This document shows positions 1-64,000 of a stretch of 64,000 nucleotides of DNA, in pieces (positions within the stretch are counted from its first letter, which is position 1; the number at the start of each line of letters is the position of its first letter). Below the pieces are notes generated by a model. The model had not been told where the DNA came from, did no database searches, and saw only the letters and a program-made list of their open reading frames with translations. Both the position numbers and the translations under genes were made by a program. The DNA lies in NCBI GenBank assembly GCA_013334825.1, contig JAAXWR010000001.1, positions 203,769-267,768 on the forward strand. The letters are read 5' to 3'. The DNA comes from Candidatus Yonathbacteria bacterium. Lineage in GTDB: Bacteria > Patescibacteriota > Minisyncoccia > Phycocordibacterales > JACNGX01.

Positions 1-96
1 TCTTTTCTCCTTATGATACGCAAGAGAAGTACGTTTATTTCATGTGTTGTTATACAGAGAATGATGCAGACTTTACAGGAGAAAATATAGTAGGTG

Positions 97-882
97 TTAT
101 TCCTCTGTAGGTTCAGAAAATGGCGGCATGTTGCGTCGCTCTTCATCACGAAAAGGAATAAATGCATCTTGTCTTTCAGGACGAATATGTTCAGCATAGA
201 TGATAGTATCTTTGGATACACCAAAAACAACTACGCGATCATCTTCTTTGAGCGTGTATCCTTTGGGTATGCGAGTATCATTCGCTATATACACAGTCAT
301 GGATGCTCCGTCAACGCGCTCGAGTGTAAACGATGAAGCGTCGGTTACCTGCGTAATAACCCCTGGATGGATTTCTGCGTTTTCAGGAAGGGGAAATGGA
401 CCATAAAGAGGGACCCCCGCGGGAAATGCTCCTTCGCGCGTAGCACGGTACATTATGCCATGCATTCCCGTGTGTCCCACAACAAATGTCGCAAGTGCCG
501 CAAACCCAACAATACTTGCGAGGGAATACATAAGAGGTTGTTTGTATGCGAATGCGTATTGACGGACTAATATTTCAAGAATGATAACAAAGATGATAAC
601 TGATCCAACAAGAATCCATGGCAATGAAAGAAAGAGAAGTCCCATTCCTCGCATACCAACATCGGGAGCAAACCACATGCCATTTTGACGGAGAAGAAAA
701 TGGATGAGACTTGCAACGTATACAATACCAATTGATACAATGAATACACCAAGTGCAACGAGAATTGCACGGAATACAAAATGCCACCGTGGCTTCATGC
801 GGGTCTTCCCTGAACGTATTGCTGAAAGGACATTGTCCGTTACAGATGGATTTGTATCAGTTTGTGTCATGGCGTGTTTCAT
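97..882 (-). CDS. multi-pass membrane protein downstream of ECF sigma factor; putative anti-sigma factor
   Basis: Internal start MKHAMTQTD of the 97..1032 ORF. Overlaps the sigma factor stop by ~25 nt. Predicted TM helices and a C-terminal soluble domain. The position is typical of anti-sigma partners. Confidence 0.4.
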   Translation of the reverse strand: MKHAMTQTDTNPSVTDNVLSAIRSGKTRMKPRWHFVFRAILVALGVFIVSIGIVYVASLIHFLLRQNGMWFAPDVGMRGMGLLFLSLPWILVGSVIIFVIILEILVRQYAFAYKQPLMYSLASIVGFAALATFVVGHTGMHGIMYRATREGAFPAGVPLYGPFPLPENAEIHPGVITQVTDASSFTLERVDGASMTVYIANDTRIPKGYTLKEDDRVVVFGVSKDTIIYAEHIRPERQDAFIPFRDEERRNMPPFSEPTEE

Positions 883-1426
883 ATTGAGCGAGTAATTGTT
901 TTTTTGCGCGGGTGATACGTACACCGACAGTAGAAACGGGAATATGAAGAATGTCCGCAATTGCTTTATAATCCATATCTTCGTAGTAGTAAAGAATAAG
1001 TGGCGCGCGATATTTTGGATCAAGGGTATCAAGGTGTTTCTCTAATTCTTGCGCGATTTCTTCTCTGAGAATATCTCCGTCGGCAGTTTCTTTGGCGACA
1101 GGGTGAGGAAACAATGTGTCGGGGTCAAAAGGTATGACAGGTTCACGTGTCCGTTTGCGGATAAGTGATATGAATGCATTGTGCGCGATACGATATATCC
1201 AAGGAGAAAACGCACGTCTTGAGTCGTAACTTTGTATATGCTCGTATGCTTTAATAAAAACATCTTGAAGTACGTCGTCTATGTCGTCTCTATTTGCGAC
1301 AAATTTGCGTCCATATCGGGCGAGTTTTGGTTCATATCGTTTAATAAGCACGGCAAACGCTTCGGCGTCTCCATGCTGTACCGCGCGCGCGGCGTCTTCA
1401 TCACTTGGTGAGATGTGTTGCTCCAT
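857..1426 (-). CDS. RNA polymerase ECF-type sigma-70 family factor
   Basis: 189 aa with sigma region 2 and 4 signatures (DDIDDVLQDVFIKAYE..., C-terminal helix-turn-helix ...IADILHIPVSTVGVRITRAKKQL). Confidence 0.8.
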   Translation of the reverse strand: MEQHISPSDEDAARAVQHGDAEAFAVLIKRYEPKLARYGRKFVANRDDIDDVLQDVFIKAYEHIQSYDSRRAFSPWIYRIAHNAFISLIRKRTREPVIPFDPDTLFPHPVAKETADGDILREEIAQELEKHLDTLDPKYRAPLILYYYEDMDYKAIADILHIPVSTVGVRITRAKKQLLAQYETRHDTN

Positions 1427-1492
1427 GTGCTGATAGTGATAGTACGCATAAAAGCGTAATTTCTTACACGAACTCTGGTATAAGGGTTCTCA

Positions 1493-2188
1493 TTATCGTC
1501 GAGAGGTATGTGTACGAACTTGGGTATCTGTGTCAATATTTCCATCAGAGAGAGTGATGATACGGTCAGCTTCGGGAACACGTGAGAGTTCGTGGGTAAC
1601 CATAATAATGGTTTGTCCTGCTTCATGAAGAGTACGAAATACACTCATGACGGTATCAGCCGTTTGTGAATCAAGATTTGCCGTTGGTTCATCTGCAAAG
1701 AGAACAGATGGATTGTTGCCGATTGCGCGTGCGATAGATACCCGTTGTTGTTGTCCGCCAGAAAGTTGAGAGGGAAGGTTGCATGTTTTGTCCGCAAGCC
1801 CTACACGTGCAAGCGCGTCTTCGGCAAGTGCACGTGACTCAGTGAAGGAACGTCCTTCCATGAGGAGTGGCACAATAACATTTTCTAAAGCGGAGAGTTC
1901 AGGGAGAAGCGCATAGTCTTGAAAGACATAACCAAAAGTGACAAGACGGACGCGAGTACGTTCTTTCTCCGACATGGTGTCAGTACGTATACCATCAATG
2001 GTTATTGTTCCTGATGTTGGTTCATCAAGAAGTCCCATATGATAAAGAAGTGTACTTTTACCTGCACCTGAACGACCAGTAATGATGACATATTCACCAT
2101 CAGCAATATCGAGCGAGACACTCCGCAGTGCGTGTGTTTCCACGGAGCCAGTGACAAATGTTTTTTTGAGATTATGTACGGAAATCAT
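1493..2188 (-). CDS. ABC transporter ATP-binding protein (MacB/LolD/FtsE-like)
   Basis: Walker [13 protein letters not shown] signature [14 protein letters not shown], Walker B FADEPT. Confidence 0.85.
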
Positions 2189-2245
2189 AATGTAGGAGAT
2201 TAGGAGATGAGTATAGAGAGTTTGTGGCGTGAGGAAGAAGTGACG

Positions 2246-3514
2246 TTATCGTCCGAGAATTGAATCAAGAATATTTTTTCCTACAATAATACGTGCAGGG
2301 ATGTAGCCAGCAATAATGGTAACAAGAATAATGATACCAATACGCATGAGTGTAAGATCAATTGGTGCGACCAGTATGCCGTCAGAGAAGGGGAAGTCGA
2401 TGGGGTTGGCGTCTATATACGGTTTGAGAAGTCCAAAAAGTATCGCAGACCCAACAAGAGAACCAGCGATAGCATAAAAAAGAGATTGGAGAATATATGA
2501 GAAGGTAATTGCTGAAGGAGAGATGCCTATCCCTTGAAGAATACCAATATATTTACGACGGGTCACGGCATTGATGAAAATAACAATAAATACGGTGATA
2601 GATGCGACAGCAATACCAATTGAGCCGATGACACCACCGAGAATATCAAATGTAGAACCAATATCTTTGAAAAATTGTCCCTGAGACTCTTCCCATGTCT
2701 CGATTTTTGCACATGAACAAATATCAACAGCGCGGAGCTCTTCTTTGATATATGTGGGATCAGTACCAGGAACAAGAAGAGCAGCGATTTCATTTGCATC
2801 TTTTTGTTGACGTCCAAGCATTTGACGCAGTATTGTTTCATTGATATAGACACGTTGAGAGACCGCGCTTATTTTGCTTTTTACAACACCGCGAATGATG
2901 AATTCACGCATGACACCGTTTACTTTGATACGAATAGTATCGCCAACATCAATTGCTGAAAGTGTGTCCGAACCAGGAACATTACGAACGTATGCTTCGA
3001 GAAGATTCGAGCCGACAAGTGCTCCGTTTACATCATTTGGTTCAAGGTATGCCCCCGCGACAAGACGTTCCGAAAGGTGTGTTACCGCGTCTTCATCTTG
3101 TGGGTTGATGCCTGAAACAACTGACGCCACAGATTCAGTATTTTCTGAGATGTCTATCTTGGTGCGGTAGTTTGCTTCGATTGTCGCTCCCGCAAGCATG
3201 CGGGATGTTGTCGCGACAACTTCAGGAAATGACTCAAGAACTTTTTCAACACGCGTAGTGTCTTCGATGAAATTTTTTGATTCAAGATTTGAAAGAAGTA
3301 TATCTCCCGAGTATTGCGCGCGATAGGCATTCGATGACCCCGCGACAAGACCGCTCAAAATACCACTCACAAAGACAAGATTGAGAAATGTGAGTGTCAT
3401 GATAAAGACGATAAGCACCGTCGTCCACACATTAGCACGTTTGAGGGCACGAAAAGCGAGGAAGTTACTTACCCGAAATATTTCATAATATCCAGCTGAT
3501 TGTTTGGACTGCAT
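2246..3514 (-). CDS. ABC transporter permease, FtsX/MacB-like, with large periplasmic loop
   Basis: Lies upstream of and co-oriented with the ABC ATPase. N-terminal TM, long extracytoplasmic domain, three C-terminal TM helices. Start probably MQSKQ... inside the 2246..3619 ORF. Confidence 0.7.
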   Translation of the reverse strand: MQSKQSAGYYEIFRVSNFLAFRALKRANVWTTVLIVFIMTLTFLNLVFVSGILSGLVAGSSNAYRAQYSGDILLSNLESKNFIEDTTRVEKVLESFPEVVATTSRMLAGATIEANYRTKIDISENTESVASVVSGINPQDEDAVTHLSERLVAGAYLEPNDVNGALVGSNLLEAYVRNVPGSDTLSAIDVGDTIRIKVNGVMREFIIRGVVKSKISAVSQRVYINETILRQMLGRQQKDANEIAALLVPGTDPTYIKEELRAVDICSCAKIETWEESQGQFFKDIGSTFDILGGVIGSIGIAVASITVFIVIFINAVTRRKYIGILQGIGISPSAITFSYILQSLFYAIAGSLVGSAILFGLLKPYIDANPIDFPFSDGILVAPIDLTLMRIGIIILVTIIAGYIPARIIVGKNILDSILGR

Positions 3515-3635
3515 AAGAGTATTGTAACATAGATGAGTTTTATGTACCGAGTTGTGAACATATTTTATCGTATATATGAAAGAAAAACGACCACGGCACC
3601 CCTTCGGGGCGCCGTGCAATATTCGTATTATTTTT

Positions 3636-4970
3636 TTAACGTTTATCGTGAATCGTTTTTGTCACATGTGTCGCGGGAACAAAGGTGAGTGCTTTCCCGC
3701 GTTTGCTACTACGACCAGTACGGCCGATACGGTGAACATAATCTTCGAATGTGCTTGGCAGATCATAGTTGATCACATGAGACACATCATCGACGTGAAT
3801 ACCACGCGCGGCAACATCGGTTGCAACAAGGACTGTCGAGTGCCCGCGTTTGAATGCATCAAGTGCACGTGTGCGTTGTCCGTGGCTTTTGTTGCCATGA
3901 ATTGATTCAGCTTTGATACCATAGGTGCCGAGTTGTTTGGCGAGCTTTTCCACACTGTGCTTCATAGCACCAAAGATGATAACGCGACTGTATTCTTTTT
4001 TACCGAGAAGCTCAAGAAGCGTTTCAAATTTCGTATCAGGATGATACGCAATGACATCTTGTTCTATCCCATCTGCGGTATCTTTCTTTTTTACCGAGAT
4101 TGTTACCGGATGTTTAAGAAAATCACTGACCATACGTTTTGCTTCTTCGGGCATTGTTGCTGAGAAGAACAATGTTTCGCGGCTTGCGGGGGTAGCGCCA
4201 AGAATGGCGCGCATGTCATGGATAAATCCCATATCAAGCATGCGGTCTGCTTCATCAAGGACGACAGTCGTTACGCGCTTCGGCGCAAAGTTTCCGCGTT
4301 TGAGAAGGTCGAGAACACGTCCAGGTGTACCGATAACAAAATGATTGACGCGCGCAAGTGCGTGAATTTGTGGATTGATGTTGACACCACCGACGCAGAT
4401 AACAGAAAAGAGTCCCATACCACGTGTGATGCGGCGGAATTCTTGGTCAATTTGTGCGGCAAGTTCACGTGTAGGTGCGAGAATAAGTGTTTGGCGATGT
4501 GGTTCGCGCAACGTCTTATCAATAAGAGGAATGAGAAATGCCGCAGTTTTTCCCGTGCCTGTTTCGGCGATACCCACAACATCGTGTCCCGCGAGAATCT
4601 CGGGAATAATCTTGTCTTGGATAGGGGACGGAGTTTCAATACCCATAGATGTGATTGCTTGGACGATACGTATATCAACACCAAAGGTACCAAAGGTATG
4701 TGTCGGTACGTATGCTTCTTCAGGAGTTTCTGTTTGACTCTTTGGATTTGTATTGATAAAGCGAGACGGATTGAACGTTGGCAATGCTGGCTTTCTTCCA
4801 TATCCACCACGTCCGCCGGTATGTTCCGAGCGGTGCGCGCGAAAATTGCCACTTTGCGCGGGGCGGGCATGAGAAGAATATGCGCCAGGTCTTTTGCCTG
4901 GGCGTGAGGACGCAGAGCGTCCGTTTCGTGAGGATCCAGATTGTCCGTATCCTCGAGAGTGTGTTTGCAT
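3636..4970 (-). CDS. DEAD-box ATP-dependent RNA helicase with RG-rich C-terminal tail
   Basis: Q-motif region, AETGTGKT, VLDEADRMLDMGF, SAT, HRIGRTGR motifs. C-terminus rich in RGG/RSG. Confidence 0.85.
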   Translation of the reverse strand: MQTHSRGYGQSGSSRNGRSASSRPGKRPGAYSSHARPAQSGNFRAHRSEHTGGRGGYGRKPALPTFNPSRFINTNPKSQTETPEEAYVPTHTFGTFGVDIRIVQAITSMGIETPSPIQDKIIPEILAGHDVVGIAETGTGKTAAFLIPLIDKTLREPHRQTLILAPTRELAAQIDQEFRRITRGMGLFSVICVGGVNINPQIHALARVNHFVIGTPGRVLDLLKRGNFAPKRVTTVVLDEADRMLDMGFIHDMRAILGATPASRETLFFSATMPEEAKRMVSDFLKHPVTISVKKKDTADGIEQDVIAYHPDTKFETLLELLGKKEYSRVIIFGAMKHSVEKLAKQLGTYGIKAESIHGNKSHGQRTRALDAFKRGHSTVLVATDVAARGIHVDDVSHVINYDLPSTFEDYVHRIGRTGRSSKRGKALTFVPATHVTKTIHDKR

Positions 4971-5265
4971 GATATACTAGTATTTAAGGACGCATACTAT
5001 TGTAATGCGTTCTGGGCTGTGCAGGTGATAAATCAAACGTTACTCACCATTACGAAAGGAAGCGTCTGCGGCTTCCGAGCCCTACACGAGAATCAAAAGC
5101 GTGTATACATGATAGCATATTTTTATTTTTAAGTCAAATCATGGGCACAAAGACAATGTTGCGATGCCTCAATATTTTTTGATCTTGCAATACCTCAGGG
5201 TGTTTGATTCTATAAAAAGGAATTGATACACTATCTATATCCCACTAGTCCTTGTAATTTATATT

Positions 5266-5745
5266 ATGAATACTCGACCACTTATTATTACATCTATTCT
5301 TATTGTTATTCTTGCTGTCATTCTTTTCATCATATGGGGTGTGTTTATTCGTTATCGAGGAATAACAGGAGATGTTGCTATGCTTGCCGAACGTGTAACA
5401 GTATCTTCAGATTCAGATACACACACAATGTCTTCTTCTGAAAACATGGCACTTTCAGTTGGAGAATATAAAACAATAGATGGACTTATTATTACACTAA
5501 CAGATATTCGTTCAGACGATAGATGTCCTATCGATGCTGTGTGTATGCAAGCAGGTAAGATACAGGTTTCTGCAACACTTGCGACAGAAGAAGAATTTCG
5601 TTCAGTGGGATTTTCTTTCCCGGGGACGCCACTTATCTTTGAAGGATATAGAGTTTCTATAAAAGACGTGTTTCCGTTGCGTACATCAGGGAATGTCCCC
5701 GCTTCAGGAGATTATCGCATTGCCTTTTCAGTGGAAAAATTATAA
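5266..5745 (+). CDS. hypothetical membrane-anchored protein
   Basis: 159 aa with an N-terminal TM helix (ILIVILAVILFIIWGVFI). No recognised domain. Confidence 0.45.
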   Translation: MNTRPLIITSILIVILAVILFIIWGVFIRYRGITGDVAMLAERVTVSSDSDTHTMSSSENMALSVGEYKTIDGLIITLTDIRSDDRCPIDAVCMQAGKIQVSATLATEEEFRSVGFSFPGTPLIFEGYRVSIKDVFPLRTSGNVPASGDYRIAFSVEKL

Positions 5746-6076
5746 TGAAAATGTTGGAAGATTAAATGTATTAAGATTTTATTTTTGCAGTATTGCAAAA
5801 GTATTTCATCATGTTGTTTTGTTCAATGTAACGAAGATCATTGAGATATTTTCAACCATTTTCGTGGGGGGCGATTCTTTCAGGGAAGCGTTTGTATGAA
5901 TCGTGGCTATGCACAGATTTTTACGCATGATGACAGAAATTGCGTACATTGAAAAAAGGGAGATGATGCAGAGTGAATCATAACCGGCGTATACGCCGTT
6001 TTCTTGTTTGTATATATGGTAGAGAATTGTTACACTAAAAGTATCAGTATTACTCCTCATTTATTGACATACGTGT

Positions 6077-6970
6077 ATGGAAAGAAAAAATATTATTATT
6101 GTCAGTATTATTACTCTCGTTGTTGTGTCTGGTACCATATTTTATTTTGATAGTTTGATACCTTCGGTTGATACAGAGACACCAATAGCCAATGTCACCG
6201 CGACATACTTTTATTGTACGGAGGGCATTGTCGCTGTGACGTTTGGTGATACTACTGCAGACGTTATTTTTCCAGATCAGCGTGTTCTCACGATGACACA
6301 AGGAGTGTCCGGTTCTGGTGCACGATATGAGAATGGCGATGTTGTTTTTTGGAATAAAGGCGACGGTGCCTTTGTCACGGAAAACGATGAGATGATTTAT
6401 AGTAATTGTATCACTGCGACGGTAACGCCGGAGGGAGGCGATATGCGCCATGTCGTTGATGCTTCACAGATGTTTGAATTTTCATATCCGGCCCCAGCTA
6501 TATTATCGGGTGGGGAACTTGGATATACGGAGACGTGGCGACAGCAGACAACAACGCTCGGTATGGTGCTTGCAAAAGTTTCTATTCCGCGGACGTTCGA
6601 ACCTGATACAAATTTTAGTGAAGCGATACTTACTATCGGAACAAGTGCCGATCCTGATGCGGTGAAGACGTGCGTGACGGATGCGGGAGGTGCACAAGTG
6701 GAAAAGAGTCAAATGACGATAGGGAGCACACCGTTCACTGTCCTTTCCTATAGTGATGCGGGTGCGGGGAACTATTATGATACGACGAGTTATCGTACGG
6801 TGCGTGATGGACAGTGTTATGCAATCGAATACACTATTCATACGACCAATATTGATAATTATCCCAGAGAATCGGGTATTACAGTTTTTGATAGGAACAA
6901 GATAACTGCTGTTCTCGAAGGTATCGTGAGGAGTTTCATCTTTTTACCGGATGATAAAAAATTGAATTAG
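6077..6970 (+). CDS. membrane-anchored protein with MliC-like (lysozyme inhibitor) domain
   Basis: N-terminal TM. Segment YFYCTEG...LTMTQGVSGSGARYENGDVVFWNKGDGAFV...YSNC matches the MliC signature (C...SGARY...FW.KG...C). Confidence 0.55.
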   Translation: MERKNIIIVSIITLVVVSGTIFYFDSLIPSVDTETPIANVTATYFYCTEGIVAVTFGDTTADVIFPDQRVLTMTQGVSGSGARYENGDVVFWNKGDGAFVTENDEMIYSNCITATVTPEGGDMRHVVDASQMFEFSYPAPAILSGGELGYTETWRQQTTTLGMVLAKVSIPRTFEPDTNFSEAILTIGTSADPDAVKTCVTDAGGAQVEKSQMTIGSTPFTVLSYSDAGAGNYYDTTSYRTVRDGQCYAIEYTIHTTNIDNYPRESGITVFDRNKITAVLEGIVRSFIFLPDDKKLN

Positions 6971-6996
6971 AATAATAATACGGAGCATGCTTCGTG

Positions 6997-7027
6997 AAAA
7001 ACATCTGGCATATCCAGATGTTTTTCG
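6997..7027 (+). terminator. hairpin terminator after the MliC-like gene
   Basis: aaaaacatctggcatatccagatgttttt. Confidence 0.5.
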
Positions 7028-7356
7028 TACAGTATGGCAGATATGTTCTGTGATACACTATGTATATGAGTAAAATGACATGGTTATACGTGGGTATTTA
7101 TTGGCATGGTGCTTGCTGTTCTTGTGATGGTGACACACGTGTTCGAGGCGAAATCAAAGCGGCATAACAAACGATTGATACAGACCAACTAAGTGATACG
7201 TATTACAATTATACGCATCATTCTCTAGTTTCGTATAGGACACATTGTCGGTCATCGATACAGTGTTGTTCGTAAAAAAGTCGAATACGTTTAGAGATCC
7301 TTATGCCATATAAAATGCTATTTTATTCCGTATTAAATAATTTATAATGTAAATGC

Positions 7357-7947
7357 ATGATTTCTCCAGATTTTAATATAGTATACGCATTTTTTTCAAT
7401 GGCATGCATTATTGCGGGGGCTGTTCCGTATGTGCGTGATATGCTTAAGGGGAAGACGAAACCCCACACCTATTCGTGGTTTGTTTGGTTTCTCACCACG
7501 GGTATTGCCACAATAGGTTCGTGGTATGGAGGGGGAGGTTGGGGAGCAGTTTCGATGATTGTGTTTTCTGGTATTATAGGTTTGAATTTCGTTCTCTCTC
7601 TCCGCTTTGGGACGCGTGATATTACCCGCACTGACACAGTCGCTCTTATCGTTGCTCTCTTTGCAATAGTTCTTTGGATTGTACTTGATGATCCTCTTTG
7701 GTCAGTACTTTTGGCTACCGCAATTGATATCATTGGGTATATTCCGACAATACGAAAGACATGGTTTGACCCATCGTCCGAAACACCGTCCGCGTGGCTC
7801 CTTTCGATTATCGGAGACATGTTCGCGCTTCTCGCATTGTCAGCATATAATGTGCTTACGGTTACGTATCTTGTCGCTATTATTATTGTCAATATTATTG
7901 TATTTTTGATAGCTATTATGGGAAAGAAAACTGTTTCCGCAACGTAA
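7357..7947 (+). CDS. hypothetical polytopic membrane protein
   Basis: 196 aa with ~6 hydrophobic helices. No recognised motif. Confidence 0.45.
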   Translation: MISPDFNIVYAFFSMACIIAGAVPYVRDMLKGKTKPHTYSWFVWFLTTGIATIGSWYGGGGWGAVSMIVFSGIIGLNFVLSLRFGTRDITRTDTVALIVALFAIVLWIVLDDPLWSVLLATAIDIIGYIPTIRKTWFDPSSETPSAWLLSIIGDMFALLALSAYNVLTVTYLVAIIIVNIIVFLIAIMGKKTVSAT

Positions 7948-8007
7948 TCATTGTTCTTTTTGTTTTTCGTTTATCATTTTAATTTTTTTTATTTTTCTTT
8001 TCATTGT

Positions 8008-8463
8008 ATGTCCACATGTCTCTTTTGCGGTATTGTACAGGGTACGATTCCCGCGCATAAAGTTTGGGAAGACGAGAAGCATCTTGCCTTTCTTTCCATC
8101 TTTCCCAATACCGAAGGAGTAACGGTTGTTATTCCCAAAGCTCATTATGGAAGTTACGCATTTGCACTTCCTGATGATGTACTCTCTTCTCTTGTGCTTG
8201 CGACGAAAAAAGTCGCGCATATCCTTGATGAGAAACTTTCTGATGTCGGACGTACAGCAATGGTGTTTGAAGGATTTGGCGTTGATCATATACATGCGAA
8301 ACTCTTCCCGATGCACGGAACGGCAAATATGGCAGAGTGGAAGCCAATCGAGTCTTCTCTCGAAACATATTTCAACATATATCCCGGATATATTTCATCG
8401 CATGACGCAGAACGAGCCGATGATACGGAGCTCGCTCTTCTTGCAGAGCGACTATGTTCATAA
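8008..8463 (+). CDS. HIT-family (histidine triad-like) protein
   Basis: CLFCGIVQG...HYGSY...VDHIHAKLFP resembles the HIT nucleotide-binding fold. Start taken at MSTCLFCG inside the 7951..8463 ORF. Confidence 0.5.
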   Translation: MSTCLFCGIVQGTIPAHKVWEDEKHLAFLSIFPNTEGVTVVIPKAHYGSYAFALPDDVLSSLVLATKKVAHILDEKLSDVGRTAMVFEGFGVDHIHAKLFPMHGTANMAEWKPIESSLETYFNIYPGYISSHDAERADDTELALLAERLCS

Positions 8464-8520
8464 AAGAGGATTGTAGTATATTCTGGTATTGATATCGTCT
8501 ATGATGTATACTCACGTAAT

Positions 8521-8967
8521 ATGAAATCATTACACTATTGGAATAGTGTTCTTGCGCTTTCTCTCGCGGGGACAGTGTTTGCCGGATATCTTGCTGGCAC
8601 AAAGCTTATTACTGGTTCGTGCGCATTATCAGAACCATGCCCATATGTTCTTGGGTATCCCGCATGTTGGTATGGATTTGGGATGTTTGCCATGATGTTC
8701 ATCATATCATTACGAGGACGTTTTATATCGATGAAAAAAACAACGATGTGTCGTCTTGGTATGCGCGTGATATCTTTCATCGGCATATTATTTGCAGGTA
8801 CTCTTGTTGCGAAGGAAATTCCTATGATATTCAGTCCTTTTGGTCCCTCATACGCCATGGGACTTCCTTCATGTGCGTATGGACTCCTGTTTTATATTGC
8901 CATTGCAGTACTTTCGTTTGTCCGAGAAGACACCGCACGCGATGTCGTTGATACTGCTCTCGTATAG
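8521..8967 (+). CDS. hypothetical membrane protein (Cys-containing loop)
   Basis: 148 aa, ~4 TM helices, CALSEPCPY loop. Confidence 0.4.
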   Translation: MKSLHYWNSVLALSLAGTVFAGYLAGTKLITGSCALSEPCPYVLGYPACWYGFGMFAMMFIISLRGRFISMKKTTMCRLGMRVISFIGILFAGTLVAKEIPMIFSPFGPSYAMGLPSCAYGLLFYIAIAVLSFVREDTARDVVDTALV

Positions 8968-8982
8968 GAGTAATCTTTTGAT

Positions 8983-10185
8983 ATGCACAACAGAACATTT
9001 TCATATATCCCACAAAAAGGATTTGCCGCATTGTCATGGGGGCGCATCCTCTTGACGCTTGCCGAGACAATGGTTGGCATCTTTTTGCCGATTTTCTTGT
9101 ATGAATTGTTTGATAACAATATCTTTTTCGCACTGCTCTTTTTTGTGTTGATGCATGGCGTGTACGGTATTCTTGTGCCCGTGGGGGCAATGATACTCGA
9201 CAAATATGGGTCGCGTCTTCCACTTCTCGTGGGAGTATCACTTTCGGGTGCGTTCATCGGGTCGCTTTATGGCGTGCAGGCGTTTGCGGATGTGCGTGGC
9301 GTGTTTTTTCTTGCACTTGCTTTTGTGACGACTGTTGGTTTTCGCGTTTTCTTTTGGATGCCGTTTCATGTTGATTTTGCGACACATACAGATACAGCAA
9401 TACGTGGTAAGGAAGTTGGACTGATGGAAGCAGGGCTGACTATTGTTGGGACACTTGCACCACTTATCGCAGGATACCTTATCGCATGGTATGGATATGG
9501 CATGCTCTTTCTCGCATCGATTGGTGTTATCGTAGTAACATTTATACCATTTTTGTTTGTCCCCGAAAGAGATATTACCTTTTCATGGGGATATATTGGG
9601 TCGTTCAAGAAATTATGCACGCGTGAAAATAGAAATCTCGCGCTTTCCAGTGGTCTTATGGGAATAGAAAATGTTATTGGTGCTGTTGTGTGGCCACTCT
9701 TTATTTTCATGCTTCTTGAGGGTGATTATGCTCAGGTTGGGTTTATCTCTTCTCTCATTGTTATTGCCACGGTGGTCACAGAACTTTTTACTGGAGATTC
9801 ACTTGATCGATACTCAAAAAAAAGTGTATTGCGTTTCTGGACAGTTTTTTCAGCACTGGGATGGTTTATCAAAATTTTTGTCGCGACAGCATTTCAAATA
9901 TTTGCCGTCGGTGCGTATCATGGTATTGTGCGTTCGCTTGCGGGCGTTTCGTACGAAGCATTTTTTTATGAACTTGCTGCGGATGGGGGACAGTACGTAG
10001 ATGAATACACAGTTATTCGTGAAATGGCAATTCAATTTGCAAAAGTAATTGCGCTCCTCGTCGTCATGGTGATTATCCTCTTTTTCCATATTAAATGGGC
10101 ATTTCTCGTCGGACTCATGAGCGCGCTTGTTCTCAATGGTGTGCTCGCTATAAGTAGTAGGGAGAGGGAGGTAGGAAAGAGGTGA
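8983..10185 (+). CDS. MFS transporter
   Basis: 400 aa, ~12 TM. 3' end runs into repeat R1. Confidence 0.7.
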   Translation: MHNRTFSYIPQKGFAALSWGRILLTLAETMVGIFLPIFLYELFDNNIFFALLFFVLMHGVYGILVPVGAMILDKYGSRLPLLVGVSLSGAFIGSLYGVQAFADVRGVFFLALAFVTTVGFRVFFWMPFHVDFATHTDTAIRGKEVGLMEAGLTIVGTLAPLIAGYLIAWYGYGMLFLASIGVIVVTFIPFLFVPERDITFSWGYIGSFKKLCTRENRNLALSSGLMGIENVIGAVVWPLFIFMLLEGDYAQVGFISSLIVIATVVTELFTGDSLDRYSKKSVLRFWTVFSALGWFIKIFVATAFQIFAVGAYHGIVRSLAGVSYEAFFYELAADGGQYVDEYTVIREMAIQFAKVIALLVVMVIILFFHIKWAFLVGLMSALVLNGVLAISSREREVGKR

Positions 10186-10545
10186 TAGGGACGGGAGAAC
10201 ACTCGAATCAAGAATCACGAAGCACGAATCAAGAATTAAGGGTTACGAAGTACGAACTTATACGAACATACGAAACTGGACGGGATGAAGGGTTATGAAA
10301 TATGAACTTGTACGCCTGCCCCGCACCCTATGTGGTGCATGGTGTTGGGGAATATACGGAATGTACGAATACGACTTCTTTTCTTTTGTCGTTTACCGTT
10401 TATAGTTTTCGTCTTCATATTTCATATTTCTATTTTCGTATTTCATCGTCTATAGTTTTTTCTTTTTATAGTTTATCGTTTATAGTTTCTTCGTCATTCG
10501 TAGGTTCGTACGTATTCGTTATTCGTAACTTTTCTTGAAACTCGT
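10160..10545. repeat. mosaic intergenic repeat R1
   Basis: Shares modules with 30138-30640, 33455-33870, 61182-61320 (reverse complement) and 62640-63176: (a)ggaaataggtgagaggtgatagg, gaatcaagaattaagggttacgaagtacgaacttatacgaacatacgaa (34/34 identical at 62925), cctgccccgcaccctacgtggtgca, and tacgaatacgac...cgtcttcatatttcatatttctattttcgtatttcat. ORF 10302..10538 is a reading-frame artefact. Confidence 0.8.
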
Positions 10546-10633
10546 TTATGGCTAGCGTAAAAAGCAAATCTATTGTATAGTGTCTCTATAAAGCGCTACG
10601 CGCTTTTTCTTTACCCTTTCTTTTCCGTTTTTT

Positions 10634-12424
10634 ATGGATATTCGCAACATCGCCATCATCGCGCACGTGGACCACGGCAAGACAACCTTGACCGACATGT
10701 TGCTTCGTCAAAATGATGCCATCGCCGAAGGTGCATCTATGGACTCAAACACGCTTGAGCGTGAACGTGGTATCACCATTTATTCCAAAAATGCTTCGCT
10801 GATGTATCAGGGAACAAAAATCAATATCGTGGATACGCCGGGGCACGCGGACTTCGGTTCAGAAGTGGAGCGTGTCCTTCGTTCTATTGACTCGGTGCTT
10901 CTCATTGTGGATGCCCAAGAAGGTCCGATGCCACAAACGCGTTTCGTCTTGAAAAAGTCTCTTGAACTTGGGCTCCGTCCTATTGTCGTGATAAACAAAA
11001 TAGACAAACCTGCCGCTGACCCCGCGCGCGCGGAAAGTTTGGTGTTTGACTTGTTTGTAGAACTCGGTGCCGATGATGTGCAGGCGGACTTTCCTATTGT
11101 GTATGCCGATGGACGTTCTGGTATTGCCAAGATTGCACTTACGGATGAAAGTACCACACTCAATCCACTTCTCGATACTATTCTCGCGCATGTTCCTGTT
11201 GCATCGTCGGCAGAGAAAGAAGCACTTCCGCTTCGTTTTCAACCCTTTAATCTTGGCTATGACAACTTTATGGGACGTCTCGCTATTAGCCGTATTTATG
11301 AAGGGACAATATCTGTCGGTATGACTGTGCATGTGAAAAATAGTGCCGGAGAAACACGTCAAGGAAAAATCACAAAATTGTTTATTTTTAAAGGTTTGGG
11401 AAAAGAAGAAGCACAGTCCGCTGTCGCGGGTGATATTGTCATGGTTGCGGGTATTCCCGATATCGATATTGGAGAGACGGTGTTGTCCGACCCGTCGGGG
11501 GACATTTTGCCAGTGATTTCTGTTGATGAGCCGACAATCGCGCTTGATTTTCTGGTAAATGATTCACCGTTTGCGGGACGTGAAGGAAAGTTTGTGACGT
11601 CGCGTCAAATCCGCGAATACTTGGAACGCGAACTGGAAGTAAACGTGGGACTTCGCGTATCGTTTGACCGCAATGACGCGTTTCGTGTCCTTGGTCGAGG
11701 AGAATTGCATATCGCAATCCTCCTTGAAAATATGCGTCGTGCTGGGTATGAGGTGCAGGTATCCAATCCAGAAGTCATTACGAAAGAGGAGAATGGCAAA
11801 ACGATTGAACCATTTGAAGAAGTTATTGTCGATACGCCGGAAGCGTATCAAGGAACAATCATTGAGCGCCTCGGTATGCGCGGATTTGTCATTACACATA
11901 TTGATGCGGAACGTGAAGGTGTGCGACTGACACTCGAAGGTCCTACGCGAGGTATCCTTGGGTATCGCAATCAGTTTGTGATTGATACGAGAGGAGAGGG
12001 GATTCTCGCGACACGTTTTATCGGTTTCAAGCGTTTTACTGGAGAAGTGCGCAAGCGTGCCGTTGGTTCCATGACATCCATGGCATCGGGTAAGGTGCTG
12101 GGATATTCATTGTGGAATCTGCAAGACCGAGGAACACTGTATATCGGACCGGGTGCCGAAGTATATGAAGGTATGGTTATTGGCGATACGTCTAAGGGTG
12201 AAGAAATGTTTGTGAACCCGACAAAAGGAAAGCAACTCACCAACGTGCGCGCGTCGGGAACCGATGAAGCAATCAACCTTGTTCCGCCACTTGAGCTTTC
12301 CATTGAACGCGGACTTGAAGTGATGGCGGATGACGAGCTTCTTGAAGTAACACCAAAGAGTGTCCGTCTGCGTAAACGCTACTTGACGGAGAATGATAGG
12401 ACGAAAGCGAGAAAGACAAAATAA
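10634..12424 (+). CDS. typA: translational GTPase TypA/BipA
   Basis: [25 protein letters not shown] motifs. 596 aa, EF-G-like domain order. Confidence 0.9.
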
Positions 12425-12477
12425 CGCGGACACGCGCGGAACAGACGCGGAAATTTGCTGAATGAGATATCACGCGT

Positions 12478-12505
12478 GGAGGGTCGCTCACGCGACCCCC
12501 TCCCG
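12478..12505 (+). terminator. hairpin after typA
   Basis: ggagggtcgctcacgcgaccccctcc. Confidence 0.5.
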
Positions 12506-12534
12506 TAATCTAGTCTCTCATATAACACAACCAT

Positions 12535-12566
12535 AGCGCGGGTTTTCCTTTTGGAAAACCCGCGCT
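12535..12566. terminator. perfect 32-nt palindrome/hairpin
   Basis: agcgcgggttttcc tttt ggaaaacccgcgct. Contains cgggttttcctttt, which recurs at 13321. Confidence 0.5.
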
Positions 12567-12637
12567 ATGCTCGTCTGTACAAAAAATATCACAGGATAAG
12601 CATTTTTTGATATGGTAGGGGAGAATCATAGAATAGA

Positions 12638-12666
12638 TTGACTTTTGTGTCAAAAGGTGATATAAT
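12638..12666 (+). promoter_or_regulatory. consensus sigma70-type promoter (TTGACT-17-TATAAT)
   Basis: ttgact tttgtgtcaaaaggtga tataat. The -35 box sits in the inverted repeat ttgac...gtcaa. Followed by the consensus SD aggagg 6 nt before the ATG at 12713. Confidence 0.7.
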
Positions 12667-12712
12667 TATACAAGGTTGATTCAAAAAAATAAATTTAAAC
12701 CGAGGAGGTTTT

Positions 12713-13276
12713 ATGTCCATTCAGTTTCGTTTCGCGCTCAAGAGTGAGGGTAACAACCCTTATCTCTCCATCTACGAAGAGCAGACTCCGGCAGAGGCGA
12801 CGGAACGTCTCGTCAACGCCGAGTTCTGCTATGGTTCCCGTGTCACGAAGGTGACTGATACCGTCCTGGTACTCAGGACAACGTATATGGGGCGCCATGA
12901 AATCGCCGTCTTCCAGGGACCGGCTGAGGAAATGAAAAAACTCGTCGCTCTGGCGACCATCTTCCCCAGGGCGATTGAGGTCTATCACGAGAGCGAGGAG
13001 TATATCGCAGCTCTTGCCGAGAAGGTCGAGGCCGCCGCCGGTCTTGTCTTCAAGGGTGTTCCGAAAGAGCTCGCCCTTCTCGTCCCTGTCAATTCCGAGG
13101 GGTGGCAAGTGCTTCAGAGGTCGCTTCTCTCCGTCTTCGGTGCCACCGAAGAGGAGATGAATCTTTGCGTCGCGCAGAAGATGGCACATAAGACCGTCTG
13201 TGCCATCTGCGAGATGGTGGAAGAAGGTATTTTCGCGTCTTTCACCGAAGCATTCGCCTACGCCAAGGCTTCCTGA
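12713..13276 (+). CDS. hypothetical acidic protein; high-GC, C/G-ending codon bias atypical for this window
   Basis: 187 aa. Consensus promoter and SD upstream, UUCG-tetraloop terminator downstream. No recognised family. Confidence 0.6.
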   Translation: MSIQFRFALKSEGNNPYLSIYEEQTPAEATERLVNAEFCYGSRVTKVTDTVLVLRTTYMGRHEIAVFQGPAEEMKKLVALATIFPRAIEVYHESEEYIAALAEKVEAAAGLVFKGVPKELALLVPVNSEGWQVLQRSLLSVFGATEEEMNLCVAQKMAHKTVCAICEMVEEGIFASFTEAFAYAKAS

Positions 13277-13304
13277 AGTTCTTTTTTAGGGTGACAGCCA
13301 CCCG

Positions 13305-13336
13305 CCCGCCGATTCGTCGGCGGGTTTTCCTTTTTT
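13305..13336 (+). terminator. intrinsic terminator (UUCG tetraloop hairpin + T-run)
   Basis: cccgccga ttcg tcggcggg ttttcctttttt. Shares the 14 nt cgggttttcctttt with 12538-12551. Confidence 0.7.
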
Positions 13337-13439
13337 GAGTTGGATATTGAGTCATTGAGGTATTGTTTGAACATTGTACATTGGGCATTATCAAACCGCT
13401 GGCGCATTGCTCAATTTTGTTGTATAGTAAAGCGCATCT

Positions 13440-14699
13440 ATGGATACACAAGATAAGAAACATGATGAGCATTTTGATGTTGTTGTTATCGGAGGCGGTG
13501 CCTCCGGTCTTTTTGCTGCTGGACGCGCGGCTGAGCGGGGCAAAAAGGTGCTCGTATTAGAGAAAAACCGCACGCTTGGGGAGAAGCTTCTTCTCACGGG
13601 TGGTGGCAGATGCAATATCACGAATGCCACATATGATACACGGGAGTTTCTCGCGCATTTGGGCAAGGGGACTGAACCGCTCTTTTCTGCCTTTGCGCAA
13701 TTTGATGTTGCAAAGACGTTCGCTTTTTTTGAACGCCGTGGACTGTCGCTCGTCGTTGAAGCGCGTGGACGTGCGTTCCCCGCATCGCAAAACGCGGGAG
13801 ATGTGCTCAAGGTGATTGAGTCGTATGCACGTGAAGGAGGAGCAATCATTCGTGTCAAAACAAAAGTAACGCGCATACTCGAGAAAAAGGGTCGTGTCGT
13901 GGGTGTAGAAACGGCAAAAAGTGTTATTGGCGCGGATGCCGTGATTGTCGCCACAGGTGGGCTCTCACATCCAGAGACGGGTTCTACCGGTGATGGGTTT
14001 ACGTTCTTGCGTGACCTGGGACATAGTGTGGAGGACCCTGCTGCTGATCTTGTGCCGATTGAAGTGCACGACGCATGGGTCAAGGCGCTTTCGGGCACGT
14101 CACTTTCGTTTATGAAAATGACCGTATATGCAAATGGCAAGAAAGCATTTGCGAAAAAAGGAAAAGTGCTCTTTACGCACTTTGGATTGTCGGGACCGCT
14201 TGTCTTGAATGCCGCACGTGCCATCGGGACACTCCTTGCGCAAGGGCGAGTAACTATTGCTATTGATGCATACCCTGATACGGATATTGGTGCTCTCGAA
14301 AAAGATATTATCCGCGTCTTTGATCAGGCGAAAAATAAAATGATAAAAAATGTTGCTGACGATATCATGCCCCATGGTATGGCAGAAGTTTTCCCGCTCC
14401 TCTTCCCGCACATTCCCCTTGATAAAAAGGTGCACAGTATTACCAAAGAAGAACGACGTCTCATTGTTGATACACTGAAAGCGCTTCCCGTTTCTGTTGT
14501 TGGTCTCATGGGTATGGACCGCGCCATTGTTTCTGATGGTGGTGTTCCTCTTGATGAAATTGATACGAAATATATGCGTTCGCGCTTGTACCCCAATCTG
14601 TATGTGACAGGGGATATGATTCATGTGAATCGCCAGTCAGGTGGATATTCGCTCCAAATTGCATGGACAAGTGGCTATGTTGCCGGCTCGGCGGCATAA
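13440..14699 (+). CDS. HI0933-family NAD(P)/FAD-dependent flavoprotein
   Basis: VVVIGGGASGLFAAGRAAERGKKVLVLEKN...GGGRCNITN, 419 aa. Confidence 0.8.
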   Translation: MDTQDKKHDEHFDVVVIGGGASGLFAAGRAAERGKKVLVLEKNRTLGEKLLLTGGGRCNITNATYDTREFLAHLGKGTEPLFSAFAQFDVAKTFAFFERRGLSLVVEARGRAFPASQNAGDVLKVIESYAREGGAIIRVKTKVTRILEKKGRVVGVETAKSVIGADAVIVATGGLSHPETGSTGDGFTFLRDLGHSVEDPAADLVPIEVHDAWVKALSGTSLSFMKMTVYANGKKAFAKKGKVLFTHFGLSGPLVLNAARAIGTLLAQGRVTIAIDAYPDTDIGALEKDIIRVFDQAKNKMIKNVADDIMPHGMAEVFPLLFPHIPLDKKVHSITKEERRLIVDTLKALPVSVVGLMGMDRAIVSDGGVPLDEIDTKYMRSRLYPNLYVTGDMIHVNRQSGGYSLQIAWTSGYVAGSAA

Positions 14700-14701
14700 T
14701 A

Positions 14702-14728
14702 AAAACCCGTCATGATGACGGGTTTCTG
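14702..14728. terminator. bidirectional hairpin
   Basis: aaaaacccgtcatgatgacgggttt. Confidence 0.5.
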
Positions 14729-14964
14729 AGGGTTATTGTGGCCACCATGTATAAGGGCACACAAAAGAGTACTGAAACACCATACACTGTGGAGATATTT
14801 CCTGTTGCCACTATCACGGCAACTCCCGCACCGGTGAAGGCGGTGATGGTTGCGAAAAAAAGATATACCCAGATATTCCTTTCTCTCCACGTCGTGTAAT
14901 ATAACACGATGAGAGAAAAAGATGCTGCCCATAGCATGAACAAAATTCCTGCGAGGTTTTCCAT
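14710..14964 (-). CDS. possible small membrane protein
   Basis: 84 aa, 2-3 hydrophobic helices. The stop lies inside the terminator hairpin. Confidence 0.25.
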   Translation of the reverse strand: MENLAGILFMLWAASFSLIVLYYTTWRERNIWVYLFFATITAFTGAGVAVIVATGNISTVYGVSVLFCVPLYMVATITLRNPSS

Positions 14965-15089
14965 GGCACGATGATTTTTTTATTATTGTAAGCGACGAAG
15001 AACAATATTTCTTATGTATCATAGATAGTAAGCAATGTCAATCACTATCAAGGAACTCGCACATTGTCTTTATGTGATATGATTTTTAT

Positions 15090-16187
15090 ATGAATATCTT
15101 ACTCTCAATATATAAACTTCCATATCTTTTTTCTGCAAGTATCGTTATTGTAGGTCTCTGTACTGCCGTGCCTCTCGCATACGCGGAGACGGCAACATAT
15201 ATGCGTATGCGCGTCGATGATGTTGTCCATGAGACGCGCGAAGCTATTTCGGGGACGGACACGTATCGTACGGTGCAGACGCTGTCGGCGACTGTTCTCG
15301 ATGGAGAGAGACACGGTGAACGTATAGAGATTGAAAATGATAGGATACCCCTCGTGGAAGGAGATGTCTTTTTTGCAAAAGTAGTAACTGCTGGTGAAGG
15401 AGAGATGATTTCTGTATATGACGCGGACAGAACACGTGTACTCGGTATGCTCGGTATTGTATTTGTCGCGATGACACTTCTTTTTGGTGGCAAACAAGGT
15501 GCGCGGTCACTTGGCTCTCTTTTTGTTAGTATTGCGGTCATTGCATTTGTGTTGTTGCCTCTCTTGTCTCTCGGTTTTCCTCCTGTACCAACAGCGACTG
15601 GTATTGGCGTAGGAATGCTCTTTGTTGCAATATTTCTTACGCATGGATGGAATAAGGGTTCTGTCGTTGCATTTGGGGGAACGGCGCTCGCCGTTGTGCT
15701 TACAGGGATTATCGCATGGTTTGTTCTTGGCGTGGGCATGTTCACAGGGCTTTCTTCTGATGAGTCACTTTCTATTGCTTTGGGTACAACGGGGCATATT
15801 GATCTTGCGGGCATACTTCTTGCTTCTGTTATTATCGGCGCACTCGGTGTGCTTGATGATGTGGGTATTACGCAAGTATCTGTCACGCGCGAACTTTGCG
15901 CGATGGGGGGACGCACACGTCGCGAGGTGTACCAAAGCGCGATGAAGGTCGGTAAAGACCATATCGGCGCGCTCATCAATACACTTGTTCTTGCGTATAC
16001 AGCATCAGCGTTACCACTCCTTCTTCTCTTCACACTTTCGCATGAAATGCCCGCAATCGTTCTTATCAATGGTGAAGCAATAGCCGAAGAGATTGTGCGC
16101 GCTCTTGCGGGAAGTGTCGGTCTTATTGTGGCAGTTCCTCTGACGACATATGTCGCGGTGAGGACGTTTTTTGTGTCTCAACGTTGA
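15090..16187 (+). CDS. YibE/F-like family membrane protein
   Basis: Signal or TM, then an extracytoplasmic domain, then ~7 TM. Composition and length resemble YibE/F. Confidence 0.55.
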   Translation: MNILLSIYKLPYLFSASIVIVGLCTAVPLAYAETATYMRMRVDDVVHETREAISGTDTYRTVQTLSATVLDGERHGERIEIENDRIPLVEGDVFFAKVVTAGEGEMISVYDADRTRVLGMLGIVFVAMTLLFGGKQGARSLGSLFVSIAVIAFVLLPLLSLGFPPVPTATGIGVGMLFVAIFLTHGWNKGSVVAFGGTALAVVLTGIIAWFVLGVGMFTGLSSDESLSIALGTTGHIDLAGILLASVIIGALGVLDDVGITQVSVTRELCAMGGRTRREVYQSAMKVGKDHIGALINTLVLAYTASALPLLLLFTLSHEMPAIVLINGEAIAEEIVRALAGSVGLIVAVPLTTYVAVRTFFVSQR

Positions 16188-16546
16188 TACACTTGTCTCT
16201 TATATACTCTATCCGTTATACTATACACATGATGGAACAAGCACACACAGAAGAGCAGACAAGTGTACCAGAGCAACAGGCAAGCCATGTTGCGCCTATT
16301 GATGTGAATCCTCCGTTGCAAGCGTCGGCATCTTCTATTCCAGTACTTCCTGCTGTCTCTGCCAATAGAGAGCGTTTTATGAAGGTTGCGTATCCAGTGT
16401 TCGCGGGTGTACCCACTGCCATCATCATTTTGTTTTCCTTTGATTTTGGTGAGACATACCGGACTGTGTTGGAAAAAGTACTTTCGCCCATTATCACGGG
16501 AGTTACGTCTGGTTTTATCCTCTATATTCTTGGTTTGAAGCGATAA
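16184..16546 (+). CDS. small hypothetical membrane protein
   Basis: 120 aa with two C-terminal TM helices. Overlaps the upstream gene's stop. Confidence 0.35.
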   Translation: MIHLSLIYSIRYTIHMMEQAHTEEQTSVPEQQASHVAPIDVNPPLQASASSIPVLPAVSANRERFMKVAYPVFAGVPTAIIILFSFDFGETYRTVLEKVLSPIITGVTSGFILYILGLKR

Positions 16547-16552
16547 CGAATA

Positions 16553-16590
16553 TAAAAACAAGCGCGCGTGAGCGCGCTTGTTTTTATATG
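16553..16590. terminator. bidirectional hairpin terminator
   Basis: aaaaacaagcgcgcgtgagcgcgcttgttttt. Confidence 0.6.
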
Positions 16591-16597
16591 GGGATAA

Positions 16598-17788
16598 TTA
16601 CTTTGTATCCTTGAGGAAGAGTGTGACGGGAAGTCCTATAACGACAAGCATGATACCGAGGACAAGAAAGAGTGATGAGAATGGAAGAAATACGAGCGTA
16701 AGAGATGCAAGCATTGGACCGATGATATACGCGAGTGAATTAGTATTTCTAAAGAAGCCAATGATATGGGTATCATCAGAATGGATATGTTTAAAGAAAT
16801 ATGTTTCTGACATGGTCTCGACGATACTTGCGCCGATACGGGTTGCCGCAAATATGAGAATCCACCGAAAGAGTTCCGTTCCTACGTCCATGGTTGAGAT
16901 AAATGCAGTGGAAACTCCCATAATAAGAAATCCGAGGAAAAGAAGTTCCTTCTCTCCCCAATGTTTGTCAGCGATGTGCCCAGCAGGAAGAGCGAGGAGA
17001 ACGAAGGGAATGAGCATCACGGTAAAGATAATACCGATATCATTCCATGCGAGACCTATGACATTGTGGAGATAGAGAGGACTGTAAATGACCATCCACG
17101 TGTAGAAAAAACGCAAGAGTAGATTGACGATGAAAATAAGAAACACATCTTTTTTTTGCGCAACTTCCTTGAATGTTGTAAGAAATTGGATGCGTTCATA
17201 CACCGGGTCTTTGAAGTTTCGCATGTAGGTGAGAAGAAGGAAGGTTACAGAAAAAACAGTTACCGTTGTAAGCGAAAATATTTTCCAATAATCACCATTA
17301 GTGAGAATAGATCCAGTGATAAATGGAGAAATGAGAAAAGCAATATTCGTGAGTGTGAGAAATGCGCCACGAATACTTCCCGTGCGCGCGTCAGAAGAAA
17401 AGCGTTCTATGAATACATCTTGCGTGAAAAACATGACATTGATACATGCCATGTACAAGATAAATGAGATAAAGATAATAAGGGGAACAGAAGAGAAAGC
17501 AAGGGAAAGCGTGAGCATGGCGATGCATGCTGAAAGCAAAAAAGCGACGGGATAATTACCAAAGCGTGACAGTATACGAGGAATGAGTGTGATGAGGATG
17601 AAAGAAAGAATAGCTCCCGCAACATAGAGTAAGCCCACCGTGCGCTCAATGGCAAATCTTGTCAAAAATGTTGACATGACATAGGTAGGCAATGCCACGG
17701 TAAGGGAGAAGACAAATTGGATAAGGTATAATCCTCTAAATATTTCTGTTTTACGGGCGTCTTCTTTTGCAACAGGGGGGACAACAAG
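16598..17788 (-). CDS. MFS transporter
   Basis: ~12 TM. Start probably MLVVPP... inside the 16598..17890 ORF. Confidence 0.65.
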   Translation of the reverse strand, partial: LVVPPVAKEDARKTEIFRGLYLIQFVFSLTVALPTYVMSTFLTRFAIERTVGLLYVAGAILSFILITLIPRILSRFGNYPVAFLLSACIAMLTLSLAFSSVPLIIFISFILYMACINVMFFTQDVFIERFSSDARTGSIRGAFLTLTNIAFLISPFITGSILTNGDYWKIFSLTTVTVFSVTFLLLTYMRNFKDPVYERIQFLTTFKEVAQKKDVFLIFIVNLLLRFFYTWMVIYSPLYLHNVIGLAWNDIGIIFTVMLIPFVLLALPAGHIADKHWGEKELLFLGFLIMGVSTAFISTMDVGTELFRWILIFAATRIGASIVETMSETYFFKHIHSDDTHIIGFFRNTNSLAYIIGPMLASLTLVFLPFSSLFLVLGIMLVVIGLPVTLFLKDTK

Positions 17789-18037
17789 CATAGTGTGTAT
17801 AGTATAGCAGAAAACGTGCATTATGGAACATAAACGAGTTCGTAGTTCGTAGTTCTTAGTTCGTAGAGTGAACTGGTGAGTTTGAAACATGTTATGTCCC
17901 TTGTTTGGTACGGGATTATCAGCATGTCATGAGCCCACATCGCTTGTATGCACCCCACGTGGTGGATGTTTACTTTATTATGTTGAATACCTGAATACTG
18001 TGGAGTGGAAAAACAAAAAAGCGCAGAGTATGCGCTT

Positions 18038-18400
18038 TTAAAATACAGGACACATGCCAAGATATATCATCATATCCCGTATTCTTTCCGGACAACCTTT
18101 TATCGTAAATGTTTCTCTTTTTCTGTTTTCTGTTTCATATATTTTTTTGCAAAGAAACACTTCTTTCAGCGTGGAATCCGGGACCCAGCTTACTCGAAAG
18201 GCACCGTCTTTTTGTGCGTAATCGACGATCTCTGAGTTTGTCGCTTGGTTATTTGCACTGAAAAGAAAGATATGAAAACCTGAGCCATCTTTGTATTTTT
18301 CAATACCGACGACTCTTCCTAACCAAACTTCTGCTTCACAAAAAGAAGGAAGTCCGTGTAAACTGGAAATACTTGATAAGGTTTCAGCGATAGTTGGCAT
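18038..18400 (-). CDS. hypothetical protein
   Basis: Internal start MPTIAETL of the 135-aa ORF. No motif recognised. Confidence 0.3.
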   Translation of the reverse strand: MPTIAETLSSISSLHGLPSFCEAEVWLGRVVGIEKYKDGSGFHIFLFSANNQATNSEIVDYAQKDGAFRVSWVPDSTLKEVFLCKKIYETENRKRETFTIKGCPERIRDMMIYLGMCPVF

Positions 18401-18603
18401 GGTATAAGTATTTATTGGTGTTGAGAGGACGGCGGATAACCGCATGAGAAAATAGCATATTTGTATAGAATAGTCAATTGGTTTCGTATGTGAATACAGC
18501 GCGATGGGAATGAACCAGTCGCGCTGTATTTTTATGAATCAAGTTTTATACAGGGGAGACAAGACAAAAAATCGTCTGTATCTTCCACATGTTATTCTTG
18601 GCG

Positions 18604-20679
18604 CTAGACGCCGAGAAGTACTGGTATGACAATTGGTCGTTTTGCTGTTTTTTGCAAGAGGTAGCGACCGATGTCGTCCGCGACTTTGTCTTTGACGAAT
18701 TCAAAGTTAATCGGATGCATGCCGACGAGCGCGTCTTCGATTGTGCGTTTGGTGAGATTGCGTGTCTCGCGGAGAAGGTCTTGGGAATCGCGCAGATAGA
18801 CAAAACCACGTGAGATGATGTCAGGTGACTTGCGTAGACGTCCCGTATTCATATCAACGAGTGCCACAACCATAAGGATGCCGTCTTGGGCGAGCATCTG
18901 ACGGTCGCGTATGACGACTTCCTGGGTTTCACCGATAGAAAATCCGTCTACCATAACAACGCTTGCAGGTGCTTTTTCTTTTTGAATGGTTAGTCCTTTT
19001 GCGCCCATATCGATGATAGTACCGTTATCAGGGATGATGATATGGTCTTTGGGGAATCCATTCAAGTCCGTTACTGTTTGTGCATGTACACGAAGCATGG
19101 AGTGATATCCATATGCGGGCATGAAGTATGTTGCACCAACCTGTTTGTTGATCCATGCAAGTTCACCTGCATTTCCATGTCCTGTCGAGTGAACATCAGA
19201 CACACGATAGTGAATGATACGCACATCATGACGGTAGAGATTGTCTTTGAGTTTCTGAACAGAGATTTCATTTCCCGGAATGATAGAGGACGACAAGACG
19301 ATGGTGTCTTTGGGTGTAAAGCGAATGTATTTGTGTGTCTTGTTTGCGACACGCATGAGGACTGCAAATTCTTCACCTTGCGCTCCTGTCGCGAGTATCA
19401 TGATTTTACTCGAGGGATATTTTTCCATTTCTTCAAGGGGAATAATTGTCTCGGGTTTGACACTGAGAAGCCCTGCTTTTTTGGCAATTTCAATATTGGA
19501 TTTGATACTGCGTCCATCGACGACGACCTTTTTCCCATGCTTTTCGGCAAGTTGAATGAGTTTGACGAGACGTGCGAACTGTGAGGCGAATGTACCTATA
19601 ATGAGACGGTCAGGTACCGTCTTGATAATTTCTTCAAGATTTTTGTGAATTTGTTCTTCGGTGATAGAAAATCCTGGACGTTCAACGTTTGTTGAGTCAG
19701 CAATAAAGAGCAAATTGTTTTGTTTGCCAATATGCGACCAGACTTTTTTTTCACGCTCTACGGGGTCGCCATCTTCATGATCGAGTTTAAGATCTCCCGT
19801 AATGACAATATTGCCGTGTTTTGTTTTTATTGAAGCGCCCATTGAATCGGGAATAGAGTGTGTGACAGGGAAAAACTCAAGCGACGTTTTACCCAGGGTG
19901 ATAGTCTGACCCGGTTCTACAAGTTTAATATTGAGCGCGGGCATATGAGGGAACTCTTCTTGGCGTTTGCGAATCATGAGCTCTGTGAGCGCGCGAGTAT
20001 ATATGGGAGGGTTACCAATGCGGGGCATGATATAGGGGATGCCACCGATGTGGTCGAGGTGTCCGTGCGTGATAACTACGCCACGGATACGCTCTTTGCG
20101 TTCTTCAAGATATTTGGTATTGGGCAAGATATAATCGATGCCGGGAGATTCATCTTCGGTGAATTGAAAGCCAACGTCAAAGATAATGATATCTTCGCCG
20201 TATTCAACGATAATCATATTTTTACCGACTTCCTCAACGCCACCCAAAGGAATGACGCGGACATTATCTCCTACAGGAGGAAGTCCGAGTGTTACCTTGG
20301 GACCTTTTGCAGGGAGGATAGGGTGGGGTGATGGGCGTTTGTCGGCACGCATGCGCGAAGGACCACTTTTACGTGTAGGTGCTCCTGTGGGGCGAGGCGT
20401 TCTTGTCACAGGAACATGCGCTGGACGACGGGTTGGTGTGCTTGTGTGTGTGGTATGCGCGACACGGACGGGAATATGTCGCGTATGCGAAGGGGTGACT
20501 CGGCTCGTAGGCACGCTCGGGCGTGACACTGGACGTGCCGAAGAGTGCAGAGGTCGTACTGTGCCTTGCGTGGGAGTGTTACCAAGGACAGGGCGTCGAG
20601 ATGACGAAGTGTGTCCAGGGGTGTTTGTCGGTGGTACCCGACGAAACGTAGGTTTTCGATGTTGTTCTGGTGTGTTCAT
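18604..20679 (-). CDS. rnj: ribonuclease J (beta-CASP metallo-beta-lactamase) with ~150-aa Pro/Thr/Arg-rich N-terminal extension
   Basis: HGHLDHIGG (HxHxDH) motif, beta-CASP and C-terminal domains, 691 aa. Confidence 0.85.
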   Translation of the reverse strand: MNTPEQHRKPTFRRVPPTNTPGHTSSSRRPVLGNTPTQGTVRPLHSSARPVSRPSVPTSRVTPSHTRHIPVRVAHTTHTSTPTRRPAHVPVTRTPRPTGAPTRKSGPSRMRADKRPSPHPILPAKGPKVTLGLPPVGDNVRVIPLGGVEEVGKNMIIVEYGEDIIIFDVGFQFTEDESPGIDYILPNTKYLEERKERIRGVVITHGHLDHIGGIPYIMPRIGNPPIYTRALTELMIRKRQEEFPHMPALNIKLVEPGQTITLGKTSLEFFPVTHSIPDSMGASIKTKHGNIVITGDLKLDHEDGDPVEREKKVWSHIGKQNNLLFIADSTNVERPGFSITEEQIHKNLEEIIKTVPDRLIIGTFASQFARLVKLIQLAEKHGKKVVVDGRSIKSNIEIAKKAGLLSVKPETIIPLEEMEKYPSSKIMILATGAQGEEFAVLMRVANKTHKYIRFTPKDTIVLSSSIIPGNEISVQKLKDNLYRHDVRIIHYRVSDVHSTGHGNAGELAWINKQVGATYFMPAYGYHSMLRVHAQTVTDLNGFPKDHIIIPDNGTIIDMGAKGLTIQKEKAPASVVMVDGFSIGETQEVVIRDRQMLAQDGILMVVALVDMNTGRLRKSPDIISRGFVYLRDSQDLLRETRNLTKRTIEDALVGMHPINFEFVKDKVADDIGRYLLQKTAKRPIVIPVLLGV

Positions 20680-20915
20680 ACAGAATGTGATTAATGTGTG
20701 TATACAACGGTAAGGATTGTTGTATGCAACGATGAAGTGTCATCGCAAATAATAATAATGGTATTGAACGTATATATGATCGATACAAAGCGATATGTAT
20801 ATCGGCTTCCCCGAGAGGGGGACAAGGTATCAAGTATGTTTGTTCGGACACCATGACAGGGCGCATCATGTGTGATGAGGAACGCCATGCTATGGGGTAC
20901 GAAATGCAGTAAGAA

Positions 20916-22694
20916 TTATTGGGTTGTTTTTTCTTTTTCAATAAATATCGGCCAGACATGATCAGTCTCGATATGCCATGAGAGAATGCCACTAAATCGT
21001 TCTGCCGCGGTCACTGCGGAACCGATTGAAACACCGAGCATGTGTTTTGGAAGTCCATAAATAAAATCAGGAGCATAGAGAAATACCGCTGGTGTATCGT
21101 CCGTAATTTCAGCCACGAGTTTGTTGTATGCAGTGAGGCGTTCTTCGGTGTTTGATGAACTGCGAGATGTCTCCAAGAGTTTGTCCGTGGCAACATTTGC
21201 ATACATGGCGATATTGAGTCCTGGATCATTGCGCTGAGAAGAATGCCAGAACGCAAAGAGATCAGTATCACGACCAACGATTTCTCCAAAGAGAAGTGCG
21301 TCATAGTCGCGGGGACGAATGACTGATTGGTTGAGTTCATTTGCGTCAAACACTTTAAGTGTGACAGGAACACCAAGTGCTGTCCAATCTTCGACCAAGA
21401 TGTCGGCGACTGACTTGAGCTCAGGAACATTGGCAGTTGCAAGGGAAAATGAAAGTGTCGTTCCATCGTGTTTCCATGTGCCACTTCCATCGTCGTTCGG
21501 TGACCATGTCCACCCCGCGTCTTCAAGTATTGTACGAGCACGCGCAAGACGTTCTTCACGAGAAATGGTATCTGTGGATTCTGGCGCAACATATCCGAGT
21601 GAGCCAGGAGGGATGGGCCCATGAAGAACAGATCCGTATCCGAAAAGTACTTCATCAACAATACGTTCTTTTTCGGTGGCGATATCAAGTGCTTCACGAA
21701 CAGAAGCATCTGTGAACACAGTTGCTTTATCTTGATTGAAAAACACACCAAAGACACGAGGAAGTGGCGCGTGTTCAATGCGAATACCTTCAAGGGTAAG
21801 CTTTTGAGCAATAGAAGGTGTGATAGCATTTATTCCCTCGATTTCTCCTTTTGAAAACGCATCAACGAGGGTGTCTTCATCGCGATAAAAACGTATACGA
21901 ATATGAGAAAGATATGGTTCACCTGTTGCGTAATCATCAAATGCACGGAGATCATAATAGAGCGGAATACCGCTTCCGTCGCGTCGTGTTCCTGTTACCC
22001 GATACGGACCCGAACCGATTGGTGTTGTGTTGTATGCGCTAAAGCTAAATTCTTCTGCGGTGATTTCCCCCCATATATGTTCGGGAAGAATACCCAGTGT
22101 AGTGTTTTCCAGAAAAGGTGCGTACGGGCGGGGTAGTACGAAAACAATAGTATGTTCATCTTGCGCGGTTACTTCTACACCATCCCAGTTGGCGCGTTTG
22201 GGACTTTTGAGCATACTATCTTGCGCTTTTGTTACGGTGAAAACAATGTCATCAGCAGTTATTGGCTCACCGTCATGGAAACGGAGATCTTCACGGAGAA
22301 TAAAGGTATAGGTAAGTCCATCATTTGAAATACTATATGAAGAGGCGAGATCAGGTATAAACTCTCCCGAAGGAAGCGCCCGCATGAGTCCCGCGTATAC
22401 CAAAGCGGTCATGTCGCGATCCGCGTCAGAAATAGCAAGAAGTGGATTGATAAAACGAGGAGTGCCAATGACACCTTCTGTATATGATCCCCCTTTTGCG
22501 GGGATGACAACCATATGTGCATTATTCACACGATACAGAAAGAGTGTTGTGCTTATAATGAATATCCACAGAAGCGCAAAAAAGATAACACGTTCGGTGT
22601 GTGAAAAAGACGCGACGATGCGCGATATGTGTGAGGAGAACGTCCTGAATGGACGAAAAAAAGAATCGAATGACATTGCAATTGACACGGACAT
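20916..22694 (-). CDS. ABC transporter substrate-binding protein, family 5 (peptide/nickel type); no adjacent permease genes
   Basis: 592 aa, N-terminal TM/signal, family-5 solute-binding fold. Confidence 0.7.
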   Translation of the reverse strand: MSVSIAMSFDSFFRPFRTFSSHISRIVASFSHTERVIFFALLWIFIISTTLFLYRVNNAHMVVIPAKGGSYTEGVIGTPRFINPLLAISDADRDMTALVYAGLMRALPSGEFIPDLASSYSISNDGLTYTFILREDLRFHDGEPITADDIVFTVTKAQDSMLKSPKRANWDGVEVTAQDEHTIVFVLPRPYAPFLENTTLGILPEHIWGEITAEEFSFSAYNTTPIGSGPYRVTGTRRDGSGIPLYYDLRAFDDYATGEPYLSHIRIRFYRDEDTLVDAFSKGEIEGINAITPSIAQKLTLEGIRIEHAPLPRVFGVFFNQDKATVFTDASVREALDIATEKERIVDEVLFGYGSVLHGPIPPGSLGYVAPESTDTISREERLARARTILEDAGWTWSPNDDGSGTWKHDGTTLSFSLATANVPELKSVADILVEDWTALGVPVTLKVFDANELNQSVIRPRDYDALLFGEIVGRDTDLFAFWHSSQRNDPGLNIAMYANVATDKLLETSRSSSNTEERLTAYNKLVAEITDDTPAVFLYAPDFIYGLPKHMLGVSIGSAVTAAERFSGILSWHIETDHVWPIFIEKEKTTQ

Positions 22695-22726
22695 GACAAA
22701 ATCATGCCGAGAAAGAGAGATGTGCG

Positions 22727-22957
22727 CTAGACGACCAGCGAGAGGAATACGGAGACTGCAAAGAGTACGCCGATAATGATAGTAGCGTAAAAGAGTGTTT
22801 TTTCGGCACCACGGCGCTCATGAAAACCGCTCATGCTGTCAGCACCACCAAATGCACCACCTAAACCAGCTCCTGTTTGTTGAAGGAGTATGGCAATGAC
22901 GAGCAGTGTGGCGAGGACGGCTTGCGCCCAGGGCAGAATGTCTCCGAGAAATTCCAT
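22727..22957 (-). CDS. secG: preprotein translocase subunit SecG
   Basis: LLQQTGAGLGGAFGG...FHERRGAEKTL...IIIGVLF pattern, two TM. Confidence 0.6.
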   Translation of the reverse strand: MEFLGDILPWAQAVLATLLVIAILLQQTGAGLGGAFGGADSMSGFHERRGAEKTLFYATIIIGVLFAVSVFLSLVV

Positions 22958-23029
22958 TGCTGTAGAGTATACCATAGTACGATTTTTACGCAATGGGAAT
23001 GTGAAAATCCGATGGTTAAAAGATTTTTA

Positions 23030-23057
23030 TTGACGTATCATTGTTTCGCGATATAAT
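23030..23057 (+). promoter_or_regulatory. sigma70-type promoter upstream of groES (TTGACG-16-TATAAT)
   Basis: ttgacg tatcattgtttcgcga tataat. No CIRCE element seen. Confidence 0.55.
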
Positions 23058-23094
23058 TTGAACGCATTATTAGTAATATATTTTTTTAAACGAT

Positions 23095-23421
23095 ATGGCT
23101 ACAAAGAAACAATCGGCGGAAAAAACCGCAATTATCCCACTCGGAGATAGAGTGCTTGTCAAACCTCTTGATCCGAATGAACACAAGACGACTGCGTCTG
23201 GTATTATCATCCCTGATACGATTGATCGTGAACGTCCTGAACAGGGTACTGTTATCGCAGTTGGCGAAGGACGTTTGACGGATGAAGGAAAACGGCTACC
23301 GCTTTCTGTAAAAAAAGGTGATGTTATTATCTTCTCAAAATATGGACCAGATGAGGTGAAAGTTGATGGAGAGGAATATTATATTATTGGAGAAGCGAAT
23401 ATACTTGCAGTGCTGAGATAA
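23095..23421 (+). CDS. groES: co-chaperonin GroES
   Basis: IIPLGDRVLVKP...GIIIPDT...GTVIAVGEG. Confidence 0.9.
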   Translation: MATKKQSAEKTAIIPLGDRVLVKPLDPNEHKTTASGIIIPDTIDRERPEQGTVIAVGEGRLTDEGKRLPLSVKKGDVIIFSKYGPDEVKVDGEEYYIIGEANILAVLR

Positions 23422-23532
23422 ATGTCTTGATCAATGAGAAAAATTTGTTCGCACATAGTGAAGTAATATGGGTATCATATGTATAAAAATGTAAACACAA
23501 TATTTTTTTATTCTTCAATTCTTTATTCTTAA

Positions 23533-25203
<1,671 letters not shown>

Positions 25204-25245
25204 CACGAAATAAAAATCACAGAGATATTGGTAAAAAAGAATAGA

Positions 25246-25283
25246 AAAAGCGCGGCGGGGAAGTCTCCCCGCCGCGCTTTTTT
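25246..25283 (+). terminator. intrinsic terminator after groEL
   Basis: aaaaagcgcggcggggaagtctccccgccgcgctttttt. Confidence 0.7.
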
Positions 25284-25322
25284 CGCAAAAAAAAAGAGAC
25301 CCCGAAGGGTCTATTGTATGCA

Positions 25323-25913
25323 TCAATCGTGTACGCCGATGCCGTATGGATGTATGTCATCCATATTGAGAATATTATCTCCAAAAAGCGCGAAGGCATC
25401 ATCTTCATCGGGAGTCTCTCTTTTTTGCATATCGGACGATAGCATCGTCACGCAAAAGATGAAACCACGGGGATTGTCTCCTTTGCCGAATAGAGATTTT
25501 TCTGCCTTTTCAATGGGTGAGTCAGCAGAAATCTCAAATACCTGCAAAGGCAGTTTCGTTCCCTCGACGATAAAAAAAGTCGGCTCGTCAAAAGAAAGGA
25601 TATTTTTTGAGAGAAGATGTGTGGCGTTTGCTTTTTCGGCAAGCATCTGACGAATCGTCAGACCTGGGGTGATAGCAAATGCCTTGCAGAGAAATGTTCG
25701 GACGGAATCATCCTCCAAACTTTTCTCAAACGCCCCGTATGCCTTGTTATAGGCATCGTCTCCCGAGAACGTTTCTTTTCTCAGGCAGGGAACTGTGGCA
25801 TTTGGGTCCTCACCAAGGACAAGGAGCATGAACATATCCCTGTTCTCTGAAGGGAGCATACCGCTTCCATGAAGGAAGATAAGTGTTTCAACTGTTGATG
25901 ACATAAAAATCAT
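25323..25913 (-). CDS. hypothetical protein
   Basis: 196 aa, no recognised motif. Confidence 0.35.
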   Translation of the reverse strand: MIFMSSTVETLIFLHGSGMLPSENRDMFMLLVLGEDPNATVPCLRKETFSGDDAYNKAYGAFEKSLEDDSVRTFLCKAFAITPGLTIRQMLAEKANATHLLSKNILSFDEPTFFIVEGTKLPLQVFEISADSPIEKAEKSLFGKGDNPRGFIFCVTMLSSDMQKRETPDEDDAFALFGDNILNMDDIHPYGIGVHD

Positions 25914-26049
25914 TTTTTAAGAAAAATTATGAATGAAAAAAGAACAATAACGAGTAAATATAATACAACATATATTTATAATACGCAAGTGCATCGTTTT
26001 GTATTAACACACTTGCAAAAAGACTGGAATAACCGATACAATAGGGGTA

Positions 26050-26345
26050 TGTCTGACATTACTTTAGAATCGCTCAATGAGCGTTTGGAACGTATTGAGC
26101 AACTCGCAGAACGTTCTTTTGAAACTATTGATAGAAAACTTACTGCCATGGAAGAAGCAGAACGTGCCGATATTCCTGCGATGGCAGAAGAAGTGCGTAT
26201 GGCGATTGAAAACGTACGCCGTGACACAGAAGGAAATCTTAGATATATCTATGACAAGTTTGAAAGAGAGTGGAATGCACTTGAGTCAACTGTTGAACGT
26301 ATGAATACAGCCGTTGATCGCATTGATGAGAAATTGAGCAGATAA
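26050..26345 (+). CDS. hypothetical small coiled-coil protein
   Basis: Internal start MSDITLESLNERLERIEQL...; heptad-like charged repeats. Confidence 0.3.
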
Positions 26346-26388
26346 TTTAATTTTTCTCAAAGGATGTATATGTGCAACACATCATGCA

Positions 26389-26425
26389 TCATAAAGGCGC
26401 GCGACCTTCTGGTCGCGCGCCTTTA
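26389..26425. terminator. bidirectional hairpin
   Basis: cataaaggcgcgcgaccttctggtcgcgcgcctttatg. Confidence 0.55.
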
Positions 26426-26480
26426 TGATGCATGTCGGATGCATGTGTATGAAAATCTTCACGATAGTTTCGTATAAAGT

Positions 26481-27095
26481 TTACGAGATAAAGGGTACGA
26501 ACAAGTATCCAGGATATTCGTGTCGTTCGTATCGTTCGTCCGTATGTTTTACTAATAGGACAATAGATTCTCCCACAGGAACAACAAGTCGTCCACCATT
26601 GGCAAGTTGCGCAGTCCACACTTCAGGAATATGTGTGACTGTCGCTGCGCCGATGATACGGTCGTAGGGTGCATGTTCAGGGAGTCCATGTTCCGCGCTT
26701 TTGGCAAGTATCATCGTACGGCCTTCAGTGATATATCCGTAGGTGTTGATGTTTTGTACTGCGGTTTCGGCAAGTTCCTTTACAATCTCCATGCCGTACA
26801 CGTTGCCGTACTGTCCCACAATGTGTGACAGAAGCGCGGTTTGCCACCCCGATCCAGAGCCAATGTCGAGTATTGTTTGTTCCGCGTCTGGTTGTAAGAG
26901 TTCCAACATAAACGCGACAGTTTCTGGTTGGGAGATTGTTTGTCCGTGTCCAATGGTAAGAGGATAATTTTGATATGCTTCAAGCTTTTTGTCCGCAGGA
27001 ACAAAATGCGCACGGTCGATTGCTTCGAACGCTTCAATGATATGGGGAGTCTTCAACACGCCTCGTTCTTTGAGTTGGGTGATGAGATGTTGCAT
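26481..27095 (-). CDS. pcm: protein-L-isoaspartate O-methyltransferase
   Basis: ISQPETVAFMLELL, DIGSGSGWQTALL, RLVVPVG motifs. Confidence 0.8.
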   Translation of the reverse strand: MQHLITQLKERGVLKTPHIIEAFEAIDRAHFVPADKKLEAYQNYPLTIGHGQTISQPETVAFMLELLQPDAEQTILDIGSGSGWQTALLSHIVGQYGNVYGMEIVKELAETAVQNINTYGYITEGRTMILAKSAEHGLPEHAPYDRIIGAATVTHIPEVWTAQLANGGRLVVPVGESIVLLVKHTDERYERHEYPGYLFVPFIS

Positions 27096-27218
27096 AGTAA
27101 CATTTCAAATATCAAAAACTAAACAATAGTAAAAATATTTTTTCAAAGACAGTATTTTTGATATTGTTTTTTGAATATTTGAATTTGTTTGTGTTTTGTT
27201 TTTTGAATATTGGAATTT

Positions 27219-27674
27219 TTAAACAAAAGATTCTTCAATTGCTTTGCGTACATCCGCGCCTCCCGCTCTACCTTTGAGCTCGAACATCACTGCTCCCATA
27301 AGTTTGTTCATGTCTGTTTTGTCTACAATGCCAAGTGCTGACTTTTTTGCTTCAACGGTGGCAACAATTTCGTCGTATGAAAGTTGTGCAGGGAGATAGG
27401 TTTCAAGAATGGTTCGTTCCGTGTCCTCGTTTTCTGCAAGTTCCGGACGCCCACCTGCGCGAAACTGATCCGCGGCTTCTTTTCGTTGTTTTGCAAGGCG
27501 CGTGAGCACCGTCATGACCATGTCATCGTCAGGTGCATCGGTGGGACGTTTCTTTTGCGCGACAAGTTCATTGGTGAGTGCGGAAATAACCGACCGGATG
27601 GTAGTCAGGCGTGTTTCTTCCTTGGCACGCATTGCGTCTTTGAGATCTTCTTTGAGTTGTAAATAAAGAGACAT
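27219..27674 (-). CDS. GatB/YqeY domain protein
   Basis: N-terminal LKEDLKDAMRAKEETRLTTIR... YqeY signature, 151 aa. Confidence 0.8.
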   Translation of the reverse strand: MSLYLQLKEDLKDAMRAKEETRLTTIRSVISALTNELVAQKKRPTDAPDDDMVMTVLTRLAKQRKEAADQFRAGGRPELAENEDTERTILETYLPAQLSYDEIVATVEAKKSALGIVDKTDMNKLMGAVMFELKGRAGGADVRKAIEESFV

Positions 27675-27752
27675 AAGAAAATGATAATCAATAATATTTT
27701 TAGTATATCAGAAATAGTAAAAAAGGGGAGAAACAGGGCAGTTGAGAAACGC

Positions 27753-27781
27753 TTGACAAAATATTTCTCTTGGTATATAAT
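27753..27781 (+). promoter_or_regulatory. perfect consensus sigma70 promoter (TTGACA-17-TATAAT) with no obvious protein-coding target
   Basis: ttgaca aaatatttctcttggta tataat. ~550 nt downstream before alaS contains only short or poor ORFs and several hairpins. Confidence 0.5.
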
Positions 27782-28358
27782 AGTAAAAGAAATTGAGTCT
27801 TGCCGTAAGGAATAGAAACACAATTCGGTATGATATTCCACTTGTTGGAATGTGCCCTTTTGTCTGGTCTTATGATTAAAGAGTCCAGAATGTTCGTATT
27901 CCTTACGCGCATCTTTTGCAATACTTGATATACCTTCTGTCGGGGTATCAAGATCATAGACAGAGATTTCTTCTAAAGACGCCAACGGTTTTTGGGGGAT
28001 ATGTAAAGGACAGTTGGTTCTCTTGCAATACGATTCGCGGTACGCAAGAGAAATGACAGCGATATACTTTGGGGTTGCACCTACCCCAAAGAAGAACTCA
28101 AAGGTGTTACCCCGGGTTTTATACTCGGGGTTATGTTATTTGCTTGCCCAGAAACGCTATATTGCATATACTGCATACCATAAGAGTTTATTATAAAAAG
28201 TATGTTGAAATGACGTGTGTTGTGTAGCACTTTTTTTTAATGTTAATATTTAATTTCCCCATTCTCGTCTACCCTAATACCCTATAAGCTATTTCCTAAC
28301 CTCCTCATGTACTTATATACTAACCTCCTAACATACTAACCTCCTAACCTCCTACCTT

Positions 28359-30137
28359 ATGCTTTCTCGCGATATTCGATCCACATTTCTCAAATTTTTT
28401 GAAAAGAGGGGACATGCGATTGTTCCATCTGCTCCGCTCGTACCCGAAAATGACCCATCGGTACTTTTTAATACTGCGGGCATGCAACCGCTCGTTCCGT
28501 ATCTCATGGGACAACCCTATCCGACTGGCGCAAAGCGTATTGCAAATATTCAAAAATGTGTGCGTACCCAAGACATTGAAGAAGTCGGTGACAAAACGCA
28601 CGATACATTTTTTGAAATGCTCGGTAACTGGTCGCTCGGTGATTATTTTAAAGAAGATGCGATTGCGTGGAGTTATACGCTCTTGACGAACAAGGAGGAA
28701 GGGTTTGGACTTGATCCCGCACGTTTGTACGTGACGGTTTTTGCGGGAAATGCTGATGCGCCGCGTGACGACGAAGCTGCCGCGATATGGAAAAAGCTCG
28801 GTGTGCCTGAACACCGTATCTATTTCCTTGAGGACAACTGGTGGAGTCCGGGTGATAATGGTCCATGTGGTCCTGACTCGGAAATGTTTTATGATATTAC
28901 ACCCGAAGGATTGGGTGATATGACATTTGAGCAATTCAAAGTTGCCGATGATGCGCAAAAAATTGTTGAAATATGGAATGATGTGTTTATGGAATATGAA
29001 AAAAAGGATGGTAAGGTCATTGGTAAGCTTGCGCAAAAGAACGTGGACACTGGTGCGGGACTTGAACGTCTTGCTATGGCGCTTCAGGGGACTGATAGTA
29101 TTTTCACAACGGATTTATTTGATTCGATTATTGCTGCGGTCCATGAACGTGCGTCGATGTTTGATGTGCGTGCTGAGCGTATCATTGCCGACCATATCCG
29201 CACTGCAGTCTTTCTTATTGCAGATGGTGTTCGTCCATCAAATACCGATCAAGGATATATTTTGCGTCGGTTAATACGTCGCGCAGTACGGTATGCTGAC
29301 ACGATTCTTTTGGAAACGGATGCATTGGGAAGTGTCGCAGAAGCGGTTGCCGATGAATATATAAATGTATATCCGAATGTCATCGCGCAAAAAGACGTGA
29401 TTCTTGATGAAATCCGTAAGGAAGAAGAGAAGTTTCGTATGACACTCGCGCAGGGAATGCGAGAGTTTGAAAAAATTATTGGACGTGCAGAGAGTGGTGT
29501 CATCTCTGGAAACGAAGCGTTTACTCTTTTTTCATCGTATGGTTTCCCGTTTGAAATGACGAAAGAAATTGCTCTTGAACGTGGATTATCTATTGATGAA
29601 GAAACATATACTCAAGAAATGAATAAACACCGTGTATTGTCTCGTGCTGGCGCGGAACAAAAATTTAAAGGAGGACTTGCCGACACGAGTGAGAAAACGA
29701 CGGCACTGCATACCGCGACGCATTTGCTTCTTGCGGGGCTGCGCAAAGAACTTGGTAACCATATACATCAGGCGGGTTCCAATATCACTGAAGAACGCTT
29801 ACGTTTTGACTTTACGCATCCGGAAAAAGTGGAGCGTGAGGTACTCGACCGTATCGAAGCGTATGTGAATGACGTTATTCGTGCGGATGTCGAAGTGCGT
29901 ATGGAAGAGATGAAAAAAGAAGAAGCGAAAGCTGCTGGAGTCGAAGGAAGTTTCTGGGAAAAATATCCCGATGTTGTGCGTGTATATAGTATTGTGGGCA
30001 GTGATGGTACAGTGTACTCTCGTGAACTTTGTGGCGGTCCACATGTGACACACACCGGTACGCTTGGCAGGTTTACTATTCAAAAAGAAGAATCATCATC
30101 GGCAGGTGTACGTCGTATCAAAGCGGTACTTGTGTGA
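28359..30137 (+). CDS. alaS: alanine--tRNA ligase, short form (catalytic + editing domains, no C-Ala domain)
   Basis: N-terminal class II AlaRS motifs. Editing-domain HxxxH (HTATHLL) and CxxxH (CGGPHV). The ORF ends 20 aa later. Confidence 0.85.
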   Translation: MLSRDIRSTFLKFFEKRGHAIVPSAPLVPENDPSVLFNTAGMQPLVPYLMGQPYPTGAKRIANIQKCVRTQDIEEVGDKTHDTFFEMLGNWSLGDYFKEDAIAWSYTLLTNKEEGFGLDPARLYVTVFAGNADAPRDDEAAAIWKKLGVPEHRIYFLEDNWWSPGDNGPCGPDSEMFYDITPEGLGDMTFEQFKVADDAQKIVEIWNDVFMEYEKKDGKVIGKLAQKNVDTGAGLERLAMALQGTDSIFTTDLFDSIIAAVHERASMFDVRAERIIADHIRTAVFLIADGVRPSNTDQGYILRRLIRRAVRYADTILLETDALGSVAEAVADEYINVYPNVIAQKDVILDEIRKEEEKFRMTLAQGMREFEKIIGRAESGVISGNEAFTLFSSYGFPFEMTKEIALERGLSIDEETYTQEMNKHRVLSRAGAEQKFKGGLADTSEKTTALHTATHLLLAGLRKELGNHIHQAGSNITEERLRFDFTHPEKVEREVLDRIEAYVNDVIRADVEVRMEEMKKEEAKAAGVEGSFWEKYPDVVRVYSIVGSDGTVYSRELCGGPHVTHTGTLGRFTIQKEESSSAGVRRIKAVLV

Positions 30138-30640
30138 TTAACAAGAGGAGACAGGAAACGCAAGTGATAGAAAGAGAAAAAACAAGTGTGAGCATGGATA
30201 TGTTCACGCTTGTTTTTTGTCGTTCATCATTTCACCATGAGGATAGATCGTACTGAGTTACGAGATTTAAGTGTCGAAAGACAACAGAACGAGTTTCAAG
30301 TTGGCAGTTTCAAGTTTCAAGAACGCTTACGGATAACGAATACATACGCATGTACGAATACGACTCATTTTCTTTTATCGTTTATAGTTTTCGTCTTCAT
30401 ATTTCATATTTCTATTTTCTTATTTCATCGTCTACCGTTTTTCTTCGTCATTCGTATATTCCCAAGCACCATGCACCACGTAGGGTGCATGGCACGCTTG
30501 ATTCGAGTGTTCGTCCCTATAACCTATCACCTATAACCTCTTTCCTACATTCGTCCGTCCCTCTAACCTCTTTCCTAATCCCACCTTCTTTCCCCACGTA
30601 CGAGTAGTACAAAACGTATCATGTACGGTATACTATAGTT
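30138..30640. repeat. mosaic intergenic repeat R2
   Basis: Contains tacgaatacgactcattttcttttatcgtttatagttttcgtcttcatatttcatatttctatttt (as in R1) and pyrimidine modules cctataacctatcacctataacctctttcctac. ORFs 30210..30536 and 30350..30607 are artefacts. Confidence 0.8.
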
Positions 30641-30642
30641 AC

Positions 30643-31863
30643 ATGTCTCTCTTTCGTCATCATGTAAAACAAAAAGCACGTCTCATTCATGTGTATGACA
30701 TTGGGAGTGCTTCTGTTGGTGGTGCAGTAGTGCTTCTTGAGCATGGGAAGAAAGCTCGCATCATGTATACGGTTCGCCGCGATGTATTTATGCGAGAGAC
30801 TCCTGATGCGAAGCGTTTTCGTGACGAAATTCTCACCGCTCTTTCTGGTGTTGTTGAAGATATAGCAAAACATGCTCCAGCGCATATTCGTTTTACGAAA
30901 CATGCACTGCTACGTCCAGAGAAAGCTTTTTTTATGTTAGCGTCTCCCTGGTACGCGTCACAGACAAGACATGTGCATGTCTCATTTAAACGCCCGACAC
31001 GCATTCGCCAAATAGATCTTGAAGAACGAGCAGAACGAGAATATCAGGATTTTCTCAAATCTCCTGAGGTTCTTGCTTTGGGAGATACTTCTCATACGTT
31101 ATTTGATCGGCGTATTATTCAAGTATCTGTAAATGGTTATGAGACTTCTGTTCCTGAAGGGAAAGAAGCAACAACACTTGATATGAGTATTGTATTTTCT
31201 ATCATTCCTTCAGATGCTGCGACTCGTATGAAAGAAATATGTGAACGTGCTTTTTCTTCGGTGGAGATTGTATTTCAAACATTTTCACTTGCTACGTTTG
31301 ATATTGTGAGAAATAAAGAACCAAATCTTTCAGAATGTATGTTGCTCGATGTGTCAGGGGAAGTATCTGAAGCATCTTTTGTTCGAGAAGGAGTGTTGTG
31401 GGAGACGGTGTCATTTCCTGTTGGGAAACTTACGCTTGTGCGTCGTATCGCCGAACTTCTCGGGAGTACTCCCGATGAAGCATTATCGTCATTGCGTATG
31501 TATGCGGAAAATGGATTTTCTCGTGAAGAAAAAATGCGTATTGGAAAAGCAGTAGAAACAGCAGCGGAATCATGGATGCGTGCTTTGCGTCATGCTGTTT
31601 CAGTTTCTGTCCCTGAAGAACAAATGCCTTCATCTGTGCGCCTTGCGTCCGATGCCGATGTTCTCTCATGGCTGCGTAGTGTTTTGGAACATGAAGAAAT
31701 GTCTCCGCAGGCTGTCGATATGCTCTATGTTCATGATCTTTGCGATATGTCTTCTGGTATCACATATGATTCATTTCTTGTTGTTGGTTCTGCTTTTTCT
31801 GCGCGTATATGCAATGAAAACAATCCACATCGTTTTTCGCATACACAAGGACGACGCTCGTGA
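30643..31863 (+). CDS. divergent actin-like ATPase (FtsA/PilM-like, ASKHA fold)
   Basis: Phosphate-1-like IHVYDIGSASVGGAVV and phosphate-2/adenosine-like LLDVSGEVSEASFVREGVL...FPVGKLTLVRRIAELLG. 406 aa. Confidence 0.5.
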   Translation: MSLFRHHVKQKARLIHVYDIGSASVGGAVVLLEHGKKARIMYTVRRDVFMRETPDAKRFRDEILTALSGVVEDIAKHAPAHIRFTKHALLRPEKAFFMLASPWYASQTRHVHVSFKRPTRIRQIDLEERAEREYQDFLKSPEVLALGDTSHTLFDRRIIQVSVNGYETSVPEGKEATTLDMSIVFSIIPSDAATRMKEICERAFSSVEIVFQTFSLATFDIVRNKEPNLSECMLLDVSGEVSEASFVREGVLWETVSFPVGKLTLVRRIAELLGSTPDEALSSLRMYAENGFSREEKMRIGKAVETAAESWMRALRHAVSVSVPEEQMPSSVRLASDADVLSWLRSVLEHEEMSPQAVDMLYVHDLCDMSSGITYDSFLVVGSAFSARICNENNPHRFSHTQGRRS

Positions 31864-31922
31864 TATACTAATACATACCGTTTCCAATATTTTATTATCT
31901 CTTTTTCATCTTTATATTTTTT

Positions 31923-33452
31923 ATGCCACGAAAATCTATGAACGACATCCGAACGACGCGTAATGTTCGGATGAAAAAAACATCATCTGTGCATTCTGAG
32001 ACAGAGTCTGCTTCTCCCAAAGAGCATACCTCATTTGATGTTCGTTCGTCACACGAAGAATCTCCAAAGAATAGTGAATTTTTCGCATATGTAAAAGAAG
32101 GGAAAAAACGCACACCTTCATCCTTGCGTTCTCATGCTCCGCGTAAAGCACCCGTTTCTCCACGAAAACGTTCTCTTGTTGATGTCTCAGATGTGGACGC
32201 TATTGATAAAGAAGACGCGACAGTCTCTGAGAGTATGTCTCGTCCTTCTGCTCCTCAGCCGATTGAGTGGACTCGTCCAGGTGTGCGAACATCAGGAGGA
32301 AAAGGTATTTGGTGGATTGCGGCTGTTGCAGTATTTGTTTTTGTTATTATGTTGATGAATGTGTTTGCGGGGGCGACAGTTACCCTTGTTCCCAAGCAGG
32401 AAAATACATTTATTGAGGGAAACTTTACTGCTATGCGTGGGGGAAGTGCAGATAGTCAAGATTCGATTGGATTTGAAGTGATGGATGTTGTCGCAGAAGA
32501 ATCTATTGAAATCCTCGCAACAGAAGAACGTGAGTCTGAGCGTCGCGCGTCTGGAACAATCGTCATTTACAATACATATAGTACAAACGAGCAACGGCTT
32601 GTGAAAAAAACACGTTTTGAGGATCCCGCGGGACATATTTATCGTATCAATGAATCTGTTGTGATACCAGGTATGCGTACCGAAGGAGGAGAAACGATTC
32701 CAGGTTCTGTCGAAGTAACCGTTTCTGCTGATGAACCAGGAACTGATTTTAATATTGCACTTGTTGATTTTACTATTCCTGGATTTAAAGGTTCTCCTCA
32801 ATACGACAAGATGTATGCACGTTCAAAGACGCCGATGACAGGAGGATTTGTTGGACTTGAAAAGGTTGCTTCTGAATCTGAAGTAATCGCAGCACAACAA
32901 GAATTGGAAAAGAAACTTTCCGAAAAACTTTTATCTGACGCACGGAGTCAGACACCAGCAGGATCAATTCTTGCAGAATATGCGACAACACATACATTTG
33001 AACATCTTGACCCTGTTCCATCCGATGATAATAAAAATGTTATCGTTACCGTTCGCGGCACACTCCATGCAATGGTATTTGATGGGGGAGAAATGGCACG
33101 ATTTATCGCTCGTCGATCTGTCGCATCTTATGATGATAAAGATGTCTATTTTTCGGATGTATCAAAACTTTCAATAGGTATCGTTCCTGAGGAAAATGGA
33201 GAAGCTGTGATTGATGATACTGTTACCATATCTCTCGGAGGTACACCACACATTGTATGGACTGTTGATAAGAAAGAAGTCCTGTCGGCAATTGTTGGGC
33301 GTTCCAAAAAGGAGTTTGATGAGACGATGAAGAAGTTTCCCGCCATTGCGTCCGCGCAGGCATCAATGCACCCATTTTGGAAAGGGGAGTTTCCTGAAGA
33401 CGCGAAAGATATCTCTGTTGTGCAAATTGTTGATGGAAAAGAAGTGAAGTGA
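31923..33452 (+). CDS. bitopic membrane protein: disordered basic/Ser-Pro-rich cytoplasmic N-terminus, one TM, large extracytoplasmic domain
   Basis: TM at IWWIAAVAVFVFVIMLMNVFAG (~aa 137-158). 509 aa. No recognised domain. Confidence 0.5.
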   Translation: MPRKSMNDIRTTRNVRMKKTSSVHSETESASPKEHTSFDVRSSHEESPKNSEFFAYVKEGKKRTPSSLRSHAPRKAPVSPRKRSLVDVSDVDAIDKEDATVSESMSRPSAPQPIEWTRPGVRTSGGKGIWWIAAVAVFVFVIMLMNVFAGATVTLVPKQENTFIEGNFTAMRGGSADSQDSIGFEVMDVVAEESIEILATEERESERRASGTIVIYNTYSTNEQRLVKKTRFEDPAGHIYRINESVVIPGMRTEGGETIPGSVEVTVSADEPGTDFNIALVDFTIPGFKGSPQYDKMYARSKTPMTGGFVGLEKVASESEVIAAQQELEKKLSEKLLSDARSQTPAGSILAEYATTHTFEHLDPVPSDDNKNVIVTVRGTLHAMVFDGGEMARFIARRSVASYDDKDVYFSDVSKLSIGIVPEENGEAVIDDTVTISLGGTPHIVWTVDKKEVLSAIVGRSKKEFDETMKKFPAIASAQASMHPFWKGEFPEDAKDISVVQIVDGKEVK

Positions 33453-33454
33453 AT

Positions 33455-33870
33455 GTAGGAAATAGGTGAGAGGTGATAGGCACGAATGCTCGAATCAAGC
33501 GTGCCCTGCACCCTACATGGCGTGCTGTGCATCCTACGTGGTGCACAGTGCAGGGAATCACGAAGTACGAAGCAAGAATACGAAAGATGAATTAAGAAAT
33601 ATGAACGTAGGAAATAGGTGAGAGGTGATAGGTTATAGAGACGGACGAGATGAAAGGTTACGAAATACGAACTTGTACACCTGCCCCGTACCCTACGTGG
33701 CGTGCTGTGCATCCATGTGGCTTGCTGTGCATCCCACGTGGTGCACAGTGCAGGGTGCTGGGGAATCTACGAATGATATATAACACGTGTGGAAGAGACT
33801 TTTTATTCGTATATTCGTGCGTATTCGTTATTCGTAAGCACTCGTTATTCGTAAGCGTTCTCGTAACTCA
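33455..33870. repeat. mosaic intergenic repeat R3
   Basis: Two copies of gtaggaaataggtgagaggtgatagg and cc(c)tgcaccctacgtggcgtgctgtgcatcc...cacgtggtgcacagtgcaggg inverted repeats, plus ggttacgaaatacgaacttgtac. ORF 33146..33712(-) is an artefact. Confidence 0.8.
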
Positions 33871-33947
33871 GTAACGTCTGTCATCCCGAACATGATGTTA
33901 GGTATGGGTCCGAAGACGCCACTCTGTATTGTGGTATAAAAAAACAT

Positions 33948-34030
33948 CCCCCCGGCTAAGCACCGGGAGGGATGAAAGTGCGAGGTCCCCCTCCTCGCAC
34001 TGAGCTCCGCGGGAGCGGAGCGATTCAAAT
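33948..34030 (+). other. three consecutive GC-rich hairpins upstream of infA
   Basis: catccc-cccggctaagcaccggga-gggatg; agtgcgagg-tccccc-cctcgcact; gctccgc-ggga-gcggagc. Confidence 0.4.
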
Positions 34031-34132
34031 TCGTACAATGTCTACCCAGCATCATACACGAGCCAGTGGTGGTGTCAAGCGCACAAATGCTTGCATTCTT
34101 TTCGTGTCTCTGGTATGATATGCGTCATTGTA

Positions 34133-34354
34133 ATGTCGAAAGACGAAATACAAAAGGATCAGACAGTCATCGCCGTTGTGGACGAGTCTTTGCCGAATGC
34201 GGAATTCCGTATTGCCTTTGAAAACGGGGATACGGGCATTGCCTACCTTTCGGGAAAAATGCGGTTGCACCGCATCAAGGTGCTTGTCGGTGACAAAGTG
34301 CAAGTCGTCGTAGATCCGTACGGCGGTAAAGGACGCATTATGCGTCGTCTTTAA
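34133..34354 (+). CDS. infA: translation initiation factor IF-1
   Basis: AEFRIAFENGDTGIAYLSGKMRLHRIKVLVGDKVQVVVDPYGGKGRI. Confidence 0.85.
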   Translation: MSKDEIQKDQTVIAVVDESLPNAEFRIAFENGDTGIAYLSGKMRLHRIKVLVGDKVQVVVDPYGGKGRIMRRL

Positions 34355-34378
34355 ACGGATATTCATCATTCATCATTT

Positions 34379-34492
34379 ATGAAGGTCAAATCCTCGGTCA
34401 AAAAAGTATGCGCAAAATGCAAATCGATCCGTCGCAAGGGTCGTATCTGTGTTGTGTGTGAAAATCCGCGCCACAAACAGCGCCAAGGCTAA
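34379..34492 (+). CDS. rpmJ: 50S ribosomal protein L36
   Basis: [37 protein letters not shown] (37 aa). Below the ORF-track length cutoff. Confidence 0.85.
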
Positions 34493-34533
34493 TATATTCA
34501 TCCTTTTCTTACTAACCTCCTCATTTACTATTT

Positions 34534-34911
34534 ATGCGTATCGCAGGTATCACTATCCCAGAGAATAAGCGTATCGAAATCGGACTTACCGCCGTGTATG
34601 GTATTGGTCGTCCGCTCGCACACGTCATTCTTGATGAAGCAAAAGTCGCCTACGACAAAAAACCAAAAGATATCACACCAGAACAAGAAAATATCATCCG
34701 TGAAATCGTTACTCGTCTTGCGACAGAAGGAGACTTGAAACGAGAAGTTGCGGGAAATATCAAACGTCTCAAGGATATCCAGTCGTATCGCGGAAGTCGT
34801 CACGCAAAAAGCCTTCCTTCACGTGGACAGCGCACCAAAACAAATGCGCGCACGCGTAAAGGTCCACGCAAGACGATGGGTTCCGGAAAGAAGAAGGTGG
34901 AAAAGAAGTAA
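34534..34911 (+). CDS. rpsM: 30S ribosomal protein S13
   Basis: MRIAGITIPENKRIEIGLTAVYGIGR... Confidence 0.9.
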   Translation: MRIAGITIPENKRIEIGLTAVYGIGRPLAHVILDEAKVAYDKKPKDITPEQENIIREIVTRLATEGDLKREVAGNIKRLKDIQSYRGSRHAKSLPSRGQRTKTNARTRKGPRKTMGSGKKKVEKK

Positions 34912-35024
34912 TCCTTGTATATTCCCGCTTTCCGTGGTACCATCCTGAAACCGTGCATATGAGATGCATGCAGACCACATTACCAGCATTTTTCATTCGA
35001 TACCCAGTATCATTTTAAGTTCCT

Positions 35025-35459
35025 ATGGGCAAGAAACGTGTAGCACAAAAGAAAGGCGCAGGCATGGACCAAGGACTTCGTTCTCGTTCATTGTCTCGTG
35101 TCCCCAAGAAAAAGGTCGCCACAGGTGTTCTTCATGTTGAGGCGACATACAACAATACGCGTTTGACACTTACCGATCAATCGGGCAAAGTGCTTGCGTG
35201 GTCATCGTCTGGTTCTCTCGGATTTAAGGGTGCCAAAAAGGGAACACCCTTTGCGGCAGCAAAAATCGGTGAAGTACTCGGTGAAAAAGCTGGCATCATG
35301 GGTATGCGTGAAGTGTCTGTTGTTGTGAAGGGTGTCGGTATGGGTCGTGAAGCAGGTATCCGCGCCTTTACAGCCAAAGGAATTGACATCACAACAATTT
35401 CCGACCGTACACCTGTTCCACACAATGGTCCGAAGCCCCGTAAACCTCGTCGCGTCTAA
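35025..35459 (+). CDS. rpsK: 30S ribosomal protein S11
   Basis: ...GFKGAKKGTPFAAA...ITDRTPVPHNGPKPRKPRRV. Confidence 0.9.
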   Translation: MGKKRVAQKKGAGMDQGLRSRSLSRVPKKKVATGVLHVEATYNNTRLTLTDQSGKVLAWSSSGSLGFKGAKKGTPFAAAKIGEVLGEKAGIMGMREVSVVVKGVGMGREAGIRAFTAKGIDITTISDRTPVPHNGPKPRKPRRV

Positions 35460-35485
35460 TCATTTTCTTATTATTACCACTCATT

Positions 35486-36115
35486 ATGTTGGATTCCAAG
35501 TGTAAAATCTGTCGTCGTGCAGGCGAAAAACTTTTCCTGAAAGGGGAGAAGTGCTACTCCGCAAAGTGTACGCTGAGCAAAAAGCCGTACCCACCGGGTC
35601 TTCTTCAATCTGAACGAAAGCACCGCTCAAACTTGACGGATTATGGACGTCAGATGAAAGAGAAGCAGAAAGCGCGCAATACGTACGGTCTTCGCGAGCG
35701 TCAGTTTTCGGGATACGTTGCTGAAGCGATGGAACGCACAGGAAGTCCGACGGAACTCCTCTATACATTCCTTGAATCACGTCTCGACAATACCGTGTTT
35801 CGTTCTGGATTTACATTGTCTCGTTCGCTTGCTCGCCAAATGGTTTCTCATGGTCATATCACGATCAACGGTCGCAAGATGGACATCCCGTCCTATCGTG
35901 TAAAGAAAGGCGATGTTATCGGTGTTCGTGAAGGAAGCAAAGGAAGTCCATTGTTTGCCGAACTTTCGGGAAAATTGGAAAAGCACACCGCCCCGACATG
36001 GATTGCCCTCGATGCCAAGAAATCCCAAGCGACAATTGTGGGTGTCCCCGCTGTTGTTGAAGCGACAGACGCGGGATTGGACTTGCAGGCCGTTATCGGA
36101 TATTACAGCCGATAA
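35486..36115 (+). CDS. rpsD: 30S ribosomal protein S4
   Basis: CKICRRAGEKLFLKGEKCYSAKC zinc-ribbon N-terminus and S4 domain. Confidence 0.9.
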   Translation: MLDSKCKICRRAGEKLFLKGEKCYSAKCTLSKKPYPPGLLQSERKHRSNLTDYGRQMKEKQKARNTYGLRERQFSGYVAEAMERTGSPTELLYTFLESRLDNTVFRSGFTLSRSLARQMVSHGHITINGRKMDIPSYRVKKGDVIGVREGSKGSPLFAELSGKLEKHTAPTWIALDAKKSQATIVGVPAVVEATDAGLDLQAVIGYYSR

Positions 36116-36204
36116 GGTCAGAGAAGCTTGAGAACGCTCGTTGCCCACAGGATATCGTTGCAGAAAAGTCCGTTTTATGTTATAAAGAAACGGCATATTT
36201 GCAA

Positions 36205-36262
36205 GCCGGACGCAACGCCTCCCCACAAGGGGGGGGGCGAGCGCACGTCTTTGTTTTTTATT
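36205..36262 (+). terminator. hairpin with G9 homopolymer followed by T-run between rpsD and rpoA
   Basis: cgcctcccc acaa ggggggggcg ...tctttgttttttatt. Confidence 0.45.
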
Positions 36263-36315
36263 ATAGGCGCGGGCAATGACCCGGATAGTTTCATTATCCC
36301 TTTTATCATACGCAT

Positions 36316-37281
36316 ATGCTTGATCACAGCGTTGTACTTCCTTCCCAGCCACGAGTCGTCTCTGAAGATGCCGTCAAAGGTATCTACGAAATCGACGGGC
36401 TGTATATCGGATATGGCCATACGCTTGGCAACTCTCTTCGCCGTATCATTTTATCATCCATCCCTGGATGGGCTGTTACGTCGGTCAAGATAGACGGTGT
36501 TCCGCACGAGTTCTCTACGATTGATGGTGTCAAAGAAGACATCATCACACTCCTTCTCAATCTTAAACGCGTTCGTTTTGTTGCCGAAGGTAATGAAATG
36601 CAGACATTTACCTGTACGGTCAAAGGACCGAAAAAGGTTACCGCAGGAGACTTGAATGTTCCTGGTCAAGTACGTATTTTGAATCCAGAACAATATATTG
36701 CTGAAATTACCAGCAAAACAAATCTTGAAATGGAGATTACGCTTGAAAAAGGTTTGGGTTATGTCCCCAAGGAAGTACATCAACGTGGCAAGGTAGATAT
36801 TGGCACCATCGCGCTTGATGCATCCTTTACGCCGATTCGCCGTGCCAATTATGAAGTTGAAAACATGCGTGTCGGAGACAAGACGGATTACAACCGCCTT
36901 CGTATCGTTATCGAAACCGACGGTACACTCACTCCGCGTGAAGCACTTGAGTCATCCATTGACACCATGATTCGTCAGCTCAAGGCAGTTGTTGGTTTTA
37001 AAGAAGATGAACCAGAAGAAGAAGTTATTGTATCAAAGAAAGAAAAAGAAGTTGTTGCCGAAGAAGATACAGACACTGACGTACTCAAAACACGCATCGA
37101 GTCACTCGAAGAACTCTCTTCACGCACAGTCAATCTTCTTCTCAGTGCCAATATCCGCACTGTTGGTGGTCTTGTTCGCAAAAAGGGAGAAGACCTTCTG
37201 GACATCGAAGGACTTGGCGACAAGAGCGTGCAGGAAGTTCGTCGCGCACTTGGCAATTTTGGCTTGACGCTCAAGCAATAA
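36316..37281 (+). CDS. rpoA: DNA-directed RNA polymerase subunit alpha
   Basis: N-terminal dimerisation domain and C-terminal domain (…LEELSSRTVNLLLSANIRTVGGL...). Confidence 0.9.
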   Translation: MLDHSVVLPSQPRVVSEDAVKGIYEIDGLYIGYGHTLGNSLRRIILSSIPGWAVTSVKIDGVPHEFSTIDGVKEDIITLLLNLKRVRFVAEGNEMQTFTCTVKGPKKVTAGDLNVPGQVRILNPEQYIAEITSKTNLEMEITLEKGLGYVPKEVHQRGKVDIGTIALDASFTPIRRANYEVENMRVGDKTDYNRLRIVIETDGTLTPREALESSIDTMIRQLKAVVGFKEDEPEEEVIVSKKEKEVVAEEDTDTDVLKTRIESLEELSSRTVNLLLSANIRTVGGLVRKKGEDLLDIEGLGDKSVQEVRRALGNFGLTLKQ

Positions 37282-37317
37282 TCCGTACACTGTAAGGACC
37301 CACATTCATTCACTACT

Positions 37318-37668
37318 ATGAAGCACCACGACGCAAACAGAAAACTTGGACGTTCCCGCGACGGACGCCGCGCCCTTCTCAAGGGTCTTGCCGTATCGCT
37401 TATTCGCGATGGTAAAATCACCACAACTGAGGCGAAAGCCAAAGAACTCCGCCCGTTCGTGGAGAAGTTTATTACGCACGCCAAAAAGGGCGGTATGGTA
37501 TCGCGTCGTCTTCTTGTCGCGCGTCTTGGGTCTGAAATAGGAGCCGAGAAGCTTGTCAAAGATATTGCGCCACGCTATATGGACAGAGACGGCGGATATA
37601 CCCGTATCATCAAACTTGTCCCGCGCGCAAGTGATGCGAGCCCGATGGCAGTTATTGAATTTGTTTAA
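37318..37668 (+). CDS. rplQ: 50S ribosomal protein L17
   Basis: MKHHDANRKLGRSRDGRRALLKGLAVSLI... Confidence 0.9.
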   Translation: MKHHDANRKLGRSRDGRRALLKGLAVSLIRDGKITTTEAKAKELRPFVEKFITHAKKGGMVSRRLLVARLGSEIGAEKLVKDIAPRYMDRDGGYTRIIKLVPRASDASPMAVIEFV

Positions 37669-37695
37669 TCGTTATTATTATTTAGGTACGCAATC

Positions 37696-38040
37696 ATGGA
37701 ACACACGATCGACGCACAAGGAAAGAGTATGGGACGAGTCGCCACTGAGGCGGCGAGCATTCTCATGGGTAAGAACACAACGTCTTTTGCCCGTCATATC
37801 GCGCCCGACGTAACCGTGCGTATCGTAAACGCGTCCAAAGCCGCTGTTTCCGACAAGAAAAAGGGTGAAAAGGTATACACACGATATTCCGGATACCCAG
37901 GTGGACTCAAAGGAGAAACCCTGGCGCATTTATTGGGACGCAAGGGATATGCTGAAGCATTTCGCCGAGCAATCAAGGGTATGCTTCCCAAGAACAAGTT
38001 GCAACCTCTGATGTTGAAACGTCTCACCGTTGAAGAGTAA
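37696..38040 (+). CDS. rplM: 50S ribosomal protein L13 (short, 114 aa)
   Basis: ...GKSMGRVATEAASILMGKN...YTRYSGYPGGLK... Confidence 0.85.
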   Translation: MEHTIDAQGKSMGRVATEAASILMGKNTTSFARHIAPDVTVRIVNASKAAVSDKKKGEKVYTRYSGYPGGLKGETLAHLLGRKGYAEAFRRAIKGMLPKNKLQPLMLKRLTVEE

Positions 38041-38126
38041 TCGGTTACGAAGTACGAACTCATACGAATACGTACTTCATTCATTTTTTTAATTTCCTAA
38101 TCTCCTAATATATTAATCTCCTTACT

Positions 38127-38534
38127 ATGTCCGCAACTGCAACCACAAAGAAATACATTGAAGCCGTTGGACGTCGCAAAACGGCGATTGCTCGTGTGCG
38201 TATCACCGAAGGGGGAAATGGTTTTGTCGTGAATGAACGAGCATTGGCTGAATATTTCCCGACCGAGTCACTTCAAAATACCGCACTTGAAGCGCTTACT
38301 GTGACAAATCAAAAAGGCACGTTTGGCGTTTCGGCAAAGGTTGTCGGTGGTGGTGTGAGCGCGCAAGCAGAAGCCATCCGTCACGCATTGGCACGTTCTC
38401 TTGTGAAGTATGATGAAGAGCTTCGCAAAGAATTGAAACCTGTTGGATTTATGAAGCGTGATCCACGCAGTGTGGAACGCAAAAAATTCGGACTCAAGAA
38501 AGCACGCCGTGCTTCCCAGTGGTCTAAACGCTAA
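38127..38534 (+). CDS. rpsI: 30S ribosomal protein S9
   Basis: ...GGGVSAQAEAIRHALARSL...KKARRASQWSKR. Confidence 0.9.
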   Translation: MSATATTKKYIEAVGRRKTAIARVRITEGGNGFVVNERALAEYFPTESLQNTALEALTVTNQKGTFGVSAKVVGGGVSAQAEAIRHALARSLVKYDEELRKELKPVGFMKRDPRSVERKKFGLKKARRASQWSKR

Positions 38535-38542
38535 TTTCTATA

Positions 38543-38582
38543 CAACACACAACACCACCTTCGGGTGGTGTTGTGTGTTGTA
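38543..38582 (+). terminator. strong hairpin terminator after rpsI
   Basis: acaacacacaacaccaccttcgggtggtgttgtgtgttgt. Confidence 0.7.
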
Positions 38583-38679
38583 TATATGGCACAGTGTATG
38601 TATTATCGCTTTTTCTCCAAAAGGTAAGTTTGGTGAGGGTGTGCGTCCTACATTCAAGCTTGAACTCGGGCGTAATGTA

Positions 38680-38708
38680 TTGACTTTTTATGCTACATAT
38701 GCTATGAT
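38680..38708 (+). promoter_or_regulatory. sigma70-type promoter (TTGACT-17-TATGAT)
   Basis: ttgact ttttatgctacatatgc tatgat. 49 nt upstream of the 38757 ATG. Confidence 0.55.
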
Positions 38709-38756
38709 ATACAGAGAGTAAAATATTCAAAAAAGAAAACATCAAAACATCAAAAA

Positions 38757-38930
38757 ATGAAAAAGATAATTGTTGTAAAACGGTCTAACGGTGGTTACTT
38801 TGCCTACGTGGCGAGTGACAATAACATCTTCGCCTCCGGCGTCTCTCCGTACGAGGCAGTGGGGGCGTTGGTCGACGCATACCCCACGATTTTCCAGGTT
38901 GAGGAGGTTGTACTCCCCGATGACCGTTAG
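38757..38930 (+). CDS. small (57 aa) higher-GC protein, HicB/UPF0150-like fold suspected
   Basis: MKKIIVVKRSNGGYFAYVASDNNIFASGVSPYEAVGALVDAY.... Own promoter; terminator hairpin 38945-38975. No HicA partner adjacent. Confidence 0.3.
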   Translation: MKKIIVVKRSNGGYFAYVASDNNIFASGVSPYEAVGALVDAYPTIFQVEEVVLPDDR

Positions 38931-39279
38931 TCAACCTTCTTTTGTACACAAAAGCGCCCCCAAGGGCGCTTTTACTTATGGTAGAAGCAAAAGACTGCCA
39001 CCATAAAACCCCACAGTGAAATTCGTCCGGCTCAAAAACTTATATAAAACTGAGGTTTTGTATAGTATAACGATACTATGGACATAATTATAGATATATG
39101 CTATAATATGTAAATATTATCTTGTCCTTTTTAATAAAATCAAAGCAATAACTTCTCGAGTTCCAACATGAGTAGCACAGTGGACGTTGCTGGAATGTTC
39201 AGTGTGCTGCCCATGTCGGGTATGCTCTGGTGCGGGGAACGCACATCATCACGCCGCAGGGCGTAAAACGGAGAATATT

Positions 39280-40005
39280 ATGGAAATCAAGATGCGTCGC
39301 AAGGGCGAAGTCATCACAAAAGACGGCTTTGAAAACCGTTCTGTTCCTACGGCTATTATGCCGCCGAATGGTCTGACCGGCATTGATCTTACCAGTTACT
39401 CTGTCATTTTCGCCACGTTTGGACGTGGTGGGTATGAAAAGGCAAAGGCGCTTCATGAAAAAGCTCCCGGAGCCATCGTCGTATACAAGTACGAGTGGCG
39501 CAACGGATGGGGCGAGGGAGTTCTCCTTCCCGAACGGTTCAATTCAAGCCGTGTACGCTTTTATAAGAGCGCCAAGCAGGCTCTTGCCGAAGAAAAGGAA
39601 GCCAAGAAAAATGCCATGGAGGCACTTCGGCGAGAGATAGCTGAGGCAATTCCGGGCATTATTGCACGGATGGCGTACACCAACGAAGCTGTGGAGATTC
39701 ATCCCAACCAGGAGGTGTACAGTAGTCGCAGTGCGTGGGTCGTATATGCGACTGCTCTTGAAGAAGCAAAAGAGGAGGTTGCAAAAATGCGCCCAATCTG
39801 GGAGGAGTGGAATGCGAGGGGACTTGAAGTATTCCATCGGCATTCCGAGAAAAAAAATCCTGGATATGGAAGTATTGCATTAATCATCGGAAACTCCGAG
39901 GACGAGGCCGAGATTAATGTCGATCACAACACCCAGGCGTGGGCGAGTCTCAGAAAAGAGGGAGAAAACTGGATTGAAGTTGGTTTTCGCGTACGTGGGT
40001 GTTGA
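39280..40005 (+). CDS. hypothetical protein (242 aa), higher GC than flanks
   Basis: ATG preceded by ggag. Ends 7 nt before terminator 40017-40043. No recognised family. Confidence 0.5.
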   Translation: MEIKMRRKGEVITKDGFENRSVPTAIMPPNGLTGIDLTSYSVIFATFGRGGYEKAKALHEKAPGAIVVYKYEWRNGWGEGVLLPERFNSSRVRFYKSAKQALAEEKEAKKNAMEALRREIAEAIPGIIARMAYTNEAVEIHPNQEVYSSRSAWVVYATALEEAKEEVAKMRPIWEEWNARGLEVFHRHSEKKNPGYGSIALIIGNSEDEAEINVDHNTQAWASLRKEGENWIEVGFRVRGC

Positions 40006-40016
40006 TAATTGTAAAT

Positions 40017-40043
40017 GGCGCCGGTTTCCCCGGCGCTTTTTTT
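40017..40043 (+). terminator. intrinsic terminator
   Basis: ggcgccggtttccccggcgcttttttt. Confidence 0.7.
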
Positions 40044-40278
40044 ATGCGTATTTCGCCCCCAAAACCCGTCTCGTAGGACTGAAGCGAAGGCTTCAAGAAC
40101 CATTGATTCGAATTAAGAATCAAGAATCATGAATTAAGAATGATGAAGTAAGGATGAGACGACGGCATCATGTGTTCATGGCTATAAGTATTTTGTTTGT
40201 ACGTATACTATTTTTATGCCCTTGTGGATACGCTTGTTTGATCCCAAGCCCTCATACTGTTAGAATGACTATATTAGG

Positions 40279-41268
40279 TTGTCTACTTTTTGTCTTATGA
40301 CTTTTACACAAAGAATGGAAAAAATACAAAAAGATTTCAATGTCAATGCAATTTATGCAAAGAATATTGTTTTGCGTATACAAGAGAAAAATGAGGAAAA
40401 TTTTTGGAAGCAAGTGAATATTGCAATAATGCAAAAGCCAAAACCGTTTGTAAAATGGGTTGGTGGGAAACGTCAACTACTTAAACAATTTCGAGATATG
40501 GGCCTGTACCCTCCCGTTGAGTTTAATCCCGAGAAGAACAGATATTTTGAACCTTTTGTTGGAGGTGGTGCAGTTTTTTTTGATTTATTGCCACAAAAAG
40601 CATTTCTTTCTGACATGAACAGTGAACTCATTACAACATATAACGTTATAAAGAATGATGTTGAAAAACTTATTATGTCTCTCAAGAAACATAAACATGA
40701 AAAAGAATATTATTATTCAATACGTGAGAAGGATCCTAGTACAATGACCGATGTGGCAGTCGCTTCAAGATTTATTTATCTAAATAGAACTGGATTTAAT
40801 GGAATGTATCGCGTGAATAAGTCTGGGAAATACAATGTTCCTTTTGGGAAAAACAAGAACCCACTTATTTGTGATGAGACGAATCTAAGAAGAGTATCAG
40901 AAACATTGAAGCATGTGGAAATTGCAAGAGACGATTATAAAAATGTTTTGAAAAAAGCAAAAAAAGGAGATTTTATTTATTTTGATCCCCCATATCATCC
41001 AGTGAACAAAACCGCAGCTTTTACTTCGTATACCCCTGACGGTTTTAGGGAAAAAGAACAAATCGAGTTGAGAGATACTTTTTTGAAACTTCACAAAAGA
41101 GGCTGTTTTGTTATGCTTTCAAACTCAGACGCACCGTTTATTAACAAGATATATTCTGAGGTAAAGAATGATGGAATAGCGATTCATAAAGTTCAAGCAG
41201 GAAGGGCTATTAATTCAAAAGGGAACAGACGAGGAAAGATTTTTGAGGTTTTAATTACTAATTATTAA
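40279..41268 (+). CDS. Dam-family DNA N6-adenine methyltransferase, DpnM/M.MboIA-like (GATC-type)
   Basis: KPFVKWVGGKRQLL, YFEPFVGGGAVFFDL, YLNRTGFNGMYRVN, FIYFDPPYHP motifs. Closely resembles S. pneumoniae DpnM by recall. Start may be at M-51 (40429). Low GC. Confidence 0.85.
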   Translation: MSTFCLMTFTQRMEKIQKDFNVNAIYAKNIVLRIQEKNEENFWKQVNIAIMQKPKPFVKWVGGKRQLLKQFRDMGLYPPVEFNPEKNRYFEPFVGGGAVFFDLLPQKAFLSDMNSELITTYNVIKNDVEKLIMSLKKHKHEKEYYYSIREKDPSTMTDVAVASRFIYLNRTGFNGMYRVNKSGKYNVPFGKNKNPLICDETNLRRVSETLKHVEIARDDYKNVLKKAKKGDFIYFDPPYHPVNKTAAFTSYTPDGFREKEQIELRDTFLKLHKRGCFVMLSNSDAPFINKIYSEVKNDGIAIHKVQAGRAINSKGNRRGKIFEVLITNY

Positions 41269-41281
41269 TCATCTAAAAATC

Positions 41282-43015
41282 ATGAATAATATAAAAAAAT
41301 TTATAGATACAAATCCCTACACGTATTCAACCCTTTGTGATAGATACAAAAGATTTTCTATGCCATTAAACCAGCGCCCTTACGCTTGGAAAATTTCAAA
41401 CATTTCCGAACTATGGAGTGCCATTCTTGAAAACGAAGAAGGTTATTTTGTAGGAAATCTCGTATGTCTAGATCCTTCCGATGAGAGTAATGGTACCCTG
41501 GTTGTTGTAGATGGCCAACAAAGGTTAACAACCATATCGCTTATACTTATTGCCATTAAAGATATTCTTATCGAATGCAATGATGGGACTAAAAAAACAA
41601 CCCAACTTATAAATTGGTTAACTAACAGTTTACTTTGGCAAGATCCCAAGACATACGAATATTTTCCAAGATTGATCCACAGTAAAGAAAATTTGCTTGA
41701 GGCGTATAAAAATATCTTAGAAAATGGAAACGAAATTCCAAAAAATATTGACGATAATCAAATGCGTTATTATTCGAATATTAGATATATAAAATCTCTC
41801 ATAAAGAAAGAAATTAAAGCAAAATCTGATGATCAGATTGAAAAGCTTATACAAAAGATTTTATCCCTACAGTTTATAGCGATTGTGGTAAATTCAGAAA
41901 ATGATATTTACGATTTGTTTGAAGGTTTAAACTCAACAGGGTTAGGTCTTTCCGTTGCTGATCTGTTAAAGAATTCAGTTCTAAAATTTGCCCGAAAAGG
42001 AAGAGCAAGAGAAGAAATAGAGGCGGATTGGATCCAAATGGAGTCATATTTTGAAGCAACAAAAACATCCCTGTTCCCTAAATTCCTAAGACATTACTAT
42101 ATTTCTGAGAATGGTCTTATTTCTTCTTCTCGACTTTTTAAAACTCTAAAGAAAGAAAAAATTGAGAATAAACAAACTCAAGAAGTTGTTGCGTTTGTGA
42201 AAGAGCTGTTGGAGAATGCGCAGATATATATGGGGTTAAGATTTGATGAATATGAAAGCAATCTTAACCTACTTGTTCGCGATAGGGAGAGTAAAAAGAT
42301 AATTAGAACTTTTGAATATGTAGGAAGTGTTGATCAAGTTTATGCGGTGTTGTTGGCTTTTTATAACAAAAAAAGGCATGACCCTGATTATAAACCGAGC
42401 TCTTTTAAGCGAGACATTCGTCAACTCCTTAAATTTGTTATATTGGCAAGATTTGTAAGTATCAACCCTTCGGAGTATGAAAAAATATTTGGTGATATGT
42501 GCGAAATATCCACAGAATATTCAGGGGTAAAATATGAAAAAGAGATAGGACAACATTTTAAGAAATTGTTTAATTTAGTTAATAAAAAAGATGAATTTGT
42601 GAGTAATTTCTCAAACGAAATAGAATATGGAAGAGATTCAAAACTCATAGAATATCTTTTGCAAGAAGTGATGCGAGAATATTCAAAAGAAGATCGCGGA
42701 ATAACAGTATTGAACCCAAATATCGAGCATATTTTACCAAGATCTCCAAAAAAATGGGGATTGGATAAAGAAGATATAGGTTCTTATGTTAATAAAATAG
42801 GCAATCTCACAATTCTTCATGATCTAGACAATAATGATGCCGGGAATGAAACTTTTGAAGAAAAGATGAAGAAAGTTTATTCTGTTTCGAAATTTAGATT
42901 TAATAATGATATAAGTAAATATGAAGAAGTTTTTGTCGAGAATCCTTCACTGGCAATTGAACAGAGAGGGAAAGATATTTCCACTTTTGTTTTTAGTTTT
43001 TTAAAGTCAATCTAG
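41282..43015 (+). CDS. GmrSD-family protein: N-terminal DUF262 (ParB-like, DGQQR) + C-terminal DUF1524 (His-Me/HNH-like) domains
   Basis: VVVDGQQRLTTISLIL near the N-terminus; NIEHILPRSP...IGNLTILHDLDNN near the C-terminus. 577 aa. Confidence 0.75.
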   Translation: MNNIKKFIDTNPYTYSTLCDRYKRFSMPLNQRPYAWKISNISELWSAILENEEGYFVGNLVCLDPSDESNGTLVVVDGQQRLTTISLILIAIKDILIECNDGTKKTTQLINWLTNSLLWQDPKTYEYFPRLIHSKENLLEAYKNILENGNEIPKNIDDNQMRYYSNIRYIKSLIKKEIKAKSDDQIEKLIQKILSLQFIAIVVNSENDIYDLFEGLNSTGLGLSVADLLKNSVLKFARKGRAREEIEADWIQMESYFEATKTSLFPKFLRHYYISENGLISSSRLFKTLKKEKIENKQTQEVVAFVKELLENAQIYMGLRFDEYESNLNLLVRDRESKKIIRTFEYVGSVDQVYAVLLAFYNKKRHDPDYKPSSFKRDIRQLLKFVILARFVSINPSEYEKIFGDMCEISTEYSGVKYEKEIGQHFKKLFNLVNKKDEFVSNFSNEIEYGRDSKLIEYLLQEVMREYSKEDRGITVLNPNIEHILPRSPKKWGLDKEDIGSYVNKIGNLTILHDLDNNDAGNETFEEKMKKVYSVSKFRFNNDISKYEEVFVENPSLAIEQRGKDISTFVFSFLKSI

Positions 43016-43058
43016 TTCCTGGTTCTCAAATTTATTAACAACATATCACATTAACTCT

Positions 43059-43925
43059 ATGGAAAATAGTAAGTTTTTAGTCTTTAAAAATACACGAAAA
43101 AACTCAATAAAGACTTGGGAGTATTTTGTGAATTGGGATAAGGTATTCAAGAATAAGAGAGAAGTGGAAATAGCTCTTAATAAAATGAATTATCTTCTCG
43201 GAAAAGAAAATTTAAAAGAAGAGTTTTTCTTATTATTGAAATCAGAACCAGATATTATAAAAACTTTCCCCATTCTTTTGGCGGTAAGAGAGCAAAAATT
43301 AGAGATTTATGATAAAAAAGAAAAGACATCGAGGTTTTTTGATTTTTCTAGTATTGATAATATGGAAGATCCAGAAGAATATTTTGAATTTTTTGAAAAT
43401 ACCGGTCTTACCAATATTTTTAAAAAAGATGGTGTAAAAAACCTTGTCGATTATGTTATGGGCGTAGAAGTTGGTCTTGAAAGTAATGGGAGAAAAAATC
43501 GAGGAGGTCAACTCATGGAGGTGATAACTGAAGAGTATATAAAGCAGTATTCAGAAGCAAATCATTTTTCTTATTTAGCACAAGCCACTGCGAAAGGTAT
43601 TTATGAAAGATGGGGTATAAATATTTCTGTAGATAAGTCAGAAAGAAGTTTTGATTTTGCTGTATATAATCCATTAAAAAATAAAATAAAATTGTTCGAA
43701 GTAAACTTTTATAATGGAGGAGGTTCAAAATTAAAAGCGGTTTGTGGAGAATTTAAAGGTCTTTTTGATTATCTAAAAGCACAAGGTGTTGAATTTGTTT
43801 GGATTACTGACGGTATGGGTTGGAATAATACGACAAGACCCCTTGAGGAGGTATATAACCATAACGATAATATCTTCAATCTATCAATGCTCGAAGAAGG
43901 GGTCCTCAACTCTCTTAAATGGTAG
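43059..43925 (+). CDS. type II restriction endonuclease, DpnII/MboI family (GATC)
   Basis: 288 aa, same length as R.DpnII. Motifs NLVDYVMGVEVGLESNGRKNRGG, EVNFYNGGGSKL, FVWITDGMGW match R.DpnII by recall. Confidence 0.75.
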   Translation: MENSKFLVFKNTRKNSIKTWEYFVNWDKVFKNKREVEIALNKMNYLLGKENLKEEFFLLLKSEPDIIKTFPILLAVREQKLEIYDKKEKTSRFFDFSSIDNMEDPEEYFEFFENTGLTNIFKKDGVKNLVDYVMGVEVGLESNGRKNRGGQLMEVITEEYIKQYSEANHFSYLAQATAKGIYERWGINISVDKSERSFDFAVYNPLKNKIKLFEVNFYNGGGSKLKAVCGEFKGLFDYLKAQGVEFVWITDGMGWNNTTRPLEEVYNHNDNIFNLSMLEEGVLNSLKW

Positions 43926-43937
43926 TATATTTTTTGT

Positions 43938-44690
43938 ATGAAATTTGGTCCAGACACATTTGATTTAGAATGTACAACCGTATGGGCTTTTCCTCGACGT
44001 GGTAATTGGGCTACACATACGTCAGATTGGCGTGGGAATTGGTCTCCTGAAGTGGTGCGCAATCTCATTTTACGATATTCCGAAGAGGGAGATATTTTAC
44101 TCGATCCAATGATTGGTGGGGGAACAACAGCAATCGAAGCAAAGATTTTGAATAGAAACATTATTTGTTCAGATGTGAATGATATCGCTATTGAACGGAC
44201 GAAGAATTGTCTTGTGTTTGATGTAGAGAATAATTCTTGGCAAAAGGTCTTGAAAAGAGACGCTAGAGATCTTAATAAAGCAAAAAATGAGAGTGTTGAT
44301 TTTATTCTCACTCATCCTCCATATGCCGATATTATAAAATATAGCGATGGTAAGATAGAAGAAGATCTTTCAAATATTCATAATATAGATTCCTTCGTCG
44401 ATGAAATGGAAAAAGTGGCAACGGAGCTTCATAGGGTTTTGAAGAAAGACAAATACTGCGCAATTTTAATCGGAGATACTCGTAGAAATAAAATGTATCA
44501 GCCTTTAGCTTTTAAGGTAATGGATAGATTTTTGAAAACAGGTTTTCAATTGAAAGAAGATATTATCAAACGACAATTTAATTGTCAGGCGACAGGTTTT
44601 TGGGTGAATAAATCAAAAGAAAATAATTTTCTCCTTATTATGCACGAACATCTCTTTGTGTTTCAAAAAGTTGGTGGAGACGCTCATTGA
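43938..44690 (+). CDS. second DNA methyltransferase (N6-adenine/N4-cytosine, ParB-like methylase family) of the R-M operon
   Basis: AdoMet motif I LDPMIGGGTTAIEA and motif IV ILTHPPYADI. Its last 7 codons and stop lie inside repeat copy 1. Confidence 0.75.
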   Translation: MKFGPDTFDLECTTVWAFPRRGNWATHTSDWRGNWSPEVVRNLILRYSEEGDILLDPMIGGGTTAIEAKILNRNIICSDVNDIAIERTKNCLVFDVENNSWQKVLKRDARDLNKAKNESVDFILTHPPYADIIKYSDGKIEEDLSNIHNIDSFVDEMEKVATELHRVLKKDKYCAILIGDTRRNKMYQPLAFKVMDRFLKTGFQLKEDIIKRQFNCQATGFWVNKSKENNFLLIMHEHLFVFQKVGGDAH

Positions 44691-44835
44691 CGACGAGTTT
44701 TTCTGGAATGAAGACACGGGGCACTATGAGCCGAATGATTTTACGGATTGCTTTGAGCATACCGGCAACGTGAGGTGCGCGCAGTGCGGGGAAGCGTGGA
44801 CCGGATTGTAGAGCAAACAAAAAAGCGCCGTCTAG
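44669..44835 (+). repeat. Zn-ribbon-encoding repeat, copy 1 (fused to methylase 3' end; no own start codon)
   Basis: ~95% identical to copy 3. Encodes ...LVETLIDDEFFWNEDTGHYEPNDFTDCFEHTGNVRCAQCGEAWTGL* (frame 44671..44811), then hairpin aaaaaagcgccgtctaggcgcttt. Confidence 0.8.
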
Positions 44836-44850
44836 GCGCTTTCGGCTCCT
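44826..44850. terminator. bidirectional hairpin terminator between convergent genes
   Basis: aaaaagcgccgtctaggcgctttcgg, with a T-run on the minus strand. Confidence 0.5.
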
Positions 44851-45230
44851 TAAGGTTTTTTTTCGTTGCAGAGAACACCATTAAGAATGGTGAAACCGAG
44901 AGCTTGACGAATCATGTCGTAATGTTTTGGAGTCGCTATTATTTTGTAGTACAGAGGTTCCCCTTCATAGAGGTTGTTGGGGGTGGCATTGTAGACAGAC
45001 ACCAACTGGGGGAACGGACAATGGGTCCCAGTTATTTTAAGTACAAGCTTACTCAGATCAAAACGTTCAATGATCTCAGCGCATCCTTTACTTGAATCTT
45101 CTTTGAGATATTCAACAGTGTTCCCTTCTCGTCTAATAGAGGTGATGATTGTGGTATATTTTTCGATCAACGCCTCAGGATGTTCCTTGTTTTCCATTGT
45201 GGTATGTTTTTTTGTTTCTTGACTCTGCAT
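44850..45230 (-). CDS. hypothetical small protein, paralog family A (C-terminal ...YY.I..P....M......GFT motif)
   Basis: C-terminus EPLYYKIIATPKHYDMIRQALGFTIL aligns with the 46634..46963 and 49479..49760 products. Confidence 0.4.
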   Translation of the reverse strand: MQSQETKKHTTMENKEHPEALIEKYTTIITSIRREGNTVEYLKEDSSKGCAEIIERFDLSKLVLKITGTHCPFPQLVSVYNATPNNLYEGEPLYYKIIATPKHYDMIRQALGFTILNGVLCNEKKP

Positions 45231-45337
45231 ACTTCTCTTGCGATATAGTATGCTTTTGGTCCAACTGTGTCAACAGAGTACGTAAAGTGAGAGTTCTTTA
45301 TTGGTTGGATTGTCGAACAAAAGGAAATCGTCGTGTG

Positions 45338-45378
45338 CGTAGAGCCCCGCACATCTGTCAGATGTGCGGGGCTCTACG
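45338..45378. promoter_or_regulatory. perfect 20-bp inverted repeat (41-bp palindrome) overlapping the ATG of repeat copy 2
   Basis: cgtagagccccgcacatctg t cagatgtgcggggctctacg. Confidence 0.6.
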
Positions 45379-45523
45379 CAAGTTGGTGGAGACGCTCATT
45401 GACGACGAGTTTTTCTGGAATGAAGAGACTGGGCATTATGAACCGAACAAGTTTACGGATTGTTTTGAGCATACTGGCAACGTGAGGTGCACGCAGTGCG
45501 GGGAAGCGTGGACAGGCGCTTGA
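45362..45523 (+). CDS. small Zn-ribbon protein (repeat copy 2), possibly decaying
   Basis: MCGALRKLVETLIDDEFFWNEETGHYEPNKFTDCFEHTGNVRCTQCGEAWTGA. Differences from copies 1 and 3 are mostly synonymous. The longer in-frame 124-aa ORF from 45149 overlaps the upstream minus gene and looks non-protein-like. Confidence 0.3.
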   Translation: MCGALRKLVETLIDDEFFWNEETGHYEPNKFTDCFEHTGNVRCTQCGEAWTGA

Positions 45524-45667
45524 AAAGGAGTCTGCAGAAGAGTTGAAATCTCTCGAAAAGTCCTTGTGTGTCTCGGATGTTGACATATATTATTTTTTAT
45601 GCTACTCTAAAACGAGTAAAAGGAAATTACAGTTTTCATTAATATTCGAATCATTCAAGGAGGCAAC

Positions 45668-45871
45668 ATGGCCACTATTAAAGAGGGAAGTCCGGTATGG
45701 GTGGACGCCAATGGCGTCTGTCACCTGCTTACTTGTGATCACATTAAATCACCTGCCGTTCATGGGTTGGCAGGCGAGAACAGGGACGCCCTATTCTGCC
45801 CTGTTTGTATGGAGGGATACCGCACAATTCCCGATTTCCCGTATGATGAAAGCCAAGAGATTTCAGTGTGA
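45668..45871 (+). CDS. small Cys-rich protein (67 aa), candidate zinc-binding
   Basis: SD aaggagg 6 nt upstream. CHLLTCDH...CPVC. Possible promoter ttgaca-17-tactct at 45578-45606. Confidence 0.45.
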   Translation: MATIKEGSPVWVDANGVCHLLTCDHIKSPAVHGLAGENRDALFCPVCMEGYRTIPDFPYDESQEISV

Positions 45872-46007
45872 AGTCCGCTTTATTCCTCGATGAGGCGATT
45901 CTGTGGGCATTTGCAACGGGTTTGTAAAACCCAGCTTTTCGTGGTCTTGAGAAGGAAAAGAAAGAGATATATCTTAAGTCCACGATCAGGGCTCTTTTCC
46001 CCGGTAT

Positions 46008-46224
46008 CGTGTTTGATTCATTCGTCGAATTTGGACAATTTCTGGAGGCTTTTCTCAAACCCGCCCTCATGGAGGCTTTTCCACATTTCAAGCATGGTCC
46101 TGTCGGAAGTAAAATACTTTCCGAAGAAATGCTTAAGGTCCTTGCACTTCTCGAAACGAACGGTCGGGAATGGAAAGACAATGTAGAGTGGAGGAGGAAG
46201 TTCTCTCAACTGCTGACCCATTGA
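46008..46224 (+). CDS. possible small protein (GTG start), weak
   Basis: 71 aa, helical-looking. No SD. Followed by terminator 46245-46278. Confidence 0.2.
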
Positions 46225-46244
46225 TTGTTTTCGTGTGATGTGAA

Positions 46245-46278
46245 AAACAACCCGCTGCTTGTATAGAGCGGGTTTTTT
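46245..46278 (+). terminator. intrinsic terminator
   Basis: aaacaacccgctgcttgtatagagcgggtttttt. Confidence 0.65.
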
Positions 46279-46454
46279 GTATCGAGAGTTATTTTTCGGA
46301 GATAAAACGACATGTAATTAACATCAATGGGTATTTAGTGCCGGATAGTGTGTTTCAAGAATAGGCACTCATCAAATAGAATAAGAAATCAGTCGAACTT
46401 TATGAGTAAAAGATCAAAGAAAGACATGCCTGCCAACTCTGCGGGGCCGAGCGC

Positions 46455-46640
46455 AAGTTGGTGGAGACGCTCATTGAGGACGAGTTTTTCTGGAATGAAG
46501 ACACGGGGCACTATGAGCCGAATAAGTTTACGGATTGTTTTGAGCATACCGGCAATGTGTGGTGCGCGCAGTGCGGGGAAGCGTGGACCGGATTGTAGAG
46601 CAAACAAAAAAGCGCCCTGCGGGGCGCTTTTGATTACGAG
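46455..46640 (+). pseudogene. Zn-ribbon repeat copy 3; the reading frame has a stop just upstream and no start codon (upstream ATG at 46400 is in another frame)
   Basis: (taa)KIKERHACQLCGAERKLVETLIEDEFFWNEDTGHYEPNKFTDCFEHTGNVWCAQCGEAWTGL*, then terminator aaaagcgccctgcggggcgctttt. Confidence 0.5.
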
Positions 46641-46963
46641 GGAGTTTCAGCCCCTTTTTTATTTTCTTCATCCCCACTGGTCTTTACAGACACATCTGTA
46701 AAGCCGAATACGCTGAGAAGTTTCTCCATGTGCTCTTTGTCGGGGCAGGTGATTGAGTAATATTCAATCTGCCTGTCTTCTTTCTCAGAGACATGAATAT
46801 CGATATAATTCATCGTCTGATCTTTACCTACGCATAGGAATATTTTGTGAAATTCTTGTGGTCTGATGACCACCACCTTTCCAAACTCTATGACGATGAT
46901 TGCCAGAGAGCCGTCGGGAAGGACTTTCACATGTTTGAAATGTCCTGAGATGTCTTTTTTCAT
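46634..46963 (-). CDS. hypothetical small protein, paralog family A
   Basis: 109 aa. ...IEYYSITCPDKEHMEKLLSVFGFTDV motif. Convergent with repeat copy 3 and shares its terminator. Confidence 0.45.
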   Translation of the reverse strand: MKKDISGHFKHVKVLPDGSLAIIVIEFGKVVVIRPQEFHKIFLCVGKDQTMNYIDIHVSEKEDRQIEYYSITCPDKEHMEKLLSVFGFTDVSVKTSGDEENKKGAETPS

Positions 46964-47047
46964 ATTATATAGTGTGACTTAGGTTTTTGATGATCCTTGC
47001 CAAATAATATCATTATTTCAGACAAATGTCAAATTTGCTTCAATAGT

Positions 47048-47131
47048 AATCGTGAAAATGGGCGATTTGGCGTGAATTTGTGCCGATTTTGGGCAATATT
47101 CACGCCAAACTTGCATGTTGCCGTGAATATT
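47048..47131. promoter_or_regulatory. candidate operator: four CGTGAA(T/A) half-sites including 11-bp inverted repeat TTGGCGTGAAT-N20-ATTCACGCCAA
   Basis: 47067-47077 and 47098-47108 are exact reverse complements. Additional cgtgaaaat (47051) and cgtgaatat (47122). Lies in the divergent region between 46963(-) and cca. Confidence 0.45.
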
Positions 47132-47336
47132 TGCTGTTTTGGTGGTATTTGGTGTGTGGAAAATCGTCGCGCGGGTGGATATCTTGGTTGCACGTATCAA
47201 CACCCTCCGCGCGCGGCAAAAGGAGTCTACAAAAGAGCGAGAACCTTTGGGATGCTTCTCGTTAAGGTGTTTTTTAAGAAAGATGTTTTTGTGTTACACT
47301 TTTTATACATTTATTCATTAAATTCATATACGCATT

Positions 47337-49004
47337 ATGAAACAAGAAGGATTTGATTCCGAAGCATATCGAAACGAACTCGTTGCACGTATCAAAAACG
47401 AACCTGATACGAAGACGCGACGCGACATCCTTTCTTGTGCTACACGTACAGAAGAGTATCGTACAGCGGAAATATTTCATCGTGCGGATGCAAAACAACA
47501 GCGCGAACGGCTTTTGAATGGAGGATTTGTTGAAGAGGTAAATGCATTTGAAAAAGTAGTTGATTTTGCGAAACTTGTTGAAGAAGCGGGAGGACAGGCG
47601 CTTCTGGTAGGTGGGTGTGTGCGGGACGAGTTGATGGGTATCCCTCCAAAAGATTATGATATTGAAGTATATAATATTGAGCCAGAACGACTGAGAGAGC
47701 TTGCGTATGCGTTTGGTGATGTGAATGAAGTTGGTGCCGCGTTCGGTATATTGAAAGTTAAAATTGGTGATATTGATCTTGATGTATCATTACCACGTAG
47801 AGAATCGAAGACGGGGAAAGGGCACCGTGATTTTTCAGTGAGCGCTGATCCCACTATGAGTATTGAAGAAGCGGCACGAAGGCGTGATTTCACATTCAAC
47901 ACTCTTGCAAAAGATCCTCTAACCGGAGAAGTCTATGACTATTTCGGCGGCGTTCGGGATATTGAACAGAGGATTCTTAGAGTTGCTGACGAGGAGCGTT
48001 TCCGTGACGATCCACTGAGAGTATTACGCGGTATGCAATTTATTGGGAGATTCGGATTGGGTGTTGATGATTCCACTGCAGCGATAATGCGTGATATGAG
48101 AGGTGAGTTGACACATTTACCGAAGGAGCGCTTGAGAGAAGAGTGGATAAAACTTTTTACACGTTCAAGAAAGCCATCCCTTGGTCTTCAGGCAGCTATG
48201 GAATGGGGTATTTTTCATGAGATGCATCCACAGATTGTTGAGTTGTCACGTACACCACAAGAGCCAGAATGGCATCCTGAAGGAGATGTGTGGGTCCATA
48301 CGCTGATGGTTGTAGATGAAGCAGCCAAGATTGTTGAGAAAGAAAGATTGAAGGGGGATGACGCCCTGCTTGTCATACTCGCTGCGTTTTGTCATGATTT
48401 TGGAAAGCCAAAGACAACGCGTACAGATGGCGATAGGATACAGTCTCCTGGACATGAACAAGCGGGGGTTGAACCGACGGTGAAGTTTCTTTCTGAGATA
48501 GGGATTGAAGGTTCTATGCGTGACTCTGTCGCGCGACTGGTCGCAGAGCATTTGAGACCGTCCATGTTATATATTGAAGAAATGTTAAAAGGAAAAAAAG
48601 TAACCGATGGAGCAATCAAACGTATGGCGACGAGAACGAATCCTGCGACATTACGACATCTTTTATATGTTGCAAAGGCTGATCATCAAGGGAGGGGTCC
48701 GTTTGTTGATCCACGGAATAAAGAAGGATCTTTTATCCCCTCAGATTATCCTGTTGAAGAATGGCTGTTGAAGCGCGCCTCAGACTTGGGTGTTTATGAA
48801 GAAAAACCTCGTCCCATAATTTTTGGAAGAGACCTTGTTGGTTTGGGATTTAATCCAGGGAGATTGTTCGGAGAAATTATTCGTGCGGGGGAAGAGATGC
48901 ACATAAAAGGATTTTCTCGTGAAGAAATATTGCTTTTTATTCATACACACAAGGATTTGTCTCCGGATAATCTTATCGAAGTTTTGAAAAATGCAGAAAT
49001 ATAA
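47337..49004 (+). CDS. cca: CCA-adding tRNA nucleotidyltransferase with HD domain
   Basis: Pol-beta-type head LLVGGCVRDELMG...DYDIEV. HD motif HTLMVVDEA...CHDFGKP. 555 aa. Confidence 0.85.
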   Translation: MKQEGFDSEAYRNELVARIKNEPDTKTRRDILSCATRTEEYRTAEIFHRADAKQQRERLLNGGFVEEVNAFEKVVDFAKLVEEAGGQALLVGGCVRDELMGIPPKDYDIEVYNIEPERLRELAYAFGDVNEVGAAFGILKVKIGDIDLDVSLPRRESKTGKGHRDFSVSADPTMSIEEAARRRDFTFNTLAKDPLTGEVYDYFGGVRDIEQRILRVADEERFRDDPLRVLRGMQFIGRFGLGVDDSTAAIMRDMRGELTHLPKERLREEWIKLFTRSRKPSLGLQAAMEWGIFHEMHPQIVELSRTPQEPEWHPEGDVWVHTLMVVDEAAKIVEKERLKGDDALLVILAAFCHDFGKPKTTRTDGDRIQSPGHEQAGVEPTVKFLSEIGIEGSMRDSVARLVAEHLRPSMLYIEEMLKGKKVTDGAIKRMATRTNPATLRHLLYVAKADHQGRGPFVDPRNKEGSFIPSDYPVEEWLLKRASDLGVYEEKPRPIIFGRDLVGLGFNPGRLFGEIIRAGEEMHIKGFSREEILLFIHTHKDLSPDNLIEVLKNAEI

Positions 49005-49075
49005 GAATATTTGTGATATTGTCTCATATCGGTTTTTTCTTGAAATAAGAAAAGACGTCATGTCGAACAACTTAT

Positions 49076-49270
49076 ATGACCTATAGTATTAACTCAATAA
49101 AAGATTTTTTCCGTAAATCTTCCACAAAGGATCTCCCAGACCCCGTATATGCTTTTTTTATGGAGACGAAATCACGTGACCGAAAACGTGTGTATATGAA
49201 GGCGCTTAGGGGGGCACAACATGATCAGGAAAAGATTTCACGAATGGCAAAAGAAAAAGCGCATGCGTAG
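49076..49270 (+). CDS. possible small basic protein
   Basis: 64 aa, followed by hairpin terminator aaaagcgcatgcgtagcatgcgcttttt (49256-49290). Confidence 0.3.
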   Translation: MTYSINSIKDFFRKSSTKDLPDPVYAFFMETKSRDRKRVYMKALRGAQHDQEKISRMAKEKAHA

Positions 49271-49478
49271 CATGCGCTTTTTCTTTTTGTCGGACATCGG
49301 AACAAGTCCGGGGTCTTCGGAAGTCGAAGCCACTAATACATCTAGTATACATATACTGAAACATTGAATCAAAAATTTATACCAAGGTTTAACCTTGGTA
49401 TAACAAAGGAATATATGGATAGAATTGTAAAACATACAAAAAAGCGCCCATTGGCGCTTTCGGAGGTATGCCTTAACC

Positions 49479-49760
49479 TTACCCCTTTATGTATACTTTA
49501 AAAAACACCGTGAATCCAACTGATTCAAGGATTTTTTTCATCGCTGCCTCGTCGGCACGGACGATGATGGTGTCTTCCCCCAGTTTCAGATTGGGCATAC
49601 GCCAACCTTTTTCGATCGCCCACTCTATTTTTTGTTCAAACACCGTAGGAATGGTTTTTTGAGTCCCGTTTCCAAGAATGAAGACGATTTCATCATTCAT
49701 ATTTCTCCGTGCCCCCAGAATTATATGGGAGGGAATTTCGGCTGACTCTGTTTGTGTGGT
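49479..49760 (-). CDS. hypothetical small protein, paralog family A
   Basis: Start MTTQTESAE inside the 49479..49871 ORF. C-terminus TIIVRADEAAMKKILESVGFTVF aligns with the other two paralogs. Minus-strand terminator 49440-49475. Confidence 0.45.
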   Translation of the reverse strand, partial: TTQTESAEIPSHIILGARRNMNDEIVFILGNGTQKTIPTVFEQKIEWAIEKGWRMPNLKLGEDTIIVRADEAAMKKILESVGFTVFFKVYIKG

Positions 49761-49998
49761 CATCTGTATAATTTTTTTATAGTTTTTTATAGCGAAAATG
49801 TGATGAAACACCGATAGGACAATAGCATAGCGTCTCTTATGTGTCAATGGTTTTGTAGAACATTTTTTCATACACTCACTTGGTGTTACTTTTGTGTTGG
49901 ATTTCGGGAATTTTTGTGTTGTGATACGTGGTTTTATTCGTTCTCTCTGTGTGCGAATTTATGTAATATTCTATTGAGACTTGGTTTGGTGAAAGAAT

Positions 49999-50026
49999 TT
50001 GACAGAGTAGATTTTTGGGTTACAAT
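49999..50026 (+). promoter_or_regulatory. sigma70-type promoter upstream of grpE (TTGACA-16-TACAAT)
   Basis: ttgaca gagtagatttttgggt tacaat. Confidence 0.55.
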
Positions 50027-50035
50027 GGGGAGACT

Positions 50036-50656
50036 ATGAGTACTTACGATGATGATACTATTGATACTTCCACCGAAGACTCGGTGATTCATGAGGATAT
50101 GCATCCTCCCGAGGATAGTGTATCTGATGATGTTGACGTATTGTACGAAGATGAACAGGGTCCGGCTGCTATGAAACGTTTGCGTGAAAAACTTGCGCAA
50201 GCAGTGAAAGAAAAACAAGAATATCTTGATGGGTGGCAACGCGCAAAAGCGGATTTCATCAATTATAAACGTGAACAAGACGCATTGCACGGCAAGATAA
50301 AAGAAGCAGGAAAAGAAGCGATGATACATGATTTGTTATTAGTAGCCGATAGTTTTGAAATGGCATTTGGAAATAAAGAAGCGTGGGAACAAGTGGATGA
50401 AAATTGGCGCCGTGGCGTAGAATACATTTACGCGCAATTTGGCAAAGTGCTTGACGACCATGGAATCACTATCATTGAGCCAATAGGGGAACGTTTTGAC
50501 TCTTCACGCCACACAGCGACAGAAGCGATTCCTGTTGATGACGCGACGAAAGACGATAGTGTCATTGCTGTACTTCAAAAAGGGTATATGATGAATGGTA
50601 AAGTGCTTCGCCCCGCGCGCGTGAAAGTGGGACAGTACGGCACATCTGAGATGTGA
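50036..50656 (+). CDS. grpE: nucleotide exchange factor GrpE
   Basis: ...ADFINYKREQDALHGKIKEAG...GKVLRPARVKV. ATG at 50036 (the listed ORF begins at an in-frame TTG). Confidence 0.85.
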   Translation: MSTYDDDTIDTSTEDSVIHEDMHPPEDSVSDDVDVLYEDEQGPAAMKRLREKLAQAVKEKQEYLDGWQRAKADFINYKREQDALHGKIKEAGKEAMIHDLLLVADSFEMAFGNKEAWEQVDENWRRGVEYIYAQFGKVLDDHGITIIEPIGERFDSSRHTATEAIPVDDATKDDSVIAVLQKGYMMNGKVLRPARVKVGQYGTSEM

Positions 50657-50689
50657 GAGAAGTTGTCAGTTATTGGATTCTTTACGAAG

Positions 50690-50830
50690 TACGAACAATA
50701 TTTTTTAAATCCTAATATCTAAATCCTAAACAATATAAAAATTAAAAATTCAAATGTCCAAAATGTTGTGTGTTAGTTTTTGAATTTTGGTAATTGAAAT
50801 TTGTTTAGAATTTAGGATTTAGTGTTTAGT
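50690..50830. repeat. AT-rich imperfect long inverted repeat upstream of dnaK
   Basis: taaatcctaaacaa...aaaattcaaa...tttgaatttt...ttgtttagaatttaggattta. aaatcctaa-type words repeated. Confidence 0.5.
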
Positions 50831-50900
50831 ATTTATCATGGGACATTGTGATTTATACATCAGATTCTTCATTAATAATCTCTAATTTTTACATACATAT

Positions 50901-52823
50901 ATGAGTAAAATCCTTGGTATCGATCTTGGAACAACAAATTCCGCCATGGCGGTTGTCGAAGGTGGAGAACCGCGTATCATTGAAAACAGTGAAGGTGTGC
51001 GCACTACGCCGTCTGTTATCGCACAAACAAAAACGGGAGAACGTGTGGTGGGTGTTTCTGCCAAACGTCAAGCCGTAACGAATCCAGAAAATACGTTGTT
51101 TGGTATCAAACGTTTGATTGGACATCGCTACGATGACCCAGCGGTACAACGCGACAAGGAAATTGTTTCATTTAAACTGTCTCAAAGCGGTGAAGGTGTC
51201 GCTGTCGCGATGGGTGGAAAAGACTATCGTCCCGAAGAAATTTCCGCGATGATACTTCAAAAACTCAAAGCAGATGCCGAAGCGCGTCTCGGAGAGTCAA
51301 TCACAGAAGCGGTGATTACTGTGCCTGCGTATTTTAATGACGCGCAACGTCAAGCGACCAAAGACGCGGGGAAAATTGCGGGCTTTGATGTTAAACGTAT
51401 CATCAATGAACCGACAGCGGCCGCGCTCGCGTATGGATTTAACAAAAAGAAAAATGAGCAGATTGCTGTGTATGACTTTGGTGGTGGTACCTTTGATATT
51501 TCTATTCTTGAAGTTGGTGATGATGTGATTGAAGTAAAATCTACTGATGGAGACGCACATATGGGAGGTGAGGATATTGATCAAAATATTGTTGCGTGGA
51601 TTGGTGAAGAATTTAAAAAAGAATCAGGCGTAGATATTTTGAAAGACGTGCTCGCACTCCAACGCCTCAAAGAAGCTGCTGAAAAAGCAAAACATGAATT
51701 GTCCTCAGTAACTGAGACTGAAATCAACATTCCGTTTATTACATCGGATGCGTCTGGTCCGCGTCACTTGCTTCTCAAGATGACGCGAACAAAACTCGAA
51801 GAACTCGCGCGCACGTATATTGACCGTTCAATTGAAATCACCAAACGCGCAGTGGAAGCATCGGGCATTCCTGTCGGAAATATCAATGAAATTATCATGG
51901 TGGGTGGACAGACGCGTATGCCCGCGATTGTGGAAGCGGTGAAAGCATTTTTCGGAAAGGAACCAAACCGTTCTATCAATCCAGATGAAGTTGTCGCTCT
52001 TGGTGCCGCTATTCAAGCAGGAATTCTTCAAGGAGATGTGAAAGATATTTTGCTCTTGGATGTGATTCCTTTGTCGCTCGGTATTGAGACAATGGGTGGT
52101 GTTGCGACAAAACTCATTGAAAAAAATACAACCATTCCAGCTTCAAAGTCACAAACATTTTCTACCGCAGCGGATAATCAAACATCTGTGGAGATTCATA
52201 TTGTTCAAGGGGAACGTCCTATGGCATCTGACAATAGAAGTTTGGGCAAATTTATTCTTGACGGTATCCCGCCAGCTCCACGTGGTGTCCCACAGGTGGA
52301 AGTTACCTTTGACATTGATGCGAACGGTATTTTGTCGGTGAAGGCAAAAGACAAGACAAGTGGCAAAGAACAGTCTATTCGTATTGAAGCGAGTTCGGGT
52401 ATTACGGAAGAAGAAATTGCTCGTATGAAAACAGAAGCAGACGCACATGCGGATGAAGATAAAAAACGCAAGGAATCAGCGGAGACAAAAAATATTGCTG
52501 AACAAACTGCTTATACTGCTGAGAAGTCACTCAAAGAATATGCCGATAAAATCCCAGCTGAACTTAAAACAGCAATTGAAGAAAAGATTAAGGCAACACA
52601 TGATGCCGCAGCAGGAACGGATAGTGCATTGATGAAGACTACTACGGAGGCTCTCTCTGCAGAGCTTGGAAAGATCGGAGAACATCTCTCCAAAGCAGGA
52701 CAAGAAGCAAACCAAACACAATCTACTGATGCGTCTCAAACAGCGACACCAGAAGGTGAGGGGACGGTGCATGATGCTGAGTTTACGGAGAAGAAAGAAG
52801 GAGAAGAGGGTGCACAAATATAA
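50901..52823 (+). CDS. dnaK: chaperone DnaK (Hsp70)
   Basis: [29 protein letters not shown]. 640 aa. Confidence 0.95.
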
Positions 52824-52885
52824 CAAGAAAGATTGAAACACGGAATCGTATATAAGTGCCGTCTTGTTTTTGAGCATGAGTTCCC

Positions 52886-52934
52886 AAAAATCGCCCCGCC
52901 CTTTCAGGAGAAAGGGCGGGGCGATTCAGTTTTG
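52886..52934 (+). terminator. strong intrinsic terminator after dnaK
   Basis: aaaaatcgccccgccctttcaggagaaagggcggggcgattcagtttt. Confidence 0.7.
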
Positions 52935-52988
52935 TGATGAAGTGGCGCGGGGATTACATCCCCGCGCCACTTTCGTATCGTATCTTTC

Positions 52989-53033
52989 TTCCGCTAGGTT
53001 AAACCTAACGACGTTAGGTTTAACCTAGCGGAA
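52989..53033. other. perfect 45-bp palindrome
   Basis: ttccgctaggttaaacctaacg a cgttaggtttaacctagcggaa. Preceded by a further hairpin gaagtggcgcggggattacatccccgcgccactt. Confidence 0.7.
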
Positions 53034-53150
53034 GAAACCTAGCAGAAGATTGGATTTTTGTGCGTTCGATACCCTTTACTTTTTTGTACATGTGTGGTAT
53101 GTTCGAGATGGTATTGTCTTCTGAAAACATAATTAATAAAAGAAAAAACT

Positions 53151-53519
53151 ATGTGTGAACAGTTGTTTCCAATTGTCTTTTTCCTATGCACGTTGTGCAT
53201 GGTTGGTGTCATCCTGGCGTCTTTCCTTGTCAGGGTATCGACAAGGGATATGCTTACTTTTGCAATGATAACACAGGCATCACTCCTTGTGTTTCTTGTC
53301 GAATTTCTCGTCTTTTATGACGAGGTTATCGACGTGTCCAGGGAAATGTGGATGCTCCTCTGTAATGGAGTTTTTATAAGCCCCGTTTTGTTCTTTGAGA
53401 TGTTCGGGGCTGTCTTCGGGACACGTGATTGGTTGGTGCCCCTTACGGCAAATATACTCACCGTGGCAGTGCTTGCAGGTGGGTATCTGATTATTCTCAA
53501 AAGAAAGCATGTTGCATAG
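53151..53519 (+). CDS. small hypothetical membrane protein
   Basis: 122 aa, ~4 hydrophobic helices. Confidence 0.4.
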   Translation: MCEQLFPIVFFLCTLCMVGVILASFLVRVSTRDMLTFAMITQASLLVFLVEFLVFYDEVIDVSREMWMLLCNGVFISPVLFFEMFGAVFGTRDWLVPLTANILTVAVLAGGYLIILKRKHVA

Positions 53520-53570
53520 AGCGGTCTTTCGACCGCTTTTTTGTTTGAAAAAATGTGGTATGATGGTGGT

Positions 53571-54641
53571 ATGAAGAAAGACTATTATGACATGTTGGGT
53601 GTTCCCAAGAGTGCTAGTAAAGAAGATATCAAAAAAGCATTTCGTAAACTTGCACACAAATATCATCCTGATAAAAAGGATGGTGATGAGGCAAAGTTTA
53701 AAGAAGTGAATGAAGCATATCAGATTCTTTCTGATGATAAAAAACGCGCAGAGTATGATACGTACGGACAAACATTTGGTGGTGCGGGAGGCGCACAAGG
53801 GTTTGATGGCTTCGGTGGTTTTGGAGGATTTGACCCGTCTAGCGCGGGTGTTGAATTTGATTTGGGCGATATTTTTGATCAATTTTTTGGTGGCGGTGGA
53901 GGTGGTGGTCGTGGCGGAATGCGTCGTGGCAATGATATTTCTATTGGTATCGAAATTCCTTTCACGGAAGCAGTCTTTGGAACAACCCGTACGGTGCTTG
54001 TGACAAAAACTTCTGCATGTTCATCTTGTGAAGGAACAGGAGCAAAAAAAGGTGCAAACATGAAGACGTGTAGTACTTGTAACGGTAAAGGAAAAGTCCA
54101 TGAAGCGCGCCGTTCACCGTTTGGTACGTTTTCAGTTTCTCGTACCTGTGACGTGTGTGGGGGAACGGGACAAATTCCCGAAGAAGTATGCGCGACATGC
54201 AAAGGTGCGGGTGTTGTCCGTGACCGTGAAGAGATTCGCATCGTTGTCCCTGAAGGGATAGAGGATGGCGCGATGATTCGTATGTCAGGAAAAGGCGAGG
54301 CGGTTCCTCGAGGGACGACCGGAGATTTGTATGTGAATGTACGCGTGATGCCTGATAAAACATTCTCACGACAAGGACTTGATCTTGTGATGCATTTACC
54401 CATAAAGCTTTCTGATGCACTCCTCGGTACACATCGTACTGTTGTCACACTGGATGGTGATATTGATGTGACGATTCCCGCGGGCATATCATTTGGAGAA
54501 ACACTCCGTATTCGGGGTAAGGGCGTGCCATCTCGGGGATCTCGCGGTGACCTTCTCATAAAACTCACCATTGAGATGCCGAAAAAACTTTCAAAAAAAG
54601 CAAAAGACCTTATCGAGTCTCTCAAAAAAGAAGGCATGTAG
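53571..54641 (+). CDS. dnaJ: chaperone DnaJ
   Basis: J-domain YHPDK. Gly-rich linker. Four CxxCxGxG zinc-finger repeats ([32 protein letters not shown]). Confidence 0.9.
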
Positions 54642-54642
54642 T

Positions 54643-55368
54643 ATGAGTGATGAACGACGCTCTTTTTCTGACTGGGTATGGACTACTCTGCCATGGATAC
54701 TTCAGGCAATGATATGGATTCCCACAAGAATTATTCTCCGTGTGTTTTTTCGTACTCACATTGAAGGTGTTGAACATCTCAAAGGAATACGTGGTCCTGT
54801 TATCTTTGCGGTGAATCATACAAGTTTTTGGGATCCGATTTTGGTCGCAGGAGCATTACCTTTTTTTTCACGTCGATATCCAATGATGTATGTCGCGCGC
54901 GAACATGCGTATTATCATCGATATGGAAAGTTTTTTCCTATGTTTTTGTTTCAAGCGTGGGGCGCGCACCCTGCACAAGGAGGACTTCGTGACTACGCGG
55001 CATCACTTGCTACGCATGTACATTTTTTGAAACAGGGAAGGAGTTTGTGTGTATTTCCTGAAGGAAAAGTTTCTCGCACCACGGAAGATATTCAACCATT
55101 TAAAGGCGGTATCGGATATTTGGCGTATGAGACAAAAGCTACCGTGGTGCCTGTTATTTTGCATGGCACGTATAACATGACTCTCAAAGGAGTTTTTACA
55201 CGGCGTTATGTTGCTACAATTTCTTTTTGCAGACCTCTCGTTTTTGAAGATTTATTTATTACGAAAGGTGGTGGCACACATTTCTCAGTCGATGATTATA
55301 AAAAAACAGCTGAAGATATTCGTAAGCAGATGTGTATTGTTTTCGAAAAATATAAAAAAGATATATAA
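54643..55368 (+). CDS. plsC: 1-acyl-sn-glycerol-3-phosphate acyltransferase
   Basis: NHTSFWD (NHxSxxD) and FPEGKVS motifs. Start codon overlaps the dnaJ stop. Confidence 0.75.
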   Translation: MSDERRSFSDWVWTTLPWILQAMIWIPTRIILRVFFRTHIEGVEHLKGIRGPVIFAVNHTSFWDPILVAGALPFFSRRYPMMYVAREHAYYHRYGKFFPMFLFQAWGAHPAQGGLRDYAASLATHVHFLKQGRSLCVFPEGKVSRTTEDIQPFKGGIGYLAYETKATVVPVILHGTYNMTLKGVFTRRYVATISFCRPLVFEDLFITKGGGTHFSVDDYKKTAEDIRKQMCIVFEKYKKDI

Positions 55369-55377
55369 TATAGATAT

Positions 55378-57033
55378 ATGTTTTCCACTGATGCTATACG
55401 TGCCATTCTCGGCATAGAAGAGTCTGTGCAACTTACACCACTAGAAATGGCGGATAAATTAAATATTACTTTTTATCCATACTCTGAACATGACGTGAGT
55501 CCACATGTTCTTGCATTCGCAACATTACTAGAGAAGACCCTATTTGAATTAAAAGCAAATATTGTTCCCTATGAGGAATCATTAGAGCATGTTTCTGTGC
55601 GAAAACGTATACGAAGAGTCGTACGTATTTTGATTAATGATATAGGGTATTTTTTCCAACGTATAATTAAAAAAACTCCCTCAATACCATTCATTGGTAT
55701 CGCGGTCATAAAAAGTGCGCTTCGTCCGAAAAGAATAAAAGCGGGCATATCTGTTATTGCTTTAGGAGAGCAAGCAACAGGAAATCTACCCATGGACAAT
55801 ACTTCAAGTTTTCGAAGGAGTTCTGTAATTACCATACTTGATCGTCCAGATAATATAAAAAAAGAGACAGCATTTCAGGAGCATTTTGATACTGCCATGC
55901 ATCTGTTTGCGTATCATATGACGAATATCGTACTTGCTGTCGACGAAAAAGAGTGGATCGTATATAACTTCAATGCATCACATCCTGTGTATCAGATTGA
56001 TGACACTTTTAAAGAACATGTATTATCGGCATTAATACCAAAAATTGTTGCTCCTATCAGGCCGTATCGATTTTCGGAATTTATTGTGACACAAAATGGT
56101 TTTGATCCGCATGACGAATATCATGAACGTTTAGTATATGATTTGACATATAGTGGAACACTTCTTGAAAAAACAGGATTGTATCCACCTGGAAAAAAGA
56201 TTGAAGATCTTCCTTTTCGAAATAAATTTTATGAGTGGATTGGGAAAATACATTTAGATAACCGTAATGGCATGAGCTATGGATTTCTTGCTTTGCAAAT
56301 GCCAGTACAGATTTCTCCAGTGATGAACCATGAGGAAGCAGAAAAGTTTTTTGGGGATTCCATACCACTTGCTGAAGGAAACTTCGTATTTGATACACAT
56401 ATGTATTTTACTTTTTCATTTGATGGAGAATTGTTATATATGAAAATTCCTGATGTGTGGGTTCTCTCTCAGCGTTCTGGTTGTGATAAAACACATATGG
56501 ATCCAGAAAAAGATATTTTAAAAATGGGGCTTATCGATGGGCAGATGCATCTTCGTTCGCCAAAAGGTTTGGAGTTAACAAAAGAATATAAACCTTCTTT
56601 TGATACAAAGGTGATTTTGGCACATGCTGTGGGAAATGCGATTGTTGCTTCTCTTTCGGCATATAAAGGAATAAATAGTCATTTTGTAACTATGATGCGC
56701 ACACAAGGTGTTGCTCTTGCGCATTGGCATGGATATATCAATCCCAATATGATTCCCGAAGGATGGTTTACACATGGTATCCAAAATCCTCATGTTGCGT
56801 GTTCATCACCCCAATCAGCAGTGTACGCTCTTTCGGGAAAACTCGATGTATTTATTGAGGCATTTGCAAAGAAGAAAGAATATAGAGGAGACATTCATAT
56901 CGAACCACACCATGGTACAAATATTATTTTTCCGAGTCTGGTGGAACTTGGTAAATATCTTTCTGGAGATATGCAAGTTGCTGTTTTGGGAAATGCGTAC
57001 CTTTATTTGTATGAACATAATGAGAATCTTTAA
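55378..57033 (+). CDS. hypothetical protein (551 aa), no recognised domain
   Basis: Long uninterrupted ORF co-oriented with dnaJ-plsC. AT-rich codon usage. Confidence 0.5.
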   Translation: MFSTDAIRAILGIEESVQLTPLEMADKLNITFYPYSEHDVSPHVLAFATLLEKTLFELKANIVPYEESLEHVSVRKRIRRVVRILINDIGYFFQRIIKKTPSIPFIGIAVIKSALRPKRIKAGISVIALGEQATGNLPMDNTSSFRRSSVITILDRPDNIKKETAFQEHFDTAMHLFAYHMTNIVLAVDEKEWIVYNFNASHPVYQIDDTFKEHVLSALIPKIVAPIRPYRFSEFIVTQNGFDPHDEYHERLVYDLTYSGTLLEKTGLYPPGKKIEDLPFRNKFYEWIGKIHLDNRNGMSYGFLALQMPVQISPVMNHEEAEKFFGDSIPLAEGNFVFDTHMYFTFSFDGELLYMKIPDVWVLSQRSGCDKTHMDPEKDILKMGLIDGQMHLRSPKGLELTKEYKPSFDTKVILAHAVGNAIVASLSAYKGINSHFVTMMRTQGVALAHWHGYINPNMIPEGWFTHGIQNPHVACSSPQSAVYALSGKLDVFIEAFAKKKEYRGDIHIEPHHGTNIIFPSLVELGKYLSGDMQVAVLGNAYLYLYEHNENL

Positions 57034-57052
57034 ATGGTGTTAGTAACTATTC

Positions 57053-58711
57053 ATGGTTGATTTTTTCCTTACAGATTATTATTCCGTTTCTCTCTTTATT
57101 GGGGGAGTTATCGCCTTGGTATCTGGACTTTTGGTGTTTCTAAATAATAGTAGAGACTCAGTAAATATCTCGTGGGTGTTTTTGAGTATCATTACTTCTA
57201 TCTGGAGCTTTGGGTACCTTATGCTTATAAAGACGGAAGATATCTCAATTGCGACGTTATCAAATATCATATTACATGTCGCGGCATCAATAATTCCTGT
57301 TGCGTATGTGTATTTTGTTCTGAGTATCACCAAGACAACATATATATACAAAAAAATACTGTATGTGATGGTGCCAACGATGATTACCTTTGTAGGTCTT
57401 TCTTTTTCATCTTTTTTGTTGGGAGAAGTTATTCCAAAGTCAGATATTGGATGGTCTTTCTCGTTTGCTCCAGTTGCTGGTCCGGGGTATGTGTTTTTTG
57501 CAGTATATTTTTTTGTTGTAACATTAGCTGGCGCGGTAGTCCTTGGTAATTTTGTTAGAAAAAAGAATTTAGAACATCAGAATAAAATTCGTTTGATATT
57601 TGTACTTGTATCATCGATGGTAGGATTTCTTGGTGGTGGAAGTGTTTTCCCATTAACATTTGGTGTCCTTGTTCCGCCCTATCCTATACTATTGTTTTCC
57701 TTGTATCCTATCATTATCACCTATGCGATTATAAAACACCGTCTCTTTAACATGAAGATTGTTGCCGCTGAGTCGATGACAATTGCGTTATGGATATTAC
57801 TGTTGATGAGAACCCTTTTGTCTGGAGATTCTAGTGATGGTGTGTTGGATGCAGTAGTATTGGCGGTTTCGTTTTTTATTGGTTCATACCTTATTAATAG
57901 TGTTCGTGAAGATGTAAAAACACGCGAAGAAATTGAAGCATTGGTAAAACGTTTACGAGTTGCTAATGAGCATTTGCGCGAACTTGATAAACAAAAAACA
58001 GAATTTGTTTCCATCGCGTCACATCAATTGCGTACACCACTCACTGCTATCAAAGGATATTCTTCGATGATTTTGGATGGCTCGTTTGGTAAGGTATGTG
58101 ATGAAGTAAAAGATCCAGTTATGCGTATTTTCCGATCAAGTGAACGACTTGTTGATACAGTTGAAGATTTTTTGAATGTTGCGCGTATTGAGCAGGGGAG
58201 AATGTCGTACGATATGGAGTATATTGATATGTATCCTTTAGTGAAAGAAATTGTTGAAGAGCTTTTTTATACCGCTCAAGAAAAAGGTGTTTCATTATCA
58301 CTTATTCCGTGTCGTGCACGATGTCTCGCCTTTGCGGATAAAGGAAAAATACGCCAAGTCGTACTTAACCTTGTAGATAATGCAGTGAAATATACACCAT
58401 CGGGAAGTGTCGAGGTGTCAGTCAAGGAAGAGATCCTTGGCAGAAAAACGTTCGTTACATTTACGGTGACTGATACGGGTATTGGTATTCCTGATGCATT
58501 TGTGGGAGAGCTGTTTGGTAAATTTAATCGTGCGGAAAATAGCAGTACGTATCATGCAAATGGTTCGGGCGTTGGTCTCTATGTAGCCAATGAGATTGTA
58601 AAAGCACACCATGGTGTTATTGAAGTGAAATCGGAAGAAGGAAAAGGAACGACGTTTTCTGTTACGCTTCCTGGAAGGGTGCAGACAATAAAAGGATCGA
58701 CAAAAGTATAG
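57053..58711 (+). CDS. sensor histidine kinase with N-terminal 7TM sensor region; no response regulator adjacent
   Basis: H-box FVSIASHQLRTPLTAIKGY, N-box VLNLVDNAVKYT, G-boxes DTGIGIP and GSGVGL. Confidence 0.8.
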   Translation: MVDFFLTDYYSVSLFIGGVIALVSGLLVFLNNSRDSVNISWVFLSIITSIWSFGYLMLIKTEDISIATLSNIILHVAASIIPVAYVYFVLSITKTTYIYKKILYVMVPTMITFVGLSFSSFLLGEVIPKSDIGWSFSFAPVAGPGYVFFAVYFFVVTLAGAVVLGNFVRKKNLEHQNKIRLIFVLVSSMVGFLGGGSVFPLTFGVLVPPYPILLFSLYPIIITYAIIKHRLFNMKIVAAESMTIALWILLLMRTLLSGDSSDGVLDAVVLAVSFFIGSYLINSVREDVKTREEIEALVKRLRVANEHLRELDKQKTEFVSIASHQLRTPLTAIKGYSSMILDGSFGKVCDEVKDPVMRIFRSSERLVDTVEDFLNVARIEQGRMSYDMEYIDMYPLVKEIVEELFYTAQEKGVSLSLIPCRARCLAFADKGKIRQVVLNLVDNAVKYTPSGSVEVSVKEEILGRKTFVTFTVTDTGIGIPDAFVGELFGKFNRAENSSTYHANGSGVGLYVANEIVKAHHGVIEVKSEEGKGTTFSVTLPGRVQTIKGSTKV

Positions 58712-58759
58712 TATAAAATGATACTCGCTCAGCTTTCATTGCTGTGATATAGTATCTCT

Positions 58760-59737
58760 ATGTCATCAGAAACAAAACCAATTGGTCTTTCGGGTGTCAA
58801 GCCGACAGGAAGACCACATATCGGTAATTATTTTGGCGCAATGCGTCAATTTGTTGCTTTGCAGGAGGAATATCGCATGTTTGTGTTTATTGCAGATTTA
58901 CATGGGCTTAATCTTATTCAAGACGCGTCAATGATGCGTGAACTTTCTCTTGGAGTCGCTATTGATTATTTGGCACTTGGCCTTGATCCGTCAAAAACGG
59001 TGCTGTATCGTCAATCGGATATTCCAGAAATTACTGAACTTTCATGGATATTGGGAACGTTGACGACCATGCCGTATCTTATGCGGGCGCATGCTTTTAA
59101 AGACGCCGAAGCAAAAAATAAAGATATCAATGTGGGGACCTTTACCTATCCGGTGCTTATGGCCGCAGACATTTTGATACAAGATGCACAGGTCGTTCCC
59201 GTAGGGAAAGATCAAGAACAACATTTGGAAATTGCTCGTGATATGGCAGCAAAGTTTAATACTACATTTGGAGAAACATTTATCGCGCCGAAGTCTGTTA
59301 TCATGGAGGATGTGGCGACTGTGCCGGGTATCGATGGACGCAAGATGAGTAAGAGTTATGATAACACCATACCACTTTTTGGAAGTGATGATGAGATTGT
59401 AAAAGCAGTTGCTGGTATTGTCACGGATTCTCGTTTACCTGAAGAACCAAAAAATCCTGATGCTGATAATATTTTTGCACTGCATAAACTGTTTAGTACA
59501 TCGGTACTTCCTGATATTGAACGCCGATATCGTGAGGGGGGTATGGGATATAAGGAATCAAAGGATATTCTTCGTGAACACATTCTTGACTTCGTTCGCC
59601 CTCTTCGTGAAAAACGTGAAGCGATTTTAGGAGATGTATCAACCGTCGAGCGTATCCTTGATGAAGGTGGCAAAGTTGCCCGAGAACGTGCAATCATTAA
59701 ACTCGATGATGTCCGTAAAAAAACTGGACTTCGTTAG
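58760..59737 (+). CDS. trpS: tryptophan--tRNA ligase
   Basis: Class I HIGH-like PHIGNYFG and KMSKS motifs. 325 aa. Confidence 0.9.
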   Translation: MSSETKPIGLSGVKPTGRPHIGNYFGAMRQFVALQEEYRMFVFIADLHGLNLIQDASMMRELSLGVAIDYLALGLDPSKTVLYRQSDIPEITELSWILGTLTTMPYLMRAHAFKDAEAKNKDINVGTFTYPVLMAADILIQDAQVVPVGKDQEQHLEIARDMAAKFNTTFGETFIAPKSVIMEDVATVPGIDGRKMSKSYDNTIPLFGSDDEIVKAVAGIVTDSRLPEEPKNPDADNIFALHKLFSTSVLPDIERRYREGGMGYKESKDILREHILDFVRPLREKREAILGDVSTVERILDEGGKVARERAIIKLDDVRKKTGLR

Positions 59738-59786
59738 TTCTTCTTTCCTCACATTTATTATTCTTCATTCTTAATTTATATTCTCC

Positions 59787-61181
59787 ATGACTCGTATTTC
59801 CATTAGTAAACTCCATGCATATATCGGGCAAGAAGTTACTCTTGCTGGTTGGGTACATGTGCGTCGTGATCATGGCAAACTTATTTTTATAGATTTGCGT
59901 GACGCAACGGGTATTGTACAGATGGTTGCACTTCCCAATCATGCGGATGCGCATGCGGTTGCATCATTGGTGCGTTCGGAATGGGTCGTCGAAGTGTCTG
60001 GACTTGTGAATAAGCGTCCAGAAAAAATGGTGAATGCGGATGAAGAAAATGGTGATATTGAGATTGAACTCTTAGGGTTAACAGTGCTTAATGAAGCACA
60101 GACACCGCCGTTTGAACTTACGAATGATACATCGGGCATTGATGAGAACATCCGTCTCAAGTATCGATATCTTGATTTGCGTACTGCGCGAATGCAACGA
60201 AATATTCGTACACGAAGCGCGTTTGTGTCATCGTGTCGTCATTATCTTTTTGATAACGATTTTGTCGAAGTGGAGACACCGCTTCTCACTGAGTCAACGC
60301 CAGAAGGGTCGCGCGACTTTGTTGTGCCATCGCGTCTCAATGCAGGGCATTTTTACGCATTACCCCAATCTCCTCAGCAGTATAAACAATTGCTTATGAC
60401 AGGGGGTATGGAAAAATATTTTCAAATTGCGCGTGCCGTGCGCGATGAAGATTTGCGTGCTGATCGTGGCTTTGAACATACACAGGTAGATATTGAAGCA
60501 TCGTTTGTTTCGGAAGAGGATATACGTTCGCTCGTCGAAGATATGATTATCAAATCGGCTGAATCAGCAGGGAAGACTATCAGACAAAAACCGTTTCCAC
60601 GTATGACCTATGCGGAAGCGATGCAGACGTATGGAGGGGATAAATTTGATATGCGCACAGATGAAGAAAAAGAAGCAGGCATACTTGCGTTCGCATGGGT
60701 TGTTGATTTTCCTATGTTTGAGAAGACTGAAGAAGGAACATGGACGTTTACACACAATCCATTTTCTATGCCAAAATTAGAACATCTTGAGTTACTCATG
60801 AAAGGGGAACGCATTGATGAGATACTTGCGCAACAATATGATCTAGTATGTAATGGATATGAATGTGGTGGAGGAAGTGTTCGTGCGCACAAGCCAGAAA
60901 TTCTTCGCGCAACATACAAGATTATGGGATATACCGATGAAGAAATCGAAGCGAGCGTAGGACATATGCTTGAAGCGTTTTCTTATGGAGCTCCTCCCCA
61001 TGGAGGTATTGCTCTTGGTGTTGAACGTATGACCATGATACTTACGGGAGAAACAGAACTTCGTGAGGTGCAAGCATTTCCCATGACACGCGGAGGACAG
61101 ACCGCAGTGATGAATGCACCGAAACCTCTTACAAATAAACAGTTGGATGAGTTAGGAATAGAAGTGAAAAAGAAAAAATAG
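59787..61181 (+). CDS. aspS: aspartate--tRNA ligase, bacterial-type sequence but lacking the GAD insertion domain (464 aa)
   Basis: YALPQSPQQYKQLLM, QIARAVRDEDLRADRGFEHTQVDIE, GGGSVRAH, and C-terminal motif 3 GIALGVERM. YGGDKFDMR runs straight into WVVDFPMFE with no GAD domain. Confidence 0.85.
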   Translation: MTRISISKLHAYIGQEVTLAGWVHVRRDHGKLIFIDLRDATGIVQMVALPNHADAHAVASLVRSEWVVEVSGLVNKRPEKMVNADEENGDIEIELLGLTVLNEAQTPPFELTNDTSGIDENIRLKYRYLDLRTARMQRNIRTRSAFVSSCRHYLFDNDFVEVETPLLTESTPEGSRDFVVPSRLNAGHFYALPQSPQQYKQLLMTGGMEKYFQIARAVRDEDLRADRGFEHTQVDIEASFVSEEDIRSLVEDMIIKSAESAGKTIRQKPFPRMTYAEAMQTYGGDKFDMRTDEEKEAGILAFAWVVDFPMFEKTEEGTWTFTHNPFSMPKLEHLELLMKGERIDEILAQQYDLVCNGYECGGGSVRAHKPEILRATYKIMGYTDEEIEASVGHMLEAFSYGAPPHGGIALGVERMTMILTGETELREVQAFPMTRGGQTAVMNAPKPLTNKQLDELGIEVKKKK

Positions 61182-61320
61182 AAATGAAAAACTATAAACG
61201 ATGAAATACGAAAATAGAAATATGAAATATGAAGACGAAAACTATAAATGGTAAACGATGAAATACGAAAATAGAAATATGAAATATGAAGACGAAAACT
61301 ATAAACGGTAAAATAAAAGC
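61182..61320. repeat. mosaic repeat R4: two tandem ~62-bp units, reverse complement of a module in R1/R2
   Basis: atgaaatacgaaaatagaaatatgaaatatgaagacgaaaactataaa[ct]ggtaaacg x2. Confidence 0.8.
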
Positions 61321-61321
61321 G

Positions 61322-61370
61322 GGGTTTATGCTCCGCTTTTTTATATACAAAAAGAGCCCGTGAGGGCTCA
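61322..61370. terminator. back-to-back terminators for aspS (+) and 61368..61820 (-)
   Basis: aaagcggggtttatgctccgctttttt and gagccctcacgggctctttttg (minus strand). Confidence 0.6.
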
Positions 61371-61820
61371 ATCCTGAGAGAAGTCGAAGGTGGTATTTTT
61401 TTTCAGAAAACCCTCAACTGTATCACCGTATTTTGCGACAAGGGTATTTCCCGATGGGAGATGCGCGACGCACTCATTTATTCTTTGCGCTCTGTAGACA
61501 ATTGTTTTCGCGATATCCTCCAACGATTCACCAGGTTCTGGTATATACATCCGAAAAGATGCATCTTCCCAGTGTTTAAGGAGTCGAAGTGGTTTATCTC
61601 CAGGAGCAACGAAAATTGCAAGAGGGCCGATTTGACAATACCGCGAACGGTTTTCAACGTTTGCAAGACGCAATGTTTCGTTGAGGATTTCCTCAGCCTC
61701 GTTTTGTTTCAAATGGTGCACTTTTTTGTCTTTACTTTTTATAAAAAGGCCGGAAGGGTCGAGAATCCCTCTTCCAAAACTCCCGTCCCCATACCGTGAG
61801 CAGCGGTTCCGGCCGAACAA
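61368..61820 (-). CDS. hypothetical protein
   Basis: 150 aa, no recognised motif. Terminator downstream. Confidence 0.4.
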   Translation of the reverse strand: MFGRNRCSRYGDGSFGRGILDPSGLFIKSKDKKVHHLKQNEAEEILNETLRLANVENRSRYCQIGPLAIFVAPGDKPLRLLKHWEDASFRMYIPEPGESLEDIAKTIVYRAQRINECVAHLPSGNTLVAKYGDTVEGFLKKNTTFDFSQD

Positions 61821-61898
61821 TTACTGAAATGAATATACATGGTAATACTATGTTGGTCAAGGATAGAGGAGAGTGTCTCTTGGTGTACAATATACTAT

Positions 61899-62630
61899 AT
61901 GGAACAAACTGCGTATCAAGTATGTATGCCTGCGTTTGAAGGACCGCTTGAATTGTTATTGTCTTTGATTGAAAAGCGTAAAGTGTTTGCAAGTGATGTA
62001 TCACTTGCAGATGTGGCGGATGAATATATTGTTCATGTGCGAGGACTTGCTTCGTTTCCTATTGCGGATGCGGCTGGATTTTTGCTCGTGGCGTCTACAT
62101 TGGCACTTATTAAATCACGGTCACTCTTGCCAGGACTTGATATTTCTGATGAAGAGAAAGCCGATATTGTTGATTTGGAAGAACGTCTTGCTACCTATAA
62201 AAAAATCGTCGTTCTTGCTAGTGGTATGCGCGAACGTTTTGGCAAGCATATGTTGTTTGGAAAAACGGGGGAGGGAAAAAGAGAAGTCGTATTCGCTCCT
62301 GATGCGAATCAGAACACACAAAGCCTTTGGGGTGCGATACGAGATGTAATCGGACGATTTCCTGAAGAAAAAGAAGCCCTTCCCGAAGCTGTTGTGCGTA
62401 AGGTGGTGAGTTTGGAAGAAACTATTACGCGTCTTGCCGAACGTGTGGCACGAGGACTTTCAGTGAGTTTTCGTGAGTTTGCAGATGCGCGTTCGCGTGC
62501 CGATGTTGTTGTGGGGTTTTTGGCACTTCTTGAACTTGTGAAACAAGGAGCGATTGATGTGACGCAAGGCGAGCGCTTTGGTGATATCACAATGGAATCA
62601 CTTGATACGGGAGTACCAAGATACGGGTAG
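61899..62630 (+). CDS. scpA: segregation and condensation protein A
   Basis: FEGPLELLLSLIEKRKV...DV.LADVADEY kleisin N-terminus. Start MEQTAYQV inside the 61839..62630 ORF. Confidence 0.8.
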   Translation: MEQTAYQVCMPAFEGPLELLLSLIEKRKVFASDVSLADVADEYIVHVRGLASFPIADAAGFLLVASTLALIKSRSLLPGLDISDEEKADIVDLEERLATYKKIVVLASGMRERFGKHMLFGKTGEGKREVVFAPDANQNTQSLWGAIRDVIGRFPEEKEALPEAVVRKVVSLEETITRLAERVARGLSVSFREFADARSRADVVVGFLALLELVKQGAIDVTQGERFGDITMESLDTGVPRYG

Positions 62631-62639
62631 TCGGTTGCT

Positions 62640-63176
62640 GGTTAAATTGTGCTTCTTTTTCCTTTGCCAAGTCTTTCCATTGTTCTCATGTTGAACTTTT
62701 TACATTGGCGAATCATCAGTGAAGGAAGTGTGCACCAAAGTACCCACACCTACCGTTGCCATCCAGCTCCACTTTTACATATAACGAGTATGCTGAATTA
62801 AAATTAATCTGTTCGTTCATTTTTAGTTTGTCATTCTGGGCTTGACCCAGAATCCACGTCTGAGGTGTTATATATTATTACACGACTACGTGGATCTAAA
62901 ATCATGTTCATGATGATAAAGATTGGTTACGAAGTACGAACTTATACGAACATACGAATACTACTGAACACGAACAACTATATTGGTGAGTTTATGTTCG
63001 TACTCATTCATATTTCGTAACCCTTAATTCTTGATTCGGGTTTCCGTCCTATAACCCATCTCCTCTAACCTCTCTCCTACATTCGTCCGTCTTTATAACC
63101 TATCACCTCTAACCTCTTTCCTCTATCCGTTCGTCCCTATAACCTATTTCCTCTCACCTATCTCCTAAAATATGGT
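62640..63176. repeat. mosaic intergenic repeat R5 splitting scpA from scpB
   Basis: Contains ggttacgaagtacgaacttatacgaacatacgaa (identical to 10242-10275), an internal inverted repeat gttacgaagtacgaac...gttcgtactc...ttcgtaac, and the pyrimidine modules cctataacccatctcctctaacctctctcctac... directly upstream of the scpB ATG. Confidence 0.8.
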
Positions 63177-63839
63177 ATGATAGTATCCATGGAAATGGAA
63201 CAAGAGTCTATTGACGGGCTTATTGAGGCGGTACTCTTCTTTAAAGGAGAGCCGGTTTCTCTTGCTGAACTTGCGAAAACAACACATATGACGCTTACTG
63301 AGATAGAATCTGCGGTGGGTGTGTTGTCTACCCGACTTTCTGGTGGTATTCGTTTGATGCGACAAGATGACATGGTGATGCTTGCAACTGCACCAGAATA
63401 CGCTGTGCATATTGAGTCGTTGATAAAAGAAGAACTTTCAAAAGACCTTGGAAAGGCAGGAGCAGAGACTCTCGCCGTTGTTTTGTATATGGGACCGGTA
63501 ACGCGCGCACGTATTGATCATATTCGTGGAGTTAATTCCACATTTATCTTGCGTAATCTTGCAGCGCGTGGACTTGTTGAAAAAATGCCGCATCCCACCG
63601 ATAGTCGAAGTATGCTCTATCGACCGACACTCGCACTTCTCGCACATCTTGGTGTGTCTGATGCGACACAATTACCGGAGTATCGTACAATTCGTGATGA
63701 AATCGGTGTATTTGAACAACGCGCAGCATCACACATACAGAATGACTCTGAAGAATCACAACACACTCTTACGGATGATGAGGGGCATGGAGATAATGAC
63801 GTATTAGATATGCAGAGTGATATGTATGATGATGAATAG
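63177..63839 (+). CDS. scpB: segregation and condensation protein B
   Basis: IEAVLFFKGEPVSLAELAK... tandem winged-helix; acidic C-terminus. Confidence 0.8.
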   Translation: MIVSMEMEQESIDGLIEAVLFFKGEPVSLAELAKTTHMTLTEIESAVGVLSTRLSGGIRLMRQDDMVMLATAPEYAVHIESLIKEELSKDLGKAGAETLAVVLYMGPVTRARIDHIRGVNSTFILRNLAARGLVEKMPHPTDSRSMLYRPTLALLAHLGVSDATQLPEYRTIRDEIGVFEQRAASHIQNDSEESQHTLTDDEGHGDNDVLDMQSDMYDDE

Positions 63840-63847
63840 GCATATGA

Positions 63848-64000
63848 ATGCTATGACTCAACATAACACACCCCACAATGCGGGTGAAAAAAAGATTCTT
63901 GCTGTGCGTATCATTGCGTACACTCTTTTTGCTATCTCTCTCTATATTACAGTTCCAGCTTTTTTTAATATTGTTGCGTCGCCTCATGTTTTGAGTCAGG
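63848..64000 (+). CDS. 5' end of a membrane protein gene (partial, runs off window)
   Basis: MNAMTQHNTPHNAGEKKILAVRIIAYTLFAISLYITVPAFF... Confidence 0.3.

Follow-up and report, generated by a model that had tools for sequence, protein, structure and literature searches.

A palindromic mosaic of degenerate heptanucleotide repeats in the intergenic spacers of a Candidatus Yonathbacteria genome

The repeat blocks dispersed over the 64,000-nt stretch of Candidatus Yonathbacteria DNA analysed here (the window), which comes from the MAG of a small-genome bacterium in the Patescibacteria, are each a single long degenerate heptanucleotide array. We think it somewhat probable that they represent copies or fragments of a lineage-specific, non-autonomous, palindromic family of mosaic repeats with likeness to both BIME/REP and STRR elements. 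The 7-nt periodicity and a fixed purine-to-pyrimidine palindromic grammar are their defining features, and neither was part of an earlier reading based on the sequence alone. That sequence-only reading had described mosaic blocks sharing modules in both orientations, and these are indeed present where it had placed them, forming a dispersed family that lengthens the spacers between genes adjacent in relatives.

Composition and copy number of the blocks

The main blocks, A to E, are built as follows.

10150-10545: block A, between an MFS gene and typA
10160-10199: M1 (AGGnnAn) of block A
10200-10240: M2 (GAAnCAn) of block A
10241-10274: M3 (34-mer) of block A, followed by M3' at 10275-10312
10315-10350: M4 GC hairpin of block A
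10376-10495: M6 array of block A, in pyrimidine orientation
10496-10529: M3rc-like part of block A, followed by an M2rc-like part at 10530-10545
30270-30600: block B, flanked by the alaS terminator (30178-30219) and the next gene's promoter
30291-30364: M2/M3-like purine arm of block B, followed by an M6 array at 30365-30449
30461-30497: M4 hairpin of block B (reverse complement), followed by M2rc at 30498-30510 and M1rc arrays at 30509-30600
33453-33870: block C, separating the 3' end of a gene for 509 aa from the rpsM-rpoA cluster downstream
33454-33480: M1 of block C, followed by M2 broken by a nested or duplicated GC hairpin at 33499-33555
33556-33602: GAA/TACGAA heptamers of block C, followed by M1 at 33603-33650 and M3 at 33656-33680
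33680-33763: triple 20-21-nt GC hairpin of block C, followed by a TTCGTAA (M3rc) array at 33795-33870
61168-61343: block D, with a tandem pair of 57-nt M6 units in purine orientation that starts at the aspS stop codon
61182-61238 and 61239-61295: M6 units of block D, with a partial unit to 61312
61316-61343: intrinsic-terminator-like hairpin of block D, 3' of the M6 units
62830-62854, plus strand: M9, a GC hairpin (GTCATTCTGGGCTTGACCCAGAATC) on the left side of the scpA|scpB spacer, in DNA that looks unique
62925-63170: block E, between scpA and scpB
62925-62958: M3 of block E, followed by the centre module M8 at 62959-62992 and M3rc at 62993-63025
63026-63041: M2rc of block E, followed by three 44-nt M1rc units at 63042-63170

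The final 11 codons of the MFS gene and its TGA stop (10183-10185) come from the M1 array of block A, and the end of block E is the extended -10 of scpB, TGGTATGAT (63173-63181). M9 was found again beside M3 in other contigs. We rejected M8 as a portable sigma-70 promoter, as its copy in the window carries no such motif and a consensus scan of blocks A and E returned none; judged by eye, some M8 copies resemble TTGAAA-17-TAGTAT.

Smaller copies and heptamer arrays lie elsewhere in the window, and the shorter relatives proposed earlier proved real (starting at 17837, 23495, 38043, 40103 and 59746).

17837-17866, plus strand: (AGTTCGT)x4 array, upstream of the promoter serving an MFS gene on the minus strand
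23495-23545, plus strand: array of ATTCTTn heptamers, which takes up the groES|groEL spacer as far as the groEL ATG (23546)
38043-38126, plus strand: M3 copy (38043-38076) and pyrimidine-rich heptamers, rplM|rpsI spacer
40103-40160, plus strand: M2-type array of GAATCAA/GAATTAA, with a terminator before it and a restriction-modification island shortly after it
50680-50835: M3 fragment (50680-50696) and M10, grpE|dnaK spacer
50706-50763 and 50778-50835: arms of M10, a palindrome of about 140 nt made of TAAATCC / GGATTTA heptamers
59746-59786, plus strand: pyrimidine heptamers of the ATTCTTn type, which occupy the 49-nt spacer before aspS

The M3 copy and the heptamers that follow it fill the rplM|rpsI spacer within a ribosomal-protein operon, and an M4-like hairpin lies near the (AGTTCGT)x4 array, at 17945-17968. 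The restriction-modification island 3' of the array at 40103-40160 is of the DpnII type and low in GC.

Each named module occurs in four to seven copies in the window, as compared to 0-0.12 expected by chance. The 34-mer M3, GGTTACGAAGTACGAACTTATACGAACATACGAA, which the earlier reading had located at 10242 and 62925, is 100% identical at 10241-10274 and 62925-62958 and has relatives at 38043, 33656, 50680, 10291 and 63006 (minus strand); its 17-nt core, with up to 3 mismatches allowed, gave 7 matches in the window versus 0.12 expected. The tandem unit previously estimated at about 60 bp is 57 nt long (M6) and is repeated 2.1 times at 61195-61312 with 98% matches, while reverse-complement copies are found at 10384-10474 and 30368-30440 and the 24-nt core of the unit has four exact copies (0.00 expected). 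Likewise, the module AGGAAATAGGTGAGAGGTGATAGG is present exactly at 33457 and 33609, with reverse-complement relatives at 30523, 63099 and 63143 (5 matches in total, 0.00 expected), and the inverted repeat CCCTGCAC...GTGCAGGG corresponds to the hairpins at 33499-33555 and 33680-33763, to which those at 10315-10350 and 30461-30497 are related.

Heptanucleotide register, palindromic order and hairpins

A lag-7 autocorrelation scan marked 1640 nt of the window in 11 blocks, whereas 10 shuffles gave a mean of about 68 nt (0-273). The periodicity lies almost entirely in spacers (10 of the 11 blocks), as in intergenic tandem 7-nt repeats of the STRR type; one of the 11, at 41228-41291, is a weak match at a gene junction and no repeat block. 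Tandem Repeats Finder (TRF) reported arrays of period 7 and period 14 with 64-91% matches, i.e. degenerate mixtures, and the 7-nt register continues unbroken from M1 through M2 to M3. We practically discount the notion that low-complexity AT-rich spacers or mis-assembly merely mimic repeats: metagenome assembly can collapse or chimerise repeats, and weak relatives such as that at 41228-41291 do exist, but the shuffles are nearly free of 7-nt-periodic DNA, exact 24-34-mers occur 2-4 times each with 0 expected, and the modules recur when several samples of different origin (NCBI MAGs, JGI, Logan) are assembled independently.

On the purine strand the heptamer reads roughly GAR-N-N-A-N, with the variants AGGnnAn (M1), GAAnCAn (M2) and TACGAAn (M3). 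These follow one another in that order in a purine-rich 5' arm, the reverse complement of which forms the 3' arm, around a centre consisting of a GC hairpin (M4), a 38-nt module (M8) or an array of 57-nt units (M6), the last bracketed by short inverted repeats. In mixed clusters, purine-type modules precede pyrimidine-type ones in 18 of 19 cases (18:1). Regardless of gene orientation, purine clusters lie next to the gene on the left, at a median distance of 30 nt, and pyrimidine clusters next to the one on the right, at a median of 34.5 nt, and in co-directional spacers 20 clusters were sense and 16 antisense, indicating no orientation bias relative to transcription. The purine-then-pyrimidine order would result from the palindromic design. 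Leaders in this genome are G-poor and have no Shine-Dalgarno motifs, G making up 8.3% of positions -30 to -1 of start codons versus 23.9% genome-wide, and this depletion suggests that repeats may be kept only where the arm beside a start is G-poor on the sense strand.

The GC hairpin M4 is a short imperfect palindrome, as REP sequences (20-40 nt) are, with a 9-bp stem and a 6-nt loop. Among its 17 variants 91.5% of cells are paired, compensatory changes occur in 4 of the 9 pairs, and none of 500 shuffles reached the same covariation score; a T-G pair, which pairs on one strand only, is found in 8 of the 17. The hairpin is flanked by GTACGC(C/T)TG... and ...GGGGAA(T/C)ATACG. Palindromes of the REP superfamilies are marked by a terminal tetranucleotide, GTAG or CGTC (PMC3733652), unlike M4, which has CTAC/GTAG in its loop and no such tag at its ends. 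The hairpins occur either alone or in direct tandem or nested arrangements of 20-21-nt units, and neither evenly spaced pairs of alternating orientation nor the fixed-spacing inverted doublets of REPINs were seen; they constitute a minor, non-alternating part of a mosaic in which conserved motifs are present, and each hairpin follows the orientation of its arm. Compared to shuffles, blocks A and B fold with z of about -1.1, the long M3-M8-M3rc hairpin of block E with z = -2.2 and block C with z = -3.7. With such weak values for A and B, we dropped the idea that RNA hairpins spanning whole blocks are the main point of the family. Over the window, Rfam gave no match at gathering score, matches with E <= 1 within the blocks were chance-level hairpins only (e.g. 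a mir-674-like match to the GC hairpin), and neither tRNA nor tmRNA was found.

These structures bear on a possible role in RNA, which we regard as unlikely. Stem-loops formed by the purine and pyrimidine arms and the GC hairpins would here terminate, process (RNase III) or stabilise transcripts, or pyrimidine-rich heptamer arrays in leaders would receive a protein that binds single strands in 7-nt steps, e.g. cold-shock proteins, which could support Shine-Dalgarno-independent initiation. Such a role accords with the compensatory changes and the T-G pair of M4, with the folding of block C and of M3-M8-M3rc, with the G-poor leaders lacking Shine-Dalgarno motifs, and with blocks inside the normally co-transcribed groES|groEL, grpE|dnaK, rplM|rpsI and scpA|scpB. 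Moreover, T-rich heptamer repeats are reportedly bound by CspB of B. subtilis, with one protein per heptamer (PMC4679880), and STRR heptamers have been suggested to increase transcript stability (PMC2670836). On the other hand, blocks A and B fold like shuffles, both orientations are about equally common relative to transcription, and Rfam gave nothing beyond the chance-level hairpins even at E <= 1. Furthermore, block B is probably poorly transcribed, since it sits between a terminator and a leaderless promoter, a sister genome dispenses with the blocks (see below), and DNA palindromes may gain compensatory changes by template-switch correction with no RNA function needed.

Copies in other genomes and turnover between strains

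The modules are not confined to the window, so that the condition under which the earlier reading would have fallen does not hold. A 27-nt M3 pattern was found in 45 metagenome stretches, with up to 5 per contig and about 1 per 5-10 kb, the contigs being unrelated and derived from several lake metagenomes; in 35 of the 45 the modules are the only similarity to the window. For the source genome, the genome-wide copy number is an extrapolation from 64 kb of a 450-kb contig. An M1-M2-M3 arm of about 110 nt is conserved in 14 distinct contexts, and M3 positions 28-34 (ATACGAA), which lie outside the search pattern, keep their sequence in 40 of 42 distinct copies. M3 is also present in two other Patescibacteria MAGs, H32-bin006_1 (92-94% identity over 34-38 nt) and NIOZ-UU136 (96% over 27-28 nt), unrelated MAGs that have no coding DNA similarity and carry M3rc 0-30 nt upstream of start codons. 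A 17-mer scan of GTDB representatives, a set excluding the source genome, gave 18 matches, which is chance level by our estimate of about 70 expected; only three of them, in two Patescibacteria MAGs, are real. These results show that the family is multi-copy and common to several Patescibacteria genomes. Short-read assemblies stop at the repeats, as two stretches begin at 62929 (L001) and 62925 (L002), and a 98% aspS relative lies on a contig of 1620 nt.

The earlier proposal that the repeats separate otherwise syntenic genes was borne out by the sister genome GCA_013335575.1 (TypA 91% identical at the amino acid level, same gene order), from which all five main blocks are missing. There, the spacer is 145 nt for alaS|next (505 nt in the window), 91 nt for scpA|scpB (546 nt) and 30 nt after aspS (186 nt), and there are plain terminators but none of blocks A-E. 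Thus, the family has been gained or lost between sister genomes with gene order unchanged. Among closer strains, where the comparison rests on block A, whole-module indels and inversion of M6 rearrange the block: in one haplotype (L049/L028) M6 is inverted and a 28-nt hairpin lies within M2, and in another (L058/L057/L042) M4 and M6 are absent. Each haplotype was assembled independently in 2-3 samples; short-read contigs may be chimeric at repeats, so that some strain differences could be assembly artefacts, while the M6 inversion is probably real because the inverted repeats flanking it are shorter than typical k-mers.

Substitutions are slower than these rearrangements. In block A, M3 is identical between strains at 34 of 34 positions and M1 and M2-M3 at 87-89%, compared to about 70% identity at 4-fold sites of the adjacent typA. 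The M10 palindrome has a copy in a sister genome that is about 75% identical and sits at a different locus; 117 of 155 window positions are invariant (mean column identity 85% as given by the tool), and the 4-fold sites of the two M10-bearing genomes are saturated at 44% identity. The 406-aa gene beside block B has a nearest relative that is 40% identical. Homogenisation between loci would account for frequent indels alongside a substitution level below that of 4-fold sites. The conservation of M3 across genomes whose silent sites are saturated and the slow substitution could equally be explained by purifying selection, for example on a putative protein-binding site.

Such a site is central to a second alternative, in which M3 and perhaps other heptamers are bound by a conserved host nucleoid-associated protein or global regulator and the blocks are modular cis-regulatory regions, close to the modular regulatory-site arrays that the earlier reading had named as one option. 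M3 contains TACGAAS direct repeats recurring at 7, 10 and 8 bp, and we take the TACGAAC-N3-TACGAAC pair to resemble the 10-11-bp direct repeats bound by response regulators of the OmpR/PhoB type. Identity of M3 between strains next to 4-fold sites at 70%, its conservation beyond the search pattern (positions 28-34) and in H32-bin006_1 and NIOZ-UU136 just before starts, and the absence of orientation bias all fit a site acting at the DNA level. Nevertheless, we find this reading fairly unlikely: the sister genome has the same operons and no block, module number, order and orientation vary among close strains at a single locus, and the blocks lie after stops, between terminator and promoter or within operons, at no fixed distance from promoters. 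Moreover, one copy per 5-10 kb is a high density for a specific regulator, and no candidate for the binding protein emerged.

The sequence-only reading had also likened the repeats to REP or MITE elements. The first part stands in that the GC hairpin is REP-like and retains compensatory changes, whereas classical MITE transposition found no supporting evidence. As in a MITE, M3 and M3rc form terminal inverted repeats, with arms of up to 34 bp (e.g. 62925-62958 / 62993-63025, and 6220-6325 of stretch L026) that enclose variable cargo (M8, M4, M6). M3 meets unique DNA with a sharp edge at many loci, M10 occupies different loci in two genomes, and an inverted M3 pair 468 nt apart (L022/L038) encloses a gene of the PDDEXK_3 type, a homologue of which (69% identical) lies beside tandem M3 copies in L006. 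That M3/M3rc units are moved in trans, possibly by this PD-(D/E)XK (PDDEXK_3, GxxExxY) enzyme, is nonetheless very improbable. The gene is absent from the window and appears frameshifted in L022, the outer M1 arrays differ in length and run into stops and promoters, unlike transposon ends, and no target-site duplication was readable across 42 distinct M3 contexts; the sharp M3 edges are flanked by ...ATT / ...GTT with no match at the opposite end, and the empty sites of the sister are too diverged to align. The association with PDDEXK_3 may be mere conserved synteny, since it concerns two genomic places among about 45 loci, both beside tatD, and as a mobiliser we set it aside as a low-probability lead. 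No autonomous element with shared ends and a transposase was found, the PDDEXK_3 gene, at one locus, being the only gene bracketed by an M3 pair. Searches for M3 in viral contigs gave 0 matches, known IS, phage and plasmid DNA gave no BLAST match to blocks A and E, and no transposase or RAYT was seen among about 50 window proteins scanned against NCBIfam or Pfam, nor a RAYT in the Pfam lists of L066-L073. The blocks are not CRISPR either, as had been stated: they have no regular repeat-spacer register, and no cas genes were seen among the window proteins scanned.

Returning to a non-autonomous mosaic family, we infer how its modules move and grow from the arrangements described above. Growth would proceed by slipped-strand mispairing in the 7-nt register and by tandem duplication of units of 20-21, 44 and 57 nt, M6 may flip by recombination between the flanking inverted repeats GTACGAATACGAC / GTCATTCGTA, and ectopic recombination, gene conversion or a trans-acting enzyme could spread the modules and homogenise them across loci. 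The repeats would then be tolerated spacer DNA. If transcribed within the groES|groEL, grpE|dnaK, rplM|rpsI and scpA|scpB operons, they would add stem-loops that may secondarily act in a REP/BIME-like manner, in 3'-end protection or as termination or processing sites. The blocks are not essential, as the sister genome manages without them.

Relation to known repeat families and significance

Like BIME/REP elements, the blocks are intergenic, high-copy mosaics of short motifs in both orientations (PMC2817692, PMC3116915, PMC3733652), contain an imperfect GC palindrome of 24-35 nt kept by compensatory changes, vary between strains, and occupy sites after stop codons and within operons. The roles of REPs in mRNA 3' protection, termination and protein binding are plausible side-effects here, by analogy. 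Unlike BIME/REP, the Yonathbacteria blocks consist mostly of AT-rich heptamer arrays and not of REP hairpins; unlike REP/REPIN, they come with no RAYT among the window proteins, and they belong to the phylum Patescibacteria.

Mixed intergenic heptamer assemblages have been described in Cyanobacteria, Beggiatoaceae and Bacteroidetes, with 7-nt slippage proposed (PMC4679880), and the cyanobacterial 7-bp STRRs can form hairpins in intergenic or promoter regions (PMC2670836). The blocks resemble the cyanobacterial STRRs, and the mixed heptamer assemblages and TAACTGA repeats of Beggiatoaceae, Microcystis and some Bacteroidetes, in their 7-nt unit, intergenic position and frequent location directly before starts. 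As in STRRs and mixed heptamer repeats, several heptamer types share a spacer, hairpins are possible, close relatives lack them in orthologous spacers, and assemblies break at them (PMC4679880, PMC2670836). The heptamers themselves differ, however (GAAnCAn, TACGAAn and AGGnnAn versus CCCCAGT, TAACTGA and others). In addition, the arrays are degenerate, unlike the near-perfect tandem copies of one heptamer in STRR1-3 and TAACTGA repeats, they form long inverted arms with a fixed nesting order, and conserved composite modules of 34-110 nt move between loci and genomes.

The cyanobacterial SDR (Elhai et al. 2008, cited in PMC3116915 and PMC2884548) is a very small hairpin-forming unit of about 28 nt inserted within another repeat. 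By structure it resembles GCGTGCCCTGCATCCTACGTGGTGCAGG, which lies within M2 in some copies and is missing from the orthologous copy; unlike SDR, M2 variants with and without the hairpin may swap by gene conversion and not by insertion. The BOX elements of Streptococcus pneumoniae (boxA-boxB(n)-boxC) are modular, intergenic, predicted to fold, transposase-free and strain-variable, with a variable internal unit. The blocks share their modularity, intergenic location and variable number of internal units, whereas BOX has three modules in fixed order and neither 7-nt periodicity nor purine/pyrimidine arm symmetry. Drosophila Foldback (FB) elements have long inverted arms of short tandem sub-repeats around a variable centre; this is a structural analogy with no homology implied, as FB elements are eukaryotic, of kilobase scale and include a transposase in some copies. 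A limited literature search returned no paper dealing with the intergenic repeats of Patescibacteria or with their Shine-Dalgarno usage.

A bolder reading, which we hold to be quite improbable, treats the heptamer arrays as a functional code, not junk, in single- or double-stranded nucleic acid that a conserved host protein reads in 7-nt steps, with M3 and its four TACGAAS as the high-affinity core. The arrays would be tied to the unusual expression signals of this lineage: to the G-depleted leaders without Shine-Dalgarno motifs, to CCTCC-like motifs at the Shine-Dalgarno position and to extended -10 leaderless promoters. If true, the blocks would form a cis-regulatory layer that evolves rapidly and passes horizontally between Parcubacteria, possibly with mechanistic kinship to the heptamer repeats, as yet unexplained, of Cyanobacteria and Beggiatoaceae.

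Taken as a mosaic repeat family, the Yonathbacteria blocks are a form, specific to their lineage, of the mosaic and heptamer repeats already known in bacteria. They add a further phylum to those with mixed intergenic heptamer repeats, which had been described in Cyanobacteria, Beggiatoaceae and some Bacteroidetes, and contribute a clear grammar of nested inverted arms and an invertible centre. In practical terms, the repeats fragment short-read assemblies, create spurious ORFs and lengthen real ones, and could serve as a strain marker, and the 34-nt core conserved across genomes offers a handle for finding a protein or process that acts in 7-nt steps. Mosaic repeat DNA of fast turnover makes up about 3% of the 64-kb stretch and is present even in spacers within conserved operons, and such a load is mildly unexpected in Patescibacteria, which are regarded as extremely streamlined.

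Composition of the repeat blocks

The repeat feature is real and statistically solid. As the sequence-only reading had claimed, the 34-mer GGTTACGAAGTACGAACTTATACGAACATACGAA is 100% identical at 10241-10274 and 62925-62958, with close relatives at 38043, 33656, 50680, 10291 and 63006 (minus strand); its 17-nt core gave seven matches with up to three mismatches versus 0.12 expected. The reported ~60-bp unit, 57 nt in length, likewise occurs in tandem at 61195-61312, with reverse-complement copies at 10384-10474 and 30368-30440 (24-nt core: four exact copies versus 0 expected). For AGGAAATAGGTGAGAGGTGATAGG, five copies or relatives were counted over the two strands versus 0 expected. The GC-rich inverted repeat was recovered at 33499-33555 and 33680-33763, with related copies at 10315-10350 and 30461-30497. 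The small blocks proposed as shorter relatives (17837, 23495, 40103 and 59746) share a 7-nt periodicity with the main blocks, also seen in a small block at 50698 and common to all blocks, large and small. A lag-7 autocorrelation scan flagged 1640 nt of the window in 11 blocks, versus a mean of ~68 nt in shuffled sequence; ten of these are repeat-bearing spacers and the eleventh (41228-41291) is weak and lies at a gene junction. The suspected spurious ORFs were also found, made of repeats and without Pfam match (e.g. 30210-30536).

Set out seven bases to a row, each block's purine-rich strand forms a single long degenerate heptamer array, the register of which is unbroken across successive module types. 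The second half is the reverse complement (rc) in mirrored order (M3rc, M2rc, M1rc), and M4, M8 or M6 occupies the centre.

Main blocks and their modules
Block A: 10150-10545
Block B: 30270-30600
Block C: 33453-33870
Block D: 61168-61343
Block E: 62925-63170
M1: AGGnnAn heptamers, e.g. AGGAAAG AGGTGAT
M2: GAAnCAn heptamers, as CTCGAATCAAGAATTAAG
M3: TACGAAn heptamers, the 34-mer
M4 (centre): GC hairpin CCCTGCAYC-CTACGT-GGTGCAGGG, occurring singly or in tandem or nested units of 20-21 nt
M8 (centre): ~38-nt module, CACRRACT...AGTAGTA
M6 (centre): array with the 57-nt higher-order unit, flanked by short inverted repeats GTACGAATACGAC / GTCATTCGTA

In the window and ~370 kb of related contigs, purine-type modules come first in 18 two-orientation clusters and last in one. 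Independent of gene orientations, purine clusters adjoin the gene on their left, at a median of 30 nt, and pyrimidine clusters the gene on their right, at a median of 34.5 nt. This order is identical on either strand, as expected from a palindromic master design, and it leaves the arm on the start-codon side G-poor on the sense strand. At 10150-10185, the upstream MFS gene runs into the M1 array, which encodes its final 11 codons (ISSREREVGKR) and its stop; related strains show this read-through too.

Pairing in the M4 hairpin is maintained, with 91.5% of cells paired over 17 sequence variants. Compensatory changes occur in four of the nine pairs (CCCT/AGGG, CTGT/ACAG, CCCC/GGGG, CCAT/ATGG), and none of 500 shuffles matched the observed covariation. 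Since the blocks lie within operons, they are probably transcribed. Compared with shuffles, whole-block RNA folds gained only modestly (z = -3.7 in block C, -2.2 in block E and -1.1 in both A and B). A further hairpin module, GTCATTCYGGGCTTGACCCRGAATC (62830-62854), recurs beside M3 in several contig stretches (L032, L037, L045, L054 and L065); it resembles the 'GTCATTC...GAATC' palindromes that are widespread between genes in other bacteria.

Copies and turnover in other genomes

Confinement of the modules to the window would have counted against the sequence-only reading, but copies exist on unrelated metagenome contigs. Scanning such contigs, from several JGI samples, for a 27-nt M3 pattern yielded 45 stretches (at most five matches per contig, ~1 per 5-10 kb), in 35 of which the modules are the sole similarity to the window. 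The ~110-nt M1-M2-M3 arm is kept in 14 distinct contexts, and ATACGAA, the seven M3 positions outside the search pattern, in 40 of 42 distinct copies. A genome-representative scan gave chiefly chance matches, together with M3 in spacers adjoining gene starts of two further Patescibacteria MAGs, H32-bin006_1 and Parcubacteria NIOZ-UU136. Beyond M3 neither has DNA similarity to the window; the NIOZ-UU136 layout is that of the window (purine heptamers, GC hairpin, TTCGTA heptamers). Viral contigs, phage records and plasmids gave no matches. Logan short-read assemblies of the window's organism are interrupted at the repeats, two contigs starting at 62925 and 62929, and contain a 98% aspS relative on a 1620-nt contig.

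In one contig, an M3 inverted pair encloses a short nuclease gene of the PDDEXK_3 family (GxxExxY-type) that appears frameshifted (L022 2679-3173 = L038 4960-5454), with tatD on one side and an apparent tRNA-synthetase fragment on the other. A 69%-identical homologue in an unrelated Patescibacteria MAG (L006 7743-8000) lies by tandem M3 copies, also beside tatD.

The sister genome GCA_013335575.1 (TypA protein 91% identical; 4-fold sites 44%, saturated) retains the window's gene order around each of the five main blocks, with short spacers of plain terminators and promoters, which bears out the view that the blocks separate syntenic genes. It has no block before typA or 3' of the 509-aa gene homologue.

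Spacer lengths and alternative forms of block A
alaS to next gene: sister genome 145 nt, window 505 nt
scpA to scpB: sister genome 91 nt, window 546 nt
After aspS: sister genome 30 nt, window 186 nt
Block A, contig stretches L049/L028: M6 inverted, 28-nt GC hairpin within M2
Block A, contig stretches L058/L057/L042: without M4 and M6, additional M1 units

That the sister genome can dispense with the blocks speaks against their being essential. The promoter-proximal TTATTTCTTATCACCT...AAAATGTGGTATCAT of its scpA/scpB spacer aligns by eye with the window's final M1rc heptamers and -10 box, so part of this array may have grown from local sequence. M10, a ~140-nt palindromic module of TAAATCC heptamers between grpE and dnaK in the window, has a ~75% identical counterpart in the sister genome, where it sits between an MFS gene and RNase J; of 155 window positions, 117 are invariant.

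Closer strains (typA 91% identical in nucleotides, ~70% at 4-fold sites) keep block A in the two alternative forms listed, each recovered in 2-3 samples; chimerism at repeats is possible in short-read metagenome contigs. The analysis as a whole drew on a 64-kb part of the source contig and on pieces of 8-20 kb from relatives, with simple ORF calls for the genes of the loci. Block A modules are 87-89% identical in alignable columns, well above the 4-fold-site level, and M3 is identical at 34 of 34 positions, indicating that point substitutions are rare and module-scale changes frequent. The main rival reading, that M3 is a putative protein-binding site under selection, would explain its cross-genome conservation and slow substitution equally well. 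Among close strains, the typA/FAD-oxidoreductase spacer (window 12425-13439 versus contig stretches L058 403-7486 and L066 11791-14537) is a hotspot of gene-content variation, with a ~7-kb insertion in one strain and small genes differing per genome.

Leaders and other features of the window

The G-poor arm beside start codons matches a genome-wide G depletion in leaders: G makes up 8.3% of the 30 nt 5' of 43 start codons versus 23.9% genome-wide (e.g. 28329-28358, 34504-34533 and 38097-38126). Shine-Dalgarno motifs are almost absent (GGAG in 2 of 43) and position -1 is T in 70%; we found no Patescibacteria literature on such leaders. CCTCC/CTCCT (TAACCTCCT), oriented like the anti-Shine-Dalgarno sequence, occurs 7-19 nt 5' of the ATG of alaS, rpsM, rpsI and an ABC ATPase. 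Directly 5' of alaS (28296-28354), this type of motif composes an array of 8-nt, not 7-nt, period (CTAACCTC) with a perfect 16-nt unit present twice. Extended -10 boxes (TGGTATGAT, GGTATACT) lie 7-8 nt 5' of ATG at 63173-63191 and 30622-30645 and in contig stretch L073 (8776-8796), an arrangement kept in the sister genome and suggesting leaderless mRNAs; scpB probably starts at ATG 63189, not at the ORF-finder's 63177.

Proteins encoded in the window are AlaS and AspS in short versions (592 and 464 aa), TypA, ScpA/B, GroES/EL, GrpE-DnaK-DnaJ and those of an rpsM-rpoA-rplQ-rplM-rpsI cluster. No tRNA gene or Rfam family reached threshold across it. Just 3' of block C (33939-34026), part of the model for bacterial class A RNase P (positions 116-204) is matched weakly, at 17 bits where the gathering score is 100 (E = 0.004). 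This is probably chance, but RNase P RNA was located nowhere else in the window. A ~350-nt non-coding region 5' of alaS (27760-28140; also L071 5150-5490) combines a separate promoter (TTGACA...TATATAAT) with a terminator-like hairpin and, by eye, seems to be kept in the sister genome. Rfam gave nothing for it at E <= 1, and the region may represent a structured RNA that is either highly divergent or as yet undescribed. Just 3' of the heptamer block at 40103-40160 begins a low-GC (31-35%) island (40279-44690) coding for a DpnII-type restriction-modification set: D12 (Dam-like) methylase, GmrSD nuclease, DpnII endonuclease and N6/N4 methylase. A 162-nt segment ending in a terminator hairpin occurs three times, 81-96% identical (44668-44829, 45380-45541 and 46455-46616), apparently as the common 3' end of paralogous small ORFs without Pfam match.

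Nature of the repeats

The evidence best fits palindromic mosaic repeats that form a non-autonomous family; both a role at the RNA level and a true MITE mechanism are less likely than the protein-binding reading of M3. Arrays would grow by slippage in a 7-nt register, as proposed for heptanucleotide repeats in general (reviewed in PMC4679880), and higher-order units would duplicate in tandem. M6 would invert between its bracketing inverted repeats, and modules may spread and homogenise between loci via recombination or some enzyme. By analogy, the repeats could act like REP/BIME elements (PMC2817692) or cyanobacterial STRR hairpins (PMC2670836). The family is a new, grammatically well-defined form of the known intergenic mosaic and heptamer repeats and, these being undescribed for Patescibacteria in the literature searched, extends them to this group.

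Follow-up and report, generated by a model that had tools for sequence, protein, structure and literature searches.

The DNA between typA and the gene of an HI0933-like flavoprotein in this Candidatus Yonathbacteria chromosome most probably constitutes the transcription unit of a single gene, inherited vertically in this bacterium of the Candidate Phyla Radiation (CPR), a reading to which we assign a probability of about 0.78. Its one gene, here called gene X, is, as judged from the sequence and from its counterparts in related genomes, a native and long-resident gene and not a recent or engineered insertion. The window, meaning the whole 64-kb stretch of DNA that was analysed, contains the following features in and around the unit:

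12473..12505, plus strand: hairpin A (GGAGGGTCGC-TCAC-GCGACCCCCTCC), from folding, downstream of the typA stop codon.
12532..12569, unstranded: hairpin B, a perfect 17-bp palindrome (CATAGCGCGGGTTTTCC-TTTT-GGAAAACCCGCGCTATG), from folding, with copy 1 of the direct repeat in its 5' arm.
12538..12552, plus strand: direct repeat copy 1 (GCGGGTTTTCCTTTT), an exact 15-mer.
12638..12666, plus strand: sigma-70-type promoter with extended -10, a consensus match, conserved in orthologous loci.
12703..12708, plus strand: Shine-Dalgarno sequence AGGAGG, 4 nt before the ATG, with GGAGG or GGGAG in orthologues.
12713..13276, plus strand: open reading frame of gene X, 187 aa, 20.7 kDa, pI 5.0, a divergent PHROG 29309-type member.
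12695..13189, minus strand: antisense open reading frame of 164 aa, overlapping X.
13289..13303, plus strand: 3'UTR hairpin 1 (GGGTG-ACAGC-CACCC), 5 bp, from folding.
13304..13336, plus strand: intrinsic terminator with a 9-bp stem (13304-13325), UUCG loop and T tract.
13320..13334, plus strand: direct repeat copy 2 (GCGGGTTTTCCTTTT), an exact 15-mer comprising the end of the terminator 3' arm and the T tract.

The main reading is carried by comparison with relatives. HGB03_00920, encoded on a 450-kb contig of a Candidatus Yonathbacteria metagenome-assembled genome, has the same sequence as the X protein (100% identity), and otherwise only four close homologues, with 52-68% identity, exist among 5.8 billion proteins. 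The loci used for comparison are arranged as follows:

L001, likewise from Yonathbacteria: typA, X, an oppositely oriented Fib_succ_major gene, the flavoprotein gene.
L003: typA, X, flavoprotein gene.
L008: typA (3' end), a gene of 212 aa, X carrying an internal deletion.
L005: X, adjoined by the gene of an IS30-like transposase.
L007, the most distant homologue: X, then pth.

The slot between typA and the HI0933-like flavoprotein gene accordingly holds orthologues of X (61-63% amino acid identity) in at least two other Yonathbacteria genomes, since comparison of the junction downstream of typA, as proposed in the initial annotation of this DNA, finds X within the slot in both L001 and L003 and, in L008, downstream of typA. 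These genomes are old relatives, the dS of the flanking genes being 1.6-2.8 between genomes and thus near saturation, yet the promoter block and the terminator have hardly changed from locus to locus. From one genome to another, typA shares 84-91% of its amino acids, the flavoprotein 78-86% and X only 62-63%, and X, with a dN of 0.23-0.28, changes at nonsynonymous sites roughly four times as fast as typA. The dN/dS of X is nevertheless about 0.2, from which we can conclude that it is a real coding gene under purifying selection.

The expression signals of X were largely described correctly at the outset, all sequence features lying within 1 nt of the positions first given and the 187-aa frame exactly where it had been placed. 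The notion of a self-contained unit is likewise sound, X being monocistronic and equipped with a terminator of its own besides a near-consensus promoter and a strong ribosome-binding site, which as a gene architecture is ordinary. Transcription is predicted to proceed from the near-consensus extended -10 promoter, in which the reported TTGACT-17-TATAAT arrangement (-35 at 12638-12643, a 17-nt spacer, -10 at 12661-12666) is present together with a TG at 12658-12659 (TGaTATAAT). With a score of 11/12 the promoter is the best site in 6 kb, and sites of at least 11/12 number only nine over both strands of the window (128 kb scanned), another of them preceding groES. The transcript would start near 12673 and so carry a leader of about 40 nt, at the end of which the strong ribosome-binding site is found, the consensus AGGAGG being present at 12703-12708 as reported. 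The block AGATTGACTTT..TGaTATAAT is kept in the window, L003 and L008, whereas L001 has TGCTATAAT and a divergent spacer, so that both hexamers are kept there but the spacer is different; upstream alignments furthermore reveal a block AGATTGACTTTT..TCAAAA..TGATATAAT common to the window, L003 and L008. The ttgac/gtcaa inverted repeat that had been noted at the -35 is present as well (5 nt), but it is found in this window alone among the aligned loci. Given the promoter consensus, high expression of X is a reasonable prediction and probably correct.

The mRNA would end at a 3'UTR of two hairpins, the second of which is the predicted intrinsic terminator. The UUCG-tetraloop terminator proposed 3' of X can thus be confirmed as a sequence element, its UUCG loop having an A-U closing pair and its stem being followed by the tail TTTCCTTTTTT. 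The two hairpins together have a folding energy of -25.7 kcal/mol (z = -3.0), the terminator helix (helix 2) is 98% paired across loci, and among the close loci conservation extends over the entire 3'UTR (about 60 nt), with a 24-nt terminator core that is identical in all four of them, both L008 copies included; the more distant L007 has a related but different terminator. Hairpin 1 contains one compensatory change in L001 (GGGCG/CGCCC), but covariation in the 3'UTR hairpins, with 2 compensatory pairs in 6 sequences, is no better than in shuffles, and an Rfam search of positions 10000-16000 gave nothing at E <= 1. When species-representative genomes were scanned for the 24-nt core, it was found in only four unrelated genomes and in 0 Yonathbacteria loci, and these four matches look like identical hairpins that arose by chance or by convergence. 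It should also be mentioned that hairpin A, which probably serves typA as a terminator or as a stabilising hairpin, has a homologous post-typA hairpin with compensatory changes in both L001 and L003, and since it is similarly conserved, X is not alone in having a strongly conserved terminator.

At the outset the 187-aa protein was said to have no recognisable family, and Pfam and NCBIfam indeed give no match; neither these nor PADLOC assign X to a family, and scanning 63 family members in the same way produced nothing meaningful. A profile made from five close X sequences and searched against 1.84 billion representative proteins did however retrieve 69 proteins at E <= 1e-3 (67 beyond the X orthologues), mostly of about 165-190 aa, and 30 of the 63 aligned family members match phrog_29309 with E-values down to 8e-37. 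X alone against phrog_29309 reaches only a non-significant E = 0.19 (12.7 bits, residues 24-83), and the homology search that had been suggested for this protein therefore yields a link to PHROG 29309 that is transitive and at profile level. Family members were identified by tblastn in the Ralstonia phages RP12 (ORF190), RP31, FLC1-1B and FLC4-3B (gp203) and in Xanthomonas phage vB_XciM_LucasX (LUCX_98). All five are jumbo phages, RP12 and RP31 being described as ΦKZ-related in a paper that does not mention the X homologue (PMC5468394). The neighbours of the phage members are all annotated as hypothetical, and further members are found on one phage-like contig and on bacterial contigs, where they adjoin either an IS66 transposase plus PemK or a PIN-FitA toxin-antitoxin pair plus an RHS toxin. 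The family of X is thus one of rare proteins of about 175 aa that otherwise occur in jumbo phages and in variable, mobile-element-rich bacterial regions, and this distribution makes an ancient phage origin of X, followed by domestication in the Yonathbacteria ancestor, plausible. A search for close relatives of X in IMG/VR viral contigs and JGI metagenomes gave nothing new, and as no close relative turned up among the IMG/VR viral contigs, a phage origin stays a hypothesis. X resembles the PHROG 29309 phage proteins in length (about 175-190 aa) and acidity (family median pI 5.0), and shares with them profile-level homology and the same predicted fold, but its identity to the distant members is only 16-27% and its gene is chromosomal, located between housekeeping genes of a CPR bacterium. 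PHROG 29309 consists of hypothetical proteins, no member of which is functionally characterised. X itself has a narrow distribution, evolves fast and probably yields an abundant protein in these CPR bacteria, and its only relatives are uncharacterised jumbo-phage proteins.

What drew attention to the gene was its composition, described as strongly C/G-ending codons and a GC content above that of both neighbours. This is correct, as X has a GC of 0.555 and a GC3 of 0.676, compared to 0.480 and 0.444 for typA and 0.492 and 0.440 for the flavoprotein gene, and the GC profile across the window, a check that had been recommended, proves the difference real: X has the highest GC3 among window ORFs of at least 100 aa, with z = 4.3 relative to 44 likely window genes (mean 0.368, sd 0.072, max 0.522). 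Its third positions are A.10, C.37, G.31 and T.22. The true, foreign-looking compositional island of the window is a DpnII-type restriction-modification cluster at 40279-44690 with a GC of 0.31-0.36, and it looks unlike X. The GC3 excess recurs in orthologues, with X at.68 against.44 for the flanks in the window,.62 against.51-.53 in L001 and.53 against.39-.41 in L003; in L008 X has.58, which is above the inserted gene (.35) and equal to the typA fragment (.58), and L007 shows hardly any excess (.50 against.47). The persistence of a weaker excess in L001 and L003 despite near saturation argues, if weakly, for selection instead of recent import.

With regard to the kind of selection, the codons of X score +0.046 per codon in log-likelihood (highly expressed versus rest, the reference being the ribosomal-protein, chaperone and rpoA genes of the window), which ranks X 7 of 41 and within the range of ribosomal-protein genes. 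Simple translational optimisation is however no explanation, since X departs strongly from the reference for Phe (TTC.90 vs.17), Glu (GAG.67 vs.22), Val (GTC.72 vs.20) and Arg (AGG 3/7 vs.01), its Gln choice being strongly deviant as well. No tRNA genes are found within the window. We suggest, on the strength of the comparisons below, that the excess may derive mainly from a continuing selection, linked to high expression or to mRNA stability, by which A/T-ending codons are disfavoured in what would be a strongly expressed mRNA. CPR bacteria are expected to have weak translational selection, and the persistence of such a codon anomaly in CPR is a small puzzle.

The alternative that survives best, although we consider it the less probable one, is that a unit from a GC-richer phage or mobile element entered the Yonathbacteria ancestor and that the high GC3 is left-over donor composition. 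Morons, as described by Hendrix and colleagues for lambdoid phages, are autonomous units of promoter, gene and terminator that deviate in composition, and X is similar in being a one-gene unit with, by consensus, a strong promoter and terminator, in its deviant composition and in having phage-related relatives, but different in residing on a bacterial chromosome, in being long syntenic and in not being flanked by phage genes. Besides the phage association of the family, left-over donor composition is a live alternative because family members elsewhere are found in contexts of 48-60% GC and have a GC3 of 0.62-0.76, like X. It also agrees with the stepwise GC3 of the orthologues (.68,.62,.58,.53,.50), as uneven loss of a donor signal would give, and with the fact that X resembles neither the highly expressed genes nor the remainder of the genome in its codon choice. 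On the other hand, dS between the genomes is at least 1.2-2.8, and most of a donor signal should therefore be gone. In addition, X prefers GGT and CGT over GGC and CGC (for Gly, GGT.67 and GGC 0), which is unlike the remnant of a GC-rich donor. Furthermore, the background GC3 is lowest in this window (0.37) and yet X GC3 is highest here, and the window copy is C3-rich while the orthologues are G3-rich; together with the saturation, these observations favour an ongoing, lineage-specific process, in agreement with the selection proposed above.

The direct repeat flanking the unit is exact, as first described, but it is 15 nt long instead of 14, its copies starting at 12538 and 13320 and the reported 14-mer at 12539. 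Each copy does lie inside a hairpin: copy 1 makes up the 5' arm and loop of the hairpin B palindrome, and copy 2 the last 5-6 nt of the terminator 3' arm and then the T tract. It might be argued that this is merely a chance match of two T-rich hairpin tails with no history, considering that about 1.1 pairs of exact matches of at least 14 nt within 1.5 kb are expected per window (Markov-3 simulations), that several others are indeed present, and that the identical 24-nt terminator core occurs in four unrelated genomes. We find this rather improbable, because the 11-mer core of the repeat is restricted to three sites in 64 kb (12538 on the plus strand, 12553 on the minus strand and 13320 on the plus strand; expected 0.06) and because the same three-site layout is seen in L008, which together point to shared ancestry; L001 and L003 have the terminator copy only. 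The flanks on both sides of the L008 junction are moreover homologous to the window, L008:1036-1131 being 86% identical to window 13232-13330 (the 3' end of X, the 3'UTR and the terminator) and L008:1121-1299 79% identical to window 12538-12715 (hairpin B, promoter and leader), with the two segments joined inside the repeat.

Read from its sequence, the L008 junction is the product expected if unequal recombination between the repeats gave a tandem duplication of the cassette, the first copy of which was in L008 later largely replaced by the 212-aa gene. L008 has a homologue of hairpin B, in which the 5' arm doubles as the tail of a terminator copy. The upstream copy in the window may correspondingly be either the last remnant of a duplicated terminator, or one of two similar hairpin tails that served as the crossover point. 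The repeat thus looks like a recombination substrate or scar, and the upstream palindrome resembles the residue of a duplicated terminator. Of the readings initially offered, recombination into a terminator comes nearest to this, in so far as the repeats are terminator sequence and L008 holds a recombinant junction. Hairpin B sits in a segment of about 55 nt that, by eye, is missing from L001 and L003, and its presence in the window and L008 but absence from L001, the nearest to L008 for X, implies two losses or exchange between lineages.

As for the function of X, the Glu-rich product is predicted to be soluble, and a signal peptide and membrane segment were sought but neither was found. An AlphaFold2 model built from the 63-sequence alignment (pLDDT 92.2, pTM 0.84) suggests two domains, residues 1-113 forming a beta-beta-alpha-beta-beta-beta-alpha-alpha sandwich which is followed by a short linker and a four-helix C-terminal bundle (residues 130-186). 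In a Foldseek search of BFVD the best viral match to the model is ORF190 of RP12 (A0A1L7N1M0; E 1.8e-9, TM 0.57-0.60). Against the PDB Foldseek gave none at E <= 1e-3, and sequence-profile searches of the PDB gave spurious helical matches only. The weak Foldseek PDB matches are nearly all longin or roadblock proteins (TM 0.2-0.3, rmsd 9-14 Å), and residues 1-113 do have the secondary-structure order of longin domains, but the resemblance to the longin/roadblock group (LC7, MglB, LAMTOR) is not significant, lacks a sequence-profile link and offers no counterpart of the C-terminal helical domain. The conserved positions of the family are mostly Gly, hydrophobic or acidic and form no catalytic constellation, and with no conserved catalytic residues this soluble, acidic, two-domain protein most likely binds a partner. 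A role as a binding or adaptor protein is thus the most likely one, and also the least secure part of our account. A much more specific proposal would be that X is a domesticated, phage-derived longin/roadblock-like adaptor that is very highly expressed and acts on a GTPase, for instance the translational GTPase TypA/BipA encoded next to it, or as a decoy or immunity protein against CPR phages, its codon composition being kept by selection for mRNA stability or abundance, but we regard this as quite improbable. Knowing what X does would serve to annotate the whole PHROG 29309 family and could bring to light an exchange of genes between phages and CPR bacteria.

A recent horizontal insertion with target-site duplication, or an engineered or assembly-derived insert, was the notion put forward in the initial annotation, and it stems from the observations that X is a composition outlier, that its architecture is self-contained and that an exact 15-nt direct repeat flanks it. 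Such an event is very hard to reconcile with the presence of syntenic orthologues in genomes near synonymous-site saturation, and orthologues of similar GC at the same locus in relatives, as seen with the raised GC3 of X in L001 and L003, are what the initial annotation had itself named as speaking against recent acquisition; an engineered origin is contradicted by the same-locus orthologues in diverged Yonathbacteria. A target-site duplication is likewise untenable, since the repeats lie within hairpins and not at the ends of an element, since X is present in L001 and L003 without the upstream copy, and since no transposase, integrase, att site or terminal inverted repeat is present between typA and the flavoprotein gene. 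In addition, the restriction-modification cluster, as the real compositional island of the window, looks quite different. The unit does share with insertion sequence target-site duplications and integron-type cassettes the short direct repeats around one gene, but it differs from these in having no transposase, integrase, attC site or inverted repeat, in that its repeats are parts of hairpins and in that orthologues exist without the upstream copy. A real insertion sequence event at an X locus, the IS30-like element in L005, also looks different. A compositional outlier with flanking repeats is thus insufficient evidence for recent transfer, which is here overturned by synteny in diverged relatives.

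The notion that the GC3 bias is imposed by the overlapping 164-aa antisense ORF, or by a structured or antisense RNA, could draw on the length of that frame and on a divergent promoter-like site on the minus strand (12653..12625), but we consider it highly unlikely, as the frame is broken 2-4 times in every orthologue, the promoter-like site rests on the window-specific gtcaa, is not conserved and was rejected as a promoter, and no Rfam match was found at E <= 1 in the region searched. The antisense ORF was likewise rejected as a by-product of the codon choice of X, its frame being open only because X uses no TTA, CTA or TCA.

As a candidate for recent acquisition, a low-GC island carrying restriction-modification genes is far better than the cassette of the 187-aa gene X (12713..13276, plus strand, between typA and a flavoprotein gene), which the initial annotation had put forward as such an insert.

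40279-44690, low-GC restriction-modification island
44668, 45380 and 46455 (span 44668-46616), 162-nt direct repeat, three copies, 81-96% identity

The GC content of the island is 0.31-0.36 against 0.43 for the window. Its genes, which specify a D12-class adenine methylase, a GmrSD type IV endonuclease, a DpnII endonuclease and an N6/N4 methylase, make it a restriction-modification cluster of the DpnII type (GATC). The final 23 nt of this cluster are also the start of the first copy of the 162-nt repeat.

The X locus differs from that of the window in the contigs L005 and L008 and in L001, from a related Yonathbacteria genome.

L005 9-1025, minus strand, IS30-like transposase gene (HTH_38 + rve), with the adjoining 1026-1112
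L008 380-1018, between typA and X, 212-aa gene with GC3 0.35 and no assigned function
L008 1297-1728, X copy with an internal deletion, 143 aa
L001 11035-11754, minus strand, Fib_succ_major-domain gene, an insertion that separates X from the flavoprotein gene

The X protein of L005 is of the type found in the related locus L003. The promoter region is replaced by the transposase gene, and homology to L003 restarts about 70 nt upstream of the X ATG; this appears to be a genuine insertion-sequence insertion parting X from its promoter. After the 212-aa gene, L008 has some 35 nt left over from the X 3' end and then a second copy of the terminator, and the X locus of this contig is a rearrangement hot spot. 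X and the flavoprotein gene, between which L001 has the Fib_succ_major gene, lie about 160 nt apart in the window; in L003 the gap is about 300 nt.

Two further promoter-like sites are found in the window.

12625-12653, minus strand, divergent site TTGACA-17-TATGAT, 11/12
27753-27781, plus strand, TTGACA-17-TATAAT, the sole perfect 12/12 site in the window

The former overlaps the X promoter and is directed back to the typA 3' end. It relies on a gtcaa found in the window only, and among the orthologous loci it is not conserved.

Intergenic repeats rich in ACGAA/TTCGT are scattered over the window in both orientations.

10186-10540, 30350-30560, 33455-33855, 38043, 50682, 61195-61312 and 62925-63167, repeats of the family
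61195, 57-nt tandem, 2.1 copies
63043, 44-nt tandem, 2.9 copies
L003 1800-1840, copy between typA and X

The copy in L003 shows that Yonathbacteria genomes have this family in common.

Distant members of the X family occur on two GC-rich bacterial contigs.

L013 1624-5346, region of a distant family member
L014 8999-10051, region of a distant family member

In both, Peptidase_S41 genes lie within a few kb of the family member, which may reflect either common contig ancestry or a functional link, and toxin-antitoxin, IS66 and RHS genes are likewise found nearby.

Follow-up and report, generated by a model that had tools for sequence, protein, structure and literature searches.

Two adjacent genes of the uncultured, ultra-small bacterium Candidatus Yonathbacteria, which encode a 406-aa actin-like protein and a 509-aa membrane protein, are with moderate confidence an ancient, vertically inherited and lineage-specific PilM/PilN-like envelope module of Parcubacteria-type Patescibacteria. 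By analogy, this module would follow the logic of the PilM-PilN and FtsA-FtsN systems, in which a peptide at the N-terminus of a bitopic membrane protein is bound by its actin-fold partner. Both genes lie in the window, the 64,000-nucleotide stretch of contig JAAXWR010000001.1 analyzed here, and both are present as an earlier note on this DNA had described them (Table 1). No description of such a pair was found in the literature searched.

Table 1. Features of the gene pair and its flanks (window coordinates; residues refer to the encoded protein).
Feature	Position	Strand	Basis
Actin-like gene, 406-aa FtsA/PilM-class actin-fold (ASKHA) protein (predicted)	30643..31863	+	ORF; AF2 model, Foldseek
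Phosphate-1 motif IHVYDIGSASVGGAVV, residues 14-29	30682..30729	+	conservation, aligned to E. coli FtsA LEIGTAKV
SHS2 insert, residues 105-189, equivalent to subdomain 1C of FtsA/PilM	30955..31209	+	model secondary structure, hhalign
Phosphate-2 motif MLLDVSGEVSEASF, residues 233-246	31339..31380	+	aligned to FtsA VVDIGGGTMD
Membrane-protein gene, 509-aa type-II (N-in, C-out) bitopic protein	31923..33452	+	ORF; homologues; AF2 model
N-terminal peptide MPRKSMNDIRTTRNVRMKK, residues 1-19, predicted docking peptide	31923..31979	+	family motif
Cytoplasmic tether, residues 20-126, disordered, basic, S/T/P-rich	31980..32300	+	pLDDT < 50, composition
Single TM helix KGIWWIAAVAVFVFVIMLMNVF, residues 127-148	32301..32366	+	model helix H127-148, hydropathy
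Extracellular multi-domain region, residues 149-509, baseplate-J/wedge-like	32367..33449	+	Foldseek, BFVD, PHROG, Pfam
GlxA-type beta-barrel, about residues 203-291	32529-32795	+	Pfam GlxA barrel, Foldseek
Upstream intergenic mosaic repeat block	30239..30600 (about)	.	period-7 arrays AGTTTCA, TTCATAT, CCTATAA
Downstream intergenic mosaic repeat block	33450..33885 (about)	.	approximate reverse complement of upstream block, internal duplication

Predicted fold and nucleotide site of the actin-like protein

The 406-aa protein corresponds, at 100% identity, to "hypothetical protein HGB03_01005, Candidatus Yonathbacteria" and matches no model in Pfam or NCBIfam, in agreement with the earlier note, which had called it unrecognisable apart from its nucleotide-site motifs. 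Its AF2 model (pLDDT 88.9, pTM 0.88) indicates an ASKHA (actin) fold of the FtsA/PilM class with an SHS2 insert. When this model was compared with the PDB by Foldseek, one of the checks that the earlier note had proposed, the top matches were FtsA (E 2.4e-20, TMq 0.64) and PilM (E 6e-18 to 1e-13), with FtsA and PilM matches overall at 1e-20 to 1e-14, while EutJ, Ppx, MreB and ParM ranked behind at only 1e-9 to 1e-7. FtsA, the best structural match (PDB 3wt0, 1e4g, 7q6i), has the same domain order of subdomains 1A, SHS2/1C, 2A and 2B, and hhalign found a remote similarity to E. coli FtsA over the full length (305 columns including the 1C region, E 4.4e-5). The modelled SHS2 insert consists of strand, helix, strand and strand (E105-120, H123-137, E151-163, E175-189) and is bordered by near-invariant SPW (101-103) and NGY (164-166), whose aromatic residues W103 and Y166 both reach 98% conservation among 230 family members.

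The family of this protein is large and uncharacterised, with 1954 clusters at 50% identity (profile search, E<=1e-30), and has so far been seen only in Patescibacteria. More than 15 positions are at least 90% conserved across 230 members, which indicates strong constraint. The nucleotide motifs are the most conserved parts (about 230 aligned members), namely phosphate-1 (D19 94%, G21 93%, S24 93%) and the phosphate-2/adenosine region LLDVSGEVSEASF ... FPVGKLTLVRRIAELLG at residues 234-274 (D236 94%, G239 90%, E240 99%, G261 99%, R267 92%). The motifs of FtsA/PilM/MreB type reported earlier are thus present, but the protein can be called only a putative ATPase. Compared with FtsA, phosphate-2 reads D(I/V)SGE(V)TD in place of DxGGGT, with Ser and Glu replacing two glycines, and the glycine-rich adenosine loop LTGGAA has become LTxDxDV, a loss of glycines that also sets the family apart from PilM. 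Since both sites are atypical, and since one full-length member (L072) has degenerate versions of both phosphate motifs, the ATP dependence of the actin-like protein appears doubtful from its sequence. After the last core helix a median of only 15 residues is left among the 230 members, and the C-terminal amphipathic membrane-targeting helix of FtsA is absent. The protein is therefore expected to be soluble, without a membrane anchor of its own, and in this it is like PilM (PDB 2ych, 5eou), which likewise combines an actin fold and 1C/SHS2 with the lack of a membrane helix.

Membrane protein and its N-terminal peptide

The layout proposed earlier for the 509-aa protein, a basic disordered tail followed by one TM segment and a large outside domain, agrees well with the AF2 model, whose pLDDT is 82 overall and above 90 for residues 127-509. 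The tail (residues 1-126) has pLDDT below 50, a pI of 9.98 and 33% S+T+P; hydropathy reaches its maximum of 2.59 at residue 132; and the ectodomain of 361 aa is acidic (pI 4.77). More than 234 homologues were obtained, every listed source name being Patescibacteria, and relatives occur in 519 species-representative genomes.

The outside part resembles, in its predicted structure, the phage baseplate-J/wedge proteins, a class whose members include gp6 (T4), gpJ (P2), gp47 (Mu) and TssF. Foldseek matched it in the PDB to baseplate chains of cyanophage A-1(L) (8kea_d, E 3.4e-7), phage Mu (9ki1_H, 7e-5) and phage Pa193, as well as to a GlxA barrel (2e-6); in BFVD the named top matches are mostly "Baseplate J-like", and alignments with baseplate proteins in the two databases cover 350-450 columns (E 3e-7 to 6e-8). 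At the sequence level the barrel domain is the common element: phrog_6 "baseplate wedge subunit" matches all five members searched (5/5, E 2e-6 to 8e-5), and the Pfam GlxA barrel matches 44/48. Outside the barrel, sequence support is only sub-threshold and the ectodomain falls short of the Pfam Baseplate_J threshold, while the low global TM scores (0.17-0.24) mean that its domain arrangement differs from that of baseplate proteins. Unlike phage baseplates, moreover, the protein is membrane-anchored and extracellular, and it is encoded in a housekeeping chromosomal locus, from which genes for a sheath, a tube, a spike or further baseplate parts of phages or contractile-injection systems are absent.

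The extreme N-terminus carries a family motif with the consensus (P/A)K(N/K)I(L/F)QD(I/V)(V/I)PPxKRSIR. Of the 114 non-redundant homologues, 112 have it (D at 93%), and the remaining two are records truncated at their N-terminus. The peptide in the window (MNDIRTTR) is the Yonathbacteria variant, in which PP and RSIR are missing from the consensus. Between motif and TM helix the tether varies from 33 to 216 residues across the family (median 59), compared with about 20 in PilN. The INLLP motif of PilN, reported as missing by the earlier note, is indeed absent in its literal form, but the conserved QD(I/V)(V/I)PP is a peptide of the same type as the (I)N(L/F)LP of PilN; E. coli HofN begins MNPPINFLPWR, which may be compared with ...QDIVPPEKR. 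Both have (N/D)-hydrophobic-hydrophobic-Pro followed by basic residues. The motif thus recalls, by analogy, the peptides at the N-termini of FtsN and PilN, which bind to FtsA and PilM, respectively, in the IA-IC cleft (PMC7613929).

In the favored reading as an envelope module, the membrane protein would offer this short peptide in the cytoplasm on a long, flexible and basic tether; the peptide would dock onto the actin-like protein, perhaps in its 1A-1C cleft, and so recruit it to the membrane. Outside the cell, the arrangement of the baseplate-like domains, such as their clustering or the formation of a ring, might in turn be linked to the oligomeric or ligand state of the actin-like protein. 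Bitopic landmark or adaptor proteins with long cytoplasmic tails that bind cytoskeletal proteins are known from the RodZ-MreB and MapZ-FtsZ pairs. RodZ and MapZ share with the membrane protein the N-in single-pass topology and the series of cytoplasmic binding element (predicted here), flexible linker, TM and sizeable extracellular domain. However, no similarity to them in sequence or fold was found, the predicted binding element is a short peptide and not an HTH domain as in RodZ, and the predicted partner is of the FtsA/PilM class.

Conserved gene order and loss in one clade

The order alaS, actin-like gene, membrane-protein gene, infA and rpsM is kept in 69 of 75 Patescibacteria loci, and the longer order of alaS, pair, infA, rpsM, rpsK, rpsD and rpoA is conserved across dozens of species (infA lies downstream in 58/67 loci). 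In the same proportion of loci (69/75) a full-length actin-like gene stands directly upstream of the membrane-protein gene on the same strand, as pilM does relative to the gene of its bitopic N-in partner. The gap between the two has a median of 52 nt, overlaps of up to 35 nt occur in some pairs, and the pairing persists down to 29% protein identity. Such adjacency would be hard to explain otherwise and makes functional coupling likely; it also fits the idea of an ATPase with a membrane partner put forward earlier. Because the pair occupies the same housekeeping position in most of the relatives sampled, it is probably an ancient envelope module and was not brought by its flanking repeats. The neighboring genes do not hint at a particular process.

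In one clade the actin-like gene is lost or degraded, whereas the membrane protein and its motif are kept. No adjacent actin-like gene is present in four of its loci (L049, L058, L070, L081), nor in L079, and decayed remnants are seen in L064, which lacks the SHS2 part, and L082, which retains only the C-terminal half; in this clade the N-terminal peptide is fully conserved. The peptide must accordingly have another partner or role there, or an actin-like copy must exist elsewhere in the genome. We suggest that the membrane protein forms the core of the module, with the actin-like protein as an accessory regulator or scaffold, and that the module probably serves a housekeeping envelope function such as division, organisation of the wall or surface layer, or anchoring of surface structures.

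Alternative explanations and the flanking repeats

The most probable alternative, though an unlikely one, is that there is no docking: the membrane protein alone would be a structural protein of the wall or surface whose peptide serves some other partner, and the actin-fold protein would be a dispensable pseudo-enzyme or regulator sharing the operon. In line with this, membrane protein and peptide persist where no actin-like gene, or only a decaying one, is left, the nucleotide site is atypical and in some members degenerate, and the membrane-protein family is the better conserved one (a mean column identity of 35% in 48 sequences, several blocks being invariant). However, it hardly accounts for the close and lasting adjacency or for the constraint on the actin-like family, and that protein has no other means of reaching the membrane.

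It is improbable that the 406-aa protein is the true, divergent FtsA of this lineage, acting in cytokinesis with FtsZ and with the membrane protein as an FtsN-, FtsQ- or MapZ-like divisome partner. Besides the structural ranking and the hhalign result, 14 of 24 family members weakly match Pfam FtsA (best 5.8e-5), one matches E. coli FtsA directly (phmmer, 8.7e-4), and FtsA does bind the N-terminal peptide of bitopic FtsN (PMC7613929). Yet the NCBIfam FtsA equivalog and Pfam SHS2_FTSA are unmatched, the membrane-targeting helix is missing, and neither in the window nor in 84 related loci does ftsZ or ftsQ adjoin the gene. In the window, as the earlier note had stated, no ftsZ, pilN or pilO was recognised, nor any ftsA (Pfam on most ORFs of at least 150 aa), and phmmer with E. 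coli FtsA and FtsZ returned nothing. Loss of the gene in a clade that keeps the partner is unexpected for an essential FtsA, and annotated ftsA transcripts reported for ultra-small groundwater organisms (PMC9938205) suggest that a canonical copy may exist.

Equally improbable is that the pair forms a specialised alignment subcomplex in a type IV pilus or a filament related to it, corresponding to the inner-membrane PilM-PilN subcomplex, in which a baseplate-like ectodomain replaces the periplasmic domains of PilN and PilO in a cell without outer membrane. The PilM matches, the missing membrane helix and the N-terminal peptide of the bitopic partner all speak for it, and type IV pili are abundant in CPR (PMC6744442). 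Nevertheless, recognisable PilM, PilN and PilO already co-localise with PilB and PilC in CPR genomes (PMC6744442), and near the pair, with its alaS and infA/ribosomal-protein neighbors, no pilB, pilC, pilO, pilT or pilin gene was found in the window or in 75 loci. Pfam PilM_2 and NCBIfam pilM do not match the actin-like family, Pfam PilN does not match the membrane-protein family, hhalign to E. coli HofM found nothing, and the coiled coil and ferredoxin fold of PilN were not found in the ectodomain (AF2 model, Foldseek). The pair thus appears, at the sequence level, distinct from canonical pilus genes.

The earlier note had further suggested that the pair was relocated by recombination between the two repeat blocks bracketing it. 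The blocks do share modules far more than expected by chance (2-5 matches observed, 0 in shuffles). They run in inverted orientation and in rough colinearity; the inner arms measure 64 nt at 86% identity (67% overall), and the downstream block begins right at the stop codon of the gene for the membrane protein. It is nonetheless extremely improbable, and contradicted by synteny, that the pair was carried in by a mobile or invertible segment: relatives have it at the same alaS-infA position, the order is also that of a related Yonathbacteria genome in which the blocks are missing, the segment contains no transposase or integrase, and its GC content resembles the surroundings. Nor is the bracketing specific to the pair, because the same modules, built from period-7 arrays, recur in shuffled orientations in at least five other intergenic regions (10200-10550, 38043-38076, 40103-40157, 61170-61320 and 62925-63200); the blocks belong to a genome-wide family of dispersed intergenic mosaics with 7-nt periodicity.

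The actin-like protein

The 406-aa actin-like protein is 100% identical to 'hypothetical protein HGB03_01005', with no Pfam match at E<=1 and no NCBIfam match. It belongs to a large family whose members are all of similar length (about 380-420 aa). When a profile built from 24 of them was run against 1.84 billion proteins, it matched 3829 cluster representatives at E<=1e-3, of which 1954 reached E<=1e-30. The AlphaFold model, built on the family alignment, reached a pLDDT of 88.9 and a pTM of 0.88. Its top PDB matches in Foldseek are FtsA (E 2.4e-20 to 1e-15, TMq <=0.65), with structures from S. aureus, T. maritima, Vibrio and E. coli. PilM ranks after FtsA (E 6e-18 to 1e-13), and EutJ, Ppx/GppA, MreB and ParM rank far lower (E 1e-9 to 1e-7). 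Moreover, residues 105-189 of the model form an S-H-S-S unit corresponding to the SHS2/1C insert, which sets FtsA and PilM apart from other actins and is inserted in 1A in place of the 1B subdomain. At the profile level, hhalign aligned the family with E. coli FtsA over 305 columns, that is, over the full length including 1C (E 4.4e-5, probability 69%). The same comparison told us little for E. coli HofM, a truncated homologue of PilM (probability 0.3%), and a sequence-profile search of the PDB gave marginal matches at best (E about 0.07). The protein can safely be classified as an FtsA/PilM-class actin-fold protein.

The earlier note had pointed to FtsA/PilM-type motifs in this protein, and these turned out to be the most conserved blocks of the family (n=230): D19 94%, G21 93%, S24 93%, D236 94%, G239 90%, E240 99%, G261 99% and R267 92%. 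Near-invariant and specific to the family are W103 (98%), N164-G165-Y166 (95-98%), W311 (96%), D376 and F378. Phosphate-2 reads D(I/V)SGE(V)TD at the position of DIGGGTMD in FtsA, and the adenosine-loop position, LTGGAAQ in FtsA, reads (L)TxDxDV and holds no glycines; the acidic D19, D236 and E240 are kept despite these altered nucleotide motifs. Since a median of only 15 residues (range 5-32, n=230) follows the last core helix, the protein has no C-terminal amphipathic membrane anchor. Because the short C-terminus, phosphate-2 and the adenosine loop all differ from those of FtsA, the previous description as an actin-like ATPase stands for the fold, while the label "ATPase" is premature.

The membrane protein and its N-terminal peptide

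The 509-aa membrane protein is 100% identical to HGA48_02810. It had been described as a disordered basic tail, one TM segment and a large outside domain, and both the structural model and the isoelectric points agree. The tail (~1-124) is disordered (pLDDT < 50), a TM helix occupies residues 127-148 and the ectodomain is folded (pLDDT > 90). A basic tail (pI 9.98, 33% S/T/P) and an acidic ectodomain (pI 4.77) are what an N-in, C-out topology would lead one to expect.

When the ectodomain was compared with the PDB by Foldseek, it matched the baseplate of cyanophage A-1(L) (8kea, E 3.4e-7) and that of Mu (9ki1_H, E 7e-5), and also Pa193 and XM1. The part matched to the GlxA barrel domain (E 2e-6) superposes with an rmsd of 2.2 A over 101 columns of the local alignment, and the named top matches in a viral structure library are mostly 'Baseplate J-like', extending over 350-450 columns. 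By sequence, phrog_6 'baseplate wedge subunit' matched 5/5 members of the membrane-protein family along about 70 residues (E 2e-6 to 8e-5), and the Pfam GlxA barrel was found in 44/48 members. PF04865 (Baseplate_J) matched weakly (E about 0.007) in just 3/48, and a sequence-profile search of the PDB with this family found no match. Against baseplate proteins the Foldseek probability is 1.0, yet the global TM score is low (0.17-0.24), so the domains appear to be related to those of baseplates but differently arranged.

The motif (P/A)K(N/K)I(L/F)QD(I/V)(V/I)PPx(K/R)RSIR is present at the extreme N-terminus of 112 of the 114 non-redundant homologues, with D at 93%, and the other two are records missing the N-terminus. 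It is followed by a low-complexity linker of 33 to 216 residues. The consensus type of the peptide is ILQDIVPPEKRSIRNI, and the protein of the window carries a Yonathbacteria variant, MPRKSMNDIRTTR. The core of the peptide is reminiscent of the PilN motif, with basic residues after (N/D)-hydrophobic-hydrophobic-Pro; the N-terminus of E. coli HofN, for comparison, is MNPPINFLPWRQQRR. No other protein of the fetched loci contained the motif. Short conserved peptides on tethers of variable length are a hallmark of docking motifs, and we predict this role for the N-terminal peptide from the alignment.

Conservation of the pair and comparison with known systems

Patescibacteria (CPR) account for a large share of the diversity of bacteria, and the conserved proteins specific to their lineages are mostly uncharacterised in function. 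Relatives of the membrane protein occur in 519 genomes in a scan of one genome per species. By record title, the 80 listed relatives are all from Patescibacteria or unclassified MAGs, including Kaiser-, Campbell-, Nomura-, Wolfe- and Taylorbacteria, Paceibacteria and Minisyncoccia; many are labelled 'uncultured Candidatus Saccharibacteria', going by the titles alone. Related loci were gathered with the membrane-protein alignment, no stretch of the actin-like alignment being conserved enough, and synteny was counted in the 75 loci whose upstream sequence extends over 1.5 kb or more. In 69 of these a full-length actin-like gene lies directly upstream on the same strand, separated by a median of 52 nt (down to a 35-nt overlap); in the window the spacing is 59 nt. 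The gene alaS usually lies further upstream and infA-rpsM...rpoA downstream (58/67 loci), and the pair arrangement is kept even at 29% identity of the actin-like protein. In nine loci the place of infA is taken by PCMT, UDG, LysRS, GNAT or methyltransferase genes, which give no functional clue. The pair thus occupies a fixed housekeeping position in hundreds of species-level genomes, and this suggests a constitutive envelope function.

The exceptions are informative. The actin-like gene is missing in 4/75 loci (labelled L049, L058, L070 and L079), and alaS abuts the membrane gene in the first three, as it does in L081, where less upstream sequence is available. In L079 an ORF upstream of the membrane gene was considered as a cryptic actin-like gene, but it encodes a peptide-chain release factor. 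L064 retains a 277-aa remnant (7096-7929) in which the SHS2 part is missing and the phosphate motifs are mutated, L082 just the 166-aa C-terminal half (7350-7850), and L072 a full-length copy (6644-7762) with degenerate phosphate motifs. A distinctive form of the peptide, NIDDIIxPxRKSIRxIPIP, is fully conserved in L049, L058, L070, L081, L064 and L082, though not in L079 and L072. One clade of Patescibacteria has lost or is eroding the actin-like gene, with the membrane protein and its peptide fully conserved. These loci point to the membrane protein as the core component; loss of the actin-like protein is tolerated, and the peptide keeps its importance afterwards. The clade provides a natural experiment, with a built-in comparison, on how far the two proteins depend on each other.

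PilM lacks a membrane anchor and relies on PilN. The actin-like protein likewise shows an FtsA-like actin fold without an anchor of its own, but Pfam PilM_2 and NCBIfam pilM matched neither it nor the 24 family members. With FtsA it shares the actin/ASKHA fold with a 1C (SHS2) subdomain. In contrast to FtsA, it does not reach the cut-offs of Pfam PF14450/PF02491 or the NCBIfam FtsA equivalog (PF14450 matched 14/24 relatives weakly, best E 5.8e-5, and SHS2_FTSA none), and its family lacks the C-terminal amphipathic helix after a flexible linker as well as the canonical DxGGGT phosphate-2 and GG adenosine loop. Its gene neighbours alaS and infA, with no ftsZ/ftsQ linkage. FtsN and PilN are bitopic, and each binds the IA-IC cleft of its partner, FtsA or PilM, through a short N-terminal peptide in the cytoplasm (PMC7613929). 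In the membrane protein, an adjacent bitopic partner, the conserved N-terminal peptide reads QD(I/V)(V/I)PP, not INLLP, and it persists where the actin-like gene is missing. The ectodomain of the membrane protein is baseplate-J-like and does not have the periplasmic fold of PilN, and no pilO, pilB or pilC is found alongside, whereas CPR genomes have recognisable PilM, PilN and PilO adjoining PilB and PilC (PMC6744442). As in baseplate J/wedge proteins, the barrel domain is recognisable by sequence and structure; unlike them, the protein belongs to no contractile-tail or injection-system cluster and has housekeeping neighbours in all loci examined.

Because the family models, membrane helix, ftsZ linkage, PilN fold and pil linkage are all lacking, the pair falls outside both FtsA-FtsN and PilM-PilN; by analogy, it would work like either of them yet belong to neither. 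Parcubacteria-enriched families are mostly hypothetical and many of them are membrane proteins (PMC6744442), and the pair probably belongs among these. Our literature search found no description of it, and it appears to be new for an actin-like protein to be paired with a baseplate-J-like protein that is anchored in the membrane and faces outwards. The pair joins two folds not known to cooperate, one an FtsA/PilM-class actin-like fold and the other an outward baseplate-J-like fold with a PilN/FtsN-style peptide.

Since an anchor-less FtsA/PilM fold, an adjacent bitopic partner and a tethered conserved peptide come together here, we infer that the peptide may recruit the actin-like protein to the membrane. 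The oligomeric or ligand state of the latter and the way in which the external baseplate-like domains are arranged would then be coupled; since baseplate wedge proteins are oligomerising building blocks, these domains could plausibly cluster or form rings outside the cell. Against this stand the peptide, which outlives the loss of the actin-like gene, and the unusual nucleotide site. On balance we give this docking model an even chance as a whole, and we are highly confident of the descriptive parts, namely folds, family, synteny and motif. If docking holds, the pair would be a third branch of the FtsA-FtsN/PilM-PilN theme, in which actin-like proteins control bitopic envelope proteins, and would offer a testable handle on envelope organisation in ultra-small, host-dependent cells. 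A bolder reading, which we consider rather improbable, makes the pair the core of a novel envelope-spanning machine of Parcubacteria-type Patescibacteria. Single TM helices and long flexible tails would link a cytoplasmic FtsA/PilM-like oligomer to an extracellular ring or lattice of domesticated baseplate J/wedge domains, and the whole would support a surface structure that takes part in attachment to the host or in organising the wall. If this is true, a baseplate wedge fold would for the first time be seen in a cellular role other than injection, displayed on the cell exterior under the control of an actin-like protein.

Genomic context and flanking repeats

Apart from the genes around the pair and a restriction-modification island, the window, which belongs to an uncultured Candidatus Yonathbacteria (Parcubacteria/Patescibacteria), carries housekeeping genes for RNase J, GroEL, DnaK, DnaJ, TypA, tRNA synthetases and ScpA. 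As the earlier note had stated for ftsZ, pilN and pilO, none of these, nor ftsA, was recognised within the window. phmmer with E. coli FtsZ, FtsQ and FtsA as queries matched no ftsZ/ftsQ in the window or 84 related loci. Canonical ftsA/ftsZ are absent from the 1.1 Mb of related loci, where only an MreB was found (L037), and neither the window nor the related loci showed any pil genes. Rfam and tRNA scans of the window returned nothing at gathering thresholds.

Features of the window
Feature	Position	Remark
ORF without Pfam match	97-1032	311 aa
ORF without Pfam match	7357-7947	196 aa
Recurring repeat modules	10200-10550, 38043-38076, 40103-40157, 61170-61320, 62925-63200	80-93% identity, various orientations
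Further period-7 arrays	17837-17866, 23507-23546, 50706-50835	intergenic
ORF without Pfam match	25323-25913	196 aa
alaS, short-form	28359-30137	upstream of pair
Upstream repeat block	~30239-30600
Actin-like gene	30643-31863	+ strand
Membrane-protein gene	31923-33452	+ strand
Downstream repeat block	33450-33885	internal duplication
GTGCA-rich repeat module, palindromes	33678-33758	mir-674 match
Candidate small RNA	33938-34078	minus strand, ~107 nt
infA, rpsM, rpsK, rpsD, rpoA, rplQ, rplM		downstream of pair
ORF without Pfam match	39187-40005	272 aa
Restriction-modification/defence island	40279-44690	GC 0.31-0.34
Direct repeat, 162 nt, 3 copies	44668, 45380, 46455	after the island
ORF without Pfam match	55378-57033	551 aa

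The two repeat blocks that bracket the pair are real. They have common modules, inverted and in roughly colinear order, with inner arms of 64 nt at 86% identity, outer arms of 27 nt at 81% and 67% overall. The repeats of the window contain period-7 arrays (AGTTTCA, TTCATAT, CCTATAA, ATAGGTG, GAATCAA, ATGAAAT and others), which we take to resemble the cyanobacterial STRR heptamer repeats. The mosaic blocks are 300-450 bp long and lengthen the intergenic spacers, which reach 500-650 bp although the genome is compact elsewhere. Since the related Yonathbacteria locus L086 has an identical gene order and almost none of the period-7 arrays, these repeats represent a recent, genome-wide intergenic expansion. 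The suggested relocation of the pair by repeats fails on the same comparison, the order being unchanged there without the blocks, and on the dispersal of the modules in the window. A mobile element bounded by inverted repeats was dismissed because of the synteny, and a prophage remnant because of the lack of other phage genes, the housekeeping context and the normal GC content. The Rfam mir-674 match in the downstream block scores 35.7 bits, below the gathering score of 93; long imperfect palindromes are read there as microRNA-like hairpins, and the arrangement of inverted repeats is almost certainly what produces the match.

Some other features of the window were also recorded. The low-GC island contains genes for a Dam-type (D12 class) methyltransferase, GmrSD, a DpnII endonuclease and an N6/N4 methyltransferase, and the 551-aa ORF lies immediately upstream of a 7TM histidine kinase gene. 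Between the membrane-protein gene and infA lies the candidate small RNA in antisense orientation, for which Rfam gave only sub-threshold matches (sX13, anti-hemB) and an exact 19-mer search found no copy in the other loci. It has a near-consensus promoter (TTGACA-16-TATGAT, 11/12) and three GC-rich hairpins whose loops are rich in C or G, as well as a U7 terminator, and its MFE is -51.8 kcal/mol (z = -4.6), with 0/200 shuffles equally stable.

Follow-up and report, generated by a model that had tools for sequence, protein, structure and literature searches.

A predicted GmrSD-family nuclease embedded in a horizontally acquired GATC restriction–modification cassette of Candidatus Yonathbacteria

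A four-gene cassette with an extra gene

Why does a GATC-type restriction–modification (R-M) cassette carry a gene for a second, unrelated kind of nuclease between its first methylase gene and its endonuclease gene? The question arises from a window of 64,000 nucleotides (the whole stretch of DNA analysed) from Candidatus Yonathbacteria, in which four low-GC genes were confirmed as co-oriented, tightly spaced open reading frames in the order M1-G-R-M2 (40279–44690), with intergenic gaps of 13, 43 and 12 nt.

40297–41268, + strand: M1, Dam-family N6-adenine DNA methyltransferase, 323 aa (PF02086, 8.5e-61; TIGR00571 'dam', 291 bits, cut-off 115)
41282–43015, + strand: G, 577-aa GmrSD_N + GmrSD_C protein (PF03235 GmrSD_N, 5.7e-34; PF07510 GmrSD_C, 6.5e-19)
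43059–43925, + strand: R, DpnII-family type II restriction endonuclease, 288 aa (PF04556, 2.2e-89; PADLOC REase_II, 6.6e-92)
43938–44690, + strand: M2, N6/N4 DNA methyltransferase, 250 aa (PF01555, 1e-24 in two stretches; PADLOC MTase_II PDLC03376, 2.3e-89)

These profile matches to M1, G and R support the original prediction of a Dam and DpnII cassette in which a DUF262/DUF1524 gene separates M1 from R, and the motifs that it quoted (KWVGGKR, DPPY, DGQQR, EHILPRS and GNLTIL) are all present in the translations. The maximal M1 reading frame opens at TTG 40279. The true start is most likely ATG 40297, which is favoured because the N-terminal extension of approximately 45 aa aligns with homologues; this extension is conserved among CPR cassettes and is absent from the plasmid cassettes of the DpnII/MboI/LlaDCHI group.

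M1 and R are 45% and 43% identical, respectively, to the first methylase and the endonuclease of pSRQ700 (LlaDCHI), and the presence of a second methylase in a compact, co-oriented operon is a further likeness to the two-methylase GATC type II cassettes. Homology shows M1 and R to be a GATC restriction–modification pair, in which M1 is predicted to methylate adenine and R to cut unmethylated GATC; for these two proteins, and even more so for M2, specificity for GATC is assigned from homology and context. The second methylase proved to be a methylase, but not one of the DpnA/LlaDCHIB type. That assignment was rejected, as the match with the LlaDCHI M2 is permuted and limited to 60 aa; motif I precedes motif IV, and M2 belongs to a permuted N6/N4 family.

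The spacing of the four genes is compatible with one transcription unit, as had been proposed, and a terminator scan detected no terminator-like site within the M1–M2 gene run. The sites at its borders are as follows.

40017–40037, + strand: terminator-like hairpin closing the upstream host gene (39187/39283–40005), with an 8-pair stem, 7 G-C pairs and a T run
40238–40266, + strand: candidate operon promoter, TTGATC-17 nt-TAGAAT with a TG extension (weak; consensus scan only)
44821–44843, strand unassigned: GC-rich palindromic hairpin flanked on either side by A/T runs (hairpin scan, reported on the − strand, and sequence reading)

The promoter-like site, 5′ of M1, has a GATC at 40240 inside its first hexamer. 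The hairpin at 44821–44843 lies just 3′ of the cassette and of a truncated host gene described below, and is a likely terminator of operon read-through.

The cassette lies on an acquired island

The GC content is 0.31–0.35 over 40–44 kb and 0.44–0.49 in the flanks, which encode ribosomal proteins S4, L17, L13 and S9, RpoA, GrpE and DnaK.

40100–44667, no strand: low-GC acquired island (left edge approximate; right edge mapped to 44667/44668)
44668–44811, + strand: 5′-truncated copy 1 of a host Zn-ribbon mini-gene family, the right-junction remnant (repeat alignment, translations)

Homology with the host paralogues begins at 44668, which places the right edge of the island. The Zn-ribbon repeat (162 nt) is present in three copies, of which the fuller two end at 45523 and 46598; copy 1 lacks the first CxxC knuckle, the island edge having replaced the 5′ part of this host gene. 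The final 23 nt of M2 (44668–44690) are consequently host-derived and encode its last six codons and stop (VGGDAH*). On the left, the hairpin at 40017–40037 marks the last clearly host sequence, and a search for homology at that junction found none. The observed/expected ratio of GATC is 1.08 inside the island and 0.46 outside it. Low GC, the truncation of a host gene where the island ends on the right, and a GATC depletion confined to host DNA agree that the block is a foreign, horizontally acquired island in this tiny-genome CPR bacterium, as the original prediction held from GC content.

G belongs to the HEC-06/DndI-like branch

G combines a DUF262 domain (ParB-like NTPase, D77-G-Q-Q-R81) with a DUF1524 domain (His-Me/HNH; E482-H483, N508 and N517). 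These motifs are invariant across 35 homologues that are 33–63% identical to the window protein, and invariance at such divergence points to purifying selection at each of the two catalytic sites. PADLOC matched G best, and over its full length, to HEC-06 (1e-75), followed by Orf5 (2e-65). HEC-06, the Hma-embedded candidate 06, provides defence on its own in E. coli K-12, and its defence is abolished by mutating motif residues (Payne et al. 2024 preprint); the G motifs occupy the equivalent positions, with DGQQR and EH nearly coincident. Both are single co-oriented genes embedded in a methylase-containing defence system. The system around HEC-06 is Hma, whereas G, the activity of which is predicted, lies in a type II GATC cassette.

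The closest solved structure is DndI of IscS-DndBCDE-DndI (PDB 9JFL). It ranks first in a Foldseek search (8e-15) with the AF2 model of G (pLDDT 90.5), and matches the A2 profile over its full length in a search of PDB sequences (1.2e-36), ahead of SspE-type chains (approximately 1e-15 to 3e-19). BrxU, the solved enzyme for modified DNA, is much more distant (Foldseek 4e-6, TM 0.35; profile 5e-5). From these comparisons G is identified as an intact NTPase and His-Me nuclease that falls, within the GmrSD family, in the HEC-06/DndI-like branch, and is far better matched to a validated stand-alone defence gene (HEC-06) and a modification-gated nickase (DndI) than to BrxU.

Variable interiors between conserved methylase genes

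Among 80 CPR DpnII loci surveyed (77 evaluable), 58 are compact M1-R-M2 cassettes, the gene order of MboI. The absence of an insert from canonical cassettes, as originally stated, thus holds for these 58 of the 77 evaluable loci and for plasmid cassettes (pSRQ700 (LlaDCHI), Staphylococcus, Levilactobacillus and Psychrobacter). The insertion of G at the M1|R junction is not a one-off: a GmrSD-family gene occupies this junction in 8/80 loci (approximately 10%), and other cargo does so in 7/80 (OLD-like, AIPR, DndB-like and unknowns), including autonomous-type defence genes (OLD/AriA-like, AIPR/AbiU-like). Approximately one-fifth of CPR cassettes have an extra defence gene here, most commonly of the GmrSD family. 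Recruitment to the junction also occurred independently in two more GmrSD lineages (L026/L079 and L040).

G and its relatives form a clade (neighbour-joining bootstrap 189/200), a small subfamily that in the sampled cases is always beside GATC-type methylase genes: 17/17 members have a linked methylase of the Dam or DpnA type, in five or more arrangements, compared with 0/79 metagenome outgroup relatives found in such a cassette. The adjoining endonuclease belongs to one of five mutually unrelated families, and one locus has none. In the same frame, R is MutH-like (L003), DpnII (L005, with an Mrr gene appended), PDDEXK_11 (L007 and L009), R204 (L011) or R432 (L013). In CPR cassettes the two methylase genes are conserved 'bookends' around a variable interior, with the endonuclease as the swapped part. 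A comparable exchange of non-homologous GATC restriction gene sets at a fixed locus is known from a review of DpnI/DpnII/DpnIII in Streptococcus pneumoniae; the conserved flanks in CPR are, however, the methylase genes themselves, and the exchange spans phyla and involves additional defence genes. In a tree of M1 and M2, cassettes with a GmrSD-family gene are intermixed with compact ones, and G shows no co-variation with either methylase.

A layered defence operon and its alternatives

Our leading explanation, to which we give roughly even credence, is a horizontally acquired, layered defence operon in which G is an autonomous, co-transcribed second nuclease. G would be co-transferred with the R-M genes and would act as a second line, as shown experimentally for HEC-06, attacking DNA that escapes GATC restriction and leaving the host's own G6mATC DNA unharmed. 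Its substrate would most plausibly bear non-host base modifications. The explanation is favoured by the invariant catalytic motifs and their equivalence to essential HEC-06 residues, by the single-gene function of HEC-06, by the operon layout and island status, by the exchangeable R, the appended Mrr and the diverse cargo at one junction, and by the interleaved methylase tree. It also has precedent in the GmrSD-like genes inside or beside methylase-based defence systems, namely BrxU in BREX, GmrSD/Eco94GmrSD and RloF in Campylobacter type I hsd loci, which have been interpreted as covering modified DNA missed by the main system, and in those of Hma. Those in type I R-M or BREX belong to families not tied to one modification specificity. 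Against it, the linkage of the G clade, kept in several arrangements, is tighter than expected of an autonomous hotspot hitch-hiker, and this clade, unlike HEC-06, is exclusively GATC-methylase-linked. In L182 a member of the clade is paired with Dam alone, an endonuclease gene being absent. DndI, the nearest of the characterised proteins in both sequence and fold, is moreover gated by the modification of its own host.

The claim of a composite locus with a modification-dependent or NTP-sensing nuclease stands as to the composite cassette; modification dependence is putative, and the proximity of G to DndI and HEC-06 rather than BrxU makes a methylation-gated role a live alternative. G might be a second restriction effector of the DndI/SspE kind, a nickase attacking DNA without the host mark, its NTPase domain sensing G6mATC made by M1 and M2 so that G spares self DNA or is switched. 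One modification module would then serve two unrelated effectors, as DndBCDE does with DndFGH and DndI. We regard this as the main rival, possible but less likely than the leading explanation. DndI and SspE share the DUF262 NTPase and DUF1524 nickase layout, are tied genetically to a DNA-modification module and are co-transcribed with another restriction module, DndI being toxic without modification. Moreover, because the methylase classes (Dam and DpnA-type, which are unrelated) and the endonucleases vary, the constant partner of G is the predicted modification rather than one protein. The L182 pair and the linkage maintained across arrangements also favour this reading. However, the cassette has adenine methylases in place of dnd or ssp phosphorothioation genes, and the phosphorothioate-sensing Y25 of DndI aligns with N30 in the window's G and with F in the second tier; gating by host modification is putative here. 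G is also dispensable, being split (probably a pseudogene) in the otherwise intact L087 and absent from approximately 80% of cassettes; unrelated autonomous genes and other GmrSD lineages share its junction, the endonuclease-less pair was found once only, and an N6-methyladenine-sensing DUF262 protein was not met in the literature covered, which included no dedicated search. HEC-06, to which G is related just as closely, gives protection in the absence of its native methylase system. Its host was E. coli K-12 with restriction systems deleted, which we expect (the paper does not say so) to be still Dam-positive, and the experiment would thus be compatible with gating by GATC methylation.

It is improbable that G is a PrrC-like guard, inactive while touching R-M proteins and released when phage anti-restriction inhibits them. 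PrrC is the textbook gene embedded almost exclusively in, and functionally coupled to, an R-M locus, and the exclusive linkage of the G clade resembles this pattern; but the partners vary (endonucleases of five families or none, methylases of either type), which makes a conserved protein–protein contact across the clade unlikely, and G carries an NTPase sensor domain of its own, a feature typical of DNA-sensing relatives. Least credible of all, and by a long way short of probable, is a cassette regulator or inactive remnant: DUF262 proteins such as DndB, a regulator, lack a nuclease domain, and a DndB/DpdB-like DGQHR protein occupies the same junction in L086, but G is full-length, confidently modelled and invariant at both catalytic sites.

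The survey of embedded genes by Payne et al. (2024) was confined to Hma, BREX, DISARM and type I R-M. As a layered defence operon, the cassette would be the type II counterpart of the known embedding of such genes in type I R-M, BREX and Hma.

Organization of the cassette

The cassette comprises four co-oriented open reading frames, designated M1, G, R and M2, with intergenic gaps of 13, 43 and 12 nt.

40279/40297–41268, + strand: M1, Dam-family methylase
41282–43015, + strand: G, 577 aa, GmrSD family
43059–43925, + strand: R, 288 aa, DpnII endonuclease
43938–44690, + strand: M2, 250 aa, N6/N4 methylase

A promoter-like site is located at 40238–40266 and a palindromic hairpin at 44821–44843; no terminator-like site was seen inside the cassette. 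Profile searches bear out the assignments of all four proteins. M1 belongs to the Dam family (PF02086, 8.5e-61; TIGR00571 'dam', 291 bits against a cut-off of 114.85). G combines an N-terminal GmrSD_N domain (DUF262; PF03235, 5.7e-34, residues 17–233) with a C-terminal GmrSD_C domain (DUF1524 His-Me/HNH; PF07510, 6.5e-19, residues 435–549). R covers profile positions 2–277 of 278 of DpnII (PF04556, 2.2e-89), and M2 matches PF01555 (1e-24) and the PADLOC model MTase_II (2.3e-89). The Dam-family M1 and DpnII-family R predict a cassette of the GATC type, and reading frames and profiles agree with the proposed placement of a DUF262/DUF1524 gene between M1 and R in such a tightly spaced, co-oriented unit.

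M1 possesses an N-terminal extension of approximately 45 residues (40297–40430) that is conserved in 74 M1 proteins of Patescibacteria (CPR). This conservation rules out the ATG at 40429 as the start, a candidate suggested by the Dam domain, which begins at about residue 51. The extension comes in two flavours (...INxIYA... and ...VHPIHxRVFMSN...) among the M1 genes of the homologous loci L003–L095, is not present in the M1 enzymes of Lactococcus, Staphylococcus and Psychrobacter plasmids, and may be a DNA-binding or autoregulatory module.

M1 and R are 45% and 43% identical to the Dam-type methylase and the endonuclease of pSRQ700, which we take to be the LlaDCHI plasmid. M2, in contrast, shares only a permuted stretch of approximately 60 residues with DpnA/LlaDCHIB, and a DpnA-like assignment was ruled out by blastp. 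In M2, motif I (FxGxG-like) precedes motif IV (PPY) and an RlmK/L-like UPF0020 profile is matched, the family differing from that of DpnA. True DpnA/LlaDCHIB orthologues (53–54% identity) are the single beta-class methylases of loci L014 and L177.

Island boundaries and host DNA

The host is a Candidatus Yonathbacteria (CPR/Parcubacteria) metagenome-assembled genome, and the locus is also present in two Logan assemblies; the sequencing runs SRR11449211 and SRR11449212 contain this contig. GC content is 0.31–0.35 over 40–44 kb, against 0.44–0.49 in the flanks, which carry a ribosomal-protein/rpoA cluster on one side and grpE–dnaK on the other. A 162-nt repeat lies 3′ of M2 in three copies, each encoding a Zn-ribbon mini-protein of approximately 50 residues (CxxC...CxxC), of which copy 1 lacks the first CxxC knuckle. 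Copy 1 matches copies 2 and 3 from precisely 44668 on, and M2 has its final six codons and stop codon inside this host-derived sequence; the island therefore took the place of a host gene's 5′ part.

Neither a remnant of the disrupted Zn-ribbon gene at the left junction nor direct repeats flanking the island were found, and no mobility gene occurs among the flanking reading frames scanned. The window contains no tRNA gene or Rfam family; a tRNA-type integration site and a riboswitch are therefore absent. The Zn-ribbon paralogues span 44668–46616, and a GC-rich hairpin comes after copy 1 and another after copy 3, none being found after copy 2. The copies alternate with small reading frames without a Pfam match (44850–45230, − strand; 45668–45871, + strand; 46634–46963, − strand).

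GATC occurs 105 times in host DNA (window 1–64000 outside 40100–44700) against 227 expected (ratio 0.46), whereas in the island it is not depleted (16 observed, 14.9 expected). This pattern fits a lineage long exposed to GATC restriction and a foreign origin of the cassette. The low ratio in host DNA also lends indirect support to the predicted G6mATC methylation of that DNA and cleavage of unmethylated GATC. The GC drop, the junction in the Zn-ribbon gene and the GATC contrast between host and island together bear out the proposal of a low-GC, horizontally acquired island. GGCC, CTAG and CCGG are likewise under-represented in host DNA outside the island (observed/expected 0.29, 0.56 and 0.60), a hint that further kinds of restriction may have acted on the lineage.

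The embedded GmrSD-family protein

The DGQQR motif of G (D77-G-Q-Q-R81) and its His-Me motif EHxxP...N...N (E482, H483, P486, N508 and N517) do not vary across 35 homologues. The best PADLOC models, both full-length, are HEC-06 (1e-75) and 'Orf5' (2e-65). The HEC-06 profile PDLC04154 aligns positions 5–544 of 569 with G residues 6–550 (1e-75), and PDLC04157 scores 1.7e-75. HEC-06 (Hma-embedded candidate 06; Payne et al. 2024 preprint) is a GmrSD-like gene embedded in Hma systems that alone protects E. coli; activity of the HEC-06 representative needs the DGQQR and EH residues, and the equivalent residues are present in G.

The confident AlphaFold2 model of G, built from the alignment of its clade (pLDDT 90.5, pTM 0.78), has DndI as its closest solved structure (Foldseek E 7.7e-15, TM 0.47–0.51 with PDB entry 9JFL), whereas BrxU, the solved modified-DNA enzyme, is only distantly similar (E 4e-6, TM 0.35). 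Sequence profiles rank DndI first (1.2e-36, full-length, positions 10–546 against 9JFL residues 8–571), followed by SspE-type chains (approximately 1e-15 to 3e-19) and BrxU (5e-5). DndI is a nickase, transcribed together with dndFGH, that restricts DNA without phosphorothioate (PT); its ATPase is stimulated by PT on self DNA, from which DndI is thereby released, and without the modification it is toxic. G differs from DndI and SspE in the lack of dnd/ssp genes in its cassette and in the PT-sensing residue Y25, which is not conserved and aligns with N30 in G and its closest tier of homologues and with F in the second tier. No dnd or ssp genes lie near G, whose neighbours are M1, R and M2 only, and none were found in all 17 loci of the clade by HMM annotation and precomputed Pfam calls. 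There is good support for reading the locus as an acquired, single-operon GATC restriction–modification (R-M) cassette in which a nuclease of the HEC-06/DndI type, with its catalytic motifs intact, is embedded.

Cargo at the M1–R junction

Scanning of species-representative genomes with a DpnII alignment, and annotation with custom HMMs for each cassette component, gave 80 loci, almost all from CPR bacteria. Compact M1-R(-M2) cassettes account for 58 of these. The survey had been proposed as a search for embedded DUF262 genes, and eight loci indeed carry a GmrSD-family gene between M1 and R; the rest have other cargo at this junction (seven), combine DpnII with a DpnA-type methylase (four) or were not evaluable (three). 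Canonical cassettes had been described as free of inserts, and those of cultured bacteria (pSRQ700 and the Staphylococcus, Levilactobacillus and Psychrobacter plasmids) are, with a compact M1-M2-R or M-R layout. The other junction cargo includes unknowns and the following genes.

L021:5194–6972: OLD/AriA-like ATPase-Toprim
L034:5367–6977 and L080:5255–6967: AIPR/AbiU-like
L086:5510–6974: DndB/DpdB-like DGQHR protein with a small membrane protein

Defence genes of various kinds use the M1–R junction as a docking site. In two loci DpnII is followed by further endonuclease sequences, namely two fragments of a 204-aa REase family, together with a DpnA-type methylase gene (L085:8027–9243), or a 269-aa DUF6997 gene of a 432-aa REase family and then M2 (L094:7875–8684). 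These remnants or second copies look like fossils of R-gene replacement.

Exchange of the endonuclease

The homologues of G examined at 57–61% identity (P0003, P0007, P0010 and P0011) lie in unrelated neighbourhoods, always within an M1-G-[R]-M2 frame. The R slot holds a MutH/Sau3AI-like gene in L003, DpnII in L005 and, in both L007 and L009, a PDDEXK_11 protein of 180 aa. At 38–41% identity, P0027 retains the frame with a 204-aa REase_II family member, P0025 occurs as M1-R-M2-G (R of 432 aa, DUF6996/6997/7226), and P0016 comes last in the order M-R-G (M of DpnA type, R of PDDEXK_11). At 33–39% identity, G lies beside a divergent DpnII gene and a DpnA-type methylase (L096), is divergent from an M1-R-M cassette with a DpnA-type M (L176), comes last in an M-R-G order with a DpnA-type M and a PDDEXK_11 R (L177), or precedes a Dam methylase by 14 nt (L182:2136–4779). 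The absence of an endonuclease in L177 was ruled out by a 139-aa PDDEXK_11 gene between M and G. No endonuclease gene was found near L182, the Dam of which lacks the N-terminal extension, and this locus could be a two-gene methylase-plus-nuclease system. At approximately 29% identity the gene stands alone (P0094).

A type IV Mrr-type gene lies directly 3′ of M2 in the M1-G-DpnII-M2 cassette of L005 (9400–10299), giving three nuclease genes for one methylase pair. In L087 (1547–3168), the embedded GmrSD gene is split into two reading frames, and is probably a pseudogene, with M1, DpnII and M2 intact; the cassette can therefore do without the extra gene.

Conserved bookends and a shuffled interior

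In a distance tree of 94 GmrSD-family proteins (200 neighbour-joining (NJ) bootstrap replicates), G falls in a 17-member clade recovered in 189/200 replicates, with 0/77 outgroup sequences inside. All 17 members show linkage to a methylase of the Dam or DpnA type. Twelve were recovered by way of the G protein rather than DpnII, and for these the linkage is 12/12, against 0/79 in the metagenome outgroup (Fisher p = 3e-15). Two further embedded GmrSD lineages (L026/L079 and L040) lie outside the clade, and GmrSD genes have therefore entered the junction on more than one occasion.

M1 and M2 are 58–87% identical across cassettes whose G proteins are 25–68% identical, and GmrSD-bearing and compact cassettes are interleaved in the M1+M2 tree. 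The methylases are thus conserved bookends around a shuffled interior. Among L003–L095, the M2 genes are 72–87% identical across cassettes. Co-evolution of G with M1 and M2 was ruled out by disagreeing groupings and unlike identity ranges; as the predicted GATC specificity is constant, this result does not separate the competing readings of G. That the window cassette is one instance of a modular family widespread in CPR bacteria is well supported.

A profile search of 1.84 billion representatives returned 31,251 superfamily hits at E <= 1e-3 and only a few dozen 50%-identity clusters at clade-level score. Scans of metagenomes and viral contigs with the clade alignment gave almost only relatives of 21–33% identity, which served as outgroup, and L096 as the sole new clade context. 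Distant GmrSD relatives from IMG/VR (L184–L186, L190, L232, L241–L245, L252, L255 and L258; 23–27% identity) lie on viral or prophage contigs, and a Dam-like methylase gene recurs 4–5 kb upstream of them on the same strand.

Hma, BREX, DISARM and type I R-M systems are already documented as harbouring additional, embedded defence genes, and GmrSD-like genes are embedded in methylase-based systems as RloF (type I loci), BrxU (BREX) and HEC-05/06 (Hma). In the part of the literature covered, a scope outside which REBASE lies, no account was found of genes embedded in type II GATC cassettes, of the CPR layout of bookends and variable interior, or of a GmrSD subfamily that occurs only in the neighbourhood of GATC methylases.

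Role of the embedded nuclease

There is about an even chance that G acts as an autonomous second-line nuclease, co-regulated and co-transferred with the R-M genes. This reading is favoured because HEC-06 is autonomous, because unrelated defence genes of autonomous type and other GmrSD lineages share the M1–R junction, because an Mrr gene is appended to one cassette, and because G is dispensable, being absent in approximately 80% of cassettes and a probable pseudogene in L087.

The main alternative, which we consider less likely, is a second restriction effector: GATC methylation would gate G in the way that PT gates DndI. Across the clade, the one partner that stays the same is the predicted GATC modification; two unrelated classes of methylase provide it, next to any of five endonuclease families or to none, and the methylase linkage survives several rearrangements. 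The closest characterized relative is DndI. The host in which HEC-06 was tested would be expected to be Dam-positive (our expectation, not a statement of that paper), which would make the experiment non-discriminating. A PrrC-like guard is unlikely, as it would depend on one conserved contact with proteins that differ from locus to locus, and so is a purely regulatory role, which clashes with the invariant catalytic motifs.

It is doubtful, yet conceivable, that the embedded clade represents the first methylation-gated DUF262-DUF1524 effector, a DndI-like nickase for which N6-methyladenine at GATC, in place of phosphorothioate, would be the self mark. If so, the CPR cassettes would be R-M systems with two unrelated effectors and one shared modification, and a pair of G and Dam such as that of L182 would by itself make up a new type of R-M system, complete with two genes.

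The autonomous and the methylation-gated readings concern a type of GATC cassette found very commonly among CPR bacteria, with methylase bookends, any of five unrelated endonuclease families in the interior and an extra defence gene in approximately 20% of cases. The layout is a simple route by which small-genome bacteria stack and exchange immunity. The tie of the clade to GATC-type methylases in all sampled members, and its similarity above all to the modification-gated nickase DndI, raise the question of whether adenine methylation can gate a DUF262-DUF1524 nuclease as phosphorothioation does. The answer is of relevance to the design of genetic tools for CPR/Patescibacteria and would affect the reading of thousands of unannotated 'DUF262 domain-containing proteins' adjoining methylases.
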